Shown piece after piece: positions 1-64,000 of a DNA stretch of 64,000 nucleotides. The stretch comes from Candidatus Omnitrophota bacterium. Lineage in GTDB: Bacteria; Omnitrophota; Gorgyraeia; Zapsychrales; Fredricksoniimonadaceae. The position numbers were made by a program, and so were the translations under genes. Within the stretch, counting starts at the first letter, position 1; every line of letters starts with the position of its first letter. The DNA lies in contig JADFXX010000001.1 in assembly GCA_015233335.1 (NCBI GenBank), forward strand, positions 70,302 through 134,301, in the 5' to 3' direction. Under the pieces are notes generated by a model that was given only the letters and a program-made list of their open reading frames with translations, ran no database searches and was not told where the DNA came from.

Positions 1-1
1 T

Positions 2-331
2 GAACAAGAAGAGGTCCGTGAATCTTTAAAATCCATTCTGGCAGATCACTATGAACTGATTACAGTTGACTCCCCATCCATGGCTGTTGATATTTTGTCC
101 CACACCAAAGACATCAAAGTCATGCTTTTGAATATTCTTATGCCCCTCACCGAGGGACCGGACGACTTAAAGGAAATAAAAAAGAAATTCCCTCAGTTGA
201 GGGTGATTATGGTGGGCGGGCATAAATCAGCCCAAATCACTGTCCCAGGCGCAAACGGGCACATCGTTAAACCATTTAAACCACAAGAAATATTGGATCT
301 GCTTAAAAAGCACATAACTCCACTGCTCTAA
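2..331 (+). CDS. CheY-like response-regulator receiver protein, 5' end outside window
   Basis: Frame is open from nt 2 (EQEEVRESLKSILADHYELITVDSPSMAVDIL...), so the listed ORF 80..331 is only its Met-initiated tail. DIKVMLLNILMP...LRVIMVGGH...VKPFKPQEILDLL fits the C-terminal half of a receiver domain. Overlaps the stop of the convergent HD-GYP gene by 4 nt. Confidence 0.6.
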   Translation, partial: EQEEVRESLKSILADHYELITVDSPSMAVDILSHTKDIKVMLLNILMPLTEGPDDLKEIKKKFPQLRVIMVGGHKSAQITVPGANGHIVKPFKPQEILDLLKKHITPLL

Positions 332-1515
332 AGCTCGCCTTTATAAAAAAGCTCTACCAAAGCATCAACCGGCTTGCGGTCGAACTGTTTGTTAATCCCC
401 TGCTGGATTTCGAGAATGGCTTTATCCTTACTAAAACCTTTTCGATAGGGCCTGTCGGTAGTCATGGCATCAAAAGCATCTGCCACTGCGATAATAGCCG
501 CGATGATGGGAACGTCCGCTCCTTTGAGCCCCTCGGGATATCCTTTAGCGTCATAACGCTCATGATGATATTTAACGCCGCTGATGACCTCCTCAAAACC
601 TGTTAACGGCGCCAAAATCTCCGCTCCGCGGCTGGTATGGCTTTTCATGATCTCATATTCTTCAGGAGTCAATTTATCTTTTTTAGAAAGAATCGACTCC
701 GGTATGCCGATCTTGCCGATATCATGTAAAAGGCCGGCGATATATAAATTTTCAAAAAATTTATGCGGGAATTTATACGCTTGGGACGCCTCCATCTGGC
801 GTCCTATGGCCAAGGCGTACTTGGTCACCCGTTCGGTATGGCCATGCGTATAGGTGTCCTTGGCTTCTATAGCTGAACCTAAAGCAATAGTGGTCTGGAC
901 AAATAAATTACGGTTACGCTCTGCTTCCGTTCTTAGATCATCAAATAGCTGGGCATTACGAATAGCCATCGCCACATCGCTGGCCAAAGCCGAGAAAAAA
1001 TCAAGTTCTTCCTGGTCAAAACGGCTGCCGTCAATTCTTTCCCCAAGCAGCAAGACAGCTAAAAGTGTATGCTGATAATAAGCCGGCACACAGGCCACCG
1101 CATTTAGTTTTGGCAGCTGTTCACTGACGCTGTGCAAAAGCTGTTTGATCCCATTTCCGTTGGAAATGACACTTTCCCTCCAAAGCAGTTTGTTAATGTC
1201 TTCCACGACCAAGGCATTACGATTTTCAAAAATATATTTATATTCTCTTTTAATAAAAAGCCTGATCAAAGGATGCGTCTTGTTAAAACGGATCAAACCC
1301 TCGGGGATGCGTTCTCCCAATTGCCCTCGGGAAATAGATAAAACATAAATGTCTTTAACAGGGTCATAGAGGATCATTCCCGCATGCTGGATTTGTACTT
1401 TCTGGACGAGGGAGCGGACAATCAGCTTGATGAGCAGGCGGGGGTCGTGGATTAAGATCATCCCTTTGGCCGCAGACTCCAACTCACGCTTATAGTCGAT
1501 TTTTAAGGAAGACAT
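328..1515 (-). CDS. GAF-domain HD-GYP phosphodiesterase (c-di-GMP-type signalling)
   Basis: 395 aa. N-terminal GAF-like region. C-terminal HD-GYP motifs read directly: HTERV, LLHDIGKIGIP, HHERYDAKGYPEGL, ADAFDAMTTDRPYRKG. Confidence 0.9.
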   Translation of the reverse strand: MSSLKIDYKRELESAAKGMILIHDPRLLIKLIVRSLVQKVQIQHAGMILYDPVKDIYVLSISRGQLGERIPEGLIRFNKTHPLIRLFIKREYKYIFENRNALVVEDINKLLWRESVISNGNGIKQLLHSVSEQLPKLNAVACVPAYYQHTLLAVLLLGERIDGSRFDQEELDFFSALASDVAMAIRNAQLFDDLRTEAERNRNLFVQTTIALGSAIEAKDTYTHGHTERVTKYALAIGRQMEASQAYKFPHKFFENLYIAGLLHDIGKIGIPESILSKKDKLTPEEYEIMKSHTSRGAEILAPLTGFEEVISGVKYHHERYDAKGYPEGLKGADVPIIAAIIAVADAFDAMTTDRPYRKGFSKDKAILEIQQGINKQFDRKPVDALVELFYKGEL

Positions 1516-1516
1516 G

Positions 1517-1876
1517 TCAAACCATCAACTGTGCAAGAACAATTTTTTCAAGATCTTCTAAGATAAATGGTTTATGGATATAATCGATAGCTCCCAGTAA
1601 GCGCGCTTCATTGACCGTTTCTTCATCTTCGACACCGGAGACCATGATCACCTTGACCGAAGAGTTACCTTGACGCAGCTGGCGCAAAACTTCGATCCCT
1701 GTCATCTCCTCCATCTTCACATCCAGAAGGACTAAATCCGGGTGCTCTCGCTCGATGAGATCCAATGCCTGACGCCCGCCGGAAGCGACCAGAACTTCAA
1801 TTTGCCGTTTTTTAAAGAAATTCCGGGCAAATTCGCGGATGTCATTTTCATCATCAACAATTAATAATTTGGACAT
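1517..1876 (-). CDS. single-domain CheY-like response regulator
   Basis: 119 aa; KLLIVDDE...DLVLLDVKMEEMTG...KVIMVSG...IHKPF receiver signature. Stop is 1 nt from the HD-GYP start. Confidence 0.9.
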   Translation of the reverse strand: MSKLLIVDDENDIREFARNFFKKRQIEVLVASGGRQALDLIEREHPDLVLLDVKMEEMTGIEVLRQLRQGNSSVKVIMVSGVEDEETVNEARLLGAIDYIHKPFILEDLEKIVLAQLMV

Positions 1877-1897
1877 AATTTCAGTTTACCCAAAACA

Positions 1898-4048
1898 TCA
1901 CCCAATAGCAACAGGCAAAAATAATTTTATCTTCGTGCCCTGCATGAATTTCGAAACCATTTCCACGCGGCCGCCATGGTTCTCTTCCACTATTTTCTTG
2001 ATCACATAAAGGCCCAGTCCCGTCCCTCTTTTACTGGAAAGCTTGGTCGTAAAAAACGGTGTGAACAATTTATGCATATCCTCGTCTTTAACCCCCATGC
2101 CGTTATCTTCAAAAGCAATCTCCGCATAACCGTCTTGTTTAAAAACGCGCACCATCAGGGTGGGCCGGTAATCAGGCTCATTGCTCTCATTCTTCCTTTG
2201 CACCATGGCATCATAGCTGTTATCAATCAAATTAAAAAACACCTCCTGCAACTGGGTAAAATTGCCTTTCACTTTAGGGATCGTCATAGGATCATAATCA
2301 TGGACGACTTTAAGCAGATCTGATTTGATTTTGAACTGCGCCATTTCAAGGGCCGAATTAAATACGGACTGAATATCCACGGCAGAAAAACCCGCCTCAC
2401 CTTTACGCGTATATTTCAAAAGGCCCTGGACAATTTCCCCTCCCTGGACCACATTTTCCTGCACGCGGACAAAAGCCCGCTCCAACTCCGTCATCACATC
2501 CTTCATTTTGTCCGGCATCGGTTCATTCTGATTCAAATGAATGGTATCTAAAGCATCTCCGGCAATAAAGCCCAATGCATGAAATCTGTTATTGATCTGA
2601 TGGGACAGCCCATCCGCCATAGTCCCTATGGTAGCCATTTTTTCGGCCTGAAACAACTGTTGATGGGTCAGCCTTACATCCTCATAAAACTTGGCATTTT
2701 CAATAGCCAAAGCCGCCTGATTTGCCAAAATACTAAAAACAGCAAGATCATCTTCGGTATAAGACATGCCGGATTCTTTTTTACCCATAAAAATAATAGC
2801 AGTCAGGTTCTTATCGATAAAAATGGGGACGACCAATGCCCCTTCAAACGAAGCAATGATCTGTGTAATCTGGACCAGCAAAGGATCCTTGAGGTCCAAG
2901 GCTCTTTGTTTAAATTCCTCATAAACGATAAAACTTTTATTATTCAATAAGTACTCCAGCAAAGGAGAGCTTTTTGCAATCGTATCAATAAACTGGCCCT
3001 TCCCGGATTTTCTCTTGGATGCGCCCAAAACATACTCCTGACGAGCTTCGTCATAAATATAGATGAGCGCATGTTCGATTTGGATCGCTCGTATTAATAT
3101 ATAAACGATCATACCGCACAACTTATTCAAATCCTTGATCCTTCCCATACCGGCTGAAGCCCGTCTTAAAGTTGACTGATACCGCCGCTGCTCTTGTAAC
3201 AGGCGATCCTCTGCTCTTCTTTGAATATAAAGATAAGCAAAGGGGCCGAATGTGGCAAGAACAAGCATCGCCCATATGGCAACTTCCCACAGATGATACT
3301 TATACCCAAAAATAAAAGGGATCCCTAAAACAAAAGCATAAACGCCGATAAATATAGCCGTATTGGATACAACCAGCCGGACATCCATCAAGCGATATCT
3401 AAAAATGGCATAAGTAGCAAGCGCCCCATAAACACAAACAAGGATCTGGCCGTAAGGATAAATATTAAGGCCCCAGGCCGCCGGCGCCGTATTCATCCCG
3501 CCCCCGAAACCGAATATCATAGCAACAAATAAATACTTGGCCTGAATATTAGAAATCCCTTTAGAATTTTTAATATATTGATAAAGCTCATAGAAAGACT
3601 TGCCGACGATAACGCTCCAGATAAACATAAAAAAGTTGTATAAAAGATTCGTCCTGAAATAATAGATCTGATGAAATGAAAAAAAGACCCTGTCTCCGAA
3701 CATCCAATTTGTAAAAACGGTCAAAATAATAAATACCAAAGATTCAAAATATCCAAAGATCAAAAACCGGGAAGACTTTAAATTACAAAATATATAAATG
3801 ACATGATAATAAAACAGCGCGATCAGGATGATACCGACGGTAAACATCTTCCACCCCAAGAAAGCGGTATCATGGTCTGTGGTTGACCCGCTGACAAACA
3901 TGCTGAAACCCCAAAAAGAGATCGAATAATTGACATACGACCACACTTTATGGAGTTTATTCTTCCCAAAAAATGAAATGAGCAAAGCAAGGCCTAAGTT
4001 GATCAAACCAATGCAAAGCCCGGCTATTGAAAAATAATTATTGATCAT
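1898..4048 (-). CDS. polytopic membrane sensor histidine kinase with GAF domain
   Basis: 716 aa. About 280-aa N-terminal region with roughly 8 hydrophobic helices, then a GAF-like segment. H-box GLSHQINNRFHAL. HATPase boxes NLIDNSYDAM, DNGMGV, GTGLGLYV. The ATG (4048-4046) overlaps the PKS TGA (4047-4045) as ATGA. Confidence 0.9.
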   Translation of the reverse strand: MINNYFSIAGLCIGLINLGLALLISFFGKNKLHKVWSYVNYSISFWGFSMFVSGSTTDHDTAFLGWKMFTVGIILIALFYYHVIYIFCNLKSSRFLIFGYFESLVFIILTVFTNWMFGDRVFFSFHQIYYFRTNLLYNFFMFIWSVIVGKSFYELYQYIKNSKGISNIQAKYLFVAMIFGFGGGMNTAPAAWGLNIYPYGQILVCVYGALATYAIFRYRLMDVRLVVSNTAIFIGVYAFVLGIPFIFGYKYHLWEVAIWAMLVLATFGPFAYLYIQRRAEDRLLQEQRRYQSTLRRASAGMGRIKDLNKLCGMIVYILIRAIQIEHALIYIYDEARQEYVLGASKRKSGKGQFIDTIAKSSPLLEYLLNNKSFIVYEEFKQRALDLKDPLLVQITQIIASFEGALVVPIFIDKNLTAIIFMGKKESGMSYTEDDLAVFSILANQAALAIENAKFYEDVRLTHQQLFQAEKMATIGTMADGLSHQINNRFHALGFIAGDALDTIHLNQNEPMPDKMKDVMTELERAFVRVQENVVQGGEIVQGLLKYTRKGEAGFSAVDIQSVFNSALEMAQFKIKSDLLKVVHDYDPMTIPKVKGNFTQLQEVFFNLIDNSYDAMVQRKNESNEPDYRPTLMVRVFKQDGYAEIAFEDNGMGVKDEDMHKLFTPFFTTKLSSKRGTGLGLYVIKKIVEENHGGRVEMVSKFMQGTKIKLFLPVAIG

Positions 4049-7000
4049 TTTATCTTCCCGAGAATACGGTCCATCAAGTGCCGGGGGATATCCTCCCCGG
4101 ACGGGGCAAACAATCGGTCTCTTTTAACCCATAACAATGACTGCTGGGCCACTGCCAATTTTTTACCGTTGTCCAAGAAAATCTCAAAATTCAGGATCAA
4201 CCCTTGTGTATACACCCGGCCTAGATACATCTTCACCACAATACGGTCAAAAGGCATGGCTTCACCCAAATGGTCAATTTTAAACCTTCTGCAAATAAAA
4301 TCGTTTTTGATATCATTCGATAAATATAAATCCGGCCATATTTTATAAAAATAAGTATCCACCGTCCTGCCCACCCATATAGGATAATTAGCGAAATAAA
4401 TATTCCCCACTAAATTAGACTCCTCCAGGGTCGTTGGAATGTGCAATTCGCTTAAGAACAACTGACCGGTCTCATATTCTTTGATTAAATCTCCTAAACC
4501 AAAATGGTCGTTATCATAAAACCCTTTGAACGATTCATGATCAAACACCCCTGATCTTGGCTCCATTTTCTGCATCACATCCTTAAGAAAAGAAGGGAGC
4601 CTGTTCACCCTTGCCTGACCGTGGTCGAGGATCTTAACCCATGATATTCTTTGCAAAACTCTTGCCACTTCTTCGGCAGCGCCATCACCATTGTGCTTTA
4701 AAAAGTCAAAATACAGCTCATAGACATTATCGTTGATTTTATTCCCCAGCCAAACCCTGCCTTCGACGATATCTCCGGCGCTCAATTCTCCTTGAATATC
4801 TACGATCACATTATTGGTAGCAACGCCCCATTCTTTAGTTTCAACCACACCTGCTAATTGTTTTAAGACGGAAACAAGAGCGAATTCCCGTATTTCACCG
4901 ATCCACTCACAGTAGCTGCTAAAATTGACACGCCTGCCGGTTGATTTGCCATGCTTGAATACCACCGGAAATTTCTTAGCAGTCAATAATTTTCCCTGGG
5001 GGCCGGTATAATCCGCATGAAAATGAAAATACTGATCCTCGAACCCCAACTGTTTATTAAGCTCCTGTTCTTGATAAGCGCCCTGCCCCTTAAGCAAAAA
5101 GGTCAGCAATCTTTCGGCGCCCCGGGAAAATTTCACAACAAGACCGATGAATAAATCATCCCCATTTCTCAGGATATAATAATCATTTTTGGATATTTTC
5201 TCGAAGCGCAGGGCTTCTAATGACGCGCCTGGCGATGTTTTGATAAAAGTTTCGATACAAGTCCAAACAACGGTCCCTAAATAATCCCGGGAAGCCCCCT
5301 CACTATCCTTGATGATCGCGTATTTATCCCCTCCCAGCAAAGACAGCCATTCCTCGGAGGTCCTCGGAGAAATCGTTTGAATATCAATGCCATGCTCCTT
5401 TGGCCCCACGGAACACAGGATTAAATTGTGCTCATGGGTAACCGATAAATGGACCTCGGGCCCACCATCGGTTTCAGCCAGAGGTTTTCCATATTGGTCC
5501 CATTTAATCTCAAGCTTTATTGATTTTTCAAATTTTCTTAAATAATCCTGTACGACTTTGTTCAGAAAAGGCAATTCTTCCTGGTGCCTGTGCCCTTTAG
5601 ATATTTTTTCTAAATCGGGAATATACTGCAAAGCCGTCAGGGGAAATTTGACCCCCAATTCGCGCTCATATTTAGCTATCAAATCTTTGAGGATGATTTG
5701 ATCTCTTTGGCAAGGGTTGACAATGTCACCGGCCCGGGGATTATCGGGAAGGCTTTCGAGGATTTTTAAAACACAATTCTTAATTCTGACGGACTCATCA
5801 GCGCTGTTGACCGCCTGGGCATCCCCGCGATAATGTTCCATATCCGTACGTAATATTTCAGACAACACAAGTTTATGCTCTGCCGATCTTTGATGAGTTC
5901 CCACTTCTATTTCTTCAATATAATTCGGCAAACAAGCATCCTGGGACACGATCAATTGCATGGACTGCAAAACAGAATCGATGAAGAACGGATCACCGGT
6001 CAAGTATTTTGAAGATGAACCGTTAAAAACAGAGGTAAAAAGACATTCGCCTTTTTTCGTCTTCTCGTCATAGCAAAGCTCATGGATCCGGTCAATACGC
6101 TGAAAACTCTTGCCTTGAAACAAAATCGGCCCATACAGATCCCTTTGGGGAACAATATCCAGCACATTTGCGATTTTTCTTTCTTTACCGTTCTTCTTTG
6201 GTCGCACAGCTGTATCTTCAAGCTCAAACACAGCTGAAAAATGCGGTTTTCTGTATCCTGACTCTTGGGTATAGATCTCGACTTTAACGCTCAATACGTC
6301 ATCCTTTGAAACTTTTTCTAAAACCTGAGCATGAATTTCGATGGTAGCTCCGGTATCTTCAGAAACCGGGATCGGTCTTTTAAGTTCAATATTTCTTGCT
6401 TTGATATGATCCAAGCCCCGCAGCCCCAAAACCTGCACAACAGCCTGCGCCATAGCCTCCAGTCCAAAAACAAACGGAAAGAGCAAAGACCCCTTCCAAT
6501 TATGGTCCAATAAATAAGGGTCCTCTTTGACATTAAGGTGCGCCTGGGCGATCAATTCAACGCCAAGAAGGAAATATTTAATTTCCTCGATAAATCGAAA
6601 ATGATTAGCCTTAAAAGGTGCCATTTTCCAGGTTTCAAGTCCGGCTAATCTGGCACTCACAATAACCTGCTCAACACCCGGCTCAGTTTCTACCAATTGT
6701 CTAAAGCGCTTAACCCCCTCTGCAACAGATATCGATCCGATCCCTTTTTGGGCAAGGCGGCCAACACTGCCTAATTTGACCCCCATACCGACTTCATCCC
6801 AAATGCTATACGCCACCGAAACAACCTGTGTAGAGGGATGCCGCAATTTAAATTGATGAAGATATAAGTTTAAAATCTCATTAGACAGGCCATACCAACC
6901 GCTTGCCTCCATGCCGGTCAGGCCGATAATTGAGGTAATGCCAACGATCATTTTAGGCGGAGCATCCGACAGGGCACGACAAATATGAACAGCCCCCATC

Positions 7001-10000
7001 ACCTTAGGCAGCGATTCAACGAAAACATCGTTCACGCTTGACTGCTTGAGACGTTTTAGGCTGTTTAAACCTGCCCCATGAATGAATCCAGTGATCTGAC
7101 CCCGAGTTTCCCTGATCTGTTTAATGATGAGGGCAACACTATTTTCATCAGTCACATCACACTGATAATAGCTGGCCTTTAAATGTTCCCCTTCGAACTG
7201 TTTTAATGTCTGAACAATTTCATTACTTTCATCTTTATTGTCCTTAGGGCACGCTGAACGCCCGACCAATATCATCTGCGCTTGGGTAGTCCGGGCAAAT
7301 TCTAAAGCACATTGTGCGCTGACACCTTTGGCTCCCCCTGTGACTATAACGACATCCTGCGGCCCCCATGCGATACCGCGCTTTTTGTAATCTGCCGGCT
7401 GCGAAGTTTCATAATACGCCACTTTTCTGATCAGTTTCGAATCATAGGCAATCGCACTAAACCGCTCATAGGTTTGAAGTTCGTCCATAATGCTCGATGC
7501 AATTTCACTCTCAGAGGATTGAATATCGAAATCAATAACTCTCACCTTCAATTGCGGGCTCTCAAGAAGCAACGTTGATACCAAAGATTTAGCTGAGGAT
7601 GAAGCAATTCCGCCCCCCCATTGAACAACAACTATAAAAGTATCTGGGCTTAAGGGATGAGAATACACCAAACCGATCAGTTTATGCATTCTTTGGATGA
7701 TCTCTTTTAAAGAATTTTTGTCAAAATCACCTGATTGTCTTGGTCTGGGGAGGATCGTGATCAGGCAATCCATGGGCCCGGTGTTTGCGGTCTTATCATC
7801 GTAACAGATCTTTTGTGTTTTGATCTTCTGATCTTTAAACTCCCGGGTGATCCGATCAGCCAGAGGCTCATCCTCTTGTGAAAGGATTATCACCCGCTTT
7901 AATTCCTTAAGCTGATTAACGTTGCGGGTTTTGATCTCTTCCGGCTTAAAATCAAGGATGAAATTCCTGACCCATGTTTTCTCATGGTAACGTTTTAAGA
8001 TTTCGCCGACTGATTCTTCATAAGATCCTGCTTGGGCCAGAACAGCCAACTCGTTGAGCTGGTCCCTGATTTCTCCTAAAGTGTTATTGGAAAGCTTCGT
8101 GGGATCCGCTTGTCCTGCCACTCCAAGCAGACGTCCCGCCCGGGCAATAAGTTCTGCCGCCTTAATGGAATCCAAATTCAGGTCATCCAGCAGTCTTGAG
8201 TTCAAAGCAATCGATTCTTTATCAAAACCTGTGATCTGATGGGTCAGATCGATCAAAAGATCAGCGATGTTATCCTTACCTCTAACTTGAGCCGGCAGGC
8301 CTCCGGGTATGATTTCTGCCGTTGACTGAAGCGTCCCTGCGGTTTGCGGCAGCTTTCGTAAAAGTTCAGTTTTCAAAATTTGATCGGCGATTTTCAGCGG
8401 ATATTCACACTGGTTCTCGATGAATCTTTTTCTAGATGCTGGGACAAATGTTCTGATCAGCCTGTTTTTATATAGATCTTCCCATTGAACAGGAATATTA
8501 CGTACAAACAATTCAGCAAGTACAATATTTAAATCACGGTCATTATAGGCGCTCGATTCGACAGGCAGACAAAGGGGGCCTTGGCCTTTATTGATGGCAC
8601 GGACCAAGTCTGTCAGCACTCGTCCGGGGCCGACTTCGATTAAAACATCGCACTCTTGAGCAATAACCCCAACCAAACCGACAAAATCAACGGGCAAAAT
8701 CACCTGCTTAGAAAAGTATTCTTTAATATTGACTAAAGCGCCGATGACCGCGGAATTGATGCCTGAATAAAGCCTGATCCCATTGGGTTTAAAAATTTCA
8801 GGGAGGATCCGGCAGGACCGGATCTTTTTTGAGACCGGCACCATCAAAGGAGAATGAAACGCTCCCGAAACATTCAAACGATGGGTCGAAATATCCTGGG
8901 CTTGGGCGGACTTGATTATTTTCTCAATTTCTTGATTCCCTCCGGACACGATCACCTGATTTGGGCTATTGATATTAGCCAGAACAATGTTGCCTTTGAC
9001 CTTAAAGACAAGTTCTTCGGCTTTGAGTTTTGAACAAAATAAACTAACCATGCCGCCGCCCAATCGTCCTTGGGTTGCCATCAATGCTCCGCGCAGCTGG
9101 GCAAATTGAATAAGAGTTTGCCGATCAAAAGCGCCGGCTTTATAAAAGGCTGTTAATTCACCCAAACTGTGGCCGGCAACAAGATCAGGCTCTATATGAA
9201 GCCGGGACAAAAATTCCGTCCAAATCAGAGAACTTAGGACGATTGCCGGCTGAGTGATTTTGGTGTCCGATAGTTGTTTTTCAAATTCTTGGGTCGTCTC
9301 TTGGCCAAAGAACTGATCGACGGATTTATAGATACTCTCGGACAAGGGTAGTTTAGACAGCGCGAGCAAATCCCGTGCCCATCCAAAACGTTGAGTTAAA
9401 ACCCGGGTCATATTCAAACGCTGTGAACCCTGTCCGGGATATAAAAACCCTATCCGGCACCCCTTAACCGCGCGGCTTAAAAGGATCAGTGTTGCGGGAT
9501 CATTGGCTTTGACGGGATGAATTTGACCTTCATCCAGTGAGGCAGTGTTGATTGCCTCTTCGAGTAAAACCATAGCGTCATACAAATGTTCGGGTGAATC
9601 TGTGACAATAGCCGCCTTGACCGAAAAGCTGTTCTTGGCTTTCTTATTTAAAAACGCAGCCAAGTCCGCCATTTCAGCGATACTGATATTGCGCAGGTCT
9701 TCTTTGAATTTTGCGATAATTTTCTTAAGATGAGCAACGGTCCGGGAGGTAAAGACAAAAACCTCACTCTGCTGGGGACTGACAAATAATGCCCCCTCGT
9801 CGATCTTAGGTTTTATGGCTTCGAGGGGCTTGTCATAAGATTCAACAGCCACATGACAGTTGATCCCTCCGAATCCGGCCGATGATATCCCCGCCCTAAC
9901 GGACTTGGCTGGTGATAGTACCGCTCCTTGAATAAGCGGATACAAATTCTTGGCCTTATCTTTGAAAACATCATTAGGTTTTACACAGCTGGCCGTAGGA

Positions 10001-11442
10001 GGCAAAATACGCTGATTAACGGCTAATACAGCTTTGATAAGGCCTCCGATACCTGCGGCTGCCTTAGTATGGCCGACAATGGATTTAAAGGAAGTAATCC
10101 CGCATTTCTGCAATTTCTCAGTTCCTGCAGGTATACTTTGTTCTATGGCCAAAGCGATGCCCTCAAGCTCAACCCGATCTCCCTTGGTTGTTCCGGTGCC
10201 GTGACCTTCAACAAAATCAACCTCAGCGATCTTATACTTAAGGTCCTTATAGGCACGTTTGATGGCCAATGATTGACCGCTCGAAGACGGTTCCATGATC
10301 CCGCCTTTACCGTCAGATGAGATCCCCCAGCCTTTGATGAGGGCATAAATGTAATTTTTATCCCTGAGAGCATCCTCTAGTCTTTTTAAAAGCACAAAGC
10401 CGCATCCCTCGCCGGGCAGAAAGCCATTGGCCCCCTGGTCATAAACAGACATTTTATCCCGGGCCAGAGCGCCGGCTTTGGCGAATCCCACTAATTCAAA
10501 TGGGTCAAGGCTGATATCCACCCCTCCGGCTAAAGCCAGGTCCACATTCTTCATTTTTAAAGCATCGGCGGCCGTCGCGACAGCCAGCAAAGATGATGAA
10601 CAAGCGCCGTCGACGATATACCCGCCGCCCTTTAAATTTAAATAGTTACAGATACGCCCGGCGATCGTATTGGCCAGGCCTCCGGCCAGAGAGTCTTCTG
10701 TAATAGGATAAAATGCTGATTTATAGACCTGTTCCATTTCAAGGGCAATATTGTGGCGCTCCTCCAAACCCATGCCGCGCCTCGACAATGTTGCATTCAA
10801 TACTTTTTGAACATACGGCCAGCGCAAGCGCAGGGTTTGGGAGCGTGTCTGCTCACCGGTCAGGGTGTTACCGACGATGACGCAGGTGTTTAAAAGAGGA
10901 ATTTCATTGAATTTGTAACCCGCATTTTCAAAAGTCTTAAGCGCCACATCCAAAGCCAGCCAATGCGCGACATCCGTTGATTCAACGGTTTTGCGGGGGA
11001 TCCGCAGCCGGCCCCAATCAAATACAAAATTTTCTAAAAAGGCAGCTTTGGTCAGGTAGGTTTTGTCCGAGGCTTTAGCATCGGCATCGTAGTATTCGCT
11101 CAAAGGCAGTCTCTGGTCTAACATCCGGCGAAACTGAATGCGGCGGGCCAGAATATTTTCCCAAAGTTCCTTGATATTGGAGGCCCCCGGATAATAACAG
11201 GCAAGCCCGATCACAGCGATGTCAGAAGAACTAAGAGGCAATTCCCTGGCTGACGGACGAGAGATCCCCTTTTTCCCTAAGAAATCTTCAATGATCTTTT
11301 TATAAGCACCGGTAATTTTTTGGGCCTTTTTCCAGCGATAATAATTGACCGTATGGGTATCAATACTGCGGCACAGGCCGACAACAGACAATTTTGCCTG
11401 GACTCGAAACCTTTCTAATTCTTTGAATAATTGACGGCTCAT
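4045..11442 (-). CDS. iterative type I polyketide synthase, enediyne-PKS-like (HTH-like N-term / KS-AT-ACP-KR-DH-PPTase / tandem hot-dog thioesterase)
   Basis: 2,465 aa. Approximate domain spans in nt: HTH-like 11269-11442; KS 9832-11226 (DGACSSSL, HGTGT, GHTKAAAG); AT 8563-9453 (GHSLGE, GAFHS); ACP 8038-8280 (LNLDSIKAAE); KR 6643-7359 (VTGGAKGVS, YGLSN); DH 5743-6600 (HNWKGSLLFP, DSVLQ); Sfp-type PPTase 5083-5640 (YGKP, HGIDIQ, WTCIETFIK); 4HBT-like hot-dog repeats 4573-5040 and 4048-4515 (IYFANYPIWVGRTVD). Confidence 0.9.
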   Translation of the reverse strand: MSRQLFKELERFRVQAKLSVVGLCRSIDTHTVNYYRWKKAQKITGAYKKIIEDFLGKKGISRPSARELPLSSSDIAVIGLACYYPGASNIKELWENILARRIQFRRMLDQRLPLSEYYDADAKASDKTYLTKAAFLENFVFDWGRLRIPRKTVESTDVAHWLALDVALKTFENAGYKFNEIPLLNTCVIVGNTLTGEQTRSQTLRLRWPYVQKVLNATLSRRGMGLEERHNIALEMEQVYKSAFYPITEDSLAGGLANTIAGRICNYLNLKGGGYIVDGACSSSLLAVATAADALKMKNVDLALAGGVDISLDPFELVGFAKAGALARDKMSVYDQGANGFLPGEGCGFVLLKRLEDALRDKNYIYALIKGWGISSDGKGGIMEPSSSGQSLAIKRAYKDLKYKIAEVDFVEGHGTGTTKGDRVELEGIALAIEQSIPAGTEKLQKCGITSFKSIVGHTKAAAGIGGLIKAVLAVNQRILPPTASCVKPNDVFKDKAKNLYPLIQGAVLSPAKSVRAGISSAGFGGINCHVAVESYDKPLEAIKPKIDEGALFVSPQQSEVFVFTSRTVAHLKKIIAKFKEDLRNISIAEMADLAAFLNKKAKNSFSVKAAIVTDSPEHLYDAMVLLEEAINTASLDEGQIHPVKANDPATLILLSRAVKGCRIGFLYPGQGSQRLNMTRVLTQRFGWARDLLALSKLPLSESIYKSVDQFFGQETTQEFEKQLSDTKITQPAIVLSSLIWTEFLSRLHIEPDLVAGHSLGELTAFYKAGAFDRQTLIQFAQLRGALMATQGRLGGGMVSLFCSKLKAEELVFKVKGNIVLANINSPNQVIVSGGNQEIEKIIKSAQAQDISTHRLNVSGAFHSPLMVPVSKKIRSCRILPEIFKPNGIRLYSGINSAVIGALVNIKEYFSKQVILPVDFVGLVGVIAQECDVLIEVGPGRVLTDLVRAINKGQGPLCLPVESSAYNDRDLNIVLAELFVRNIPVQWEDLYKNRLIRTFVPASRKRFIENQCEYPLKIADQILKTELLRKLPQTAGTLQSTAEIIPGGLPAQVRGKDNIADLLIDLTHQITGFDKESIALNSRLLDDLNLDSIKAAELIARAGRLLGVAGQADPTKLSNNTLGEIRDQLNELAVLAQAGSYEESVGEILKRYHEKTWVRNFILDFKPEEIKTRNVNQLKELKRVIILSQEDEPLADRITREFKDQKIKTQKICYDDKTANTGPMDCLITILPRPRQSGDFDKNSLKEIIQRMHKLIGLVYSHPLSPDTFIVVVQWGGGIASSSAKSLVSTLLLESPQLKVRVIDFDIQSSESEIASSIMDELQTYERFSAIAYDSKLIRKVAYYETSQPADYKKRGIAWGPQDVVIVTGGAKGVSAQCALEFARTTQAQMILVGRSACPKDNKDESNEIVQTLKQFEGEHLKASYYQCDVTDENSVALIIKQIRETRGQITGFIHGAGLNSLKRLKQSSVNDVFVESLPKVMGAVHICRALSDAPPKMIVGITSIIGLTGMEASGWYGLSNEILNLYLHQFKLRHPSTQVVSVAYSIWDEVGMGVKLGSVGRLAQKGIGSISVAEGVKRFRQLVETEPGVEQVIVSARLAGLETWKMAPFKANHFRFIEEIKYFLLGVELIAQAHLNVKEDPYLLDHNWKGSLLFPFVFGLEAMAQAVVQVLGLRGLDHIKARNIELKRPIPVSEDTGATIEIHAQVLEKVSKDDVLSVKVEIYTQESGYRKPHFSAVFELEDTAVRPKKNGKERKIANVLDIVPQRDLYGPILFQGKSFQRIDRIHELCYDEKTKKGECLFTSVFNGSSSKYLTGDPFFIDSVLQSMQLIVSQDACLPNYIEEIEVGTHQRSAEHKLVLSEILRTDMEHYRGDAQAVNSADESVRIKNCVLKILESLPDNPRAGDIVNPCQRDQIILKDLIAKYERELGVKFPLTALQYIPDLEKISKGHRHQEELPFLNKVVQDYLRKFEKSIKLEIKWDQYGKPLAETDGGPEVHLSVTHEHNLILCSVGPKEHGIDIQTISPRTSEEWLSLLGGDKYAIIKDSEGASRDYLGTVVWTCIETFIKTSPGASLEALRFEKISKNDYYILRNGDDLFIGLVVKFSRGAERLLTFLLKGQGAYQEQELNKQLGFEDQYFHFHADYTGPQGKLLTAKKFPVVFKHGKSTGRRVNFSSYCEWIGEIREFALVSVLKQLAGVVETKEWGVATNNVIVDIQGELSAGDIVEGRVWLGNKINDNVYELYFDFLKHNGDGAAEEVARVLQRISWVKILDHGQARVNRLPSFLKDVMQKMEPRSGVFDHESFKGFYDNDHFGLGDLIKEYETGQLFLSELHIPTTLEESNLVGNIYFANYPIWVGRTVDTYFYKIWPDLYLSNDIKNDFICRRFKIDHLGEAMPFDRIVVKMYLGRVYTQGLILNFEIFLDNGKKLAVAQQSLLWVKRDRLFAPSGEDIPRHLMDRILGKIK

Positions 11443-11463
11443 AGGAAGAATTTAATTTATACA

Positions 11464-11487
11464 ACAATTGTTACATATAACAATTGT
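11464..11487. promoter_or_regulatory. operator-like palindrome ACAATTGTTACATATAACAATTGT
   Basis: 22 of 24 positions are self-complementary. Contains two copies of the ACAATTGT core. Lies 22-45 nt upstream of the PKS start codon and overlaps the putative -10 element. Confidence 0.45.
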
Positions 11488-11510
11488 AACAAACAGTAAA
11501 CGGCAGTCAA
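11483..11510 (-). promoter_or_regulatory. putative sigma70-type promoter of the PKS operon
   Basis: The minus strand reads TTGACT (11510-11505), a 16-nt spacer, then TACAAT (11488-11483), about 40 nt upstream of the ATG at 11442. Confidence 0.45.
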
Positions 11511-11616
11511 TTTTTTATCATTATTTTTTTATAACACCAAAGAAAGCGCTATCTCAAAATAACTCATAGACCCTACAAGCGACATATTTATATGTTATAT
11601 TTTATAGTAGAAAGGT

Positions 11617-14600
11617 GTGAGTGTAATGAACGTCCCCATATCCCCTATTCCATCATTGCGAAGACCATTTTTTATACATTGGTTATCTCCTGTCATTTTA
11701 TCGGCTTTTCTTGTCAATTCAATCGGCCCAATGCCGGCCTATGGGCAAACAGATGAACTCAAGCTTCCTCTTGCGGGGGTCATGGTACGTTTAAGCCCGC
11801 CGCTTGATCCTCCCATGCTTAAAGGCATCAAGGTTTATCCTGATAACCCGTTTAGATTTGATTTTATCCTTGACCGGGGAGAAAACGAATTGTCGAGTGA
11901 CGCCCTTAAAGACGAATCCGGCAAACTCATTAAATATTTCCTTTCTTCGTTGACCATTCCAGAAAAAGACCTTTGGGTCAACCTCTCTCCTTATGAGAAA
12001 GAACGTATCATCCCCAACAGCTTTGGCTTAACCCAAATGGGCAGAGATCTATTAGCACAGGATTATGTCCTTAAGCAAATTACAGCCTCTTTAATTTATC
12101 CTGAAGATATTATTGGAAAGAATTTCTGGAAGCGTGTTTATGAAGAGGCCGCTAAACGTTACGGATCAACGGATATTCCTGTCAACACATTCAACAAGGT
12201 CTGGATCGTGCCTGATAAGGCCGTTGTCTATGAGAATGCGAAAGCGGGCACGGCCTATGTGATTGAAAGCAAATTAAAGGTCATGCTTGATCAGGATTAT
12301 CTATCCTTGGAGAAAAGCCAAACGCCAACCAGGGGACATTTGCCCGAAGGGCATGTGTCCCCAAGCCGCTTGCCAACCAATGAAGGGTTGCAGCTGAAAG
12401 CAACCCAGGTTAACAACCAATCGACAAGCAACTTGCCAGCCAAAGAAGGGTTGCAATTGAAAGCACCCCAGGGAAACAACGCTGCGACAAGCGAAGATAT
12501 CAACTCCCTCGGCTCACAGATCATCCGCGAAATCGTAATCCCCCAACTCACTCGTGAGGTTAATGAAAATAAAAATTTTACCAAACTTCGACAGGCCTAC
12601 AACAGCCTTATTCTAGCCACATGGTACAAGAAAAAAATAAAGGACAGCATCCTCTCACAGGTTTATACCGATAAAAATAGGATCGCGGGCATCACGGTGG
12701 ATGATCCTCAAGAGAAAGAAAAGATTTACCAGCGCTATTTACAGGCATTTAAGAAAGGCGTTTATAACTACATCAAAGAAGAAGTCGATCCTCTAACGCA
12801 GCAAATCATACCAAGAAAGTACTTCTCCGGCGGTATAAGCGGGACTAATTTAAGTTTAAATGTTTTCAGGACAACTTCTCAGAAACCGGATACCGCCATG
12901 CTCGCACTGCGCCGTGCAAAGGTCATTCAAATCGTTTTAAGGCTCCCAAGCACCTTAAAGCAGCTGATCACCGGTAGCAATCTTAAGGGAAAGGTCAAAG
13001 AAGTTTTTGGGGAAGACATTGATGCGTTAAGACAATTAGGTTTTCGTGATTCAGAATTAACACAAGCCTTAAGCGGCGACATGTCAGGACAATGGCGCTT
13101 TGGCGTTCCCTTTGATTTAACAGCATCTGAAGAAAACACCATAAGGCAGGAGTTTATCAATATGATCAACAGCAGGTCCCAAGACCCCTACAAAGAAATC
13201 GTTCTCTATGCTGTAGGCTTGGGCGTCGAGCCCAAAGAGGCTTTGGATGTAATCAAATTATTCTACAAGGTATTAAGCGATTCCGGGTTAAATCCACAGG
13301 ACTGGCATTTGACTTTTATCGGTATTGATAAATCCCCTGACATTGTGAACAATGCCAATGATCAATTATCCGCATACAGGAGAGCTTCGGGACTTTCTGA
13401 AGACAATCTTTATACGGCAGCCGTTGAAGCCAATGCTCTTTCGCCTGACGCATTGCAGGAAATCTTCAAGAATCAGGGCCGCGGCAAAAAGGCAGACATT
13501 GTTCTTAATAGACATACCCATTACGGAAATCTGCTCAATCAGCTAAGGCACTTCACTTTCGATGCCATCAGAGAGCACGATCATTATCGCAAGCAGGCTT
13601 TGAACGTATTTTTACAAATTAAAAATATCTTCACAGCATTGACAAGGCCGTCCTGTTTATACGTCACTGACGAAGGAGAAAACGCATTGATCATTCCCGG
13701 CGCAAAAATGGAAGGAAAATCCGGCGGCATGTACAGAGTTGTTGAGCCGACTAAAAACTTTTCACTGCATGACCTTTTTAAAGATTTAGCCATGCAGGCG
13801 AAAAACCCAAGTAAAGTTATAAATGTCATCACAGGCGCAGAAAAAGGAGATACCAGTGTCCTCTTGGGAATGGTTGCCGATGAATTACAAATCAGGGGCA
13901 TGGAAGGAACAGTAGCTCTGATCGGTCTTGGAAACACTCCTTGGCCGTTTTTAGAAACAGCTGAAATATTTCCAAAGGCCAAGGTCCTAGGCATTGACGA
14001 AGAAGAAAACTTGGTCAGCTTTCAGAATAAAAACCTGGAAGCTTATCCCGAACTGTTAAAAAATGAACGGGTTTCCATAAAAAGAGGTGATGCAACTGAT
14101 CTAAGTAAGACCGAGGGAGGGCGGATTTCGATCGCGGATCAAACTGTTGGATTTGTCTATTTTCAAAACGTATTCGATCTATATATCCAAAGCCCCGAAA
14201 ATATTCTGAAAATGCTCAGAGAGGCCATACGCGTTTTAAAGCCGGGTGGTTATTTGTACGTTGATGACGGGGCTGGAACATTAAATAGAAGTAAAGAATG
14301 GTTTAAGAGTGATCCTGAAAAATTAAGAATAATCAAAACCATCGAGAACGAGTTAAAAGATAAAATGAAAGATCTTAATCTGGCGGACTCGGTATCCTGG
14401 ATATACCAAAAGAACGATCGGGCGATGATCAATAAACCCGTTAAAAAAACTCCCAATCTAACACGTGCCCAGGCAGAAAAAGCGATCGGCTCACAGCTGC
14501 TTGATAAAATCAAAAGACAATATGGCAATACAGCTCCTTTGTCAGTTGTTGTTGAATCAACGCCGGATAGTGTTGTGATCGGAATTGAAGATCAGGGAAG

Positions 14601-15249
14601 AAAGATTTTCTCGGCAGCTTTCTCTGACAGCCAAAACTGGGGCCCTCAAAGTCATGGACAGACCCATGTTATTAACGAAAAAACCTTAACAAGCTATATC
14701 AAGCCCCCCACAGAGCAAAACTTACTTTATCTGCACTCGATACAGACGAATTATACCCTGTCGGAAAGCGGATTAGGCCGGCAAATCGTAGCTAATTTAT
14801 TAAAATTTTATGGGGAGAACAACGGATATACCCAAATGTCTTTAATACCTGACACTGATAATGACCAATGGATCATCACAAGCCGGGACGGTCAGGTCAT
14901 AGAGAGCCACTATAATGATGATTTAGACAGGATGCCCATTAAACCACAACCTATCACAAGCGCCGTACGTACAATAAACAATTTAAAAGGAGTGTCTATA
15001 AGCCAAAAGGCTTCCAAACAATATACGGCAGTGACCAATGCTCAAAACGGTGGTATTGACCTAACCCCCGCCAAAATGAATTTACAGACTCAAACGGATT
15101 CACGTTTCCCCGGTAATGATATGGGGATCAAATTCAACATTGACCCTGTCATGCTTGAAGAATTACGCAATGCCCCGGGCTTTGTTGCCCTCATCATCAA
15201 TATCCAGCCGCTTAACAGTCTTGGCGAGTTCTTAGGAGATAAAAATTAA
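11617..15249 (+). CDS. large orphan protein with N-terminal signal/anchor, conserved unknown N-domain, class I SAM-methyltransferase-fold region(s) and unknown C-terminal module
   Basis: 1,210 aa. GTG at 11617; an ATG at 11626 with AAAGGTG upstream is a likelier start. Hydrophobic N-terminus HWLSPVILSAFLVNSIGPMPAYG. Methyltransferase-like segment VLGIDEEENLV...IKRGDATDL...LREAIRVLKPGGYLYVDD. A weaker second Rossmann-like segment LYAVGLGVEP...FIGIDKSPDIV. C-terminal GGIDLTPAKMNLQTQ...APGFVALIINIQPLNSL. Confidence 0.6.
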   Translation: MSVMNVPISPIPSLRRPFFIHWLSPVILSAFLVNSIGPMPAYGQTDELKLPLAGVMVRLSPPLDPPMLKGIKVYPDNPFRFDFILDRGENELSSDALKDESGKLIKYFLSSLTIPEKDLWVNLSPYEKERIIPNSFGLTQMGRDLLAQDYVLKQITASLIYPEDIIGKNFWKRVYEEAAKRYGSTDIPVNTFNKVWIVPDKAVVYENAKAGTAYVIESKLKVMLDQDYLSLEKSQTPTRGHLPEGHVSPSRLPTNEGLQLKATQVNNQSTSNLPAKEGLQLKAPQGNNAATSEDINSLGSQIIREIVIPQLTREVNENKNFTKLRQAYNSLILATWYKKKIKDSILSQVYTDKNRIAGITVDDPQEKEKIYQRYLQAFKKGVYNYIKEEVDPLTQQIIPRKYFSGGISGTNLSLNVFRTTSQKPDTAMLALRRAKVIQIVLRLPSTLKQLITGSNLKGKVKEVFGEDIDALRQLGFRDSELTQALSGDMSGQWRFGVPFDLTASEENTIRQEFINMINSRSQDPYKEIVLYAVGLGVEPKEALDVIKLFYKVLSDSGLNPQDWHLTFIGIDKSPDIVNNANDQLSAYRRASGLSEDNLYTAAVEANALSPDALQEIFKNQGRGKKADIVLNRHTHYGNLLNQLRHFTFDAIREHDHYRKQALNVFLQIKNIFTALTRPSCLYVTDEGENALIIPGAKMEGKSGGMYRVVEPTKNFSLHDLFKDLAMQAKNPSKVINVITGAEKGDTSVLLGMVADELQIRGMEGTVALIGLGNTPWPFLETAEIFPKAKVLGIDEEENLVSFQNKNLEAYPELLKNERVSIKRGDATDLSKTEGGRISIADQTVGFVYFQNVFDLYIQSPENILKMLREAIRVLKPGGYLYVDDGAGTLNRSKEWFKSDPEKLRIIKTIENELKDKMKDLNLADSVSWIYQKNDRAMINKPVKKTPNLTRAQAEKAIGSQLLDKIKRQYGNTAPLSVVVESTPDSVVIGIEDQGRKIFSAAFSDSQNWGPQSHGQTHVINEKTLTSYIKPPTEQNLLYLHSIQTNYTLSESGLGRQIVANLLKFYGENNGYTQMSLIPDTDNDQWIITSRDGQVIESHYNDDLDRMPIKPQPITSAVRTINNLKGVSISQKASKQYTAVTNAQNGGIDLTPAKMNLQTQTDSRFPGNDMGIKFNIDPVMLEELRNAPGFVALIINIQPLNSLGEFLGDKN
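12369..12492 (+). repeat. in-frame tandem duplication, 63-nt period, 2 copies
   Basis: CTTGCCAACCAATGAAGGGTTGCAGCTGAAAGCAACCCAGG... (12369-12429) against CTTGCCAGCCAAAGAAGGGTTGCAATTGAAAGCACCCCAGG... (12432-12492), roughly 80% identical. Encodes LPTNEGLQLKATQVNNQSTS / LPAKEGLQLKAPQGNNAATS. Confidence 0.85.
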
Positions 15250-15614
15250 ACAATAGCATCAAAAGCGTTTTTAATGTGTTGGATTTCAAAGCCTCCTTCA
15301 ATATCCTCAAGGATAGAAACCACATCAAACCGCGAGCGGATTTCAAGGGAATAAAACTTGTACTTTAAATAAGACGCGGCCATCCGGGAAAGTTTCCGGA
15401 TCTTCCATGGGGTGACGGCTTCATAGGGCTGGCCCAGTCTTAAAGACTGCCGGGTTTTAACCTCAACAAAACAAACGGTCCGGCCATCCCGCGCGATCAG
15501 GTCGATTTCGCCTATTTTATTACGGAAATTCTCTTCTAAAATCTGGTAACCCTGTGTTTGAAGATATTGCCGGGCCAAAGACTCGCCATGTCGCCCAAGC
15601 GATTTATTGGACAT
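15246..15614 (-). CDS. yraN: YraN-family (UPF0102) endonuclease-like protein
   Basis: 122 aa; GESLARQYLQTQGYQILEENFRNKIGEIDLIARDG..VCFVEVKTR is the family signature. Confidence 0.8.
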   Translation of the reverse strand: MSNKSLGRHGESLARQYLQTQGYQILEENFRNKIGEIDLIARDGRTVCFVEVKTRQSLRLGQPYEAVTPWKIRKLSRMAASYLKYKFYSLEIRSRFDVVSILEDIEGGFEIQHIKNAFDAIV

Positions 15615-15645
15615 TCAAAAAGCTTATCCAATAAATGATTATTCG

Positions 15646-16674
15646 TCAATGCTTATATTCATTAATTATCAATTCTTTCAAACAATCAACCCAAACCGGC
15701 TGGGTATTAAGGCTTTCGACCATCTGCCATCGTCTGCCCCCATGCCTAAAAAAAAGTTTTTTATATTCATAACCTATTTCTACAGTGGTCTCCAAACAGT
15801 CCGCTACAAATGAAGGTGAAAAAACTAGAACACTTTTAATTCCTTTTTGAGCCAGCCGCTTGATCGTTTCATCCGTATGAGGCTTGATCCATGGCGTTGA
15901 GCCCAAACGCGATTGGAAGCAAGCCGTATAATCCCCTTTTGGGATACCCAACTCCTCTGCCAGCAAACGCGTTGTTTCAAAACACTGGGCCCTGTAGCAG
16001 TATCGATTTTTGCAGCCGTACACCATACAACAATCCCCCAGCCGGCATTCGCATGAGGATTTAAGGACCTGTTTCTGGGGCAAACCATGATAACTAAACA
16101 AATAATGGTCATACGGCGCTAAGGCCATATACTTGCGGCCTAATTGGGCAAAGGCTTTGATAAAAAGCGGATCATCAAAAAATCGGCTGATCAATTTTAA
16201 GTCAGGGATCACTTCCCATTTTTTTATCTCCTTCATCACCTCCTGGATCGTTGAGCCGCTTGACGCCCCGGCGTACTGAGGGTACAAAGGGATAACGGTC
16301 AAACTCTTCAAAGCCGTCGTTTTAAGACGTGATAAAACATCTTTGATGCCGGGGTTCTGATAACGCATGGCTAATTCAACTTGAAAACCTTCCCCCAGAG
16401 CCTGCTGTAATAGTTTCTGCACTTCATTCCCATAAAATTTTAGAGGAGAGCCTTGAGGAGTCCACAACATGCGGTAGGCTTTCGCCGATTGAGGTGCCCG
16501 GAAAGGAGCGATGACCAAATGGACCAGCAAAAACCTTGACCAGAAAGGAATATCCATGACCCTCGCGTCCATCAGAAATTCACGCAAATATTTGCGCACA
16601 TCCGCAATCGAGGGACTGTCAGGCGTCCCTAAATTTATGAGTAAAACACCATTCTTAAGTTTTGTCATAATCAA
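15646..16674 (-). CDS. hemH: ferrochelatase with Cys-rich insertion
   Basis: 342 aa; LLINLGTPDSPS..DVRKYLREFL.D.RV, YPQY and FSYHGLP motifs. Cys-rich stretch SSCECRLGDCCMVYGCKNRYCYRAQC follows HGLP. Confidence 0.9.
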   Translation of the reverse strand: MIMTKLKNGVLLINLGTPDSPSIADVRKYLREFLMDARVMDIPFWSRFLLVHLVIAPFRAPQSAKAYRMLWTPQGSPLKFYGNEVQKLLQQALGEGFQVELAMRYQNPGIKDVLSRLKTTALKSLTVIPLYPQYAGASSGSTIQEVMKEIKKWEVIPDLKLISRFFDDPLFIKAFAQLGRKYMALAPYDHYLFSYHGLPQKQVLKSSCECRLGDCCMVYGCKNRYCYRAQCFETTRLLAEELGIPKGDYTACFQSRLGSTPWIKPHTDETIKRLAQKGIKSVLVFSPSFVADCLETTVEIGYEYKKLFFRHGGRRWQMVESLNTQPVWVDCLKELIINEYKH

Positions 16675-16682
16675 ACGGGAAG

Positions 16683-16961
16683 CTACTTATTGATATTATC
16701 CAAAGGAGAGGTGACCATGTTCAAAGTCCCGGTGACCATCTGCTTTGCCATATAAAAAGTCCCCTTTAAAAAACCACCGGCGAGAGCAAAAGGCAAGAAC
16801 TTGGCATTGGCCGTTTCCGTTTTTACATTTTTGCCCACCTGCAAAGGGGCCATCATCAAATCTTTAAATCCGCCCTGAAATTTTCCGGCGGTATCAGCTA
16901 AAGAAGGCAAGGGGCAAACCACCATAGCAAAAAAAATAAAAAATAAGACCCTGCGTCTCAT
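16683..16961 (-). CDS. small exported protein, unknown function
   Basis: 92 aa with signal-like N-terminus MRRRVLFFIFFAMVVCPLPSLA. Tightly packed between the RNR gene and hemH. Confidence 0.45.
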   Translation of the reverse strand: MRRRVLFFIFFAMVVCPLPSLADTAGKFQGGFKDLMMAPLQVGKNVKTETANAKFLPFALAGGFLKGTFYMAKQMVTGTLNMVTSPLDNINK

Positions 16962-16976
16962 AAAACCCCTCCCCTG

Positions 16977-19900
16977 TTAAGAATGCTTACGATAATTCTC
17001 CCCTTCCCTCGAATAAAAGCAATGGGTCGTCTTTAAACCTTTTTCCCAGGCGTAGAAATACATCTCACTCATCTTCTTGGTGCTGGGCTTAGCCTGATAT
17101 AAACTAAAAGATTCCCCCATATCGATCCACTTTTGACGGCGGCTGGCGGCTTCAATGATCCATTCATAGTCGATCTCAAAACTGGTGGCATATTTTGCTT
17201 TTAATGCCGCCGGGACACGTGTCATTTCCTGAACGCTGCCATCAAAATATTTAAGATCGTTGATCATCTCCTGGTCCCAAAGTCCTGATTTTTTAAGGTC
17301 TTTCACCAGGCTTTCGTTGATCACAGAAAACTCTCCCAAGGTGCCGGTCTTAACAGATACATTCTTATAGGCAGGTTCGACACAGGCAGTTGTGCCGATG
17401 ATACTTGCGATTCCCTCACCCCCGGTAACGGCCATGATTAAACTGTTGCGCAATCCATTTTGTTTGATGTCTGCCCGCAGGGAAGCCCAATCCAGACGCT
17501 GCTGTTTGTCCATAGACAAATACCCGCCGCGCTCTTGTTCTAACAATTCGATCGTATCAATCGGCAAAAGCCCTCGTTCCCATTTGGAGCCTTTATAACT
17601 AGGATAGGTCCCCCGCAAACGGGCCAATTCGACACTGGCCGAGTAAGCGTAATACGACACCATTTCCGTACTTTCATCGGCAAAATCTACAGCCCCCTTG
17701 GAGGCATAACTGAGGTTCAAAGAATACAAAGCATCCTGAAAGCCCGTAATGCCCAAACCTATCGGACGATGGCGCTGGTTCGCCGCCTTAGATTCAACGG
17801 TTGGATAAAAATTGATATCAATGGACTGATCAAGCATATCGACCGCGATTGTGACAGTCTCTTTGAGCTTTGAGACATCAATCCCTTTTTCACTGACATG
17901 GGCCCCGAGATTGACTGATCCCAAATGACAAACCGCTGTTTCGTCTTTAGATGTATTTAATAAGACCCCGGCGCATAAATTGGCGCTGTGCACGACACCG
18001 ACATGATCTTGGCAGGAACGCACATTCGACGGATCTTTCCATGTCAGCCACGGATGTCCTGTTTCATAAACCATGCCCAGCATTTTGCGCCACAACTGCA
18101 CCGCGGAGATTGTTTTAAAATTTTCGATTTTGCCGTCTTGCGCTTTTTGTTCATACTCTTCATATCGCTTTTCAAAGGCCCGTCCGTAGATATGATGAAG
18201 ATCAGGGGTGTCAGAGGGTGAAAATAATGTCCACTGGGAGTTGGCCTTGACCCTTTTCATAAATAGATCAGGGATCCAGAGGGCCGTATGCATCTGGGGT
18301 GTACGCCGGCGTTCATCACCGGTATTTTTGCGCAGTTGGATGAATTCTTCAACATCCAAATGCCAAATTTCCAGATAAGCAGTAATAGCCCCGTGAGATT
18401 GGGGTCCCTGACTGACAGCAAGAGCGGCATCATTGGCAACTTTCAAGAAAGGGATGACCCCCCGGGCGCGCACACCCGTTCCCCTAATGGGGCTGCCCAA
18501 AGCGCGAATATTGCTCCAGTCATTGGCCAACCCACCGCTCCATCTAAAGAAAAGGGCGTCATCAGAGATACACTTAAAAATATGCTGCAGATCATCCTCA
18601 ATGGTGACGACAAAACAGGAAGACAGTTGCGCATGGCATGTGCCGGAATTTAATAGCGTCGCTGTTGACACCATAAACCGAAAAGTCGAAAGCATATTGT
18701 AATATTCGACGGCTTTTTGGTTTTTCGCGCTCCCCCCTTGAACAGCCAGTCCCATGGACACCCGCATCCAAAAAATCTGCGGCAATTCAATACGGGTCTC
18801 CTCTAAACGCATAAAATAGCGGTCATACAAAATCGTAAGCCCCACACTGCGAAAAAGAAAATCCCTCTGCGGGACAATCGCCTGACCTAATAATTTTAAA
18901 TCAAACTGCTTAAGCGCAGGATCCAACAATCCATGCTCCAGGCCTTTTTGGATAAAAGCCGCAAAATACTCCGGGTACATCGTCTCCATGACTTCAAAAG
19001 AAACGTCCTTCCCTAAAGCTTCCCGGTATTCCCTCAACAGCAATAAACGCGCCGCTACAAATCCGTAATTAGGTTCCTGCTCAATCAAAGAGCGTGCGGC
19101 CATGATATTGGCCTGGACTAATTGAAGCTGGGTCATGCCGTTAAAATAATGCTTGATCACCTCATAAAAAAGCTTATCCAAAGAAACATCCGATAATCCC
19201 CGACAGCAGATCTCAAACTGAAAGCGCACTTGATCCAGATCAATGGGCTTTTCGCCACCGCTTTCGTCCTTAACGTTCAAATTCCTGACGTTCTCCATAG
19301 AAAAATCTTTAAAAGCATGACCGCGGTTACGGCGGGCTTTAGCGCGTTCTTCTCTATAAATGATATATCGCCGGGCAACGTCATGAAACCCCGCGTCCAT
19401 GATCACTCGCTCGACAATGTCCTGAACTTCTTCAATATGAACAGATTTACCATCCGGCCAGCGCTTCGTAATCTCAAGGACAACTTTCCCGGAAAGCTCG
19501 TGGGCTTTTTCGACTAGAATTTCATTATAAACGTTCTTGTTTTGAGCGATCATCGCATGCGCTATGGCCGAAGAAATCTTTTCTTGTTTGAAGGAAACCA
19601 CTTTGCCGTCACGTTTGATCACAGAATACAAATCAAATAATTTACGCCGCTCGGCATGATGGCGGCGATAACTGGCATATCGCTCGGCAATCTCCTTATG
19701 AGAATTTTCATACAGCTGACGGATGACTTCATCCTGGATCTCTTCCACCGTTAAAAAGGGTCTGTGCGTCCCCCGTTCTCTAAGAACGGCCATGACACAA
19801 TCCGCCACTTTTTGAACATGGTTCGCAAGCTCCTGGCTTAATCCAGACTCACGGGGAAGGCCATATTGTTCTTTAAAAGAATTGGCGATGGCATGAACAA

Positions 19901-19982
19901 TACGTTGGGGGATAAATTCGATGATCTGACCGTTACGTTTCTGAATCTTGATATCAGAATTTGAAACAGTTTTCTGAGACAT
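16977..19982 (-). CDS. ribonucleotide reductase large-subunit homologue with two ATP-cones (class uncertain; class II-like, atypical active-site motifs)
   Basis: 1,001 aa. Two ATP-cone-like repeats (IQKRNGQIIEF..., VIKRDGKVVSF...). Matches to the E. coli NrdA core: LSSCF (C225), ANLC (N437/C439), AVCHLGSVNLG (C462). Differences: NLCAGV instead of NLC.E, KTTHCFY instead of KTLYY, and no nrdB adjacent. Confidence 0.8.
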   Translation of the reverse strand: MSQKTVSNSDIKIQKRNGQIIEFIPQRIVHAIANSFKEQYGLPRESGLSQELANHVQKVADCVMAVLRERGTHRPFLTVEEIQDEVIRQLYENSHKEIAERYASYRRHHAERRKLFDLYSVIKRDGKVVSFKQEKISSAIAHAMIAQNKNVYNEILVEKAHELSGKVVLEITKRWPDGKSVHIEEVQDIVERVIMDAGFHDVARRYIIYREERAKARRNRGHAFKDFSMENVRNLNVKDESGGEKPIDLDQVRFQFEICCRGLSDVSLDKLFYEVIKHYFNGMTQLQLVQANIMAARSLIEQEPNYGFVAARLLLLREYREALGKDVSFEVMETMYPEYFAAFIQKGLEHGLLDPALKQFDLKLLGQAIVPQRDFLFRSVGLTILYDRYFMRLEETRIELPQIFWMRVSMGLAVQGGSAKNQKAVEYYNMLSTFRFMVSTATLLNSGTCHAQLSSCFVVTIEDDLQHIFKCISDDALFFRWSGGLANDWSNIRALGSPIRGTGVRARGVIPFLKVANDAALAVSQGPQSHGAITAYLEIWHLDVEEFIQLRKNTGDERRRTPQMHTALWIPDLFMKRVKANSQWTLFSPSDTPDLHHIYGRAFEKRYEEYEQKAQDGKIENFKTISAVQLWRKMLGMVYETGHPWLTWKDPSNVRSCQDHVGVVHSANLCAGVLLNTSKDETAVCHLGSVNLGAHVSEKGIDVSKLKETVTIAVDMLDQSIDINFYPTVESKAANQRHRPIGLGITGFQDALYSLNLSYASKGAVDFADESTEMVSYYAYSASVELARLRGTYPSYKGSKWERGLLPIDTIELLEQERGGYLSMDKQQRLDWASLRADIKQNGLRNSLIMAVTGGEGIASIIGTTACVEPAYKNVSVKTGTLGEFSVINESLVKDLKKSGLWDQEMINDLKYFDGSVQEMTRVPAALKAKYATSFEIDYEWIIEAASRRQKWIDMGESFSLYQAKPSTKKMSEMYFYAWEKGLKTTHCFYSREGENYRKHS

Positions 19983-20023
19983 TTAAAAACTCTCTCAAAA
20001 ATGTCGTTGGGAAAAGCGATCTG

Positions 20024-20638
20024 TTATTTTTTAGCCGCGTGAAAACGTTTTTCAACTTCTGCCCAATTAACAACATTCCAAAAAGCCGCGACATAATCAG
20101 CACGGCGATTTTGATAATTAAGATAATAGGCATGCTCCCAAACGTCAATGACTAAAATGGGGGTCTTCCCTTCCGCCAAGGGGCTGTCCTGGTTGGCCGT
20201 CGATAATATCTCCAGCTTACCCTCACGGGTCACACAAACCCAGGCCCATCCGCTGCCAAAACGGGAAATGGCCGCCAGAGTGAATTTCTCTTTAAACAGG
20301 TCAAAGGAACCATAGGTTTGATTGATCGCCGCAGCCACATGGGTTTGGGGCTGGCCGCCTGCATGAGCTCCGATCACAGTCCAAAAAAAAGTATGATTGG
20401 CATGACCCCCGCCGTTATTGCGGACCGCCGTACGGATATCTTCCGGCACCTGATTAAGATTGCTGATTAAGTCCTCCACAGATTTATTTTCCAAATCCGC
20501 TCTGCCTTTAACGGCATTATTAAGATTATTAACATACGTTTGATGATGTTTAGAATGATGGATTTCCATAGTCTTCGCATCAATGTAAGGCTCTAAAGCA
20601 TTATACGAGTATGCTAATGTAGGTAACATGTAAGCCAT
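20024..20638 (-). CDS. Fe/Mn superoxide dismutase
   Basis: [32 protein letters not shown] and DVWEHAYYL motifs. I prefer the ATG at 20638 (MAYMLPTL) preceded by AGGAGGG; the ORF-track start at 20668 would overlap tpx. Confidence 0.95.
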
Positions 20639-20655
20639 AATATCCCTCCTATTTT

Positions 20656-21186
20656 TTAATGACGACAATTACAATTGCAAGATCCGCCGCGAACGGCTTT
20701 TAAAACTCCCTCATAATCCGGTTCACTGGTCACTTCTGAGACCAGCTGAGTATAGGTAACCTTTCCCTCCTCATTGATGACAAAAATACAACGGGCCAAA
20801 AGGCCTAGACCTTTGATCAAAACCCCATAGGTCTCGCCAAAATTCCCCCGATAATCTGATAAAGTCATAATGGCGCTTGCTCCTGAAGCCCCACACCAGC
20901 GTTTCTGTGCAAAGGGCAGATCTTTGCTGACAGTCAAGACCTGCACCCCTTCCAGGGAAGAAGCCTCCTGATTAAACCTCTTAGTTTGCAGATCACAGAC
21001 CGGAGTATCCAAAGATGGAACAATCGATAAAATAATCTTTTCGCCTTTAAATGAAGACAGCTTGACTTCAGACAGATCATTGGCGACTAAAAGCGCGTCA
21101 GGAGCCTGATCTCCGACCTTCACTTCCCGTCCGATCAAGGTCAAAGGATTGCCCTTCATGGTGATTGCACCCACACGTTCTATCAT
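20656..21186 (-). CDS. tpx: thiol peroxidase (Tpx) with short Cys-rich C-terminal tail
   Basis: 176 aa; [29 protein letters not shown] (peroxidatic Cys), FAQKRWCGA. Ends in the non-canonical tail [11 protein letters not shown]. Confidence 0.9.
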
Positions 21187-21334
21187 AACAACTCCTTCCT
21201 AATAACCTGTTTTGAAAAAGACAGATAAAATCAATTTAAATACTTCGTCTTTTGACTTATATAGAATACCATAAACAAGGGATTTACGAAAGCAAAATGT
21301 TGGACAAGGAAGAAATTTTGGTATAATCAAACCC

Positions 21335-21742
21335 ATGTTTGTATATAAAACCCAAATCCGCCTGCACGATACGGACGCCGCCGGCATCATTTTCTTTGCC
21401 AATCAATTTAAGCTCATTCATGATGCTTACGAACAATTGATGGAAAAATCCGGATGGAGCTTTCAAAGAATATTCAAAGCAGGCCTCTTTTTCCTGCCTG
21501 TCGTGCACGCGGAATCTGATTTCAAAGCTCCTTTGTTCACAGGGGATAAGATTGCGGTCACGATCAAGGTAGGGCATATTGGGAACACTTCATTTGTCCT
21601 TGAATACATGCTCAAGCGTTCAAAAAAACTAATTGGAACTGCAAAGACCGTGCATGTCGCCATCAACCCCAAAACCCGCAAAAAAATCCCTTTGCCGTCT
21701 TATTTAATCCGTATTTTAGAAAAATATCAGAATGAGCGTTGA
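21335..21742 (+). CDS. 4HBT-family hot-dog acyl-CoA thioesterase (candidate DHNA-CoA hydrolase)
   Basis: 135 aa; IRLHDTDAAGIIFFANQFKLIHDAYEQLM is a typical YbgC/4HBT N-terminus. Converges on and overlaps menE by 16 nt. The DHNA-CoA hydrolase role is inferred from men context only. Confidence 0.65.
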   Translation: MFVYKTQIRLHDTDAAGIIFFANQFKLIHDAYEQLMEKSGWSFQRIFKAGLFFLPVVHAESDFKAPLFTGDKIAVTIKVGHIGNTSFVLEYMLKRSKKLIGTAKTVHVAINPKTRKKIPLPSYLIRILEKYQNER

Positions 21743-23073
21743 GGCAAATCTTTTAAAAATTCCCGGCGGGAAAATTTGATCCCTCGGCTTATCAGATCCT
21801 GCGGCCAGGGATAAAAGGCTGTCGGAATTTTAAAACGCGGCAATTCTTTCTCTAAACATTGCCTCAAATGCTCTTGCGATAAATCCTTCCCTTCGCATTT
21901 GATAAAAGCAATCGGCCTGGCGCCGAACTCTCTGTCCTCTTTGGGAACAACCACGGCTTGGGCGATCCCCGGGATTCCCAAAAGCACCCTTTCAATTTCT
22001 TCAGGCTGGATATTTTCTCCGCCGGAGATAAACATATTGTCACATCGCCCCATCACCGTCAAACATCCTTGGGAGTCTAAGCGCCCTTTGTCTCCGGTCG
22101 CAAACCATCCCTCATGTTTTAAAGGTAAATAAATTTTATCACCCGCCACATACCCTTTAAACAAAACCTCTCCTTTGACTAAGATCTCGCCCTCAGGAGA
22201 GATGCATAATTGGCGATACGGCAAAACTTTAACGCAAGCACTGTCTTTTTGGGTGACTCGACCGGTCGCAACCTGCGAAGACATTTCTGTTAAACCATAA
22301 CTTAAATAAACGTTTAGTCCCAGCTTTGAAGACTGGTCAATAATAGTCCGAGGGATCGCGCTGCCCCCAAGCAAGATACATTTAAGCGAACGAAGCAAAG
22401 CATAGTTTTTTTCATCTGCCAATAATCGATGCAGCTGTGTGCTGACCAAAGAAACGTGTGTCACCCGGGAAGAATCAATGGATGCGGCCAAATCCTCACC
22501 TGTAGGAATGACCATGGCAGCGCCGGACAATAAACAACGGCTTACAACGGCAATGCCCGAAACATGGTATAAAGGCAGCGATAAAAGCCAGCGGTCAGAA
22601 TCCGTCAAAGGAATAATTGCATTCGAACCAAGGGCGCTATGATAATGATTGCCCCAAGTGTGCACGGCGGCCTTGGATTCACCGCTTGACCCTGAAGTGG
22701 CTATGATCGTGACCTTTTGCTCTAAATCTAGGTCTAAATAAGACTTCGGGTCGATCGGCTGGCGGGCATCAAAACAAACAGCACGTTTAACGTCAGCAGC
22801 TCGAAACACATGTTTAGCATTAATTTTAGCCGCATACGAAGCTATTGTTTTATCCGGCCAATGTCCGTTGACAAAAGCCGCCAGGGCCTTGATCTGCCAA
22901 AGAGCCAATAACAAAATAACAGATTCAACACTATTCTCATCGCAAATAACGACATGGTCACAGGCCTTGATCCCCATGCCTTTCAACTGCTTGATCGCCG
23001 AGGACAAATACCATGACAATTGCTCATGCTTGATCTGCCGTCGACCCCAAACTATTGAAAAATTCTTGTTCAT
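21727..23073 (-). CDS. menE: o-succinylbenzoate-CoA ligase
   Basis: 448 aa adenylate-forming enzyme (TSGSSGESKA, YGLTE, GWFATGDKG, ISGGENI) in a men operon. Confidence 0.8.
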   Translation of the reverse strand: MNKNFSIVWGRRQIKHEQLSWYLSSAIKQLKGMGIKACDHVVICDENSVESVILLLALWQIKALAAFVNGHWPDKTIASYAAKINAKHVFRAADVKRAVCFDARQPIDPKSYLDLDLEQKVTIIATSGSSGESKAAVHTWGNHYHSALGSNAIIPLTDSDRWLLSLPLYHVSGIAVVSRCLLSGAAMVIPTGEDLAASIDSSRVTHVSLVSTQLHRLLADEKNYALLRSLKCILLGGSAIPRTIIDQSSKLGLNVYLSYGLTEMSSQVATGRVTQKDSACVKVLPYRQLCISPEGEILVKGEVLFKGYVAGDKIYLPLKHEGWFATGDKGRLDSQGCLTVMGRCDNMFISGGENIQPEEIERVLLGIPGIAQAVVVPKEDREFGARPIAFIKCEGKDLSQEHLRQCLEKELPRFKIPTAFYPWPQDLISRGIKFSRREFLKDLPQRSF

Positions 23074-24146
23074 ATCATTAACAATTCTTTTTTAATGATC
23101 CCATGCTCATCGATGATGGGTTTATCACTTTTCAACCAGCGCTCGGTCCCTAAACCTGCCGTCTGTCCGGTCAAGCACGCCAGATTGGCCAACACCTTTA
23201 GACCCAAAGTTGATTCAAAGCAAGAGCTGATGATCGCTTTTTTCCCCAAACGGTGGGCCTGCTCAATCCAATCCAAGGTTGGAATAATGCCTCCTATAAT
23301 CATAGGCTTTAGAACATACGCACTAACCGCCTCATGATGCCCCAGAGGGGGCTGACATCGTCCCGGAGCATTCACACCGCATGGCATGACAGACAAAGTT
23401 TCATCCAAGGCCACCGGCAGATGCGCCTGCTGATAAAATTGTTCCAGCTGGCTTATATCACTTAAAGGCTCTTCGATAAATTCAATGCTTGCCCCTGTGA
23501 CTAATTCCGAAAAAAGGCAGGCCTCCTTGAGGCTCCATCTGCGGTTGGCATCCAGGCGCAGCCGGCCTTGAGGTGGCAATAAAGCCCGGATATCCGCTAC
23601 TTTTTTAACATCCAAGGCAATATTGCGATCACCCACCTTTAACTTAAAAACCTTGTAACCTTGCTTGATGAACATTTTAACATCCCACATCACCTGATCG
23701 TAGTTGCCCTCAAGCAGGGCCGCGCAAGGCACATCCTCGAGGGAGGTTCCCAGAAACCCGGCCATGCTCAAATCGCAAGCCTTTGCCGCCAGCATCATCA
23801 CAGCAGACTCTACGCCAAATCTCACCGACGGACATAAGTTTAAAATACGCCCCTCACGGCGCAAAAGATTTATTAATATGTCTTTATCCAAAGGAACCTG
23901 CGAATCCATCAGAAAGGAACGGATTTCTGTTAAGTCATGCCGAATGCGGCGCGGGGTCTCGGTGCTTATGCCCATAAGGGGCGCAATCTCACCTGTAGCC
24001 TCAATCCCGTTGAGAGCCTTCAATTTTAAATAAAAACCGCTGCGCTCACCGATGGTATTTGAAGCAAATACGAAAGGACGATGAAAAGGGATGTTATAAG
24101 TTGAAAAATCAACCTGGCAGATAACTAATGGCTGCACAAAAGCCAC
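23070..24146 (-). CDS. menC: o-succinylbenzoate synthase (enolase superfamily)
   Basis: 358 aa; KLKVG...LRLDANRRW...IEFIEEP...ALDE pattern of enolase-superfamily metal ligands. 4-nt overlap with menE. Confidence 0.75.
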   Translation of the reverse strand: MAFVQPLVICQVDFSTYNIPFHRPFVFASNTIGERSGFYLKLKALNGIEATGEIAPLMGISTETPRRIRHDLTEIRSFLMDSQVPLDKDILINLLRREGRILNLCPSVRFGVESAVMMLAAKACDLSMAGFLGTSLEDVPCAALLEGNYDQVMWDVKMFIKQGYKVFKLKVGDRNIALDVKKVADIRALLPPQGRLRLDANRRWSLKEACLFSELVTGASIEFIEEPLSDISQLEQFYQQAHLPVALDETLSVMPCGVNAPGRCQPPLGHHEAVSAYVLKPMIIGGIIPTLDWIEQAHRLGKKAIISSCFESTLGLKVLANLACLTGQTAGLGTERWLKSDKPIIDEHGIIKKELLMI

Positions 24147-25009
24147 CCTATGGAAAACAATACACTATAAACCAAAAGGTACCGGCCCGTCAAAACCAAA
24201 ACCCGGTTGAGACTAACGGCCTGCGCATGTGTCATGACCTCATGAATACAAGGAATAGCCAGAAATCCGGTCAAAGAAGCCACTGCCACTCCTTGATGGT
24301 CATTAGTAATCAAAACTACGGCAAAGGGTATTAAACTGGCCGCAATGATACAAAAAAGGTATTCCTTCATGGCAAAAGAGCGGCCAAAACGCACGGCCAG
24401 TGTTAATTTGCGGGCCTCCCTGTCAGTCTCAATGTCGCGTAAATTATTGACAGCTAAGATAGCCGTTGATAAGAAACCCGGAGCAAGACCTGAAACGATG
24501 ACCGCCCAGTCGACCTCCAAAGACTGAACAAAATAGGTCCCTCCTACCGCCACAGGCCCGAAAAAAATCAGCACAAATAAATCTCCCAGCCCTAAATATC
24601 CTAAAGGCCGCGGTCCCGCCGTATAAAGGATCCCGGAAAGAATGGACGCCGCCGCGATAATAAGGATACACATGCCTGCACGATGGACTAAATAAAGGGA
24701 GGATAAAGCGGCCAATACGAAAAAAAACAGGGATGCCAGCAGAACCGTTCGCGGCCTGATCAAGCCCGACTGAGTCACACGCCGCGGGCCCAGCCGAAGA
24801 GCCGTGTCTGCTCCTTTTTTAAAATCAAAATAATCGTTAGATAAATTAGTCCCGATCTGAATAGACAAAGCAGCTGATAAGGCCATCAGGGCCGAGGGGC
24901 CGTGAAAAAGGCCATTGCCAAAAGCCATGGCTGAACCTATGAAAACAGGAGCGACGGCCGCGGGCAAGGTATTAGGACGAATGGCTAAAAACCATGATGA
25001 AAATTTCAT
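24125..25009 (-). CDS. menA: 1,4-dihydroxy-2-naphthoate polyprenyltransferase
   Basis: UbiA-family polytopic protein with NDYFDFKKGAD and NNLRDIETD motifs. Start moved to the ATG at 25009 (MKFSSWFLAIRP), 1 nt after the menB stop. Confidence 0.85.
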   Translation of the reverse strand: MKFSSWFLAIRPNTLPAAVAPVFIGSAMAFGNGLFHGPSALMALSAALSIQIGTNLSNDYFDFKKGADTALRLGPRRVTQSGLIRPRTVLLASLFFFVLAALSSLYLVHRAGMCILIIAAASILSGILYTAGPRPLGYLGLGDLFVLIFFGPVAVGGTYFVQSLEVDWAVIVSGLAPGFLSTAILAVNNLRDIETDREARKLTLAVRFGRSFAMKEYLFCIIAASLIPFAVVLITNDHQGVAVASLTGFLAIPCIHEVMTHAQAVSLNRVLVLTGRYLLVYSVLFSIGWLLCSH

Positions 25010-25010
25010 A

Positions 25011-25832
25011 TTACGGTCTTTTGGGGAATTTGGAAAAATCCGGTTTGCGTTTTTGCACAAAGGCATCCCTGCCTTCCTGGGCTTCCTGCGTCATATAAAA
25101 TAAAAGTGTGGCATTGCCGGACAATTCCTGCAAACCGGACTGACCGTCACAATCCGCGTTCAAAGCGGATTTAAGGCACCGGATGGCCAGGGGCGAATGC
25201 TGCAGAATTTCCCGGCACCATTGCACAGTCTCCTCTTCCAGTTTTTTATACGGGACAACGGCATTGACCAATCCCATATCCAGTGCCTGCAGCGCACTGT
25301 ACTGGCGGCAAAGAAACCATATCTCCCGGGCTTTTTTCTGACCGACGATACGCGCCATATAACTTGAACCGTAACCTCCGTCGAATGACCCCACCTTAGG
25401 GCCGGTCTGACCAAACACCGCATTATCAGCCGCAATGGACAGATCACAAACCATCTGCAGGATCTGTCCGCCGCCTACCGCGTAACCTGCCACCATCGCG
25501 ATGACCGGTTTGGGGCAAATACGGATATGCCGCTGCAGGTCCAAAACATTCAAACGATGAGTGCCGTCCTGGTCCTTATATCCGGCATCCCCGCGGATAT
25601 GCTGATCCCCGCCTGAGCAAAACGCTTCACGGCCCTCACCTGTCAAAATAATCACACCCACTTTTTCATCATCACGGGCATCCTCGAGGGCATGCATCAT
25701 TTCTTTGACCGTTAAGGGCGTAAAAGCGTTCCGCTTCTGAGGACGATTGATCGTGATCTTAGCAATCCCCTCCATCTTATGGTATTTGATCTCGTCGTAG
25801 GCCCTCACTTCTTCCCAGGAAAATTTCGGCAT
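25011..25832 (-). CDS. menB: 1,4-dihydroxy-2-naphthoyl-CoA synthase
   Basis: 273 aa crotonase-fold protein; [37 protein letters not shown] are classic MenB strings. Confidence 0.95.
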
Positions 25833-25857
25833 GAGGCTTCTCCTAAAGTTGGCGCAA

Positions 25858-26196
25858 TTAGTGTATTACTACTTTCGGGTTAAAAGGCTCACCATGATAC
25901 CGAGGGAGCAAATGAAGATGCGCGTGCATAACGATCTGACCGGCAGCCTCACCGCAGTTAGCTATGATATTAAAACCATCCGGCTTAAACTCCCTGAGCA
26001 ACAAAGCGCGGGCCTTCTCAAGCATTTCAAAAACCGCTTTAATCTCGTCGGGAGTAGATTCAAAGAGTGTTAAAAAATGGCGCTTAGGGATAAAAAGCAT
26101 ATGCCCCCGAGTGATCGGCTTAATGTCATAGACGACATAAACCAGTTCGTTTTCCATCACCTTGGGCAAATTTTTACAAAATATGCAATCAGGCAT
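25858..26196 (-). CDS. HIT-family nucleotide hydrolase/transferase
   Basis: 112 aa; CIFC..., [10 protein letters not shown] and the histidine triad HAHLHLLPR. Confidence 0.9.
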
Positions 26197-26207
26197 CGGG
26201 GATCCGT

Positions 26208-26513
26208 TTAAACTTTAAGACTGCGTTCAAGCTCTTCAATATCTTTTTTGGCTTTAATGGGTATGGTATGAAAGATCTCACAATAAACCTGGATAGCCAA
26301 ATCCTTCTCTCCCTCCATCAATAAATGGCGCACATCAAACATTGTAGCTTTGCCCTTTTGGGGCAGCTTACCGCAACGACGGGCATTATCAAGAAACCAG
26401 GCACGATTGGCATTTAAGAAAACCAGGGCACAGACTAAAATAACGAGGACTATGTATAAATAAAGCATAATTTTTTCCAAAAAATTATCCATTTTCCTTC
26501 GATTCTTTGGCAA
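26208..26513 (-). CDS. small membrane protein with L7/L12-C-like tail, unknown function
   Basis: One hydrophobic helix (LYLYIVLVILVCALVFL), then ...LLMEGEKDLAIQVYCEIFHTIPIKAKKDIEELE. The true start is probably an internal Met (26492 or 26468), because the long form overlaps xseB. Confidence 0.4.
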   Translation of the reverse strand: MPKNRRKMDNFLEKIMLYLYIVLVILVCALVFLNANRAWFLDNARRCGKLPQKGKATMFDVRHLLMEGEKDLAIQVYCEIFHTIPIKAKKDIEELERSLKV

Positions 26514-26697
26514 AATCTTCCACCACCTGCTTGACTTCCAATTCGGCTTTGTCGATCTTGGCCTTACAAAGCTTGATCAAACTCACAGCTTCCTTAACCT
26601 TCAAGGACAGCTCATCAACGTCAATATCATCACCTTCGATTTTCGTTATAATTTCATCCAGTCGCTCGATAGCCTTATGATATTTCACATCTGCCAT
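26485..26697 (-). CDS. xseB: exodeoxyribonuclease VII small subunit
   Basis: 70 aa; helical LDEIITKIEGDDIDVDELSLKVKEAVSLIKLCKAKIDKAELEV pattern, immediately downstream of xseA. Confidence 0.85.
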   Translation of the reverse strand: MADVKYHKAIERLDEIITKIEGDDIDVDELSLKVKEAVSLIKLCKAKIDKAELEVKQVVEDFAKESKENG

Positions 26698-26698
26698 A

Positions 26699-28009
26699 TT
26701 ATACCTCTTTTAAAATGCTGTGGACAACCCCGTCGACCAGCTGTGTGGTCATGCCTTTGACGCCCTTAGCATCATTGACTCTGCGGATAAGATTCCCCTC
26801 ATGGCTACGGGTAACGCTAAAACCTCGTTTTAATATGTTTTGAGGGTCCGCCAACTCTGCCAGCTTTTGATATTGGTTTATTTTAGTCCTCGACTTTTGA
26901 AGGTGCAAATAAATTATTTTATTTAGATTAATCTTTTTGTCTTCCAGTGACTTTCTTGTCTCCTTGATCAAGCTTGCCGGGCCCCGCTTGAGATTTTCCA
27001 TAATCCCTGCGAGCCTTTGATGATGGCTTGTGATGAGACCCAGCGTCCTAGTCTGCAAAACCGTACTCCTATCTTTAAGACGACTACGCCCTTCCTCCAA
27101 AACCCCAAGCGCGCCTTGCATGATCTTTTCCTGACGCAGATCGATGCCGCGTAAGAATTCCTCTAGGCGCTCCACTAAAAATCTGGCTATGGCAGTAGGT
27201 GTCTTGGCAAAAGTATGGGCCGCCAGATCGGTCACAGTGGTATTGATTTCATGGCCTATGGCGCTAAGGACCGGTACGCCTGATTGTGCGATAGCCGTGA
27301 CAATTTTCTCACTATCAAAACAGCTTAACTCCGCAATAGACCCTCCGCCGCGGGTGATAACGATCACATCCACTTCAAGGATACGTTGAAGGTCCATTAA
27401 AGCTTTGATCACAGAACTTTGGGTATTTTTCCCCTGCATCACAGCATTGCATATATAAACCCTGAAAGCATAGCCGCTATTTCTCAGTTCCGAAATAAAA
27501 TCATGATATGCCGCAGAGTCATAGGAAGTAATAAGACCGACGTTCAAGATGACCAAAGGCATCTCTAAACGCTTGTTCATCTCTAAGATCCCTTTTTGTT
27601 TAAGCAATGCGATCAAGCGCTGGCGGTCCTGGGCAATTTTACCCAAGGTGTAGACAGGGTCAATACTTTCGACAATTAACCGCACCTGGCCATGCCCGGG
27701 ATAAAAATCCACTTTGCAAAGGAATTTAACTTCGATATCATCTTTCAATTCAAACGCATTTTCTCCCTTTTTGAGGATGGCATCGATTTTAGGCCGGACC
27801 GGGGCAAAAATAACCAGTCCTATGCGGGCCGTAATGTCCTGAGTCGCGGCATCTTTTTCACAGAGCTCAAAAAATATGTGCTTTTTATCTTTGCCGCGAT
27901 CATAGCCCTGTATTTCACCGCAAACCCATACAGCCCCGGGAAACCCGCTTTTTAGGACATCACGGATGAAATTATTTAATTCAGATACTGTTAAGAATTC
28001 ATCGCTCAT
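26699..28009 (-). CDS. xseA: exodeoxyribonuclease VII large subunit
   Basis: 436 aa; LTVSELNNFIRDVL...VWVCGEIQG (OB fold), ITRGGGSIAELSCFD, SAIGHEINTTVTDL. Confidence 0.9.
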   Translation of the reverse strand: MSDEFLTVSELNNFIRDVLKSGFPGAVWVCGEIQGYDRGKDKKHIFFELCEKDAATQDITARIGLVIFAPVRPKIDAILKKGENAFELKDDIEVKFLCKVDFYPGHGQVRLIVESIDPVYTLGKIAQDRQRLIALLKQKGILEMNKRLEMPLVILNVGLITSYDSAAYHDFISELRNSGYAFRVYICNAVMQGKNTQSSVIKALMDLQRILEVDVIVITRGGGSIAELSCFDSEKIVTAIAQSGVPVLSAIGHEINTTVTDLAAHTFAKTPTAIARFLVERLEEFLRGIDLRQEKIMQGALGVLEEGRSRLKDRSTVLQTRTLGLITSHHQRLAGIMENLKRGPASLIKETRKSLEDKKINLNKIIYLHLQKSRTKINQYQKLAELADPQNILKRGFSVTRSHEGNLIRRVNDAKGVKGMTTQLVDGVVHSILKEV

Positions 28010-28430
28010 GGTTTAGAAACCCCAGTTGCAGCATCTCTCTTTCGAGGTCCTGCCCGGCAGGAATAATCAGTGCTTCCATTGTCCCGAGTCTCTCATCCAG
28101 ATCATTTTTCAAGGCATGCAGTTTGCGGGCATTTTCAGTGCTTCTATTTTTGATATCTTTCGCGTACCAATCCTCATATTCCTTATAAGCCTTAAAAGAG
28201 TGATTAAAATCCTTAACGGCACAAGCATATAATCTCAGGGATTCATGGCGCTTGATCAAGTCCAGATCGCAAACCAAAGGCCATGCATCATTTAAAAATG
28301 CATGGCTTATAAACTGCCGCTGGTCCATCACATAAAACAATTCCAGGTTATTTTCCATTTCAGCCAAAAAGGCGAACAAAACTTTTCTCAATTGTTTTTC
28401 TTCGGGATTACCATTAAATATCGAAAACAT
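27999..28430 (-). CDS. hypothetical protein
   Basis: 143-aa ORF packed in an operon (11-nt overlap with xseA). No motif recognised. Confidence 0.45.
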   Translation of the reverse strand: MFSIFNGNPEEKQLRKVLFAFLAEMENNLELFYVMDQRQFISHAFLNDAWPLVCDLDLIKRHESLRLYACAVKDFNHSFKAYKEYEDWYAKDIKNRSTENARKLHALKNDLDERLGTMEALIIPAGQDLEREMLQLGFLNHER

Positions 28431-28439
28431 AATTCTCTC

Positions 28440-30623
28440 CTACCAAGTCAAAAATTTAAAAGTTTTGAGACTCACGGCCAGTTCATCCATGTTAATAATA
28501 GGCAAGATTGTTGAGTAATCATCGGTCCATACACGCTGTTTGTCAATCGATTCCGTATCAAGCGGCTGCCAGCCTTCTTTAGAGATCAGTCTAAAGAACC
28601 GCTCGCCATCCCACGTTAAAAGGCACCAGATGGAACGCATGTTAAAGCCCCCGTCCGGCACATCCTTGAAAGCGGCAAAGGCTCCCGTGTCTTGTGCAAT
28701 TTTAACTAATACCGGCTTTAAATTCAAATACCTATTGGTGATATGAAAAACCGCCGCTCCCTGCAAAGCAAGTTTTTTTTCATACTCAAGGATGACATCT
28801 TTATTGACGAGATGTATCGGTATGGCATCTCCGCTGAAAGCATCAATGATCAAAAGATCATACCAGGCATCCGGCATTTTTTCCAATGACAGGCGCGCGT
28901 CTCCTAAAATAATATTAACACTCCCCGGCGCTTTTGCTAAATACCAAAAATACTTCCCGGCTATATCTGAAACATCGCCGTCTAACTCATAATAATCTAT
29001 CGGACAGGACGGTTTGGCATACATGGACAATGTCCCCGTGCCCAAACCCACGACCCCCACCCTTTTAGCCTCAAAAACATCAGCAGTCAATAAACCTCCC
29101 ACGGCTGAAGTCGGGCTGTAATATCCCAAGGGGATAACGCGTTTCTCTTCGTCAATAAATTCAGCGCCATGCAAGGTTGTGCCGTGCACCAATGCCCGAA
29201 CTCCATTCGCTGAATCATAGACCTCATAAATCCCGTAATAATTCCTTTTCTTAATAATAAAATGGACATTTTGCCAGATGGATTCAAGCCAACAAGTCGC
29301 TATAATAATGCCGACCAAAACAGCAATAAAGAATTTCCTCGCTTTGGCCAATCCCCAAAAAGCAAACCAAACCATGCCCCATAAGAGAACAAAAGGCAAA
29401 ACATGATAATCCTTAAAAACATGAGGCCAAACAAAAAAAGCCAATACAACCATTAGAACATAAACGCACAAACGCCAAACAGGCACTTTTCTTAAATGGG
29501 AAGGCATCATCAGAGCGACTAAAAAAAGCCCGACTAAGTATTCTATCAAAGTATTGGAGATCAAAGGAATGATCCAGCTGGTTAAAATCCCGCCTAAAAA
29601 CCCCCCCAAGGAAATCATCACATAAAAGAGGGTCATTTGGCGTTCGGAGGCAGGTTTGGAGAGTATCAACTGATTTTGGGTATACATGCATATAAAAAAC
29701 AAAAAACCGCATAACAAGGCAATAACCATGAGGACCGGCAAGATATGTTTTTGCGATAAAAAATACATCAACGCCTGCAAGCCGATGATGGGTCCGATAA
29801 AGCGAATGATCCATGACGGGCACCACGGATTCTTTTTAAAATTCAGGACAAAAGCCATTAAATAAATCCCCAGAGGAACGACCCATAGCAAGGGGACGGG
29901 TGCGACTTCATAGGTCATGATATTGGTCACCGATAAAAACATCACAACCCCGGCCGCTCCCAGACATAGCCAGCGCAATATTTGTTTATCAGCAACCCAG
30001 CCAAAGGGTGAAACGTCGGCTACATGCTTAAAGGACTCGTCCGGTTTGACCCTCCAACAAGCGATCACGTTAGCAAGCACTAAAATGGCATATAAAAGCC
30101 GCCATATTTGCAACTGCTCTGTGTTTGTCAAAAACTGCTCAAAGAAAAAGGGATAGCTAAAAAGCGCCGCAAAAGACCCCAAATTAGACACCGCGTAAAG
30201 GCCGTAAGGGTTATCCCGCCCTTTTAAGACAGACATCGCCAGCCAGCTTTGGGTCACAAGGCTCATCGTAGAAAGCACAAAAAAAACCGGACCGATCGTC
30301 ATGGTCAGGCGCCAGAATATATCCACCACAAGCGGCAGGGAGGTGCCGTAATGTAAAAAATGGATGTCACGTACGGGAAAAAACAAGAACGGGATAAATA
30401 AAAGCCATAAATGGATTTTTAAATAATGGCGCATCCCCCGGTGCCGCAGGAGCATATGGGCAAAGCAATAGCCAGCCAGCAAAACTGCCTGAAAAAAAAC
30501 AATACATGCCCCCCACACCAGATAGCTGCCGCCGTAACTCGGGAGAAACAATTTCGCGATGATCAATTCAATTTGAAATAATAAAAAAGCGGAAAGAAAA
30601 GTGATAGATATTAAGATCGCCAT
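28440..30623 (-). CDS. membrane-fused spermidine-synthase-like aminopropyltransferase
   Basis: 727 aa. About 450-aa polytopic N-terminal region, then a SpeE-like domain: RVGVVGLGTGT, YYELDGDV, DLLIIDAFSGDAIPIHL. Confidence 0.75.
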   Translation of the reverse strand: MAILISITFLSAFLLFQIELIIAKLFLPSYGGSYLVWGACIVFFQAVLLAGYCFAHMLLRHRGMRHYLKIHLWLLFIPFLFFPVRDIHFLHYGTSLPLVVDIFWRLTMTIGPVFFVLSTMSLVTQSWLAMSVLKGRDNPYGLYAVSNLGSFAALFSYPFFFEQFLTNTEQLQIWRLLYAILVLANVIACWRVKPDESFKHVADVSPFGWVADKQILRWLCLGAAGVVMFLSVTNIMTYEVAPVPLLWVVPLGIYLMAFVLNFKKNPWCPSWIIRFIGPIIGLQALMYFLSQKHILPVLMVIALLCGFLFFICMYTQNQLILSKPASERQMTLFYVMISLGGFLGGILTSWIIPLISNTLIEYLVGLFLVALMMPSHLRKVPVWRLCVYVLMVVLAFFVWPHVFKDYHVLPFVLLWGMVWFAFWGLAKARKFFIAVLVGIIIATCWLESIWQNVHFIIKKRNYYGIYEVYDSANGVRALVHGTTLHGAEFIDEEKRVIPLGYYSPTSAVGGLLTADVFEAKRVGVVGLGTGTLSMYAKPSCPIDYYELDGDVSDIAGKYFWYLAKAPGSVNIILGDARLSLEKMPDAWYDLLIIDAFSGDAIPIHLVNKDVILEYEKKLALQGAAVFHITNRYLNLKPVLVKIAQDTGAFAAFKDVPDGGFNMRSIWCLLTWDGERFFRLISKEGWQPLDTESIDKQRVWTDDYSTILPIINMDELAVSLKTFKFLTW

Positions 30624-30710
30624 GGGGACATATTAAATGTAAAAAATTCCTTTGTCATTGAAAAAAAAATATCATTGCGAACCCTAAAGCACACTGATAG
30701 AATCCCGCAA

Positions 30711-31862
30711 ATGAAGATTTCCAAACAGTTTAAAAAATATCCATACCGCACCAGAGTCATCAAGAAAATCGAAAGCATCTCACCTGAAGAGTTTGGCCGG
30801 ATATTCCCCCCTGTGAGCGAAGGATACCAGTTCTTCAAAACACTGGATGAATCGAAATTCACACAGTTCCTTTTTTATTATATCCTTGTTTATGACCATA
30901 AACAATTAGTCAGTGTTGCCCCCTGTTTTTCTGTCAACTATTCACTGGATACCAGTATGAGCGGCCCCCTTCGCCGGATTTCCAATGCGATCAAAAAAAT
31001 ATCCCCTCATCTGTTTAGCATCAAAGCTTTGGTCTGCGGCATACCCATGGGACAGGGGCAGATCGGTCTGGCCCGTCAATCAAGGGACATCCTGCAAGCC
31101 GTCCAACAACGCATGGAAGAGTTGGCGCACGAGATCCACGCTCCTGTCATTGCCTTTAAGGATTTTGATCGCTCCTATGATGAACTTTTTGATCCCCTGA
31201 TCAAAGATGGATTCATAAAGATCGACAGCCTGCCCATGACCCGTTTAAACTTGAGCTTCTCAAGTTTCGAAGGCTATTTGAAAACCCTCAGTAGCGCCAC
31301 CCGTTATGATTTTCGAAGAAAACTAAAAAAAGCCGCAACAGTTAAAATTGAATCCTCCGTGGTAAGCTCTCTGGATGAAGAGGCCCTCGATCAAGTCTAC
31401 TCTCTTTACCTGCAGACCGTGACTGCGCATGAAACGGGCTTTGAAATCCTACCAAAAGATTTTTTTAGATTGATCTCTCAAAACATGCCCCATGAGGCCA
31501 AATTCTTTCTCTACAGGATCAACTCAAGACTGGCGGCCTTTGTTTTTTGTTTAGCCTCAAACGGGGTTTTACTGGATTATTACCTGGGACTGGACTACTC
31601 CCAAGCTCACGAATATCACTTGTATTTTTTCAAATTTAAGGACATCATGGATTGGTGTCTCGCTCATGGTATTAAAACATACGAGATGGGCGATACCGGA
31701 TACGAGCCTAAGCGCAGGTTAGGATTTGATTTTGTGCCGATGTCCCTTTTCGTCAAAATGCGTCCAAGGCCCTTGAGACCTGTATTAAAGATTTTAAGAG
31801 CACTGCTAAAGTTTGATAACTTTGACCCTGAGATTAAACGATGGAAAAAATCATTAAAATAA
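30711..31862 (+). CDS. GNAT-fold FemAB-like (DUF482-type) acyltransferase
   Basis: About 383 aa from the ATG at 30711 (the ORF track starts at TTG 30675). The C-terminal YHLYFFKFKDIMDWCLAHGIKTYEMGDTGYEPKRRLGF resembles the FemAB-like/DUF482 family as I recall it. The family call is tentative. Confidence 0.5.
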   Translation: MKISKQFKKYPYRTRVIKKIESISPEEFGRIFPPVSEGYQFFKTLDESKFTQFLFYYILVYDHKQLVSVAPCFSVNYSLDTSMSGPLRRISNAIKKISPHLFSIKALVCGIPMGQGQIGLARQSRDILQAVQQRMEELAHEIHAPVIAFKDFDRSYDELFDPLIKDGFIKIDSLPMTRLNLSFSSFEGYLKTLSSATRYDFRRKLKKAATVKIESSVVSSLDEEALDQVYSLYLQTVTAHETGFEILPKDFFRLISQNMPHEAKFFLYRINSRLAAFVFCLASNGVLLDYYLGLDYSQAHEYHLYFFKFKDIMDWCLAHGIKTYEMGDTGYEPKRRLGFDFVPMSLFVKMRPRPLRPVLKILRALLKFDNFDPEIKRWKKSLK

Positions 31863-32272
31863 GACAGTTGCCGCTTAAGATCTTCCTTTTGATCGTGGCC
31901 AATGACTTAATCGACACATCGGCCCAACTCTTAATGAAAAAAGGACTGGGCATTTGTGAGCTAAACAGCATCCGTTCTTTCTTTGATCATCTTTTAAATT
32001 TTGGCAATCCCCTTATTTTTCTGTTCTGGGCGGGGCTGATCATCTATCTTTTAAATTTCTTTATATGGATGAAAGTCTTATCCAAGGTAGATCTAAGTGT
32101 CGCCCTCCCTTTGGCCAGCAGCAGCTATATTCTCATTCCGATCGCGGCTATCTTCTTTCTGCATGAGCTTGTAAAACCCCTGCGCTGGCTGGGACTTGCT
32201 TTGATCGTGCTTGGCATATACTTTATTTCAGGAAGCAAGCCCTCAAAAGACCAAGGAGCCGTGCATGAGTAA
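31841..32272 (+). CDS. half-size EamA/DMT (ArnE/ArnF-like) 4-TM transporter subunit
   Basis: 143 aa with four hydrophobic helices. Paired with a second similar gene, overlapping it by 8 nt. Confidence 0.55.
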   Translation: MEKIIKIRQLPLKIFLLIVANDLIDTSAQLLMKKGLGICELNSIRSFFDHLLNFGNPLIFLFWAGLIIYLLNFFIWMKVLSKVDLSVALPLASSSYILIPIAAIFFLHELVKPLRWLGLALIVLGIYFISGSKPSKDQGAVHE

Positions 32273-32636
32273 GATCATTCTCCTTGTTCTCATCGCTGAA
32301 TTCTGGATTATCATAGGACAGGTCTGTTTTAAAAAAAGCGCTGACCGTTTGAATGCCCGGGGGAAAGGCCCAAAAACATGGGTCTTACATTTGCTTGGGT
32401 CCATATCGCGCACTCCGACGATTTGGATAGGCGCTGCTGCGATGTTCGTCGGAATGCTGTTTTGGTTTGCCGCTTTAAGTTCCGGCGAACTTAGTTATGT
32501 CTATCTGCTGGGAAGCATCCAATACATTATAGCCCTTGTTGCCGCACACTTCTTTCTAAACGAAAAAATCAACAAATCCAAATTGATCGGGACCCTGCTG
32601 ATTACGTTAGGAATTATTTTGACGATCGCCAGTTAA
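32265..32636 (+). CDS. half-size EamA/DMT (ArnE/ArnF-like) 4-TM transporter subunit
   Basis: About 123 aa from the ATG at 32265 (MSKIILLVLIAEFW...), four hydrophobic helices. Partner of 31841..32272. Confidence 0.55.
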   Translation: MSKIILLVLIAEFWIIIGQVCFKKSADRLNARGKGPKTWVLHLLGSISRTPTIWIGAAAMFVGMLFWFAALSSGELSYVYLLGSIQYIIALVAAHFFLNEKINKSKLIGTLLITLGIILTIAS

Positions 32637-32657
32637 TCAACTCGCTGGGGATGACAA

Positions 32658-33128
32658 TCAAAATTTCCGAAGACAACGAACGTAGGCTTCAGTCGGCTTT
32701 GTGTCGAATACGGGGATTGTACTGGAATAGTGAAGGGTACCGTCAAGAAAATTCTGGGACGAAGCGAATTGAGCGTTATTTTGTGTTGAAGACCAGTAGT
32801 TTGACGACATGACCAATTCACGACGACGAGAGTAAAGCAGGCCATTCAATTCAGTTTCTGTGGGCAAATACCAGCCGGAAGAAAAGTCTCCAAATTTTAA
32901 GTCCCGGCAATAAGCCACGGCGCTCTCCCATTTCATGGGTCCGGCATCTCTGGGTGTCAGCATATAATCAAAGCCGGCATATAACGCGCCCCCCTCACAG
33001 GTTTGTCCTATAAGCACTGGAGTTGATTGGGTCCCTGTACAAGGATCAGCCGCATACAAATTTTCTACACTGCCCGTAAAGAAACCAAGAGATAAGGCAA
33101 AAATGACAAACAGCTTAGAACATGTCAT
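32658..33128 (-). CDS. secreted DUF1566 (Lcl C-terminal-like) protein
   Basis: Start set at the ATG at 33128 (MTCSKLFVIFALSLGFF, preceded by AGAGGGGGA). W.SAVAYC..L....SGWYLPTETEL and C-terminal YVRCLR fit the DUF1566 pattern. Confidence 0.55.
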   Translation of the reverse strand: MTCSKLFVIFALSLGFFTGSVENLYAADPCTGTQSTPVLIGQTCEGGALYAGFDYMLTPRDAGPMKWESAVAYCRDLKFGDFSSGWYLPTETELNGLLYSRRRELVMSSNYWSSTQNNAQFASSQNFLDGTLHYSSTIPVFDTKPTEAYVRCLRKF

Positions 33129-33150
33129 TAAGATCCCCCTCTTTTGATGA

Positions 33151-34527
33151 TTAGGCCCCCAAAGCTTTTTGCAAAGCCTCTTCAAAAAGCATGACTGACA
33201 GATCGATTTCATCCTCGGTGATATAAAGTGACGGGGCCAAAGTAAACACATTTTTATAATACCCGCCGATATCCAGCACTAATCCGCGTTTTTTCCCCCC
33301 GGCTGTCAACTGGGCCCCTAAGCCGATATTCATGATCCGGTCCGTCAGATCGCGATCAGGCGTAAACCCGTCCTTTTGACATATTTCAATACGCAGCGCT
33401 AACCCCAAACCGTCTACCTGACCGATAGATGGATATTTTTTCTGAAGATTCTTAAGCTGTTTTAGAAAATACGCCCCTCTTTTAGGCACATCCACATCAA
33501 AATTTGAATCTTCGATCAAGTCCATCACGGCCAATCCAGCGGCAGTGCCAAGGGGATTGGAAGAAAATGTGGAATGGGTCATCCCCGGAGGAAAAACTTC
33601 CGGTGAAATAAGCTCTTCTTTGGCCCAGATCCCGGAAATAGGGTTAAGACCGTTGGTCAGGGCTTTACCGAAAACAATAATGTCCGGCACCACCCCGAAA
33701 TGTTCGATGGACCATAACTTTCCGGTGCGGTAAAAGCCCATCTGGATCTCATCCGCGACAAATAAGACATGATATTTATCCAGGGTCTTTTTCAGTTCTT
33801 TAAAATAATCCATAGGAGGGACAATATATCCTCCGGTCGCCTGCACGGGCTCGACAAAAAAAGCGCCATATTCGCAGTTTTTATTTTTGGGATTGACCAA
33901 GGAATAATATTCAGATTCAAACAACTTCTCAAATCTCCTTAAGCAGGCAAGGCCGCAACTTTCCCGTGACTTGCCTTCAGGACAGCGGAAGCAATAGGGA
34001 TAAGGGACAAAATGGGCCCGATCGGAAAAATGGCCATAATGTTCCCGATAGCGGTAACTGGAAGTGATGGCCGTGGCGGCAAGGGTGCGGCCATGATAGC
34101 CGCCCATAAAGGAGAACATCGGGATTTTGCCCGTGTGATTACGCACAACTTTAATAGCATCTTCAATGGCCTGTGCTCCCCCGACATTAAAATGCACCCG
34201 GCCTTTGACACCAAATTTTTTCTCGATATCCTGGGAAATCTTAGCCGCTAAGCGTATTTTCTCTTCATGCAAATATTGGCAGGCCAACTGCGGGAGGGTA
34301 TCGATCTGTTTTTTTAAAACATCATTCAAGCGCCGGTTCTTATAGCCAAAATTGGCCGCGGAATACCACATCTGTAAATCGACATACTGGCGCCCTTGAG
34401 AATCGTACAAATAAATCCCGTCCGATTCACGAAAAATATTTAATTGTTTGGCATAATGGACGGTGTCTCCCCAAGAGCAATACTTCGATTCCATCTCAAG
34501 TAATTCTTTGTCATCCATGGGTTGCAC
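33151..34527 (-). CDS. class III (omega-type) PLP aminotransferase
   Basis: 458 aa; GGAQAIEDAIK, GGYHGRT, EPVQATGGYIVPP, FVADEIQMGFYRTG, and FGKALTNG (Schiff-base Lys). Confidence 0.9.
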   Translation of the reverse strand: MQPMDDKELLEMESKYCSWGDTVHYAKQLNIFRESDGIYLYDSQGRQYVDLQMWYSAANFGYKNRRLNDVLKKQIDTLPQLACQYLHEEKIRLAAKISQDIEKKFGVKGRVHFNVGGAQAIEDAIKVVRNHTGKIPMFSFMGGYHGRTLAATAITSSYRYREHYGHFSDRAHFVPYPYCFRCPEGKSRESCGLACLRRFEKLFESEYYSLVNPKNKNCEYGAFFVEPVQATGGYIVPPMDYFKELKKTLDKYHVLFVADEIQMGFYRTGKLWSIEHFGVVPDIIVFGKALTNGLNPISGIWAKEELISPEVFPPGMTHSTFSSNPLGTAAGLAVMDLIEDSNFDVDVPKRGAYFLKQLKNLQKKYPSIGQVDGLGLALRIEICQKDGFTPDRDLTDRIMNIGLGAQLTAGGKKRGLVLDIGGYYKNVFTLAPSLYITEDEIDLSVMLFEEALQKALGA

Positions 34528-34540
34528 GTCCTATTGATAT

Positions 34541-35269
34541 TTAACGGCTGTGACGGCCGGAGTTGATCGCTTCCTGAAAATAATTATAAACGTCTCCTAA
34601 GTCCTTATAAGGGATGCAGGGCAGCTCTTCCTTGTTCATAAAACGCAATAAATTATCCTTGGCAAAAACAATATCCGAAACGCGCGCGGGGCAAAAATCC
34701 GAACGGCCGTCTCCAACAAAAACGATCAGCTTATTTTCCGTTTTGTCTTTAGTCAAATGGATCTTCTTGCAATGGGCGCAAGTCAGGCAAAAAGGATTGT
34801 CATAAGGGAAAGACGGGATGATATGGTCACGATAGAATCTCAGGGAGTTGCCGTAGACTTTCAGGTCCTTGATCCTGTGGTATTCTAAGATCTTCTCGAT
34901 GATGCAGGTAAAGTTATCACTCAAGATCACCGGCTTAATGCCTTCTTGGACCAGCAAAGACAGTAGCTGATGAAAATGAGGATCCAGCTCGACTTTTTTA
35001 ATAAAATTAAACAGAGCGCTTCTCGTGACCCGCACGTTCTTCAACTGCCCTTCCAAGCATTCTTTAGTTCCGATTGTACCCTCCAACCATGCCTTTTCCA
35101 AGGCCATCCAATTCTTATTGATAGAAAAACGCCGAATAACATCGTCTAAAACATCAGATATGGTCATGGTATGATCAAAATCAAAAAACACACGGCAATT
35201 AGACAACACGATGGGCGATTTAGTGTGGAGTTTTGTTTCCATCTGATGAAGACGATTAACAAAAGGCAT
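34541..35269 (-). CDS. HAD-superfamily phosphatase, MtnX/PSPase-like subfamily
   Basis: 242 aa; FFDFDHTMT (DxDxT), VILSDN, GDGRSD, plus the Cys motif CLTCAHCK that I associate with MtnX-type HADs. Confidence 0.7.
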   Translation of the reverse strand: MPFVNRLHQMETKLHTKSPIVLSNCRVFFDFDHTMTISDVLDDVIRRFSINKNWMALEKAWLEGTIGTKECLEGQLKNVRVTRSALFNFIKKVELDPHFHQLLSLLVQEGIKPVILSDNFTCIIEKILEYHRIKDLKVYGNSLRFYRDHIIPSFPYDNPFCLTCAHCKKIHLTKDKTENKLIVFVGDGRSDFCPARVSDIVFAKDNLLRFMNKEELPCIPYKDLGDVYNYFQEAINSGRHSR

Positions 35270-35274
35270 ATTGT

Positions 35275-36162
35275 TTATGAGACCAGGGGTTTACCGGAAA
35301 AAAAGCGCTGCATATGCATAGCTACCGTATTACGCTCCTGATCAGCGGTTATGATATGGTAAGAATTATGCAGAAGCACGAGTTCTTTACGGGAAGACCT
35401 CACCCTGTTATAAATAAACTGGGAATTACGCTCGCTGCTCATATCATCATGCTTGGCCTGGATCAGTTGTATTGGCGTGGAAATATCATCTAGACAGCCG
35501 TTTAAATGTTTAACCAATTTTTGCAGTTGATACAATAAGGTCAATGGGAAAAAAGGATACCCGTATTGGGCCACCTGCTCCAAGTTATCCAGTTTCGCAT
35601 GGCTGTAAAATTCATGGATGCGCCTGCGGACCGCTTCATTCTTGATACCGTAAGGCGGTTCTTCCTTAAAATAAAAGAAATATTTAAGCGGCGTATTGTA
35701 GGCCAAAGGCAGCAGGAACCGGTACCATGGCGAATTCCATCCGTCATAGAAAAGCGTGGGAGAAAGACAGCTGACACCGGCTATCTCATTTTTGAATTCA
35801 TGGGATAACACCAGAGCTAATAAAGCCCCCATAGAAAGGCCGCTGACATAAATTTGCTTGAACTGCCCGCGGATCTGAAGATAAGATTGACGGACCGTCT
35901 GATAAAAATCCTGCCATTGACTCATTTGGAGAATATGGATCGGCGCCCCATGATTCGCCAAACGCGGGCAATAGACCGCATATCCCTGACGGTTCAGGTA
36001 ATTGGCCAAAAACCGCATTTCATGAGGCGTTCCCGTCATACCATGGATGAGAATAATCGCCTCTCCATTTTGGCCCGGCAACTCAAAGCCATTGTCGGGA
36101 AGATCCGACTTGCCCTTAGCCTTAAATAGATTCTTTAAATTAGCAGAAAACTTAACCGCCAT
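35275..36162 (-). CDS. alpha/beta-hydrolase (esterase/lysophospholipase-like)
   Basis: 295 aa; HGMTGTP oxyanion region, nucleophile elbow GLSMGA, and a C-terminal His in SYHII. Confidence 0.8.
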   Translation of the reverse strand: MAVKFSANLKNLFKAKGKSDLPDNGFELPGQNGEAIILIHGMTGTPHEMRFLANYLNRQGYAVYCPRLANHGAPIHILQMSQWQDFYQTVRQSYLQIRGQFKQIYVSGLSMGALLALVLSHEFKNEIAGVSCLSPTLFYDGWNSPWYRFLLPLAYNTPLKYFFYFKEEPPYGIKNEAVRRRIHEFYSHAKLDNLEQVAQYGYPFFPLTLLYQLQKLVKHLNGCLDDISTPIQLIQAKHDDMSSERNSQFIYNRVRSSRKELVLLHNSYHIITADQERNTVAMHMQRFFSGKPLVS

Positions 36163-36167
36163 ATCTT

Positions 36168-36416
36168 TTATTTCCCTTCTTTTTGGGAGGCGATATAATC
36201 CACAATATTCTTGACGGTCCGGGCCTCATAGAGAGCCGCATCAGGGATCTTCAATTCAAATTTTTCTTCCAGCTCAAAAGCAACTTCCACGGACCCGAAA
36301 GAATCCAGTCCTAAATCCTCAACTAATTTAGACTCTAAGGTGATCCGTCCTGCATCCATGGTCAATTGCTTGGCCAAAATCTCTTTGACGATCGTCTCAA
36401 TCTCGCTATAAATCAT
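36168..36416 (-). CDS. acyl carrier protein (dedicated)
   Basis: 82 aa with the phosphopantetheine site LGLDSFGSVE. Confidence 0.9.
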   Translation of the reverse strand: MIYSEIETIVKEILAKQLTMDAGRITLESKLVEDLGLDSFGSVEVAFELEEKFELKIPDAALYEARTVKNIVDYIASQKEGK

Positions 36417-36421
36417 AGGTT

Positions 36422-37669
36422 TTAAACTCCCCTAAAATCCGAAAAAACAATACAAGCATTACAATTACCGAATCCAAATGAATTGGATAAAACATGGTTC
36501 AATTTCTTAGGACGACCCTCGAGCGGTACATAATCCAAATCGCACTCGGGGTCTTTATGCTTATAATTGATCGTAGGCGCAATAAACTGATCCTTGATCG
36601 ATAATGCACACACCACCGCTTCAATGCCTCCCGCGGCCCCAAGGCTGTGGCCTATCATGGATTTAGTCGATGAAACCGGGATCTGATAAGCCTTTTCGCC
36701 AAATACCTGCTTAATAGCCTTGGTTTCCGCACGGTCATTGGCCACAGTCGAGGTGGCATGGGCATTGATATAATCAACCCGATCGGCACTGAGTCCGGCA
36801 TCCTTCAAGGCATCCGACATGCCGCGTGCGGCATCGTCTCCGCTGGCATCAGGCATAACCATGTGACGTGCACCGGAATTACTGGCATACCCGGTGATTT
36901 CCGCATAAATCGGCGCGTTCCGTTGGCGTGCATGTTCCAGTTCTTCTAAAACAAGTCCGCCGCCGCCTTCACTTAAGACAAAGCCATCCCTTTCTAAATC
37001 AAAAGGTCTTGAAGCTTCCTGCGGCACATCATTTTTTTTTGAAAGAACCCTTAAAGCGCTATACGCCCCGAAATTCAAACGCGTCAGGGGAGCTTCAACC
37101 CCTCCTGTCACACATATATCCATGTCACCCCACTGCACCTTACGAAAAGCCTCGCCAATGGCATGGCTTGCGGAAGCACAAGCGGTTGAAATGACCATGT
37201 TCGGCCCCAAAAAACCATACCGGATCGCAATGTGACTTGACACCGCATTCGGTGAAATTCTGGGCACCGAAGAAGGATTGATACGATTCGCCCCGCGTTC
37301 CAGGATCGCCACCATCTGCTCTTCATGGAACATCATTCCGCCTAATCCGGAACCGATGATGACCCCTATCCTCTGTTTATCTTCACGGTCTAAATCTAAC
37401 CGGCTGTCTGCGACGGCCATTTGGGAGCAGGCCAATCCAAAATGCACAAACCTGTCAACCTTTTTAGCCACCTCTGCAGGCATATATTGAGAAGGATCAA
37501 AATCTTTGACCTCCCCGGCGATTCGCGCATCAAAAACCTCAGCGTCAAAGCAGGTGATCTTATCTATGCCGGAGCGTCCCTCTTTGTTGGCCTGCCAAAA
37601 TTGTTCACGACCGATACCGTTACAGGCAACCACCCCCAAACCGGTAATCACAACGCGCCGTTTCTTCAT
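36422..37669 (-). CDS. beta-ketoacyl-ACP synthase I/II family
   Basis: Start set at the ATG at 37669 (MKKRRVVITGLGVV). Catalytic triad contexts ACASASHAIGEA, NAHATST and GHSLGAAGG. Confidence 0.9.
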   Translation of the reverse strand: MKKRRVVITGLGVVACNGIGREQFWQANKEGRSGIDKITCFDAEVFDARIAGEVKDFDPSQYMPAEVAKKVDRFVHFGLACSQMAVADSRLDLDREDKQRIGVIIGSGLGGMMFHEEQMVAILERGANRINPSSVPRISPNAVSSHIAIRYGFLGPNMVISTACASASHAIGEAFRKVQWGDMDICVTGGVEAPLTRLNFGAYSALRVLSKKNDVPQEASRPFDLERDGFVLSEGGGGLVLEELEHARQRNAPIYAEITGYASNSGARHMVMPDASGDDAARGMSDALKDAGLSADRVDYINAHATSTVANDRAETKAIKQVFGEKAYQIPVSSTKSMIGHSLGAAGGIEAVVCALSIKDQFIAPTINYKHKDPECDLDYVPLEGRPKKLNHVLSNSFGFGNCNACIVFSDFRGV

Positions 37670-37814
37670 TATAGCAAAATCCTTAACCTTGTTAATGATT
37701 AATTTAAATAAATGATTCTGACTGTTTTTCAACCCTAACTACTTAAAGTTAATAGGGTTCATACTATACCACAGTGCTAAAAAAACAATCTTTTTTTTTA
37801 CATAAATACTTTAA

Positions 37815-38237
37815 TCAAAAATTAAACTTTGCCCCTTCAGGAGTTAATGTTGTTCCTCCTTCAATCTGGCTTTCCCCTCCCCCCTTATTGAGGGACGCTC
37901 TCAAGTTTTCCTTCCGGACCCATCGCTTCATCTGGTCTTCACTTAAGGTCTTGCTCAACTTAAGATATTCATCACGTCTTAATGCCTCCAATGTGCTTTT
38001 TAAAACAGCATGGTTCACAATCAGGTCCCCTTGCATTTCCTGTAAAATCGCATCACGTTTGGACATATATTCTTTAATAATGGGCCTTACGGCATCTGCC
38101 TGTGCATCAGTCATATTAAGCTCAGTTGTCATTCGTCTGACACTGTCCTCTGCGTTTAAAGTCATATCCTGAGCATAAACAGACACCCCCAACACTAAAA
38201 ATACCCCTAAAATAGAACCGGCCAGTTGAATATTCAT
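37815..38237 (-). CDS. periplasmic LTXXQ-motif (Spy/CpxP-like) protein
   Basis: 140 aa; signal peptide ILGVFLVLGVSVYAQ. LNMTDAQADAV and LSEDQMKRW are LTXXQ-like repeats. Confidence 0.5.
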   Translation of the reverse strand: MNIQLAGSILGVFLVLGVSVYAQDMTLNAEDSVRRMTTELNMTDAQADAVRPIIKEYMSKRDAILQEMQGDLIVNHAVLKSTLEALRRDEYLKLSKTLSEDQMKRWVRKENLRASLNKGGGESQIEGGTTLTPEGAKFNF

Positions 38238-38249
38238 ACCACCCTCCTT

Positions 38250-39440
38250 TTACTCTTCGTCGATTCCTTCCGACATTAATTGCCCTCCCCTTTTTAAAAG
38301 CAAATGCTGAGGGAAAAAGGCAAAATTAGCTATCATCGTCGGTATAACGGCACTGGCGATCACCGCGGCAACCAGAAAAGAATACTGTTGGGGGGTTACT
38401 ATGCCGTGCGACAGTCCATACATCGATGAAATCGTCCCAAAAGTAAGCCCCGTTGACATCAATAAAGTATAGTACCATCTTTCGGAATTTTGCTTACGAA
38501 AAACCCCGATCACAGGATAAAGCCCAAATATCTTTGAGACAATCTTCCCTGTAAAAAGCACCAAGAATATAAAGGGCGCGCTGATCAAAGCCGGGACTGA
38601 AACCAGAGAGCCCGCTCTAATAAAATAAAAAGGTGTCAGAAACCCCACCGTTAAGGTACGAAGCCTCCTGATCCAAAGATGCTCTTCAACAGCAAATTCA
38701 GCCAAAAGCATGCCTGCTATATAGGCAGGTAAAACAGCTTCACTCCCTGACCAAGTGGCCAAAGCCCCTAAACCAAAAAGCACAAAAACCACCCACTTGA
38801 CCCTTATAGCAGCTGTTCTATTACCATACTTCCTATGAAGCAATGATGTGATATACGGAAAAAAACTAAGGACGATAACGCTTAGAATAATAAAGACCGC
38901 TGTTTTATAAGTAAATGGCGCAAACAAAAGCCCCAAAGCAATGACAGTCCCTAAATCATTGACAAAACATGCTCCCAAAATCCCCTTACCGAATTCGGTC
39001 TTATTAAACCCCGTCTCCAGCATGACCGCATAGACAACGGCCATGGAGGTCGTCGAAAGAGCAACTCCTGCCAACCAACTGGCCCGCACATCCCAATGCA
39101 GGAAAAAATACGCAAAAGCAGCGCATCCGAGAAAGGGGGCGAAAAATCCCACCAACCCCACAACCCCCACTTCAACCCATTTAGTACGTATAACCCTTGG
39201 ATCAAGCTCTGCCCCCGCAAGAAAGGTCAGCATAACAGCTCCGCTGGAGGCTAAAAAACGAAGCCATTCCGAATTATTCCCAAAAGAACCGGGACCGTAG
39301 AAATGATTTATCACAAAAGCCGCGAACACCCCTACACATATTTCCACAAGCGCTATGGAAATTCTTAAATGTTTAGCGATCATAGCAGAAATAACAGCCA
39401 GCCCCAGCCATATGGCAGCGATCGTATAAATGCCTTCCAT
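38250..39440 (-). CDS. CPA-family cation:proton antiporter
   Basis: 396 aa with about 11-12 TM helices. The pattern AGAELD, ...FVNDLGTVI..., ...FLTPFYFI..AG is typical of Kef/NapA-type Na_H exchangers. Confidence 0.8.
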   Translation of the reverse strand: MEGIYTIAAIWLGLAVISAMIAKHLRISIALVEICVGVFAAFVINHFYGPGSFGNNSEWLRFLASSGAVMLTFLAGAELDPRVIRTKWVEVGVVGLVGFFAPFLGCAAFAYFFLHWDVRASWLAGVALSTTSMAVVYAVMLETGFNKTEFGKGILGACFVNDLGTVIALGLLFAPFTYKTAVFIILSVIVLSFFPYITSLLHRKYGNRTAAIRVKWVVFVLFGLGALATWSGSEAVLPAYIAGMLLAEFAVEEHLWIRRLRTLTVGFLTPFYFIRAGSLVSVPALISAPFIFLVLFTGKIVSKIFGLYPVIGVFRKQNSERWYYTLLMSTGLTFGTISSMYGLSHGIVTPQQYSFLVAAVIASAVIPTMIANFAFFPQHLLLKRGGQLMSEGIDEE

Positions 39441-39487
39441 AAAATATCCCTTAAAAATTCCTAACTTTACATACGTACATTAAAAAC

Positions 39488-39517
39488 CTCCTACAATTCT
39501 AAACAGAATCGTAGGAG
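39488..39517. promoter_or_regulatory. inverted repeat CTCCTACAATTCT-aaac-AGAATCGTAGGAG in the antiporter upstream region
   Basis: 12/13-bp stem with a 4-nt loop. On the minus strand it is followed by GTTTTTA and sits just downstream of, or over, a TTGACG(39544-39539)-N17-TAAACT promoter-like pair. Confidence 0.3.
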
Positions 39518-39703
39518 TTTATACTAACCCTCCTTGAACGTCAAGTTATCCGTTGATCAATAGTGTTTTTATTTGATAATCCCAAGCCCCATCCATTCAA
39601 ACTCGCGGCCCAAAAACAATAACATAATCATAAAATATTGCTTTCCAAGATGCCCCATTCTTGATAAATTAATACAATAGCTGGTCCAGACCTTTAAAAA
39701 ACT

Positions 39704-40837
39704 ATGCATTCCCAAGATAAAAAAGTTTTTATCCTCGCCTCTATCGAAGAAGTGTCTATTTTGCGTAAATTCGCGATCCTCTTTCTGATCTCCTCCATTA
39801 TACCGATGTTCCTGCTTTATTATATTTATCTTTATAAAACAAGGCTCGGGTTTATGGCCATGATCATGATGGTTTTGGGCGTTTTTGTGGGATATTTTTC
39901 TATCCGTTCGTTATTAATTAAAGCGACCGATATCGCCCGGGAAAATCGTCGTGCTATCGAACCTTTTTTAAGCCCCCAGATCATCAAAGAAATCAGCCAG
40001 GGAGAAAACGAATTAGTCGTCTTAAAACACACCTTCAGCGCCCTGACCAAACAATTGGCGACGACGATCACCGAATTAAAGAATAAAAATGATGAACTTC
40101 TGGCCCTAGATCAACTCAAGGATGACTTTGTCAACAACGTCTCCCATGAGTTTCGCCTGCCGTTGTCGATCATTCAGGAAAGCATCCGTCAGATCACCGA
40201 AGGCATGTTCGGGCAGATCAATGAGGCCCAACAAAAATATTTAAACATGTCTCTTCGCAACATCGACCGCTTAAAGACACTCATAGATATAATGCTCGAC
40301 ATCTCCAAAATTGAAAAGGGCAAATTAGAACTCTTCAAGAAAAATATGGATTTAAGAGACGTGATCAAAGAAGTCGTCTCTGACCTGTCCCAAAAAATTG
40401 AAAAGAAAGGCCTTAAACTCAAGCTTGAGCTGCCGGCGCAACCTGTTGAAATTGTCGCCGATCGTGATAAAATCATCCAGGTTTTGATCAACCTAGTCGG
40501 CAATGCCTGTAAGTTCACCCAGCAAGGCTCCATTGAGATATCTGCGCGTGAAAATGAGGATTCTATTGAGTGCACGGTCACAGATTCGGGAATCGGGATT
40601 AGCTCCAAAGACCTGCCCCATCTTTTTTCAAAATTTCATCAGATCGCCGCTCCCCAGGAAAAAGGGACAGGGCTGGGGTTAGTCATTGCCAAACATATTA
40701 TCGAGCTGCATCATGGACAGATCTATGTCGAAAGTCAAGAAAAGATAGGCACCAAATTTACTTTTACGCTGCCGAAAAATACGGCGGCCCCTAACGGAAA
40801 GGCAGTGGACAATGAAAAAAATATTAATCGTGGATGA
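39704..40837 (+). CDS. membrane sensor histidine kinase
   Basis: 377 aa; two N-terminal TM helices, H-box VSHEFRLPL, HATPase boxes NLVGNACKF, DSGIGI, GTGLGLVIAKH. Confidence 0.9.
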   Translation: MHSQDKKVFILASIEEVSILRKFAILFLISSIIPMFLLYYIYLYKTRLGFMAMIMMVLGVFVGYFSIRSLLIKATDIARENRRAIEPFLSPQIIKEISQGENELVVLKHTFSALTKQLATTITELKNKNDELLALDQLKDDFVNNVSHEFRLPLSIIQESIRQITEGMFGQINEAQQKYLNMSLRNIDRLKTLIDIMLDISKIEKGKLELFKKNMDLRDVIKEVVSDLSQKIEKKGLKLKLELPAQPVEIVADRDKIIQVLINLVGNACKFTQQGSIEISARENEDSIECTVTDSGIGISSKDLPHLFSKFHQIAAPQEKGTGLGLVIAKHIIELHHGQIYVESQEKIGTKFTFTLPKNTAAPNGKAVDNEKNINRG

Positions 40838-41192
40838 TGATGTGGATATCGTCGATCTGGTTGAAAACAGGCTAAAAAAGAACAATTATGAGGTCACGTT
40901 CACCAATGACGGTGATAACGGGTATAGAAAGGCCATTGAACAAAAACCTGACCTGATCATTATGGATGTCATGATGCCTAATATGCACGGGGGCGAGGCG
41001 GTCAAGCTTTTAAAAGCAAATGATATCACCAAGAATATCCCGGTCCTTTTCTTTACAGCCATGAATTCCTATTTACCTAAAGGCGCCGAGCTAGACCAGA
41101 TCAATGTTAACGGTCAACTGTATCCGGCGATTACCAAACCTTTTGAACCGAACAAATTATTAGCCGCGATCAAATCCCTCTTGGGGGAATGA
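40812..41192 (+). CDS. single-domain response regulator
   Basis: 126 aa; KILIVDDD...DLIIMDVMMPNMHG...TKPF. Overlaps the kinase gene by 26 nt. Confidence 0.9.
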   Translation: MKKILIVDDDVDIVDLVENRLKKNNYEVTFTNDGDNGYRKAIEQKPDLIIMDVMMPNMHGGEAVKLLKANDITKNIPVLFFTAMNSYLPKGAELDQINVNGQLYPAITKPFEPNKLLAAIKSLLGE

Positions 41193-41195
41193 TCA

Positions 41196-42704
41196 TCACC
41201 CCCCGGTATGGCACTCCGAACAGTTTGTCGTCTTCCAGGATTCGTCCCCGTCAAAAGGATGCTGGAATGGCAGTCCATCAGAATCTTTCTGCACAGCTGT
41301 CCCGCTGCCTTGTTGTGTGATGATATGGCATGATGTGCATTTGCGGGATATCCCCTCTCCTGTCTTGGTCTTATGCTCATCATCATGACAACGGAAACAA
41401 CCTAAAGAAATCATATGTCCGATATTATCCGGATATGCGTCCCAGCGGGACTTCATCTCAGGAAAGAAATTCATCCGGTAGATCAAAGAAACGGCTTTGA
41501 TGGCCTCTTCAACTTTGTCCTTATGCTCCCCATAATACGCAGCCTGTTTCTTGGCATAATACTCAGTTAACCCCAAACGTATCTTTTCTAAAGCTTGATC
41601 CACAGAGAGATATTCTTTGGAAAGGACCTCGACGGCTTTGGCCTTGATCATGGGAATAGACGGGCTGATACGCTCCTCGGCCAACGCCCGGTTGATCGAA
41701 ACATCAGGAGCTTCAAAGCGGTGGGTTGGTCGGTTGTGGCAATCCATACAGTCCATTTTTCTGATCTTGTTTTGAGGCGGAGCTGTATTTTTATAAGGCG
41801 ATCCCTTGGTCGTATAAATCCTGGCGACCCCCGCCTTATTGATGGCCTTGATCCAGCTGATCTTCTGGCGCTTCGCATCTTCAGGCACGTAATAAATCTC
41901 ATCACCGTAATACATATGGGCGTGAATACCGGATTCGCCGTTTTGTCCGCCCCCGATACGGATCAGCATCTTGATATTCCATGGCAGAGTTTTGCTTGGG
42001 TCATCAGGGTAATAAATCTTATCCAACTGTATGGCATTAAAAGCTTTCCCCGGCCAATGACATTCTTCGCAGGTCTCCTTGGCGGGACGCAAGGTTTCAA
42101 CAGGAGCGGGAGTGGGCCTTGAGTAGGTCCCTTTAATCGCCATAAAAAGCATTTTAACGCCGGCCATTTTGTAATGCACGTACCAACCCACTCCGGAGCC
42201 GATATGGCATTCCACACATTTGACCTGGGCATGGGGCGACTGGGTATAGGCCGTATATTCCGGATTCATGACCTGATGGCATGTGACCCCGCAAAAACGC
42301 TCTGATTCCGTATAATTATAAGCTTTATAACAACCTATTGCGGTCATGATCAAAACAATAGCGGTTCCGACCATAAAAATAAGAATGGCATTCTGGTGGG
42401 TCGACAGAGAAAGGTCGATAACGATGAGTTTATGCGTGCCTCCGTGAGCGCCTTTAAGGATCCGACGCCGCGAAACCCAAGCCCCCCATGGAATCAATAT
42501 CAGGCCGACAATAAGAAACGGCGGCAGGAAAACATATGTAATAAGGCCAAGATAAACGCTGTGGGCGGAAGAAAAGAAATCAATGCAAAATAAAAAAAGT
42601 TCACAGCAAAGAATAAATACGGAAAGCCCTGCCCCTATATAAGTTGTATTGTTATAAAAATGATCGGGAAATCTCTGTTTTCTTTTTTTGGGAAGGTTAT
42701 TCAT
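41196..42704 (-). CDS. inner-membrane multihaem cytochrome c, NapC/NirT-related, ImcH-like
   Basis: 502 aa with three N-terminal TM helices. Six CxxCH motifs (CVECH, CEECH, CMDCH, CFRCH, CTSCH, CSECH) plus one CX3CH (CGVTCH, nt 42276-42293). Confidence 0.75.
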   Translation of the reverse strand: MNNLPKKRKQRFPDHFYNNTTYIGAGLSVFILCCELFLFCIDFFSSAHSVYLGLITYVFLPPFLIVGLILIPWGAWVSRRRILKGAHGGTHKLIVIDLSLSTHQNAILIFMVGTAIVLIMTAIGCYKAYNYTESERFCGVTCHQVMNPEYTAYTQSPHAQVKCVECHIGSGVGWYVHYKMAGVKMLFMAIKGTYSRPTPAPVETLRPAKETCEECHWPGKAFNAIQLDKIYYPDDPSKTLPWNIKMLIRIGGGQNGESGIHAHMYYGDEIYYVPEDAKRQKISWIKAINKAGVARIYTTKGSPYKNTAPPQNKIRKMDCMDCHNRPTHRFEAPDVSINRALAEERISPSIPMIKAKAVEVLSKEYLSVDQALEKIRLGLTEYYAKKQAAYYGEHKDKVEEAIKAVSLIYRMNFFPEMKSRWDAYPDNIGHMISLGCFRCHDDEHKTKTGEGISRKCTSCHIITQQGSGTAVQKDSDGLPFQHPFDGDESWKTTNCSECHTGG

Positions 42705-42840
42705 TTTGATAATTGTAACATAAAAAACAAGATGTTACAGTCATAACCCAAAAATCAAACTAAACTCCAATCCCCTCAAACCGAGCGGCCTTTCATATTC
42801 TGCAAAAACGTATTTATTTAGCGTTCAGAGAGCCACTTGC

Positions 42841-42923
42841 GTGTCATTGCGAGCGAAGCGAAGCAATCTAGAGCCATGCTAAGAGATTGCTTCGTCGCTA
42901 AAAAGCGCTCCTCGCAATGACAC
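42841..42923. repeat. inverted pair of a short dispersed element (GTGTCATTGCGAG...CGAAGCAATCT)
   Basis: Copy A 42841-42869 is on the plus strand. Copy B 42884-42923 is on the minus strand and carries an 11-nt internal insertion. They are separated by 14 nt, in the divergent intergenic region between the two cytochrome genes. A third copy lies at 54140-54173. Confidence 0.75.
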
Positions 42924-43041
42924 TATGAGAGATTTCTCTCTGCGTACTAAACATCTATGCAAGAACAGCGTTAGGCTTTTTTCTCTACGTAGTTTTACTT
43001 ATAACATTACATTTGTCTCTATATTATGATAATCAATATCT

Positions 43042-45825
43042 ATGCTTCAACGAATGACCCTACTTCTGGTTTTCATTCTGGTCCTGCCTTTTACGTTAAA
43101 TGAAAGCCATGCACAAGCTGTTGTGACAAACACCCCCAAGGCGAAAGCCCCTGTTTCTGATGACGATTGTTTGGCCTGTCACAACGATCCAAGCAGCGCG
43201 CCTTTTGTCGATCAAAAGAAATTTAAGACATCGGTTCATGGAGAAAGTCTCTGTACCGGCTGTCATAAGGATTTGATCGGCAGTGATTTCCCCCATAAGA
43301 CTCCTTTAGCACCGGTTGATTGCGGACAATGTCATGCCGAACAACAAACTCGATTTTCAGATAGTGTTCACGGCCATGCACTGTCCCGTCAAGATAAGCT
43401 GGCTCCACGTTGTGTTAACTGCCACGGCAACCACGATATTCTTCCTGTGAAGGACCCTAAATCAAATGTAGCGCCCTTTCATATTCCTTTTGTTTGCGGT
43501 TCATGCCATAGTGAAGGCAAACCAGTTGCCCTTCAGCGGGAGATCCATGCAGATCACATTTTAGAGAACTATTCCGAAAGCATCCATGGAGAAGGGCTTC
43601 TTAAAAAAGGCCTTAATGTCACGGCAACTTGCGCCTCCTGCCATCGGGCCCATCAAATCCTTCCTCATTCTGATCCCCGCTCCTCGATTGCCCGCGATAA
43701 TATAGTCAAGACCTGTCTGCAATGCCACAGCCAGATCGAACAAGTTCATCGCAAGATCATCAAAGGGGAATTATGGGAACAAAACCCCCAAAGCATCCCT
43801 GTTTGCGTCGACTGCCATCAGCCCCACAAGGTACGAAAAGTTTACTACGCACAAGGAGTCGCTGACCGGGACTGCCTGACCTGTCATTCCAATAGAGGCA
43901 TCGTTTCATCCCGTGATCAGCATTCGCTTTTTGTTAACGAACAGGAGATCAACGATTCTATTCATGCCAAGATTGCCTGTGCCCAGTGCCATACACAGGT
44001 ATCTGTTTCCAAGGTGCGCTCCTGCGAAACAATCACAAAGCCGGTGGATTGCGCCATCTGCCACAGTGGGCAAGTCGAGCTTTACCAGCAGGGAATTCAC
44101 GGAAAATTATTTAAAGCAGGCAGTCCCAACGCCCCCTCCTGCAGGGATTGTCACGGGACACATGCGATCCTCTCACATAAGGACCTTAAATCACCTTCTT
44201 ATCCGACTAATATCCCCACCCTTTGCGCCCGGTGTCATCGTGAAAATGAAAAAGCAGCCCTTCTTTATAGAGGGAATGAGCACCAGATCACAACCAATTA
44301 TATAGAAAGCATCCATGGTAAAGGTCTCTTAGACAGCGGTCTGGTTGTGACCGCCACCTGTACAAGCTGTCACTCCGCCCACAAACAGCTGCCTGCCTCA
44401 GATGCCGCATCTTCAGTGAACCGTAACAATATAGCGGCCACCTGTTCCGCATGCCATAAAGGTGTTTATGAAAAATATATAAAAAGCGTTCATGCCATAG
44501 GCCGTGGGGAAAACTCAGATCAATTACCGGCCTGCAATAATTGCCATACGGCCCATACCATTAAAAGAACTGATGAGAGTAGTTTTAAGTTTGATATCAT
44601 GAACAGTTGCGGAAAATGTCATAAAGAGATTGCAGAAACTTACTTTCAAACAGTCCACGGGAAAGCATCCAAACTCGGATTCGCTAAATCTGCTAAATGC
44701 CAGGATTGCCATGGTTCCCATGAAATTCTGCCCGTGACCGACCCTCACTCGTCCTTAAGCCGCAAGAACATCGTTGCGACCTGCCAGAAATGCCATGTTG
44801 GCGCACCAAGACGTTTTGCCGGCTATCTGACCCATGCCACCCACCATGATCCCAAGAAATATCCTTGGATATTCTGGACATTCTGGTTTATGACGGGTCT
44901 GTTGGTCATGACCTTTACGTTAAGCATTCTCCATACGCTCTTGTGGCTGCCCAAATCGCTCGAAATGAGACGGCTCTATCCGCCCAAGTATGATCCGTCG
45001 GAAAAACAATACGTGCGTTTCCCGGTATTTTACCGGATACTCCATATCATCATGATCATAAGCTTCCTGACACTGACCACGACCGGCATGATGCTGAAGT
45101 TCTCATATACTCATTGGGCGGCGCTTATCTCGACGATGATCGGCGGCTTTGCGGTTTCAAGCTTTCTGCATCGCTGTGCGGCGGTCACCCTCTTCGGCCT
45201 TTTTATCGCTCATGTCTGGCATCTTCTCTATTTCAAACGGCTGGAGTCCAAGAGCTTCAAAGAAGTTCTTTTTGGGCCGGACAGTATTCTGTTTTCAAAA
45301 AAAGACCTGAAAGAAATTGCAGCCACGATGAAATGGTATTTGGGAAAGGGGCCATATCCAAAATACGGACGCTGGACTTATTGGGAAAAATTTGATTATT
45401 TTGCCGTACTTTGGGGGATCGTGATCATCGGCACCTCAGGCCTTATGCTTTGGTTCCCTGAGGGCTTTACACACGTTTTACCCGGATGGGTCATCAATGT
45501 AGCGACCATCATCCACAGCGACGAAGCCTTGCTGGCCGCAGGGTTTATTTTCACCATTCACTTTTTTAATACTCACTTTAGGCCCGAAAAGTTCCCTATG
45601 GATACGGTGATCTTCACCGGCCGCATGTCTATTGAAGAATTAAAACGTGAACGCCCATTGGAATACGAAGCTTTGGTCAACAGCGGCAAGCTTGAAGGAC
45701 AGATGGTAGAGCCCATGCCACCCAAAAAGATATTAGCTTTAAGGGTCTTCGGCTGGACAGCCCTGTCGATCGGATTGGTATTAGTTATTTGTATTATTTA
45801 TACGATGATTTTCGGGTATAAGTAA
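43042..45825 (+). CDS. 19-haem cytochrome c fused to a FdnI/HydC-type membrane cytochrome b domain (CbcL-like)
   Basis: 927 aa with a signal peptide. 19 CxxCH motifs counted in aa 43-585. The C-terminal roughly 330 aa (nt ~44839-45825) has about 6 TM helices with conserved-looking His residues (ILHII, FLHRC, IAHVWH, IIHSDE, TIHFFNTHF). Confidence 0.85.
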   Translation: MLQRMTLLLVFILVLPFTLNESHAQAVVTNTPKAKAPVSDDDCLACHNDPSSAPFVDQKKFKTSVHGESLCTGCHKDLIGSDFPHKTPLAPVDCGQCHAEQQTRFSDSVHGHALSRQDKLAPRCVNCHGNHDILPVKDPKSNVAPFHIPFVCGSCHSEGKPVALQREIHADHILENYSESIHGEGLLKKGLNVTATCASCHRAHQILPHSDPRSSIARDNIVKTCLQCHSQIEQVHRKIIKGELWEQNPQSIPVCVDCHQPHKVRKVYYAQGVADRDCLTCHSNRGIVSSRDQHSLFVNEQEINDSIHAKIACAQCHTQVSVSKVRSCETITKPVDCAICHSGQVELYQQGIHGKLFKAGSPNAPSCRDCHGTHAILSHKDLKSPSYPTNIPTLCARCHRENEKAALLYRGNEHQITTNYIESIHGKGLLDSGLVVTATCTSCHSAHKQLPASDAASSVNRNNIAATCSACHKGVYEKYIKSVHAIGRGENSDQLPACNNCHTAHTIKRTDESSFKFDIMNSCGKCHKEIAETYFQTVHGKASKLGFAKSAKCQDCHGSHEILPVTDPHSSLSRKNIVATCQKCHVGAPRRFAGYLTHATHHDPKKYPWIFWTFWFMTGLLVMTFTLSILHTLLWLPKSLEMRRLYPPKYDPSEKQYVRFPVFYRILHIIMIISFLTLTTTGMMLKFSYTHWAALISTMIGGFAVSSFLHRCAAVTLFGLFIAHVWHLLYFKRLESKSFKEVLFGPDSILFSKKDLKEIAATMKWYLGKGPYPKYGRWTYWEKFDYFAVLWGIVIIGTSGLMLWFPEGFTHVLPGWVINVATIIHSDEALLAAGFIFTIHFFNTHFRPEKFPMDTVIFTGRMSIEELKRERPLEYEALVNSGKLEGQMVEPMPPKKILALRVFGWTALSIGLVLVICIIYTMIFGYK

Positions 45826-46809
45826 GCGCAGGCGAAATAATCCCGGCGATGCTTTGAGATAGCGCTCAGAAGAGATCTCCTTTAACCAAAAATTTTTCGT
45901 ATCGGCGTTTTCTTCAATACGGTCATCCCCGATATGCTGGCCCTTAAACATCGGCATAACATCCCAATTGGAATCAATATAACAAAAAGCTTCAATATTC
46001 CAGTCCCTGATAAAGCGGAATAGATGATTTAAAAAATCGATCTTGCCTTGGACCGTATACATTCCCCAAGGGGTCGATTCAGCGATCATAAAAGGCTTAT
46101 GATGTTCCCGGGCTAATTTCACAAAATCTGATGTTCTCCAAAGCCCGCTTGGCATTGCGAACATGCTGGCAGCAAACCAGTCCACATAATCATCCCCCGG
46201 GTACCAATCGATCCACTGAAAAGCGGATTTGTCCCCCCAGCAATAGGAATGCCAGACCCAGGCCGCATTGTTCACTCCTTCTTTACGCAAAAAATCCACC
46301 ACATAGCGGAAAGCCCGTTTATATTTTTGGGGATCATAATGGTTCAAAGGATTATCAAACTCATAACCGATGCGCAGATAAACCGGCCGATCAGCTTTTT
46401 TAAGCCACTGGGCCAATGTTTTCAAATTGGCATCATACGTTCCGGCGATCGTATCATCAAGCGCATCCACCATGTATAAGCCGATCTGAACAACAGAATT
46501 AGGATAAACCCTTAAAAGGGCATCGCCATCCATCGGTCCGGATCCAAGATCACTTGGCGACTTAAGCCCCTCCATTTTCTGGATTGAAGAATACATCATA
46601 GTCCCGCCGGGAGTATTGCCGGTTGCGCGGACATACCCGGCAATGGTATCGCGGTCCTGTCCGACCAAAAGAAGAGTCTTTCCCGACGGAGGAACAAACG
46701 GAGCTGAAGCAGAAAATACCGGGCAGGCCGCCATGATGAGCAGTACTGTGCAAATTACAAGCACAGAACAGACGATATCGGGCTTATTCTTTTGTGTAAT
46801 TGTTTTCAT
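45781..46809 (-). CDS. secreted clan GH-A glycoside-hydrolase-like protein (GH26-like)
   Basis: 342 aa; signal peptide; RIGYEFDNP, WVWH, WYPGDDYVDW, FMIAEST resemble GH26/GH5-type strand-end motifs. Tentative. The 3' end overlaps the convergent cytochrome gene by 45 nt. Confidence 0.45.
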   Translation of the reverse strand: MKTITQKNKPDIVCSVLVICTVLLIMAACPVFSASAPFVPPSGKTLLLVGQDRDTIAGYVRATGNTPGGTMMYSSIQKMEGLKSPSDLGSGPMDGDALLRVYPNSVVQIGLYMVDALDDTIAGTYDANLKTLAQWLKKADRPVYLRIGYEFDNPLNHYDPQKYKRAFRYVVDFLRKEGVNNAAWVWHSYCWGDKSAFQWIDWYPGDDYVDWFAASMFAMPSGLWRTSDFVKLAREHHKPFMIAESTPWGMYTVQGKIDFLNHLFRFIRDWNIEAFCYIDSNWDVMPMFKGQHIGDDRIEENADTKNFWLKEISSERYLKASPGLFRLRLLIPENHRINNTNN

Positions 46810-47515
46810 GGGAATTTATTCTACAAAAAATCTTCACAAATATAATTCCTAGTTCATACAAGATCATAAGCGGGATTGCCAGTGTCAGTTGGGAGGCGAT
46901 ATCAGGCGGAGTCAGAAAAGCCGCGGCAATCAGAATGATAATAATAGCATGCCGCCTCTTCTGACAGAGAAATTCCGGAGTGGCGATGCCGATTTTGGCT
47001 AGAAATGCCAGAACAAGCGGAAGCTCAAAGGCCGCGCCAAAGGCCACGATCATGTGCCCCAAGAACCCCAAATAATTCTTCACCGTCACCATAGGGACCA
47101 GATACTCCGAAGAAAAACTCATCAGGAATCTGTAGGCCATGGGTACGGCTACAAAATACGCGAAAGCCCCGCCCGATATAAAAAACACAAGCGATAAAGG
47201 CGCAAAGATCAAAACAAATTTCTTTTCGGAAGGCTTGAGGGCCCCGGCCACAAAAGCCCAGATCTGATAAAGAATATACGGAGAGGCGACCAGCAGGGCC
47301 AAAACCGCGTCTAATATCATGGTGGCCGAAAACGCCTCACCGGGCGCGGTAAAGACCAAGCGGCCTGCCGGATGCGTCAGCACGGGGATGAGCTTGCCGA
47401 CATAGCTATAACATAGGCAAAGGGCTAAAACATAAGCGCCCGCGGACTTGATCATCCGCGAGCGCAGTTCTTCCAAATGCTTAAAAAACGACTGAAAAAA
47501 AGGGTTCAAACTCAC
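46784..47515 (-). CDS. tatC: twin-arginine translocase subunit TatC
   Basis: 243 aa; FKHLEELRSR, six TM helices, PPD motif (LTPPDIASQ). The GTG start overlaps the tatA stop (GTGA). Confidence 0.9.
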   Translation of the reverse strand: MSLNPFFQSFFKHLEELRSRMIKSAGAYVLALCLCYSYVGKLIPVLTHPAGRLVFTAPGEAFSATMILDAVLALLVASPYILYQIWAFVAGALKPSEKKFVLIFAPLSLVFFISGGAFAYFVAVPMAYRFLMSFSSEYLVPMVTVKNYLGFLGHMIVAFGAAFELPLVLAFLAKIGIATPEFLCQKRRHAIIIILIAAAFLTPPDIASQLTLAIPLMILYELGIIFVKIFCRINSHENNYTKE

Positions 47516-47685
47516 TGTGGCTTAGAATCGATCGGCTTTTTGACATCTTCTTCGGTATCGCGTAAATTCTTTTTAAACTCGCGGATGGCCTTACCTAAAG
47601 CAGCGCCGACCTCAGGTAATTTTTGTGCTCCAAAAAGCAGAATAAATACAACCAAAATCAAAATCAACTCAGGCATACGGCCCAT
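47512..47685 (-). CDS. tatA: twin-arginine translocase subunit TatA/E (not in the ORF track, 57 aa)
   Basis: Hand translation of the minus strand gives MGRMPELILILVVFILLFGAQKLPEVGAALGKAIREFKKNLRDTEEDVKKPIDSKPQ*. The FGAQKLPE..A.GKAIREFKK string is the TatA signature. Confidence 0.85.
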   Translation of the reverse strand: MGRMPELILILVVFILLFGAQKLPEVGAALGKAIREFKKNLRDTEEDVKKPIDSKPQ

Positions 47686-47770
47686 ATTCAACGCTCCTTA
47701 ACAAAACCTAAAGTATGATTAATAATTAAAAAATATTATATAACCGATGTAATAAAGCGACAAGCACTAT

Positions 47771-47788
47771 CTCTGGGCCTTCCCAGAG
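47771..47788 (-). terminator. short GC-rich hairpin just after the tetrahaem cytochrome stop
   Basis: CTCTGGG-cctt-CCCAGAG, a 7-bp perfect stem, 2 nt downstream of the stop at 47791-47793. No clear U-tract follows, so this is a weak call. Confidence 0.3.
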
Positions 47789-47790
47789 CG

Positions 47791-48342
47791 TCACCCTTTA
47801 GGCATCGGATGTTTTATTTTTTCCCACATGGTTTTAAAATCAAACGTTTTGGCAGTAGGTGATTCGGAGTTGTGGCATTTAGCACATGTCTTTTCATCCG
47901 GCACCTTCAGGCCCCCGTCGATCGATTGTTGCTTATCCTTCATAATACTCATCTTCATATAATCTTTCCCTGCTCCGTGACAGGATTCGCAAGAAACCCC
48001 CTCTTCAACAGTGACCTTATCCGTCACCTTATTTTCGCTGAATCCATAGGCGGTGGAGTGGCACTTTAAACATTTGCCGCTGGCCTGAGGATTATCGACC
48101 CCAAATTTTTTGCCAACGTCCTTGGCTTGGGCGGTCCCCAGTGTATCAAAAGCTTTAGCATGGGATGACCCTTGCCAGATGACCGCCTGTTGTCCCATTT
48201 TCTCACTTTTATGGCACATAGAACATTTACTCACGCCCACAAATTCATGATCAGGAGTCTGGGCCATAGAATTAGAGGCACACATAAAAATTACACCGGC
48301 CCCCAAGATCATCCACAACCCTAAAAACCATTTTTTATTCAT
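47791..48342 (-). CDS. periplasmic tetrahaem cytochrome c
   Basis: 183 aa; signal peptide; CSMCH, CLKCH, CESCH, CAKCH. Confidence 0.85.
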   Translation of the reverse strand: MNKKWFLGLWMILGAGVIFMCASNSMAQTPDHEFVGVSKCSMCHKSEKMGQQAVIWQGSSHAKAFDTLGTAQAKDVGKKFGVDNPQASGKCLKCHSTAYGFSENKVTDKVTVEEGVSCESCHGAGKDYMKMSIMKDKQQSIDGGLKVPDEKTCAKCHNSESPTAKTFDFKTMWEKIKHPMPKG

Positions 48343-48361
48343 TTAAAATGCTCCTCTCTCT

Positions 48362-49570
48362 TCAATCTTTTTCGAGCGTTGGAATAAGTTTATTAAGTGC
48401 AAAAAAGAACAAGAAAGGCAACATAATGATCGTCAATGCCCCTAGCAGCCCTTCTTTATATGTTTCCAGACTATGCGGGATAATAGGCAGTTCAAAATGC
48501 ATAAAACCCGCCCATGACAAAGAGAAAGCCTGCCCGCCTATAACAACATTCCAGCGCATCATAAAAACGCCAAAAAGTATTAAGGTAGTCGCGGTCAGTA
48601 TTTTTCCCATCGACAGCGGTTTTCGCAAAAGAATGATCAATGGCACCAAATTGCCGCAGAAATACTGGAACAAAAAGATGCTTAAAAAATCCTTTTCATA
48701 AATAACCGAACGCAGAATATTCCATGATTTCATGGCCGTATAGCCTCTGAACACCATATCCAAAAGTTCCAAAGAAATAGCAAAGACCAAAAAGATCAAG
48801 AGATACTTCGTCGCCATGCGTACGGCATCCAGTTCTTTTTTCGGCATAGCGGACTTCGAACGCCACAAGTTAATTAAGGAATAAAATAAAATACAAAGGG
48901 CGATACCGGACACAGCCGCCGAAACGATAAATATAACCGGCATCAGGGGCGTCATCCACATAGCATTGGCCTTAACAGAGCCGAAAATAAATCCGGCATA
49001 ACCATGCAGGAAGCAAGCCACGGGGATCCCTGTACTGGCCAAAATTTTAGTAACCTTCTCATCTTTCTCAATCGCATCATGCCCGATATCCCAGGCCCCC
49101 AGCGTTAATACGCCATAAGTGACCCTTCTGGCCTGATTGAGCCAACCTTTGCGTCCAACCAATGCCTTTGCCTGTTCGACAAAGTATCTGCGGTAAATAA
49201 ACCATATTTCCATCGATACGATCGCGAAATAAAGGGAATAGACCATGCCAAATGCGGCGATGGCGGAAGTAAAATGCGGAGTGAAAAAAACCTCTTCACA
49301 TCGCAAAGGTTGTTGTAAATGAAGCAAAAGCGGCAAAGGAGCTGCCCACAAAAGAGCAAAGGAAAAAATAAGCGAAAACTTTGCTATCCTTTTTAATTCC
49401 TGCCGGGCGAAGACATGGTACAAAGAAGACAACACAAAAGCCCCGGCCACAAGTCCGGTCATAAAAGGATACATGACGATCTGAATACCCCAGTAAATAT
49501 ACTCATTGGGATAAACAAACAATTCCTTGACCGTCCACTCCGATCCATGAACTATGACAGGATGGATCAC
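48362..49570 (-). CDS. NrfD/PsrC-family integral membrane quinone-interacting subunit
   Basis: 402 aa with about 10 TM helices. Follows a Tat-dependent 4x[4Fe-4S] subunit, the canonical NrfD-family pairing. Confidence 0.8.
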   Translation of the reverse strand: MIHPVIVHGSEWTVKELFVYPNEYIYWGIQIVMYPFMTGLVAGAFVLSSLYHVFARQELKRIAKFSLIFSFALLWAAPLPLLLHLQQPLRCEEVFFTPHFTSAIAAFGMVYSLYFAIVSMEIWFIYRRYFVEQAKALVGRKGWLNQARRVTYGVLTLGAWDIGHDAIEKDEKVTKILASTGIPVACFLHGYAGFIFGSVKANAMWMTPLMPVIFIVSAAVSGIALCILFYSLINLWRSKSAMPKKELDAVRMATKYLLIFLVFAISLELLDMVFRGYTAMKSWNILRSVIYEKDFLSIFLFQYFCGNLVPLIILLRKPLSMGKILTATTLILFGVFMMRWNVVIGGQAFSLSWAGFMHFELPIIPHSLETYKEGLLGALTIIMLPFLFFFALNKLIPTLEKD

Positions 49571-49574
49571 TGCC

Positions 49575-50363
49575 TCACCTCACCGATCTATCCAGGCCCA
49601 GATAATAAGCCTGAGGGTCTGTCCCATATTCTTCTTTTAATACAGAGACCCTTTCATTTAAAACTATTTTGGTCACCGGATCATCAGGGTCTTTGATATT
49701 TCCTATTTGTCTTGCCCCAACCGGACAATTCTGAACACAAGCGGGTTTTAATCCCTTGACCGTACGGTGATAACAAAAATTACACTTCTCAGCGACTTTA
49801 AGCTCAGGGTTAAAGAATCTGGCGCTATACGGACAGGCTTCAATGCAATACCCGCAGCCGATACACCATTTCCTGTCAACCATGACAATCCCCTCTTTGA
49901 TCTGATAGGTTGCCCCGACAGGGCATACCTGCACGCAAGGCGGATTTTCACACTGGTTGCAAAGCTTGGGAACAAAGAACCCTTTGGCAATCTCAGATGG
50001 GGGCACTGCCTGGCCTTCGATCGCGGCATCAATAAATCCGTCCCGTCCGGCCTTGGGAGAATCAATAAGAGTGTCCCCGTCTTTTTTGACCACATATCTC
50101 TCGACCCAGGTCCGGGATACCGGCGCATCGTAAGCGATCTCATTTTCCTGCTTACAAGCCTTGACACAAAAACCACAGCCGATACATTTATTCGTGTCCA
50201 CCAAGAATACCCATCGTCGCTTGGTATTTTGCACAAAGGCCAAGGCCTCACTAGGCCCGAGGATTTTAAAGGCCGCCGGAGATAGGGCTACAGCGGCTAC
50301 CCCCATACATACGGTCTTTATAAATTTCCTTCGTTCTTGATCCACAGGTTCATTATTTTCCAT
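49575..50363 (-). CDS. Tat-exported 4x[4Fe-4S] ferredoxin-like subunit (PsrB/NrfC/HybA/DsrO family)
   Basis: 262 aa; twin-arginine signal QERRKFIKT. Four Cys clusters: CIGCGFCVKAC, CNQCENPPCVQVCP, CIGCGYCIEACP, CNFC...CVQNCP. Confidence 0.9.
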   Translation of the reverse strand: MENNEPVDQERRKFIKTVCMGVAAVALSPAAFKILGPSEALAFVQNTKRRWVFLVDTNKCIGCGFCVKACKQENEIAYDAPVSRTWVERYVVKKDGDTLIDSPKAGRDGFIDAAIEGQAVPPSEIAKGFFVPKLCNQCENPPCVQVCPVGATYQIKEGIVMVDRKWCIGCGYCIEACPYSARFFNPELKVAEKCNFCYHRTVKGLKPACVQNCPVGARQIGNIKDPDDPVTKIVLNERVSVLKEEYGTDPQAYYLGLDRSVR

Positions 50364-50886
50364 TGATCGCTGCCCCCGTTTCCTTCAAATTAGTCCCGGC
50401 CAGATTGTTATCAACCGTACGGCTAGGCCCGTTGGGATGATGCGGATCATGACATGAACAACACTCTTTCCCGGGATAATGCTGTTGCGGGTCAATCCCT
50501 TTGATCTGACCGCGTAAGCTAGTCGGATAATTGAGTTTTGTATGGCATCGTTCGCAAAGCTCACGACTTTTGTCAATGGGAAGCTTCTCAATGGTATCAG
50601 GATGGCCAACCGCAGGCCCATGGCAATTTTCACATTGAATGATCTTATGTGGGGATGCTATGATCTTTTTAAAATTCTCATCATGGCAGTCGGCACAATA
50701 TTCTCTTGACTGGTATTTGACTTTAAAATCTGCCCACTCTTTTTCATTGCCTTGCCTGTGATAACTGTACATAAAGCCCCTGTCCCCCACTTTAAAGTCC
50801 TTGGGGACAAAAAAATGCCGTACTGTGATAAGAATCACAAATACGGCAAGAACGACTAAAAATGGTCGTATCACATGATTATGCAT
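50353..50886 (-). CDS. membrane-anchored tetrahaem cytochrome c
   Basis: 177 aa; N-terminal TM helix (RPFLVVLAVFVILITV); CADCH, CENCH, CERCH, CSCH (CCSCHDPHH). Confidence 0.85.
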   Translation of the reverse strand: MHNHVIRPFLVVLAVFVILITVRHFFVPKDFKVGDRGFMYSYHRQGNEKEWADFKVKYQSREYCADCHDENFKKIIASPHKIIQCENCHGPAVGHPDTIEKLPIDKSRELCERCHTKLNYPTSLRGQIKGIDPQQHYPGKECCSCHDPHHPNGPSRTVDNNLAGTNLKETGAAINGK

Positions 50887-50914
50887 TAAATCCTTAAGGA
50901 TTTACTGACTTTCT

Positions 50915-52999
50915 TTACCAGGAAAACTTAGCATCGAGCATAAAAATGTTCGCTGAATAGTTGCCGGCGCCACCAACTCCCGCAACATCCCGATAGCTGG
51001 CGTGTTCATATTTAGGGCCTATCTTCAACCATTTATGATAGGTCCAATCAAGACCTGTTGTAAAGTTAAGCATCCTAAAATTAGACCCTAAAGGGACTCC
51101 GTTAGCAAAATTAACATAATTATCGGAGATCGTATAAGTCACGGTATTGGTCCATGTTAAATTATTTATAGGACTATAACTGTCTGAAAAACTCCAGCTA
51201 TTGTCTCCTGAGTTGAAAGTAGGAATATAAGGATAAGTTGCCGTATTAGCCCCGCCCGGCTCTGATGCGGCCAATGTCCTGACATAATTTTCCACGTGCG
51301 AATATGTCAGCATCAATAAAAGAGGGTCGATGGGCTGTAATGTAATGTCATACGTGAATACGGATGACAACATATGATTCTCGGATACGGGATAATGGGA
51401 CACCGATTCAGCCACTGCCGATGCCTGGGGATTATAAACAGTATCGATGAATTGATATTTCAATGAATTCTGCACCCATCGATACGGCTTCCAAGACAGA
51501 GTCGAATCTACCTGGGTTGAATTTATTTTTAAAGAATCAAGACAAATAAGATAGAGGGGATTGCTTACAGTAGCATCATCCGTATCATATCTGCTGTTTT
51601 CTATACGATGCTTAACCTGGTTTCTGATCGTAAAAAACCTGTTAGGCACAATATCCATACCGACAGTCCACGACGCTTTCTGGGTTCTATCCAGCCTGTT
51701 TTGATAATCTGCGTGGCCGGAGGCGTTATAATTCTCAATATTCCAATCTCTCCATTGCTCCATTGCACTTTCAGCGTACAGACTGGTATGAGATATACCT
51801 GAATAGCGCAGGGCGACGTGTTCCCCAACATGATCATTACGATTTTTGACATTCTGAGTATATGTATTCGCGTTCGTTGTTGGTATAGCATATTGAGATT
51901 GTACGCTGTTTTCCATGTGTTCATACCTGCCATCGGCAAGAAAAGTCAAATCAGGGGTCAAACTAGAATTTAAGTTCATCACCCAAACATGGTCACTCTC
52001 CACGCCATTAGCAAAGTTCCAATTCCACTTTGTTCCTGTAGCAGTAACGACGCCGCTTGAATTGATCGTTTGCGACAACACCTGCGTTAGATCGGTATCA
52101 TGAATGCGGTTATAATGATACCCCAACGCCACAAAGGTCTTGTCATTGAGCATCCACTTTTCGGCTCTAACCCCGGAGCCAAATAATTTGGCATCAGGGT
52201 ATTGACCATAGGTGACTTGGGTAATTGATGAAGCTGGATTGTAATTCAGACCCGGCATTATTGTTTGATTATGATTATAATCAACTTCAATTTTCTGGTC
52301 TCCTTTTAAAGTGACTCCGGCAACATCTTTTTTCTCTTTAAGGGTAATTCTGTCAATCGTATCATTGACCCCCATCCAGGCCGGAGCAATATTCCTACTG
52401 CCTAAACTAGACGTGGCAGAACCCCATGCCTCCATTGACTTATAGCCATCTTTAGAATCATGTTCATAAGTCAGGTCTATGAAAGGGTCCGTCATAGGTC
52501 CCAAGCCGGCTTCTAATTTGAAGTAACTGATATCTATTTGCAGATCAGGACTATTGGCATGAGCCCCGCTGACAACATTCTGTCCGGCCGTAGTTCCGTA
52601 GTTAGGATAGACCGCTCCGGTATTGTCATAATATTTTCTAAAAGCATTATAATCGATTTGCAAGAAAGCCAAGTCTCCCTTGGTTAAGGTTAAATGAGCG
52701 GTATAATCATCGGTTTTCTCGAATGCGCTTCCCTCAACACTAAGAGAAATGTCTTTATTAATGCTCTTAACAAAGGTGATATCACCGATACCGGCATTGC
52801 CGCCCTCCTTCATCCAATTAAGGGCTTGGAATTTACCCACATTTCCCTTAACATAGGCATACTGCACGACAGGAGACAGCGTGATGCTAAAAGGCGCTGT
52901 TGATTCCTGGGCCCAGGTAAACTGTCCTATCCCTGTCATCCAACTGGCTACTGTTAGCGTTAATAAGATTCGGAGGCTTCTCATATTTTTTCCTCTCAA
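50915..52999 (-). CDS. outer-membrane beta-barrel protein, MtrB/PioB-like porin candidate
   Basis: 694 aa; signal peptide ending TWAQE. Y/N/T/S/G-rich with alternating amphipathic strands and the C-terminal signature ...MLDAKFSW. Starts 7 nt after the 8-haem cytochrome gene. Confidence 0.65.
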   Translation of the reverse strand: MRGKNMRSLRILLTLTVASWMTGIGQFTWAQESTAPFSITLSPVVQYAYVKGNVGKFQALNWMKEGGNAGIGDITFVKSINKDISLSVEGSAFEKTDDYTAHLTLTKGDLAFLQIDYNAFRKYYDNTGAVYPNYGTTAGQNVVSGAHANSPDLQIDISYFKLEAGLGPMTDPFIDLTYEHDSKDGYKSMEAWGSATSSLGSRNIAPAWMGVNDTIDRITLKEKKDVAGVTLKGDQKIEVDYNHNQTIMPGLNYNPASSITQVTYGQYPDAKLFGSGVRAEKWMLNDKTFVALGYHYNRIHDTDLTQVLSQTINSSGVVTATGTKWNWNFANGVESDHVWVMNLNSSLTPDLTFLADGRYEHMENSVQSQYAIPTTNANTYTQNVKNRNDHVGEHVALRYSGISHTSLYAESAMEQWRDWNIENYNASGHADYQNRLDRTQKASWTVGMDIVPNRFFTIRNQVKHRIENSRYDTDDATVSNPLYLICLDSLKINSTQVDSTLSWKPYRWVQNSLKYQFIDTVYNPQASAVAESVSHYPVSENHMLSSVFTYDITLQPIDPLLLMLTYSHVENYVRTLAASEPGGANTATYPYIPTFNSGDNSWSFSDSYSPINNLTWTNTVTYTISDNYVNFANGVPLGSNFRMLNFTTGLDWTYHKWLKIGPKYEHASYRDVAGVGGAGNYSANIFMLDAKFSW

Positions 53000-53005
53000 A
53001 AAAGT

Positions 53006-53794
53006 TTAATAGTATAAATGCGCGCTATAATTAGACCCATGCACTGCATCATGACAGCCCGATTTCCAGCATGTTCCGGCCGTCCAAAAACTGGCATGGC
53101 TTCCGCCACCCATATTGGGGTATAGGACCGTTGCATGGCAACGCAAACAAAGATTATAATCCCCGGCTACCAACATTTTATCATTGACCGAACCGTGGAC
53201 CTGATGACAAACAGTACAGCCCTCTTTTAAAGCATCATGCTTAAAAACATACGGTCCGCGTTTGTCCGTATGGCACTTGAAACAAACCTCATTCACCCCA
53301 TCTTCGGAGGTGGCCGTCCAGGGACGAACATCTATGGAGTGGGCATCATGACAATCCGTGCAGCTCATCTTTCCCTCAACAACCGGGTGATGATAAGGCA
53401 GGCGGAACTGCATCTTCTTATCAGTGTGACAGGTAAAGCATACTTCAGGGTCCTTCTTAGGGTTGATCATAGTACCCTTGCCGCCGCCGTTATCTGCGTG
53501 GATCGAACCGGGGCCATGGCATGTTTCGCAAGCTTCAGCGCCGGTGGTGTCATTCTTGATATTAATGCGCGCATGGGTTGAAAGCTTATACTCCTTAACC
53601 TGCTTCTCATGGCAGGTGGCGCAAGTGTCCATGCCCACATACTTGGCTTTCTTTAAATAAAGCATTTCATTGACCTTGGCTTGGTCTGCTTGGGACACGG
53701 AAATCCCTCCTACCCAAAACAGTCCAAATACCAACGCCAAGACTACAAACAGCGCTCTAGCTTGTCCAATGATTTGGTGTCTTGCCTCTTTCAT
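53006..53794 (-). CDS. periplasmic multihaem cytochrome c, MtrA/DmsE/OmaB-like (7 CxxCH + 1 CX4CH)
   Basis: 262 aa; signal/anchor; CATCH, CETCH, CFTCH, CTDCH, CFKCH, CTVCH, CLRCH, plus CWKSGCH followed by DAVHGSN, which resembles MtrA-family C-termini. Confidence 0.8.
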   Translation of the reverse strand: MKEARHQIIGQARALFVVLALVFGLFWVGGISVSQADQAKVNEMLYLKKAKYVGMDTCATCHEKQVKEYKLSTHARINIKNDTTGAEACETCHGPGSIHADNGGGKGTMINPKKDPEVCFTCHTDKKMQFRLPYHHPVVEGKMSCTDCHDAHSIDVRPWTATSEDGVNEVCFKCHTDKRGPYVFKHDALKEGCTVCHQVHGSVNDKMLVAGDYNLCLRCHATVLYPNMGGGSHASFWTAGTCWKSGCHDAVHGSNYSAHLYY

Positions 53795-53820
53795 AAGTCC
53801 TCCAATTAGGCTTATAGTAC

Positions 53821-54117
53821 TTATTTAGTCGTTGCCGGTGCTGTTTTAGCAAAATCCTCGATTGTTCCTACCTTTTTATAAGTATCAGCTGTCGGCTTTT
53901 GGTCTCCAGCGCTTTTAATAACGGCCTTTCCATAATCATTGGGATCATGCGCCCCGTCATCCTTCTTAGGCATTCTATCCACATGGCAATCAATGCATTT
54001 GGCCTTAGCATCATCACCAAACGCTTCCTTATAAGCTTTGATCTGCATCATATCAGCATGCACCGGCACTGCCCAAAAGATAAAACCTGTTAAGACAACA
54101 AGCATGATTTTTTTCAT
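53821..54117 (-). CDS. small periplasmic monohaem cytochrome c
   Basis: Start set at the ATG at 54117 (MKKIMLVVLTGFIFWAVPVHA signal). Single CIDCH. The 18-aa N-terminal extension in the ORF track is read-through of the repeat element. Confidence 0.75.
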   Translation of the reverse strand: MKKIMLVVLTGFIFWAVPVHADMMQIKAYKEAFGDDAKAKCIDCHVDRMPKKDDGAHDPNDYGKAVIKSAGDQKPTADTYKKVGTIEDFAKTAPATTK

Positions 54118-54139
54118 CTTATTCTCCTCTTGATTTTTA

Positions 54140-54173
54140 GTGTCATTGCGAAGATCAACGCGGCGAAGCAATC
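54140..54173. repeat. third copy of the GTGTCATTGCGA...CGAAGCAATCT element
   Basis: GTGTCATTGCGAAGATCAACGCGGCGAAGCAATCT, between the hemA stop (54188) and the first cytochrome gene of the operon. Confidence 0.7.
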
Positions 54174-54187
54174 TCTTAAAAACGGGA

Positions 54188-55264
54188 TTACTTCACCTCT
54201 GCGGGGCTCGTAATGACACTCTTTGAATTTCTTCCCTCTATTAATTGTATTTTATTTATAACTGCATAGAACTCTTGCACTTTATTTGAAACAATTTGTT
54301 CAACCTGCCGGGCGGCACCAAGCCGCTTTTGAACATTGTTTTGAACCACGCGGTCCATATCATCTACAGTCAATAAACAGACGCCGTTAACTTGAGCCAC
54401 ATCCGGAGCAATATTGCGCGGCATGGAAATGTCAATACAAACCAATTTTTTACCGCCCCTTATCTGCATTGTTTTTTCAACCAGATCTTTTTCAATCAGA
54501 TAATGCGGACAAGAAGATGAACATATACAGACATCCACTTGAGGAAGGATCCGGGGCAATTCCAAAAACTCAACAGCACGGGCCGGGCTGTGTTTTGCCA
54601 GCTCTTCGGCTTTTTCCAAAGTCCTGTTCATGATATAAATATTTTTGACCCCTTTATTTCCCAGCTCCTGAAGGGTCAAACTGCCCATCTTACCGGAGCC
54701 TAAAATCAACACTGTCTTATCTTGCAGGGAACCCACGATATTCTGTGCCATGCAGACACTCGCCCAGCTGACTGAAGAACCGCCAAAATCGATCTGGGTT
54801 TCCCGGCGGGCTTTCTTGCCTGTCTCAAGGACTAAATTAGTCAGGACATTAAAAACTTTATCCATCATGGCATTTTTGCGGGAAAGCTCGACAGCTTCCC
54901 TGATCTGCCCTAAAATTTGTTTCTCGCCTAAAATCAAAGAATCCAAGCCGCAGGCAACTTCCAATAAATGAACAACGGCCTGCTCCCCCTGAAGCACATA
55001 AAATAATTCTTGCAGTTCTTTTGTTTGGGGTTGATGTTTAAGCAGGAACAACTTATTAAGAATTTCTGAAGGACTATACTCATCCACGACATGAGCATAA
55101 ACTTCACACCGGTTGCAGGTGGAAAGGACGATCGCAGACAAGATCGAGGGGTCACTTTTAAATTCGGACAGGAAAAGCTCAACTTCTAACGGGGACAGAT
55201 AAAATTTTTCACGTGTTTGGATGGCAGACGTTTTATGATTAATGCCGACCGTCAGTATCTTCAT
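54188..55264 (-). CDS. hemA: glutamyl-tRNA reductase
   Basis: 358 aa; ILTVGINHKTS..REK, STCNRCEVY (catalytic Cys), LILGSGKMG (NADPH site). Somewhat short at the C-terminus. ATGA overlap with the upstream response regulator. Confidence 0.85.
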   Translation of the reverse strand: MKILTVGINHKTSAIQTREKFYLSPLEVELFLSEFKSDPSILSAIVLSTCNRCEVYAHVVDEYSPSEILNKLFLLKHQPQTKELQELFYVLQGEQAVVHLLEVACGLDSLILGEKQILGQIREAVELSRKNAMMDKVFNVLTNLVLETGKKARRETQIDFGGSSVSWASVCMAQNIVGSLQDKTVLILGSGKMGSLTLQELGNKGVKNIYIMNRTLEKAEELAKHSPARAVEFLELPRILPQVDVCICSSSCPHYLIEKDLVEKTMQIRGGKKLVCIDISMPRNIAPDVAQVNGVCLLTVDDMDRVVQNNVQKRLGAARQVEQIVSNKVQEFYAVINKIQLIEGRNSKSVITSPAEVK

Positions 55265-55638
55265 TCTCCTCCTGCCTTGTTTAGGATTTTATTAATGCTG
55301 GGGACAAGGTTATCACAAAGGTCGCTTTTGTTAATAAATTCCTTAATAACGCCTTGGCCCGCCAGCGGCTCTACATCCTTAATATCAAACATGGTCAACA
55401 TAATGATCGAGCACTCCGGGAGTATCGCCTTAATCTGGGTGGCGGCTTCAACACCGTTCATGCCCTTAAGCCAGAAATCCATCAATATAATCTGCGGTTT
55501 GTTCTCTTGGACTGTTGCAACCGCCTCTTCTCCGGACGAAGCTTCCAATATATCAGCATCAACATGACTTACCTGCAGGAAGTTACACACCGCTTGACGA
55601 AAATCCTTATGATCTTCCACAATTAAAATGGTCGGCAT
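55261..55638 (-). CDS. single-domain response regulator
   Basis: Start set at the ATG at 55638 (MPTILIVEDHKD...). IILMDFWLKGMNG and IIMLT receiver motifs. Confidence 0.85.
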   Translation of the reverse strand: MPTILIVEDHKDFRQAVCNFLQVSHVDADILEASSGEEAVATVQENKPQIILMDFWLKGMNGVEAATQIKAILPECSIIMLTMFDIKDVEPLAGQGVIKEFINKSDLCDNLVPSINKILNKAGGE

Positions 55639-55763
55639 AAATCCAGAACGTATCTTCTCTTGTGTCAATAATAGGGGGCTTGAAGTCAAAATACTATAGA
55701 ATATATAATGATATATCTAAATACGAAAAACTACTTAAGACGATACGTAGTATCACGTAAAAA

Positions 55764-56408
55764 TTAGACCAATCCCTTGGCCAAAGCATATTTAACCAGA
55801 GCTGCAGTGGTCTTAAAACCTAATTTATGGATCAAGCGGTTACGGTGGGTTTCCACAGTGCGGATACTGATTTTCAAACGGGTGGCAATATTTTTGTTGG
55901 CGTTCCCCTGAGCCACCAATTTTAGAATTTCTTTTTCCCGTACGGTCAAAATTTCCAAAGAAGGGACATCCCCCTCTTTGACGGAACGTACATATTGTTC
56001 AGTAATAAGCTCTGAAATAGCCGGTGAAACAAAGGTCTTATTCTTCATGACCATTTTAATGGCCATGACCAAAAGATCAAAAGCATTATCTTTCAGGACA
56101 TACCCCGATGCGCCAAATGCCATGGCCCGTTTAAAATGTTCCTGGTCCTTTTGCATCGTCAAAACTAGGCATTTGATGTGAGGAAAATCCTTTCGGATCT
56201 CTTTTAATGTGGCAAGGCCGTCTAAATTAGGCATGGACAGGTCCATCACCACACAGTCAGCCTTAACAGAGGCTAATTTCTCCAAAAGGTCCTCACCGTC
56301 CCGTGCCTGGGCCACCACTTTAAAATCCGGCTCACGGTCAAGAAGACCTTTTAATCCGGCCCTCAATATTTCATGGTCATCAGCCAAAATAATACGCACA
56401 CAGGCCAT
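55764..56408 (-). CDS. NarL/FixJ (LuxR-HTH) family response regulator
   Basis: Start at the ATG at 56408 (MACVRIILADDHEILR). The receiver domain is followed by LTVREKEILKLVAQGNANKNIATRLKISIRTVETHR. Confidence 0.9.
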   Translation of the reverse strand: MACVRIILADDHEILRAGLKGLLDREPDFKVVAQARDGEDLLEKLASVKADCVVMDLSMPNLDGLATLKEIRKDFPHIKCLVLTMQKDQEHFKRAMAFGASGYVLKDNAFDLLVMAIKMVMKNKTFVSPAISELITEQYVRSVKEGDVPSLEILTVREKEILKLVAQGNANKNIATRLKISIRTVETHRNRLIHKLGFKTTAALVKYALAKGLV

Positions 56409-57454
56409 TATTTTTCTCTCCAGCAAGGGATATCCGCGATAATAGCTGTGCCTTTTTTAAGTTGGGACCGGATATCTATTCTGCCTCCTAAAAGGCTGGT
56501 CCTTTCGCGCATGGTGATGAGCCCCAGTCCTTTGGACTTGTCCTTCAAAATAAAGCCGCACCCGTTATCCTCAATGGTGATCTTCAAAGAATTTTTGATG
56601 ACCCGTAAAGTCACCCTGACATTGGTGGCCTTGGCATTCTTGACTATATTAGTCAATGCTTCCTGAACAATACGAAACACATTAATGGTTTCGGACTGAA
56701 AATGTAAATTCTCCAGATGGCCGTGTGTGAAAACAATTTTAACTTGTCCCCCGCGGTTGATCTCATCGATCATCAAATTAATGGAGGTGGTCAGGCCCAA
56801 AGCTTCCAGGGTCGATGGACGCAGACGCATGGCTAAATTGCGCGACTTATCGATGATCGTATCCAAATAGACAAGGATCTTTTTATGCTCTTTGAGGGGA
56901 CTGACATTCATCCCCTTCTGCAGCCATGCGGATTGAAATAACATTTTAAGCGTGGCGAGCGACTGGCCTAGATCATCATGCAGGTCACGGGCAATGCGTT
57001 CGCATTCCTGTTCCTGGGCCTGAATAATGCGCGCAGGCAGTGCCTTGATCTGATCTTCCATCGCTTTACGCTGGCTGATCTCATAACGGATAGAAACATA
57101 TTGATAGGGTCTGGCCTTATCGTCAAGAAAAGGGACTATCGTGGTGTCAACCCAGTAAAAACTGCCGTCTTTGGCACGATTACGGATCTCACCTTTCCAT
57201 ACCTGACCTTGCAGGATGGTTGACCACATATCCGTGAAAAACTCTTTGGGATGATAGCCGGAATTGATGATCCGGTGATTTTGGCCTATAAGTTCTGCCC
57301 GGGAGTACTTAGACACCTCACAGAATTTATCATTGGCATAAATAATATTCCCGGCAGGATCGGTCATGGCCACAATGGCAGACGCGTCTAAAGCAAACTT
57401 AATATCAGACAATTCCTTAAGCGTTTCCGGTAATGTATGGTATTGAACTTCCAT
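56408..57454 (-). CDS. PAS-domain histidine kinase, HisKA_3 (NarX/DegS) type
   Basis: 348 aa; PAS ([32 protein letters not shown]), H-box [12 protein letters not shown], HATPase NIVKNA and DNGCGF. Confidence 0.9.
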   Translation of the reverse strand: [348 protein letters not shown]

Positions 57455-57541
57455 GCCCTGACCTCTAATTTTTGAACAATTATAGCATTGTTCATTAGTA
57501 TTTCAAAAGAGTAAAGTTAAGATCCATGCTTGGGCGCGGTG

Positions 57542-57710
57542 AGATGAACAGTTATTATATATTCGGCACATTCAGGAATTTTTTGCCAAAAGTCTGCGAG
57601 GCTTTATGACAAAAATGTTCCAAATACAGAAAATCTTTAGAACATTTTTGTCATAAACCGAAGCAGACGGCAAAAATATTCCGTGCCGAATATATAATAA
57701 CTGTTCATCT
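57542..57710. repeat. 169-bp near-perfect palindromic hairpin (MITE-like or insulator/terminator)
   Basis: Outer arms 57542-57569 / 57683-57710 are 28/28 complementary. Inner arms 57603-57620 / 57640-57657 are 18/18. Additional paired blocks TTTTGCC/GGCAAAA and GTCTGC/GCAGAC. 19-nt loop. Confidence 0.85.
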
Positions 57711-57737
57711 AGCATGGCCGTCCAATATCAAAAAAGA

Positions 57738-58421
57738 CTACTTAACTATGAGAGTCTTTTGGAACCTGGCCTTTAACAGCTCTATTTCCGCAAAAGTGTA
57801 TTGGGTTTGTTGATTAAACCGGGAGTCAACCATCTTAGGAGAAGGAACAAATGTCTGCAGGACATAATGATTAGCCTTTTTTAACAGATGCTGGATATCG
57901 GTCAAATCCTCGGTGGTGCAGAACTCTTTGACTAATGTCGTACGAAACTGATAAGGGATGCCGCTGTCTATAATTAAATTGATGCTTTCTATGATCTTGT
58001 CTATAGGGCAAGTCATGCTTGTAAGACCACGGTACTTGCCGACGGAAGTTTTGATATCCATGGCTATGTAATCGATTAAATGTGACGCGATAAGAGCAGC
58101 AAGCACTTGAGGCTGACTGCCGTTGGTGTCTAATTTGACCGCAAAGCCCATAGCCCTGATTTGGACAATAAAATCAGACAACCCTTCTTGGATGGTCGGC
58201 TCACCGCCGGTCAACACAACTCCCTCCAGTTTCCCGCGGTGATGCTGCAGATAACTCAAGATCTCCTCTGGAGTCAGAAGATCTCCAAAACGTTCAGGCA
58301 GAACCAGTTCAGGGTTGTGGCAGAAGCCGCATCGAAAATGACAGCCTTGAGTAAAAACAGTGGCCGCAACCTTCCCCGGAAAATCGACCAAGGTCAGTTT
58401 CTGAAAACCGCCTATGCGCAT
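57738..58421 (-). CDS. nrdG: anaerobic ribonucleotide reductase activating radical-SAM protein
   Basis: 227 aa; FTQGCHFRCGFCHNPE cluster motif and GVVLTGGEP. Overlaps nrdD by 10 nt. Confidence 0.9.
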   Translation of the reverse strand: MRIGGFQKLTLVDFPGKVAATVFTQGCHFRCGFCHNPELVLPERFGDLLTPEEILSYLQHHRGKLEGVVLTGGEPTIQEGLSDFIVQIRAMGFAVKLDTNGSQPQVLAALIASHLIDYIAMDIKTSVGKYRGLTSMTCPIDKIIESINLIIDSGIPYQFRTTLVKEFCTTEDLTDIQHLLKKANHYVLQTFVPSPKMVDSRFNQQTQYTFAEIELLKARFQKTLIVK

Positions 58422-60514
58422 ACTTGATAGGTTTTGCGGCGTCTAAACTCTTCCTTTTTACCCTTATTCCACTGTTTAACCGGCCTCAAATACCCAACCA
58501 CCCTTGAGTACACCTCGCATTCACTCCCGCAACGCTCACAGCTGGCATGCTCACCGGCTAGATAACCGCAGCTGGGACATACGCTAAAAGTCGGGGTGAT
58601 CGTAAAATAGGGCAGACGATATTTGCTGCAGATCGTTCGTATCAGATTCTTGAGGGCCTTTGTATCGCTGATGTCCTCACCGATAAAACCATGCAGCACA
58701 GTGCCTCCGGTATACAGCGTTTGCAGATCATCCTGATGATCTAAGGCCGCAAAAACATCATTGGTATGCTGGACAGGCAAATGCGTTGAATTAGAATAGA
58801 ATGGTTCACGGCCTTGGGCGTATTCTTCTTCGTTGGCACAAATGATATCCACATAGATGCCCTTATCCAGTTTAGCCAGACTGTAGGACGTCCCTTCGGC
58901 CGGTGTTGCCTCGAGGTTAAAAATGTTGCCCGTTTCATGCTGGAAGGCAACCAGCTTGTCACGCATGAACTCCAATACCCTGACAGCAAAATCTTTACCT
59001 TTAGGCGAAGCGATGTTCTCTCCGATCAAATTCATGCAGGCCTCATTCATCCCCAAAAGTCCGATCGTGGAGAAATGGTTCTTCCAATACTGGTCAAAAC
59101 GCTCCTTGATGTGACGAAGATAAAATTTAATATAGGGATACAGGTTCTCCTCGGTCAATTTTTCTAAGATCTTGCGTTTAATCTCAAGGCTTTCCTTGGC
59201 CAGGTTCATTTTTTCAAGCAGCTGCACAAAAAACTCTTCTTCGGTATGGGCCGTATAGCCGATCCGCGGTAAGTTGATCGTGACAACCCCGATCGAACCG
59301 GTCAGAGGGGACGCTCCGAACAAACCACCCCCCCGGCTTCGAAGCTCACGGTTATCCAGACGCAGACGACAGCACATACTGCGGGCATCTTCAGGGTTCA
59401 TGTCTGAATTGATAAAATTGGAAAAATACGGGATCCCGTATTTAGCGGTCATTTTCCATAACAGATCAAGGTTGGGGTTGTCCCAGTTAAAATCCTTGGT
59501 CATGTTGTAAGTCGGAATGGGGAATGTGAACACACGGCCCTTGGCATCGCCTTCAAGCATCACTTCCAAAAAGGCTTTATTGAACATATCCAGCTCTTTT
59601 TGAAACTCACCGTAGGTCTCTTTTTGGACTTCTCCGCCGCGCACAACGCCTTGATTTGCAAAATAAGAAGGCACCGTCAAATCCATGGTGATATTAGTAA
59701 ACGGCGTCTGAAAGCCCACGCGAGTCGGCACATTCACATTAAAGACAAATTCCTGCAGGGCCTGTTTGACTTCTTCATAACTCAATTTATCATAACGGAT
59801 AAAAGGCGCCAGCAGCGTATCGAAATTAGAGAATGCCTGGGCTCCGGCCGCCTCCCCTTGCAGGGTATAAAAGAAATTAACGATCTGCCCTAAAGCACTG
59901 CGTAAATGCTTAGGCGGCTTGCTTTCCATTTTACCGGAGACCCCCTTAAACCCGACTGTCAGCAGATCATGCAAATCCCAGCCGACGCAATAAACGCTTA
60001 ATAACCCCAGATCATGAATATGAAAATCCCCGTTCTGATGCGCATCTTTAATAGGCACGGGATAAATACGGTTGAGCCAATACAATTTGCTGACTTCGGA
60101 GGAAATATAATGGTTAAGACCCTGCAGAGAATAGGCCATGTTGCTGTTCTCATTGACCCGCCAATCATACTGGTTAAGATATTTATCCACCAGGTCCGTA
60201 TTAAATTTTGAGATGATCTGACGCATCTCGGCATGCTGCTGGCGGTAAAGGATATAGGATTTGGCCGTCTTGCGATAAGGGGATGAAAGCAAAACCTCCT
60301 CGACAATATCCTGAATGCCTTCAACCGTCGGATTATCGATGAAGATCTGCTGGGCAATATTAAGGACTCTCACGGTCATCATCTGGGCTGTTTCAAGCCC
60401 GAATTCGCCCGTGGCCCCTCCAGCTTTGGTCAAGGCATTGGTAATTTTCTGCGGGTTAAAATCCTCTACTCTGCCATTGCGTTTAACGATCGTTGTAAAT
60501 ACAGCTACGGCCAT
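58412..60514 (-). CDS. nrdD: anaerobic (class III) ribonucleoside-triphosphate reductase
   Basis: 700 aa; ATP-cone (VKRNGRVEDF), C-terminal Zn ribbon CPSCG...CERCG and the glycyl-radical motif SRVVGYLRP. Confidence 0.95.
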   Translation of the reverse strand: MAVAVFTTIVKRNGRVEDFNPQKITNALTKAGGATGEFGLETAQMMTVRVLNIAQQIFIDNPTVEGIQDIVEEVLLSSPYRKTAKSYILYRQQHAEMRQIISKFNTDLVDKYLNQYDWRVNENSNMAYSLQGLNHYISSEVSKLYWLNRIYPVPIKDAHQNGDFHIHDLGLLSVYCVGWDLHDLLTVGFKGVSGKMESKPPKHLRSALGQIVNFFYTLQGEAAGAQAFSNFDTLLAPFIRYDKLSYEEVKQALQEFVFNVNVPTRVGFQTPFTNITMDLTVPSYFANQGVVRGGEVQKETYGEFQKELDMFNKAFLEVMLEGDAKGRVFTFPIPTYNMTKDFNWDNPNLDLLWKMTAKYGIPYFSNFINSDMNPEDARSMCCRLRLDNRELRSRGGGLFGASPLTGSIGVVTINLPRIGYTAHTEEEFFVQLLEKMNLAKESLEIKRKILEKLTEENLYPYIKFYLRHIKERFDQYWKNHFSTIGLLGMNEACMNLIGENIASPKGKDFAVRVLEFMRDKLVAFQHETGNIFNLEATPAEGTSYSLAKLDKGIYVDIICANEEEYAQGREPFYSNSTHLPVQHTNDVFAALDHQDDLQTLYTGGTVLHGFIGEDISDTKALKNLIRTICSKYRLPYFTITPTFSVCPSCGYLAGEHASCERCGSECEVYSRVVGYLRPVKQWNKGKKEEFRRRKTYQVCA

Positions 60515-60562
60515 ACTTCTCCCCCCTCCTTTGCCCTCCCCGCCAGGGGGAAGGAAAAAACA

Positions 60563-61354
60563 TTAAATTGAAAAAGTGGTTTTTTTAAAATTCCCGTGAC
60601 GTTTGATCGTTGCCCTCTCATCCATGGGTGTATATTCTTTATGCGGCAGATCATAAACGCTAACAACAGGCATATCTGCGAATAATGTCTTGGCCTTCTG
60701 CATAAGCTCGCGGTTAAGCGGTTTGACCCCGCAGGGCCGCAGAGGGGTATCAAGTTCGACTTCATCAGCGCCTATACTTCGGGCTACTTGGGCGATCTGC
60801 CGGATATTTTCAAAATTATCATCGATCAACATAATCTGTAAAGCCAGCTTGCCTTTAAACGTTCTTCGAAAATCTTTGATCCCCTCTACGATCTTCTTAA
60901 GGTCAAGCGCCTTTCCCCCAACAACCTTCTCAAAAACCAGTTGATCACCGGCATCGATTTTAGCCAGCACAAAATCTGCCCGCATAAGATCATCACGCAC
61001 ATCTAAGCGGTCCATCAGTGATGAGTTAGTCAATACGGCAACCTTTTCAGGCCTTGTTTTTTTAATTCCGCGGATCAGCTCTCCCAGATTCAATGCAAGA
61101 GTAGGCTCGCCGCGCCCTGAAAAAGTAATGTGATCGACCGTGTCCAGAGGCACCCGGCTAATCTCATGAAGGACATCCTTTAGTTCCACGTATATTTTGC
61201 GTTCATAGGTCAATTGCGTAGTCTTTCCCAACTGACAATAAACACAATCCATGTTGCAAATTTTATCATGGGAAGTTAGCGGGTCGACGCCCAGAGAACT
61301 GCCTAAACGCCATGAATGCACCGGGCCAAAAATATAGCGGAACGAATCGGTCAT
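60563..61354 (-). CDS. radical SAM protein (COG0731/TYW1-like small family)
   Basis: 263 aa; GPVHSWRLGSSLGVDPL...CNMDCVYCQLG, FSGRGEPTL. Confidence 0.75.
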   Translation of the reverse strand: MTDSFRYIFGPVHSWRLGSSLGVDPLTSHDKICNMDCVYCQLGKTTQLTYERKIYVELKDVLHEISRVPLDTVDHITFSGRGEPTLALNLGELIRGIKKTRPEKVAVLTNSSLMDRLDVRDDLMRADFVLAKIDAGDQLVFEKVVGGKALDLKKIVEGIKDFRRTFKGKLALQIMLIDDNFENIRQIAQVARSIGADEVELDTPLRPCGVKPLNRELMQKAKTLFADMPVVSVYDLPHKEYTPMDERATIKRHGNFKKTTFSI

Positions 61355-62829
61355 ACGTATAATTTCTCGTTACGGGAGGTTTCCTCAAATTTGCTGATAT
61401 TGCTCATAAAGTCTTTCACGCACAATTTGACCAGATTATCATAAGAACTATCCATAATGCGATGGATGCGCTCAGGCTTCGAATAAAATTCCCTCATGCA
61501 CCAAGAGCCCCAACGGCCCACTTCTTCGATGGTCAAAAACTTGGTTGGAATGACCGGGTGCTGAAAATCCCACTCTTTTAGATTGATCTTCTTGGGATCA
61601 AAAAAACCGTTGCTTAGGCTCTTTCGCCAAATGGGAGAGCCCGGCACCGGCGTCACATAATCAAGCGCCAGGATATCAGGGTCAATTTCCTCAGCCACAC
61701 GCAGGCGCTCCTTGATCTTCTTTTCATCGTCTTCCTCAAGGCCGATCAGCACCGTGCCGACGGTCGCCACATTATTAGCACGCAGAATATCAACAGTGCT
61801 TTTAATTTCCTCTAAAGTGACCCCTTTACCGATGCGGGTCAATTCAATATCTGACGCCACCTCGACACCAACCAGCCCCATGAATAATCCCGCACGGGCC
61901 ATCAAGGGGACCAAGTCTTTCTGTTTCTTCCAGTCATCCGCACGGCCTAAACAGACCCACTGAACAGGGTTCCCCCGGCGTATCTTCTCCTCGCAAAAGG
62001 CCTTAACAACCTGGGGGTTCACATTAAAAGCATCATCCTGAAAAACAACCACTTTGATACCATATGTATTATATAGCAGATCAAGTTCATCATTGATGCG
62101 TTGGGCCGAAAGTCCGCGCCATGAAGTAAAATCCTTGGTTGACGAGCGCGGATCATACAAGCTCCATTCATAACAAAAATGACACCCTCCCGGACATCCG
62201 CGCGAGGTCATCAATTCCGCAAAAGGCTTCCAATACGTATGCCCGACGTATTTATCCATGGGAAACAGGTCATAGGCCGGCATCGGCAAAATATTAAGGT
62301 CGGGTATCAAACCACGGTGAGGCCCGATGACAATGTTTCCCTGATCATCCCTTGAAACCAATCCCGCGATATTCCGAAGGACGCCAGGGCCCTGATTCAG
62401 AGACTTTAACAGGTCTGCGAAGGTCAGCTCCGCCTCACCCACTAAAATAAAATCGATCGACGGATTTTCTTCCATCGACTCATGAGAGTAGGAAGAGTAC
62501 CACAAACCACCCATGACAGTTTTGGTCTTCGGCAGGATCTTTTTAATCTCTTTTGCGCTTTCATTAAAATGCCAGATAACCGCCAGGCCTCCTGTCGAAT
62601 GTAAAAGGTCGCCGAATACGACGACATCAGGCTTGATCGCCTGCACACGTTCAAGCATAGCAGGATAATCCAAGTCCATGGCCCGGCAGTCTAATACCTC
62701 AACTTGGGCCAATTGCTGTTGGCGGACGTATGCAGCTAATTGCGCGTAAAACTGATTGGGAGCTTTGTGATTACCGTGGGTTGCCCATGCACCGATGGGA
62801 GGGGTGAGAAACAAAACCTTAGTGTTCAT
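61351..62829 (-). CDS. class B (cobalamin-binding domain) radical SAM enzyme
   Basis: 492 aa. N-terminal B12-binding-like Rossmann segment (PDVVVFGD...VMGG...), then SRGCPGGCHFCYEW. 4-nt overlap with the downstream rSAM gene. Confidence 0.8.
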   Translation of the reverse strand: MNTKVLFLTPPIGAWATHGNHKAPNQFYAQLAAYVRQQQLAQVEVLDCRAMDLDYPAMLERVQAIKPDVVVFGDLLHSTGGLAVIWHFNESAKEIKKILPKTKTVMGGLWYSSYSHESMEENPSIDFILVGEAELTFADLLKSLNQGPGVLRNIAGLVSRDDQGNIVIGPHRGLIPDLNILPMPAYDLFPMDKYVGHTYWKPFAELMTSRGCPGGCHFCYEWSLYDPRSSTKDFTSWRGLSAQRINDELDLLYNTYGIKVVVFQDDAFNVNPQVVKAFCEEKIRRGNPVQWVCLGRADDWKKQKDLVPLMARAGLFMGLVGVEVASDIELTRIGKGVTLEEIKSTVDILRANNVATVGTVLIGLEEDDEKKIKERLRVAEEIDPDILALDYVTPVPGSPIWRKSLSNGFFDPKKINLKEWDFQHPVIPTKFLTIEEVGRWGSWCMREFYSKPERIHRIMDSSYDNLVKLCVKDFMSNISKFEETSRNEKLYV

Positions 62830-62910
62830 ATGAAAAACCTGGCCTTTCTTACTTAAAATTAGTATGGATTAAAATACTAAAATAATAAATAGGACAACCT
62901 ACGCAAACAC

Positions 62911-64000
62911 CTACGTAGTACCACGTAAAGAATAAATCCTCCAAATAGTAACAATTAAAAAAATCAGCTCACAGACAGCATAGACGATCAAACCGGTGGC
63001 GACTCCGGATGTAAAACCGTAAGAATGAAGACCCACGCTTAAAAGATTAACCCCGAACCATGCCCACATGACTACCATGAGGCCGATAACAGCACCGACG
63101 GCAAGCTCCCGAGGGCCGATCAAGGAAGACACCTTGGCATGTAACAGCATGGCAATCCACAAAACAATCATCAAAGCCCCGTTTTCTTTAGGGTCCCATC
63201 CCCAAAACCTGCCCCAGCTTTGGTCTGCCCAAATGCCCCCTAAATTTGTTCCCAAAAAAGTCATGGTCAAAGCAAGTCCTAAAATACCTAGGGTCGTTTT
63301 GTATGTTTGATCAAGCACAAGAGTATCCCGGCGAAATGCCGCCCCTAAAAGCCACATATGACCGAGGAGTCCCGCCACACAAGCGGCCCCATAACCCATG
63401 GTAATGGTTGTAACATGGGTCGCCAGCCAAAAATTGGAATTAAGGACAGCCACAAGCATCCCCATCGTGTCCCCTTCCATGCTGTATTTATTGGCAATAA
63501 ACAACATCGCAGTACCGCCGATAGCTGCGGTTATGATTCCAAGCCACTGTTTGTTATAAAACTCGATGGCCAACCCCAAAAAAACAGCTATGAATCCGAC
63601 GAAGATAAAAGTCTCATAAAGACTGGCCACAGGCGGTCGGTCCATAATGATAATACGCGCGATTAGCCCCCAAGCATGTGGGAGTACCCCGGCTAAGACG
63701 CTCCACAACCCCAAACGATACCAGATCACCTTTGGTGAAGAAAAAGAGATCACAAAAAAAATAAATGCCAGAATATAGAGCACAATAGACCAGGTAAAAG
63801 GGCCGGTTGCCTGGTACAACAACTCCAGAGGAAAGGTGTTTGTCTTTTTAAGATCATCTTTTGAAAGCAGGCTGCAAACAGCGTTTGAATAGGAATGAGC
63901 GGCCACACTGAATTCAACATCATCGCCCCGCAGATAACTGTGGGTCATGTCCTCCCAAAATTTGACCAGCTGCGGATTAGAGCTATTACTTTTTTTAAAT
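62911..64000 (-). CDS. ccsA: cytochrome c biogenesis protein CcsA/ResC (system II), 5' end outside window
   Basis: Trp-rich haem-handling motif WADQSWGRFWGWDPKENGAL plus flanking His residues. The frame stays open upstream of Met 63948 to the window edge (…FKKSNSSNPQLVKFWEDMTHSY…), so the gene is probably longer, possibly a CcsB-CcsA fusion. Confidence 0.85.
   Translation of the reverse strand, partial: FKKSNSSNPQLVKFWEDMTHSYLRGDDVEFSVAAHSYSNAVCSLLSKDDLKKTNTFPLELLYQATGPFTWSIVLYILAFIFFVISFSSPKVIWYRLGLWSVLAGVLPHAWGLIARIIIMDRPPVASLYETFIFVGFIAVFLGLAIEFYNKQWLGIITAAIGGTAMLFIANKYSMEGDTMGMLVAVLNSNFWLATHVTTITMGYGAACVAGLLGHMWLLGAAFRRDTLVLDQTYKTTLGILGLALTMTFLGTNLGGIWADQSWGRFWGWDPKENGALMIVLWIAMLLHAKVSSLIGPRELAVGAVIGLMVVMWAWFGVNLLSVGLHSYGFTSGVATGLIVYAVCELIFLIVTIWRIYSLRGTT

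Follow-up and report, generated by a model that had tools for sequence, protein, structure and literature searches.

Does a short sequence that recurs beside multihaem cytochrome genes mark a regulon, or has it merely landed there? The 64-kb window of an Omnitrophota genome (the whole stretch of DNA that was analysed, 64,000 nucleotides) contains such a sequence at two cytochrome loci, and the earlier note left two readings of it, a shared cis-regulatory site for electron-transfer genes and a REP-like selfish repeat. The second is favoured here: with a probability of roughly 0.8, the copies in the window are four units, arranged as two dimers, of a non-autonomous hairpin repeat of the REP type, which falls within the class of CGTC-tagged REPs and Ssn-related motifs (SRM) as a distinct and very widespread family (ATTGCGAG...CGAAGCAAT) and is no cytochrome operator.

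The sequence GTGTCATTGCGA has three exact matches in the window, at 42841 (+), 42912 (-), and 54140 (+), and CGAAGCAATCT likewise has three. By arithmetic, the two strands of 64 kb should contain any one 12-mer about 0.008 times, which puts three exact copies far beyond chance. All the copies of the earlier note (A, B, and C) are real and lie where it had placed them, but its total of three falls short by one: a further GTGTCATTGCGA site with one mismatch, at 54208-54219 (-), belongs to a copy D (GTGTCATTACGAGCCCCGCAGAGGTGAAGTAATCCC, the reverse complement of 54184-54219), so that the second locus, like the first, is an inverted pair. The window thus holds four units in two inverted dimers, at 42842-42922 and 54141-54218 (Table 1). 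A covariance model whose training set included these four units, run over the window with filters off, returned exactly the four, with scores of 37-46 bits, and the next match scored 14 bits (E = 0.28). A possible degenerate box at 30672-30681 was rejected as a chance match; it has no right-hand box and no partner, and is absent from the unfiltered covariance-model search. Rfam gave nothing at the gathering threshold in the window, and both loci drew only sub-threshold noise in permissive scans.

Table 1. Repeat units and spacers of the two inverted dimers, in window coordinates
Feature	Position	Strand	Structure or sequence	Covariance-model match
Unit A, short form	42842..42870	+	TGTC, ATTGC-GA-[GCGAAGC]-GA-A-GCAAT, tail CTA	42840-42871, 46.4 bits
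Dimer 1 spacer, 16 nt	42869..42884	.	tagagccatgctaaga; loop of the long hairpin	
Unit B, long form	42885..42922	-	TGTC-ATTGC-GA-G-GA-[GCGC TTTTT AGCG]-AC-GA-A-GCAAT-CTC	42882-42924, 45.7 bits
Unit C	54141..54175	+	TGTC-ATTGC-GA-A...inner region...C-GA-A-GCAAT-CTC	54139-54176, 37.1 bits
Dimer 2 spacer, 12 nt	54174..54185	.	tcttaaaaacgg	
Unit D	54186..54218	-	outer stem ATTAC/GTAAT	54183-54220, 43.5 bits

Dimer 1 lies between two divergent multihaem cytochrome genes, and its units A and B, one short and the other long, form a heterodimer joined tail to tail; the unit A variant is the commonest in other genomes, with 25 occurrences. Dimer 2 lies at the junction of hemA (identified by the Pfam domains GlutR_N and Shikimate_DH) and a small cytochrome gene. 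The claim that both loci are directly upstream of cytochrome transcription units holds for the second locus insofar as it adjoins the small cytochrome, with 21 nt between unit C and the start codon downstream of it (ATG at 54120, minus strand); the dimer sits between hemA and this gene, however, and overlaps the hemA end, where unit D covers the 3' end of the reading frame (last 10 codons ...SVITSPAEVK, stop at 54188-54190). The predicted folding of A and B into a hairpin of about 80 nt was borne out for both pairs, and no shuffled sequence folded equally well: the two strands of locus 1 gave -45.5 and -44.9 kcal/mol (z = -5.5 and -5.1), and those of locus 2 gave -35.8 and -34.6 kcal/mol (z = -4.8 and -6.3).

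Every unit is built from the same parts: the tag [C/T]GTC, a stem of 5 bp (ATTGC/GCAAT), tandem G·A, an inner hairpin that varies, and a tail rich in C. The outer parts, which include the boxes GTCATTGCGAG and CGAAGCAATC, are kept throughout the family and the inner hairpin varies, with at least 27 different inner stem sequences, in agreement with the conserved ends and variable core described earlier. The GTC of the tag is conserved in 99-100% of units, and nearly all of them have C or T at position -1; in the window, TGTC stands before ATTGC in units A to C and before ATTAC in unit D, whose outer stem, ATTAC paired with GTAAT, is a compensated variant of the usual one. A cytosine directly follows the palindrome (GCAAT-C or GTAAT-C) in all four window units and is invariant in a 62-sequence alignment, the search pattern itself having required that C. 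Tails differ by subfamily, CCAG with the C tag and CTC with the T tag, and read CTA, CTC, CTC, and CCC in the window. Only five Watson-Crick pairs make up the stem; the tandem G·A and a bulged A come next, and the inner hairpin beyond them differs in length between units. The two conserved boxes stand 2 to 40 nt apart. Of 141 distinct units, 126 have G-C as the closing pair of the inner hairpin, and 48 have a GNA triloop at its tip. All five pairs of the inner helix show changes on both sides, and 84.8% of the inner-helix cells are paired, compared with 76.8% in shuffles (none of 500 reaches the observed value) and 19-54% when the partners are slid. Adjacent units are tail-to-tail in 63 of 80 pairs, mostly with spacers of 24-32 nt, and short units are often paired with long ones.

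The commonest unit contains the exact GCGAAGC mini-hairpin, and the variants GCGCAGC, GCGTAGC, and GCGGAGC also occur. The oligonucleotides d(GCGAAGC) and d(GCGNAGC) are extraordinarily stable DNA mini-hairpins (PMC13037366); they are a structural motif, whereas the repeat family is a genetic element. From established knowledge of sheared G·A pairs, a similar stability would be expected within the units. Two other readings of the G·A motif were set aside: a K-turn, in which, on structural reasoning, the bulge would be on the wrong side for the canonical form, and a terminator, which lacks a U-tract.

These features place the family next to two described classes of repeat. Repeats of the SRM class, which includes the Neisseria Transformation Sequence (NTS/dRS3), are by definition hairpins 20-50 nt long whose orientation is given by a conserved flank, HGTC, just 5' of the palindrome; they occur in hundreds of dispersed copies, often as inverted pairs (PMC11893778). 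The present units share the oriented hairpin, the tag, and the C after the palindrome (PMC11893778), and in both cases units flank a gene of about 100 amino acids that encodes a single-domain GIY-YIG protein (Ssn, cd10448). The outer stem differs, however (ATTCCC/GGGAAT in SRM/NTS, ATTGC/GCAAT here), and here it runs on through the tandem G·A and bulged A to an inner hairpin of variable length. The published SRM motif, HGTCWYN(0-2)YYVSBRHN(0-5)WNVSBRGN(0-2)RNCYNB, matches the canonical NTS but none of 442 units of this family and no site in the window; it is an operational search pattern drawn from 29 genomes and not a biological definition.

The CGTC-tagged REPs (families CGTC-1 to CGTC-4), as Di Nocera, De Gregorio and Rocco 2013 (PMC3733652) describe them, resemble the family in an unpaired 5' CGTC/TGTC tag, a stem that opens with A·T and then T·A, a short 3' tail of the CCA type, head-to-head dimers with spacers that are frequently heterodimers, a placement mostly between co-directional or convergent genes with some copies inside ORFs, and the lack of an associated transposase gene. 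In the same paper, CGTC-1 to CGTC-4 have perfect stems of 8-9 bp with loops of 4-5 nt, which the present units do not; with only five Watson-Crick pairs followed by the G·A motif and inner hairpin, the family therefore fits the CGTC superfamily and none of its four described families. The CGTC stems, reconstructed from the peptides of Additional file 3 (PMC3733652), are of the ATTCC.., ATCCCGGC, ATCGCCGGG, ATTCCGTGG, and ATTCTGAA types, none of them ATTGCGAG...CGAAGCAAT, and the peptides of the present family do not appear in that list, a comparison that covers the listed peptides. That paper places the CGTC families in five phyla, compared with at least 18 phyla and phages here. Literature searches on the DNA boxes and on six translated peptides found nothing relevant.

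Genome stretches with units of the family number at least 120 and come from no fewer than 18 phyla. Units are also present in nine plasmid or chromid records (one of which has them at 25 places) and in at least 120 viral contigs; there was no match in 5,426 E. coli genomes. Dimers and dispersed copies occur across the genome, plasmid, and viral collections, and the window holds four units. All-against-all ORF clustering around 120 genome and 120 viral loci yielded only generic or phage structural families, without a recurrent neighbour gene, and where two dimers bracket genes, these have ordinary metabolic functions. The scatter irrespective of gene function that the earlier note associated with a REP is thus what was found, across phyla and phages alike. 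A candidate autonomous element at one locus (L048) proved to be a Mutator-family insertion sequence with its own terminal repeats, inserted between two dimers. Among the same genome and viral loci, a GIY-YIG motif search found a single gene (L069), which is flanked by another repeat family, of the ATTCC type.

A link to Ssn nucleases emerges from ssn loci of other bacteria. In Neisseria, the G/A-rich strand folds as single-stranded DNA (ssDNA) into a tagged hairpin that is bound by the small GIY-YIG nuclease Ssn; binding needs the palindrome and the C directly 3' of it, the most critical base for SsnA binding, and the enzyme cuts ssDNA only, a few nucleotides 5' of the tag, and is inactive on RNA (PMC11893778). 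In seven places (L337, L375-377, L378-379, L380, L382, L384, and L385), ssn homologues are flanked by, or lie within arrays of, ATTGCGAG units in the order unit(+)-ssn-unit(-). The protein of L337 has the Pfam domain PF01541 and shows full-length identity of 45% to the SsnA orthologue of N. gonorrhoeae (E = 5e-28), which is itself flanked by NTS repeats, and Ssn-type genes in other lineages are each flanked by tagged hairpins of their own. All seven loci with the ATTGCGAG family encode Flavobacterium-type proteins, one of them in a record labelled as a Limnohabitans MAG. A cognate enzyme for the family was not found in Omnitrophota, Alphaproteobacteria, or the phage group, and tblastn detected no ssn-like gene in the 64-kb window (best E = 0.2); the window copies may be orphans.

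Signs of mobility come from 80 related phage contigs, an unbiased set chosen by capsid protein. Units are present in 57 of them, at about 0.26 per kb, and of the 163 unit matches in this set, 143 are on the coding strand. Related phage genomes differ at orthologous junctions, some having a unit there and others none; a comparison of L190 with L187 and L133 reveals an exact insertion of 29 nt between GTAAT|AACTC, which starts at the GTC tag and has produced no duplication. Other phage insertions measure 46-54 nt and include extra C-rich and G-rich flanks, and the mobile unit is therefore not uniform. No target-site duplication was seen beyond a weak 1-nt C...C/T...T association, which could equally reflect two subfamilies. 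Derivation as a MITE from a DDE insertion sequence was rejected; there is no fixed-length target duplication, and the only insertion sequence seen (L048) has ends of its own.

A dimer of the kind seen in the window has the same ends as the unit(+)-ssn-unit(-) arrangement, with a spacer of 12-30 nt in place of the gene, and stands to the ssn locus as a MITE stands to its insertion sequence or a REPIN to its RAYT gene. We infer that the units are mobilised by Ssn, copies presumably spreading through an ssDNA intermediate on which an Ssn-type enzyme acts in trans; what has been demonstrated for Ssn is cleavage and an effect on transformation only (Chenal et al. 2025, PMC11893778). New lineages would have been reached together with ssn genes and on phages or plasmids. 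Both window dimers would be insertions into permissive intergenic DNA of the Omnitrophota genome, and that of dimer 2 would have rewritten the last hemA codons. Any effect on cytochrome expression would be a by-product: the hemA-cytochrome transcript might carry a stable stem-loop, and between the divergent promoters the palindrome might be prone to form a cruciform.

A shared operator for a regulon of multihaem cytochromes, to which a protein such as the NarL/GerE-type response regulator (55764-56426) might bind, is suggested by the setting: each dimer is next to cytochrome genes, which in relatives make up a single operon, and a two-component system adjoins the cluster. Comparison with those relatives leaves this idea scarcely any credence. 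Three related Omnitrophota loci (L121, L126, and L127) keep the regulator genes and the operon but have no copy at the orthologous hemA-cytochrome junction, where the gap is 19-26 nt, and none occurs in 142 kb of related loci as a whole; absence from orthologous promoters was among the refuting outcomes that the earlier note had listed. Elsewhere, in at least 18 phyla and in the structural modules of phages, the identical sequence has unrelated genes as neighbours, with no recurrent family among them, and the variable spacing of the boxes suits a hairpin but not a duplex operator. Also very improbable is a classical REPIN moved by a RAYT, that is, by a Y1 HUH transposase of the IS200/IS605 type, close as the likeness is in outline: REPIN/BIME repeats of Pseudomonas and Enterobacteria are palindromic doublets that form a long hairpin, are not autonomous but copy the ends of a gene-bearing unit present only once, and have been proposed to be recognised as ssDNA hairpins, and the alternation of BIME Y and Z units recalls the short and long units here, just as the inverted doublets, strand bias, and lack of target duplication recall REPIN/RAYT and IS200/IS605. 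REPIN/RAYT systems are described as vertically inherited and lineage-specific, whereas the ATTGCGAG...CGAAGCAAT family is nearly identical across phyla; their tag is GTAG and their enzyme an HUH Y1 protein, in contrast to the [C/T]GTC tag and the GIY-YIG genes found between units of this family. No recurrent Y1-like family lies near the units, Alphaproteobacteria have few or no Y1 genes though they are rich in ATTGCGAG-type repeats, and CGTC-type REPs, according to PMC3733652, never flank Y1 transposase genes.

Two further readings would give the dimers a use to their host. The element might act mainly at the RNA level, in the way proposed for classic REPs, as a stem-loop that blocks 3' exonucleases, a processing site, or an attenuator of read-through, kept for uncoupling hemA from the cytochrome operon. 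Dimer 2 is enclosed by two co-directional genes and has a strong fold on the transcribed strand (-34.6 kcal/mol, z = -6.3), phage-group singletons between co-directional ORFs are in the sense orientation in 44 of 45 cases, and a preference of REPs for gene 3' ends is reported in the literature (PMC3733652). Singleton orientation is inconsistent elsewhere, however, with 18 sense and 9 antisense among genome loci, 32 and 25 among viral loci, and entirely antisense units on L143, L196, and some other contigs; the hairpins have no U-tract, locus 1 has no terminator-like site, with RNA parameters the stability of single units is unremarkable (z = +0.8 to -0.5), and SsnA does not act on RNA (PMC11893778). 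As the main explanation an RNA-level role is thus unlikely; an effect at that level may hold on the side and is compatible with the repeat reading. Alternatively, the dimers could form a host-useful SRM-genes-SRM bracket around the 11-kb segment that they flank (the porin-cytochrome operon and the 927-aa cytochrome), limiting or shaping recombination with incoming ssDNA, an effect that has been proposed for NTS-flanked genes in Neisseria, or having mediated a rearrangement. Neisseria NTS do cluster around particular genes, SsnA cutting at NTS lowers the integration of NTS-bearing DNA (PMC11893778), and the cluster is rearranged relative to its relatives, with cyt502 and cyt927 divergent, a 613-aa cytochrome missing, and dimer 1 at the junction. 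Only two dimers were seen, however, and the bracket is for that reason a post-hoc pattern; the window has no ssn gene, and the other rearrangement boundary, near 50900, carries no unit, which together make the bracket a distinctly improbable account.

The selfish-repeat reading is supported by the CGTC-tagged REP/SRM anatomy, the presence that varies among related phages, and the Ssn-type genes flanked by units elsewhere. A motif next to cytochrome genes then becomes a hitch-hiking repeat and not evidence of a regulon, which removes a tempting false lead. A more far-reaching version is put forward only tentatively and is doubtful as it stands: the ATTGCGAG...CGAAGCAAT family could be an actively transposing, phage-carried SRM lineage that crosses phyla, its purine-rich, non-Watson-Crick hairpin representing a new Ssn specificity class missed by the published census. 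If so, the filled and empty phage sites and the exact 29-nt insertion would be the first direct footprints of SRM transposition and would suggest that a GIY-YIG nuclease can serve as a transposase of single-stranded DNA, a role in which, to our knowledge, this class of enzyme is not known; they would also answer the question raised in 2013 of what mobilises the CGTC-type REPs.

The polymorphic phage insertions provide a natural data set on repeat movement, and the family adds a candidate recognition sequence for programmable ssDNA-cutting tools. Because the published motif misses the family, the abundance and host range of the Ssn/hairpin-repeat system, which here include Omnitrophota, Patescibacteria, Chloroflexota, Cyanobacteria, and phages, have probably been underestimated. 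At the level of annotation, this very common bacterial repeat family spuriously extends ORF calls, leaving translated traces such as ...LLRFARND..., ...SLRAKRSNL..., and ...DCFASLAMT...; the mechanical ORF upstream of the small cytochrome gene is one example of a call extended in this way.

The short repeat that the earlier note had described near the cytochrome genes is real and structured; its copies A, B, and C are all present at the stated positions, but three is not the full count, as a fourth unit, D, exists. The left box, GTGTCATTGCGA, and the right box, CGAAGCAATCT, each have three exact occurrences in the window, against a chance expectation, by our arithmetic, of about 0.008 for a given 12-mer in 64 kb on both strands, and a fourth left box has one mismatch. 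The real unit behind this imperfect box is GTGTCATTACGAGCCCCGCAGAGGTGAAGTAATCCC, whose stem, ATTAC...GTAAT instead of the ATTGC...GCAAT of the other window units, represents a compensated change inside the unit; both loci are therefore inverted dimers (see table). The hairpin proposed for copies A and B is borne out, as the plus strand of dimer 1 folds far better than shuffled sequence (-45.5 kcal/mol, z = -5.5); dimer 2 gives -35.8 kcal/mol (z = -4.8), and the minus strands are similar. A covariance model trained on 62 units, the four window units among them, recovers exactly these four in the window with filters off (37-46 bits), the next match reaching 14 bits. The "degenerate box" suspected at 30672 lacks a right-hand box, is not recovered by the model, and is a chance match.

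Features of the window discussed in the text (window coordinates)
Feature	Coordinates	Arrangement	Content or setting
Dimer 1	42842-42922	inverted, tail-to-tail	units A + B
Dimer 2	54141-54218	inverted, tail-to-tail	units C + D
Fourth left box	54208-54219	minus strand, one mismatch	unit D
hemA 3' end	54188-54220		last ten codons (SVITSPAEVK) + stop
Cytochrome cluster	41196-55264	rearranged vs L121, L126, L127
Six other genes	45781-50886		separate porin gene from cyt927
Nested palindrome	57542-57710	~169 nt	between sensor-kinase gene start (57454) and next gene (57738)
Palindrome, outer arms	57542-57569 / 57683-57710	28 nt, 100% complementary
Palindrome, inner arms	57592-57624 / 57636-57668	33 nt, 85% complementary
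Tandem repeat	12362-12487	63-nt unit x2, 79% identity	within 1210-aa ORF (11617-15249)

With a relaxed pattern, the window and 120 genome loci yield 215 units and viral contigs a further 227. Read 5' to 3', a unit consists of a [C/T]GTC tag, ATTGC, GA, a variable core between G and C, GA, A, GCAAT, and a C with a short tail. ATTGC pairs with GCAAT, compensated variants being ATTAC/GTAAT and ACTGC/GCAGT, and the two GA dinucleotides lie opposite each other in 5'-YGAR-3' contexts, the classic setting of sheared tandem G·A pairs. In 126 of 141 distinct units, a G-C pair closes the core, a hairpin that varies in both length and sequence (at least 27 different stems); it frequently contains a second G·A module, and in 48 of the 141 it ends in a GNA triloop. 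In the 62-sequence alignment, 84.8% of cells are paired, compared with 76.8% for shuffles (0 of 500 reach the observed value) and 19-54% with slid partners, and all five pairs of the inner helix show changes on both sides. On the complementary strand, pyrimidine mismatches would take the place of G·A, so the structure is specific to one strand and suits single-stranded DNA best; under RNA parameters, single units show no unusual stability. The most frequent core, GCGAAGC, is a well-known stable DNA mini-hairpin (PMC13037366).

Adjacent pairs in the genome loci are, like those of the window, mostly tail-to-tail with tags outward (63 of 80), with spacers mainly of 24-32 nt, and their members are usually unlike, one short and one long, as in dimer 1. 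Two subfamilies are found, C-GTC...AATC-CAG and T-GTC...AATC-TC, the window copies belonging to the second. The bases before the GTC tag (-1) and after the terminal ATC (+1) are associated (p = 4e-14; C...C 154, T...T 118, C...T 64, and T...C 55 in 431 distinct flank/unit combinations), which may reflect either a 1-nt duplication at insertion or simply the two subfamilies.

The family is widely dispersed. Scanned against one genome per species, the pattern GTCATTGCGAG-N(3-33)-CGAAGCAATC matches at least 120 stretches in at least 18 phyla, judged by record titles; among the matches listed are Alpha-, Gamma-, and Deltaproteobacteria, Myxococcota, Campylobacterota (Helicobacter rodentium), Bacteroidota, Ignavibacteriota, Chloroflexota, Cyanobacteria, Melainabacteria, Patescibacteria, Zixibacteria, Planctomycetota, Omnitrophota, Latescibacterota, Armatimonadota, Gemmatimonadota, and Firmicutes (Sporomusa). 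The repeat also occurs in nine plasmid or chromid records, with 25 places on a 1.76-Mb Novosphingobium replicon, in a few INPHARED phage records, and in at least 120 IMG/VR contigs, and in none of the E. coli genomes. In one Patescibacteria contig (L048, 556-1838), a Mutator-family (IS256-like) insertion sequence with 24-nt terminal repeats of its own lies between two adjacent repeat dimers.

The earlier note had offered two readings, a regulatory site shared by cytochrome genes and a REP-like selfish repeat. Dimer 1 is flanked by two divergent multihaem cytochrome genes (502-aa NapC/NirT-type, minus strand; 927-aa, plus strand, its product identical to NCBI protein HQL14_00500 on a 212-kb contig of a Candidatus Omnitrophica MAG, from which the window derives), and dimer 2 lies between hemA (glutamyl-tRNA reductase), whose 3' end is formed by unit D, and a 99-aa cytochrome gene, the first of the porin-cytochrome operon. 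Three related loci (L121, L126, and L127), with HemA proteins 57-72% identical to that of the window, are all co-linear in the order kinase, regulator, regulator, hemA, small cytochrome (cytS), cytochrome (cyt260), porin, cyt502, cyt613, and cyt929; their hemA/small-cytochrome gaps are only 19-26 nt long and contain no element, and 142 kb of these relatives yield zero units by relaxed pattern or covariance model. The element was thus inserted in the lineage of the window and is not a conserved promoter feature. Clustering of ORFs around the genome copies reveals generic families only, without a cytochrome link, and crude ORF calls place copies between co-directional (71), convergent (34), and, least often, divergent (19) genes. 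The regulatory reading is not supported and the selfish one is: the repeat is dispersed across phyla and phages, polymorphic at orthologous sites, and unlinked to cytochrome function; at this locus, the element is an ordinary selfish repeat, and any effects on hemA or cytochrome expression would be incidental.

Other features of these loci deserve mention. In the rearranged cluster of the window, cyt927 is inverted and adjoins cyt502, dimer 1 sits exactly at this junction, and a cyt613 orthologue is absent. In L121 (1937-3256), the called hemA ORF (439 aa) runs on into a small-cytochrome coding sequence, apparently through a fusion or a frameshift. The nested palindrome shows no sequence relationship to the CGTC-type unit and could be either MITE-like or a cruciform with a regulatory role; the tandem copies suggest a 21-residue protein repeat.

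Evidence of mobility comes from phages. About twenty viral contigs represent one phage group (gene order portal, scaffold, major capsid...) whose unit-bearing junctions differ by member. Among 80 relatives fetched by capsid protein alone, a sample unbiased with respect to the repeat, 57 carry units, at about 0.26 per kb, with 143 of 163 matches on the coding strand. Other contigs show an equally strong bias, but antisense (in L143, 7 of 7 units oppose the surrounding genes). Across the genome and viral sets, units share no universal orientation, and the pattern is more in keeping with insertion coupled to a single DNA strand than with a role in RNA. Orthologous sites are plainly filled in some phages and empty in others: the portal-scaffold junction is empty in L279, L278, L246, and L281 and filled in L269, L263, L264, L253, L217, and L233, by insertions of 46-50 nt including C-rich and G-rich flanks; the cores of these units are unlike, among them the doubly compensated pair GCCGAAGGC and GGCGAAGCC. 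Compared with L187 and L133, phage contig L190 carries exactly 29 nt (GTCATTGCGAGGAACGTAGTGACGAAGCA) between GTAAT and AACTC without duplication, the AAC of the target substituting for the terminal ATC of the unit; in L306, a new unit adjoins a resident one on the latter's tag side. A search for target duplications gave none longer than 1 nt.

Dimers also lie within genes, in frame in a phage portal gene (L164, 4709-4779) and also in a GTA-like or prophage gene (L136, 3135-3222; L229, 622-709), apparently adding an in-frame peptide, as Rickettsia RPE elements do. A recurrent composite in L250-L258, consisting of a truncated left half GTCATTGCGAGGCAC, a C-rich linker TCCCCCTCT, and a complete unit, points to insertions, nested or abortive, into the loop of a unit already present. 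A second short palindrome, CCCTCTCCCTYGAYGGGAGAGGG, which has no relation to the unit and often precedes (T)CAGGGTGAGGGTGA, recurs between genes in the same phage group (e.g., L133, L145, L153, and L217), and ATTGCGAG units are sometimes inserted directly beside it.

In the study by Di Nocera et al. (2013, PMC3733652), the CGTC-tagged REP superfamily is defined by an unpaired CGTC/TGTC tag, a stem starting with A·T then T·A, and a CCA tail; its members, which include Neisseria dRS3 and Rickettsia RPE-4 and RPE-6, form mainly head-to-head dimers, often heterodimers, and were reported from five phyla, "apparently lacking a dedicated transposase". Back-translation of the REP-encoded peptides in its Additional file 3 gives perfect stems of ATTCC.., ATCCCGGC, ATCGCCGGG, ATTCCGTGG, and ATTCTGAA types for the four described families, and this file lists no peptides of the window's family. 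The Neisseria repeat NTS (CGTCATTCCCGCGMAVGCGGGAATCYRG) is bound by SsnA, a single-domain GIY-YIG nuclease of about 100 aa (cd10448) that cuts only single-stranded DNA, a few nucleotides upstream of NTS; the three bases 5' of the palindrome govern cutting and the C 3' of it governs binding, and NTS-bearing DNA transforms less well in the presence of SsnA (Chenal et al. 2025, PMC11893778). Across bacteria, ssn homologues are typically flanked by Ssn-related motifs (SRMs) in an insertion-sequence-like arrangement (PMC11893778).

Searches of plasmids and chromids by tblastn, together with a scan of viral contigs, gave Ssn-type genes of which nearly all are flanked by their own kind of [C/T/G]GTC-tagged hairpins. 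The viral scan gave one locus, L337, with an ssn gene between units of exactly the window's family; its protein, annotated as a GIY-YIG nuclease of Flavobacterium beibuense (PF01541), is 45% identical over its full length (E = 5e-28) to the N. gonorrhoeae SsnA orthologue, whose gene is flanked by NTS repeats. On contigs fetched for six homologues (P0128, P0134, P0138, P0145, P0233, and P0181), all six genes lie between ATTGCGAG units or inside alternating arrays of them, with up to nine units upstream and three downstream in L375 and a minimal unit(+)-ssn-unit(-) in L384 and L385, where the downstream unit overlaps the stop codon. The window dimers thus share their ends with an ssn-bearing unit, a short spacer standing where the gene would be; the window itself contains no ssn-like gene within its 64 kb. 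The repeat would be recognized as a single-stranded DNA hairpin by a putative cognate Ssn, to which it may owe its spread. The published SRM search motif matches canonical NTS but not one of the 442 units, and this family would have escaped the published census. The family is a new member, apparently a very large one, of a recently described class. Tandem G·A architecture is common to two other ssn-flanking hairpin types, those of Planktothrix (ATTCT-GA-G...C-GA-AGAAT) and Spirosoma (ATCCC-GA-G-GAA-C-GA-GGGAT). On Planktothrix agardhii plasmid p1 (L327, record 17356-20601), arrays of ATTCTGAG...CGAAGAAT units, which include truncated left halves in tandem, surround an ssn-type GIY-YIG gene whose neighbours on either side, an MmeI-type restriction-modification gene and DISARM drmA, give it a defence-island setting.
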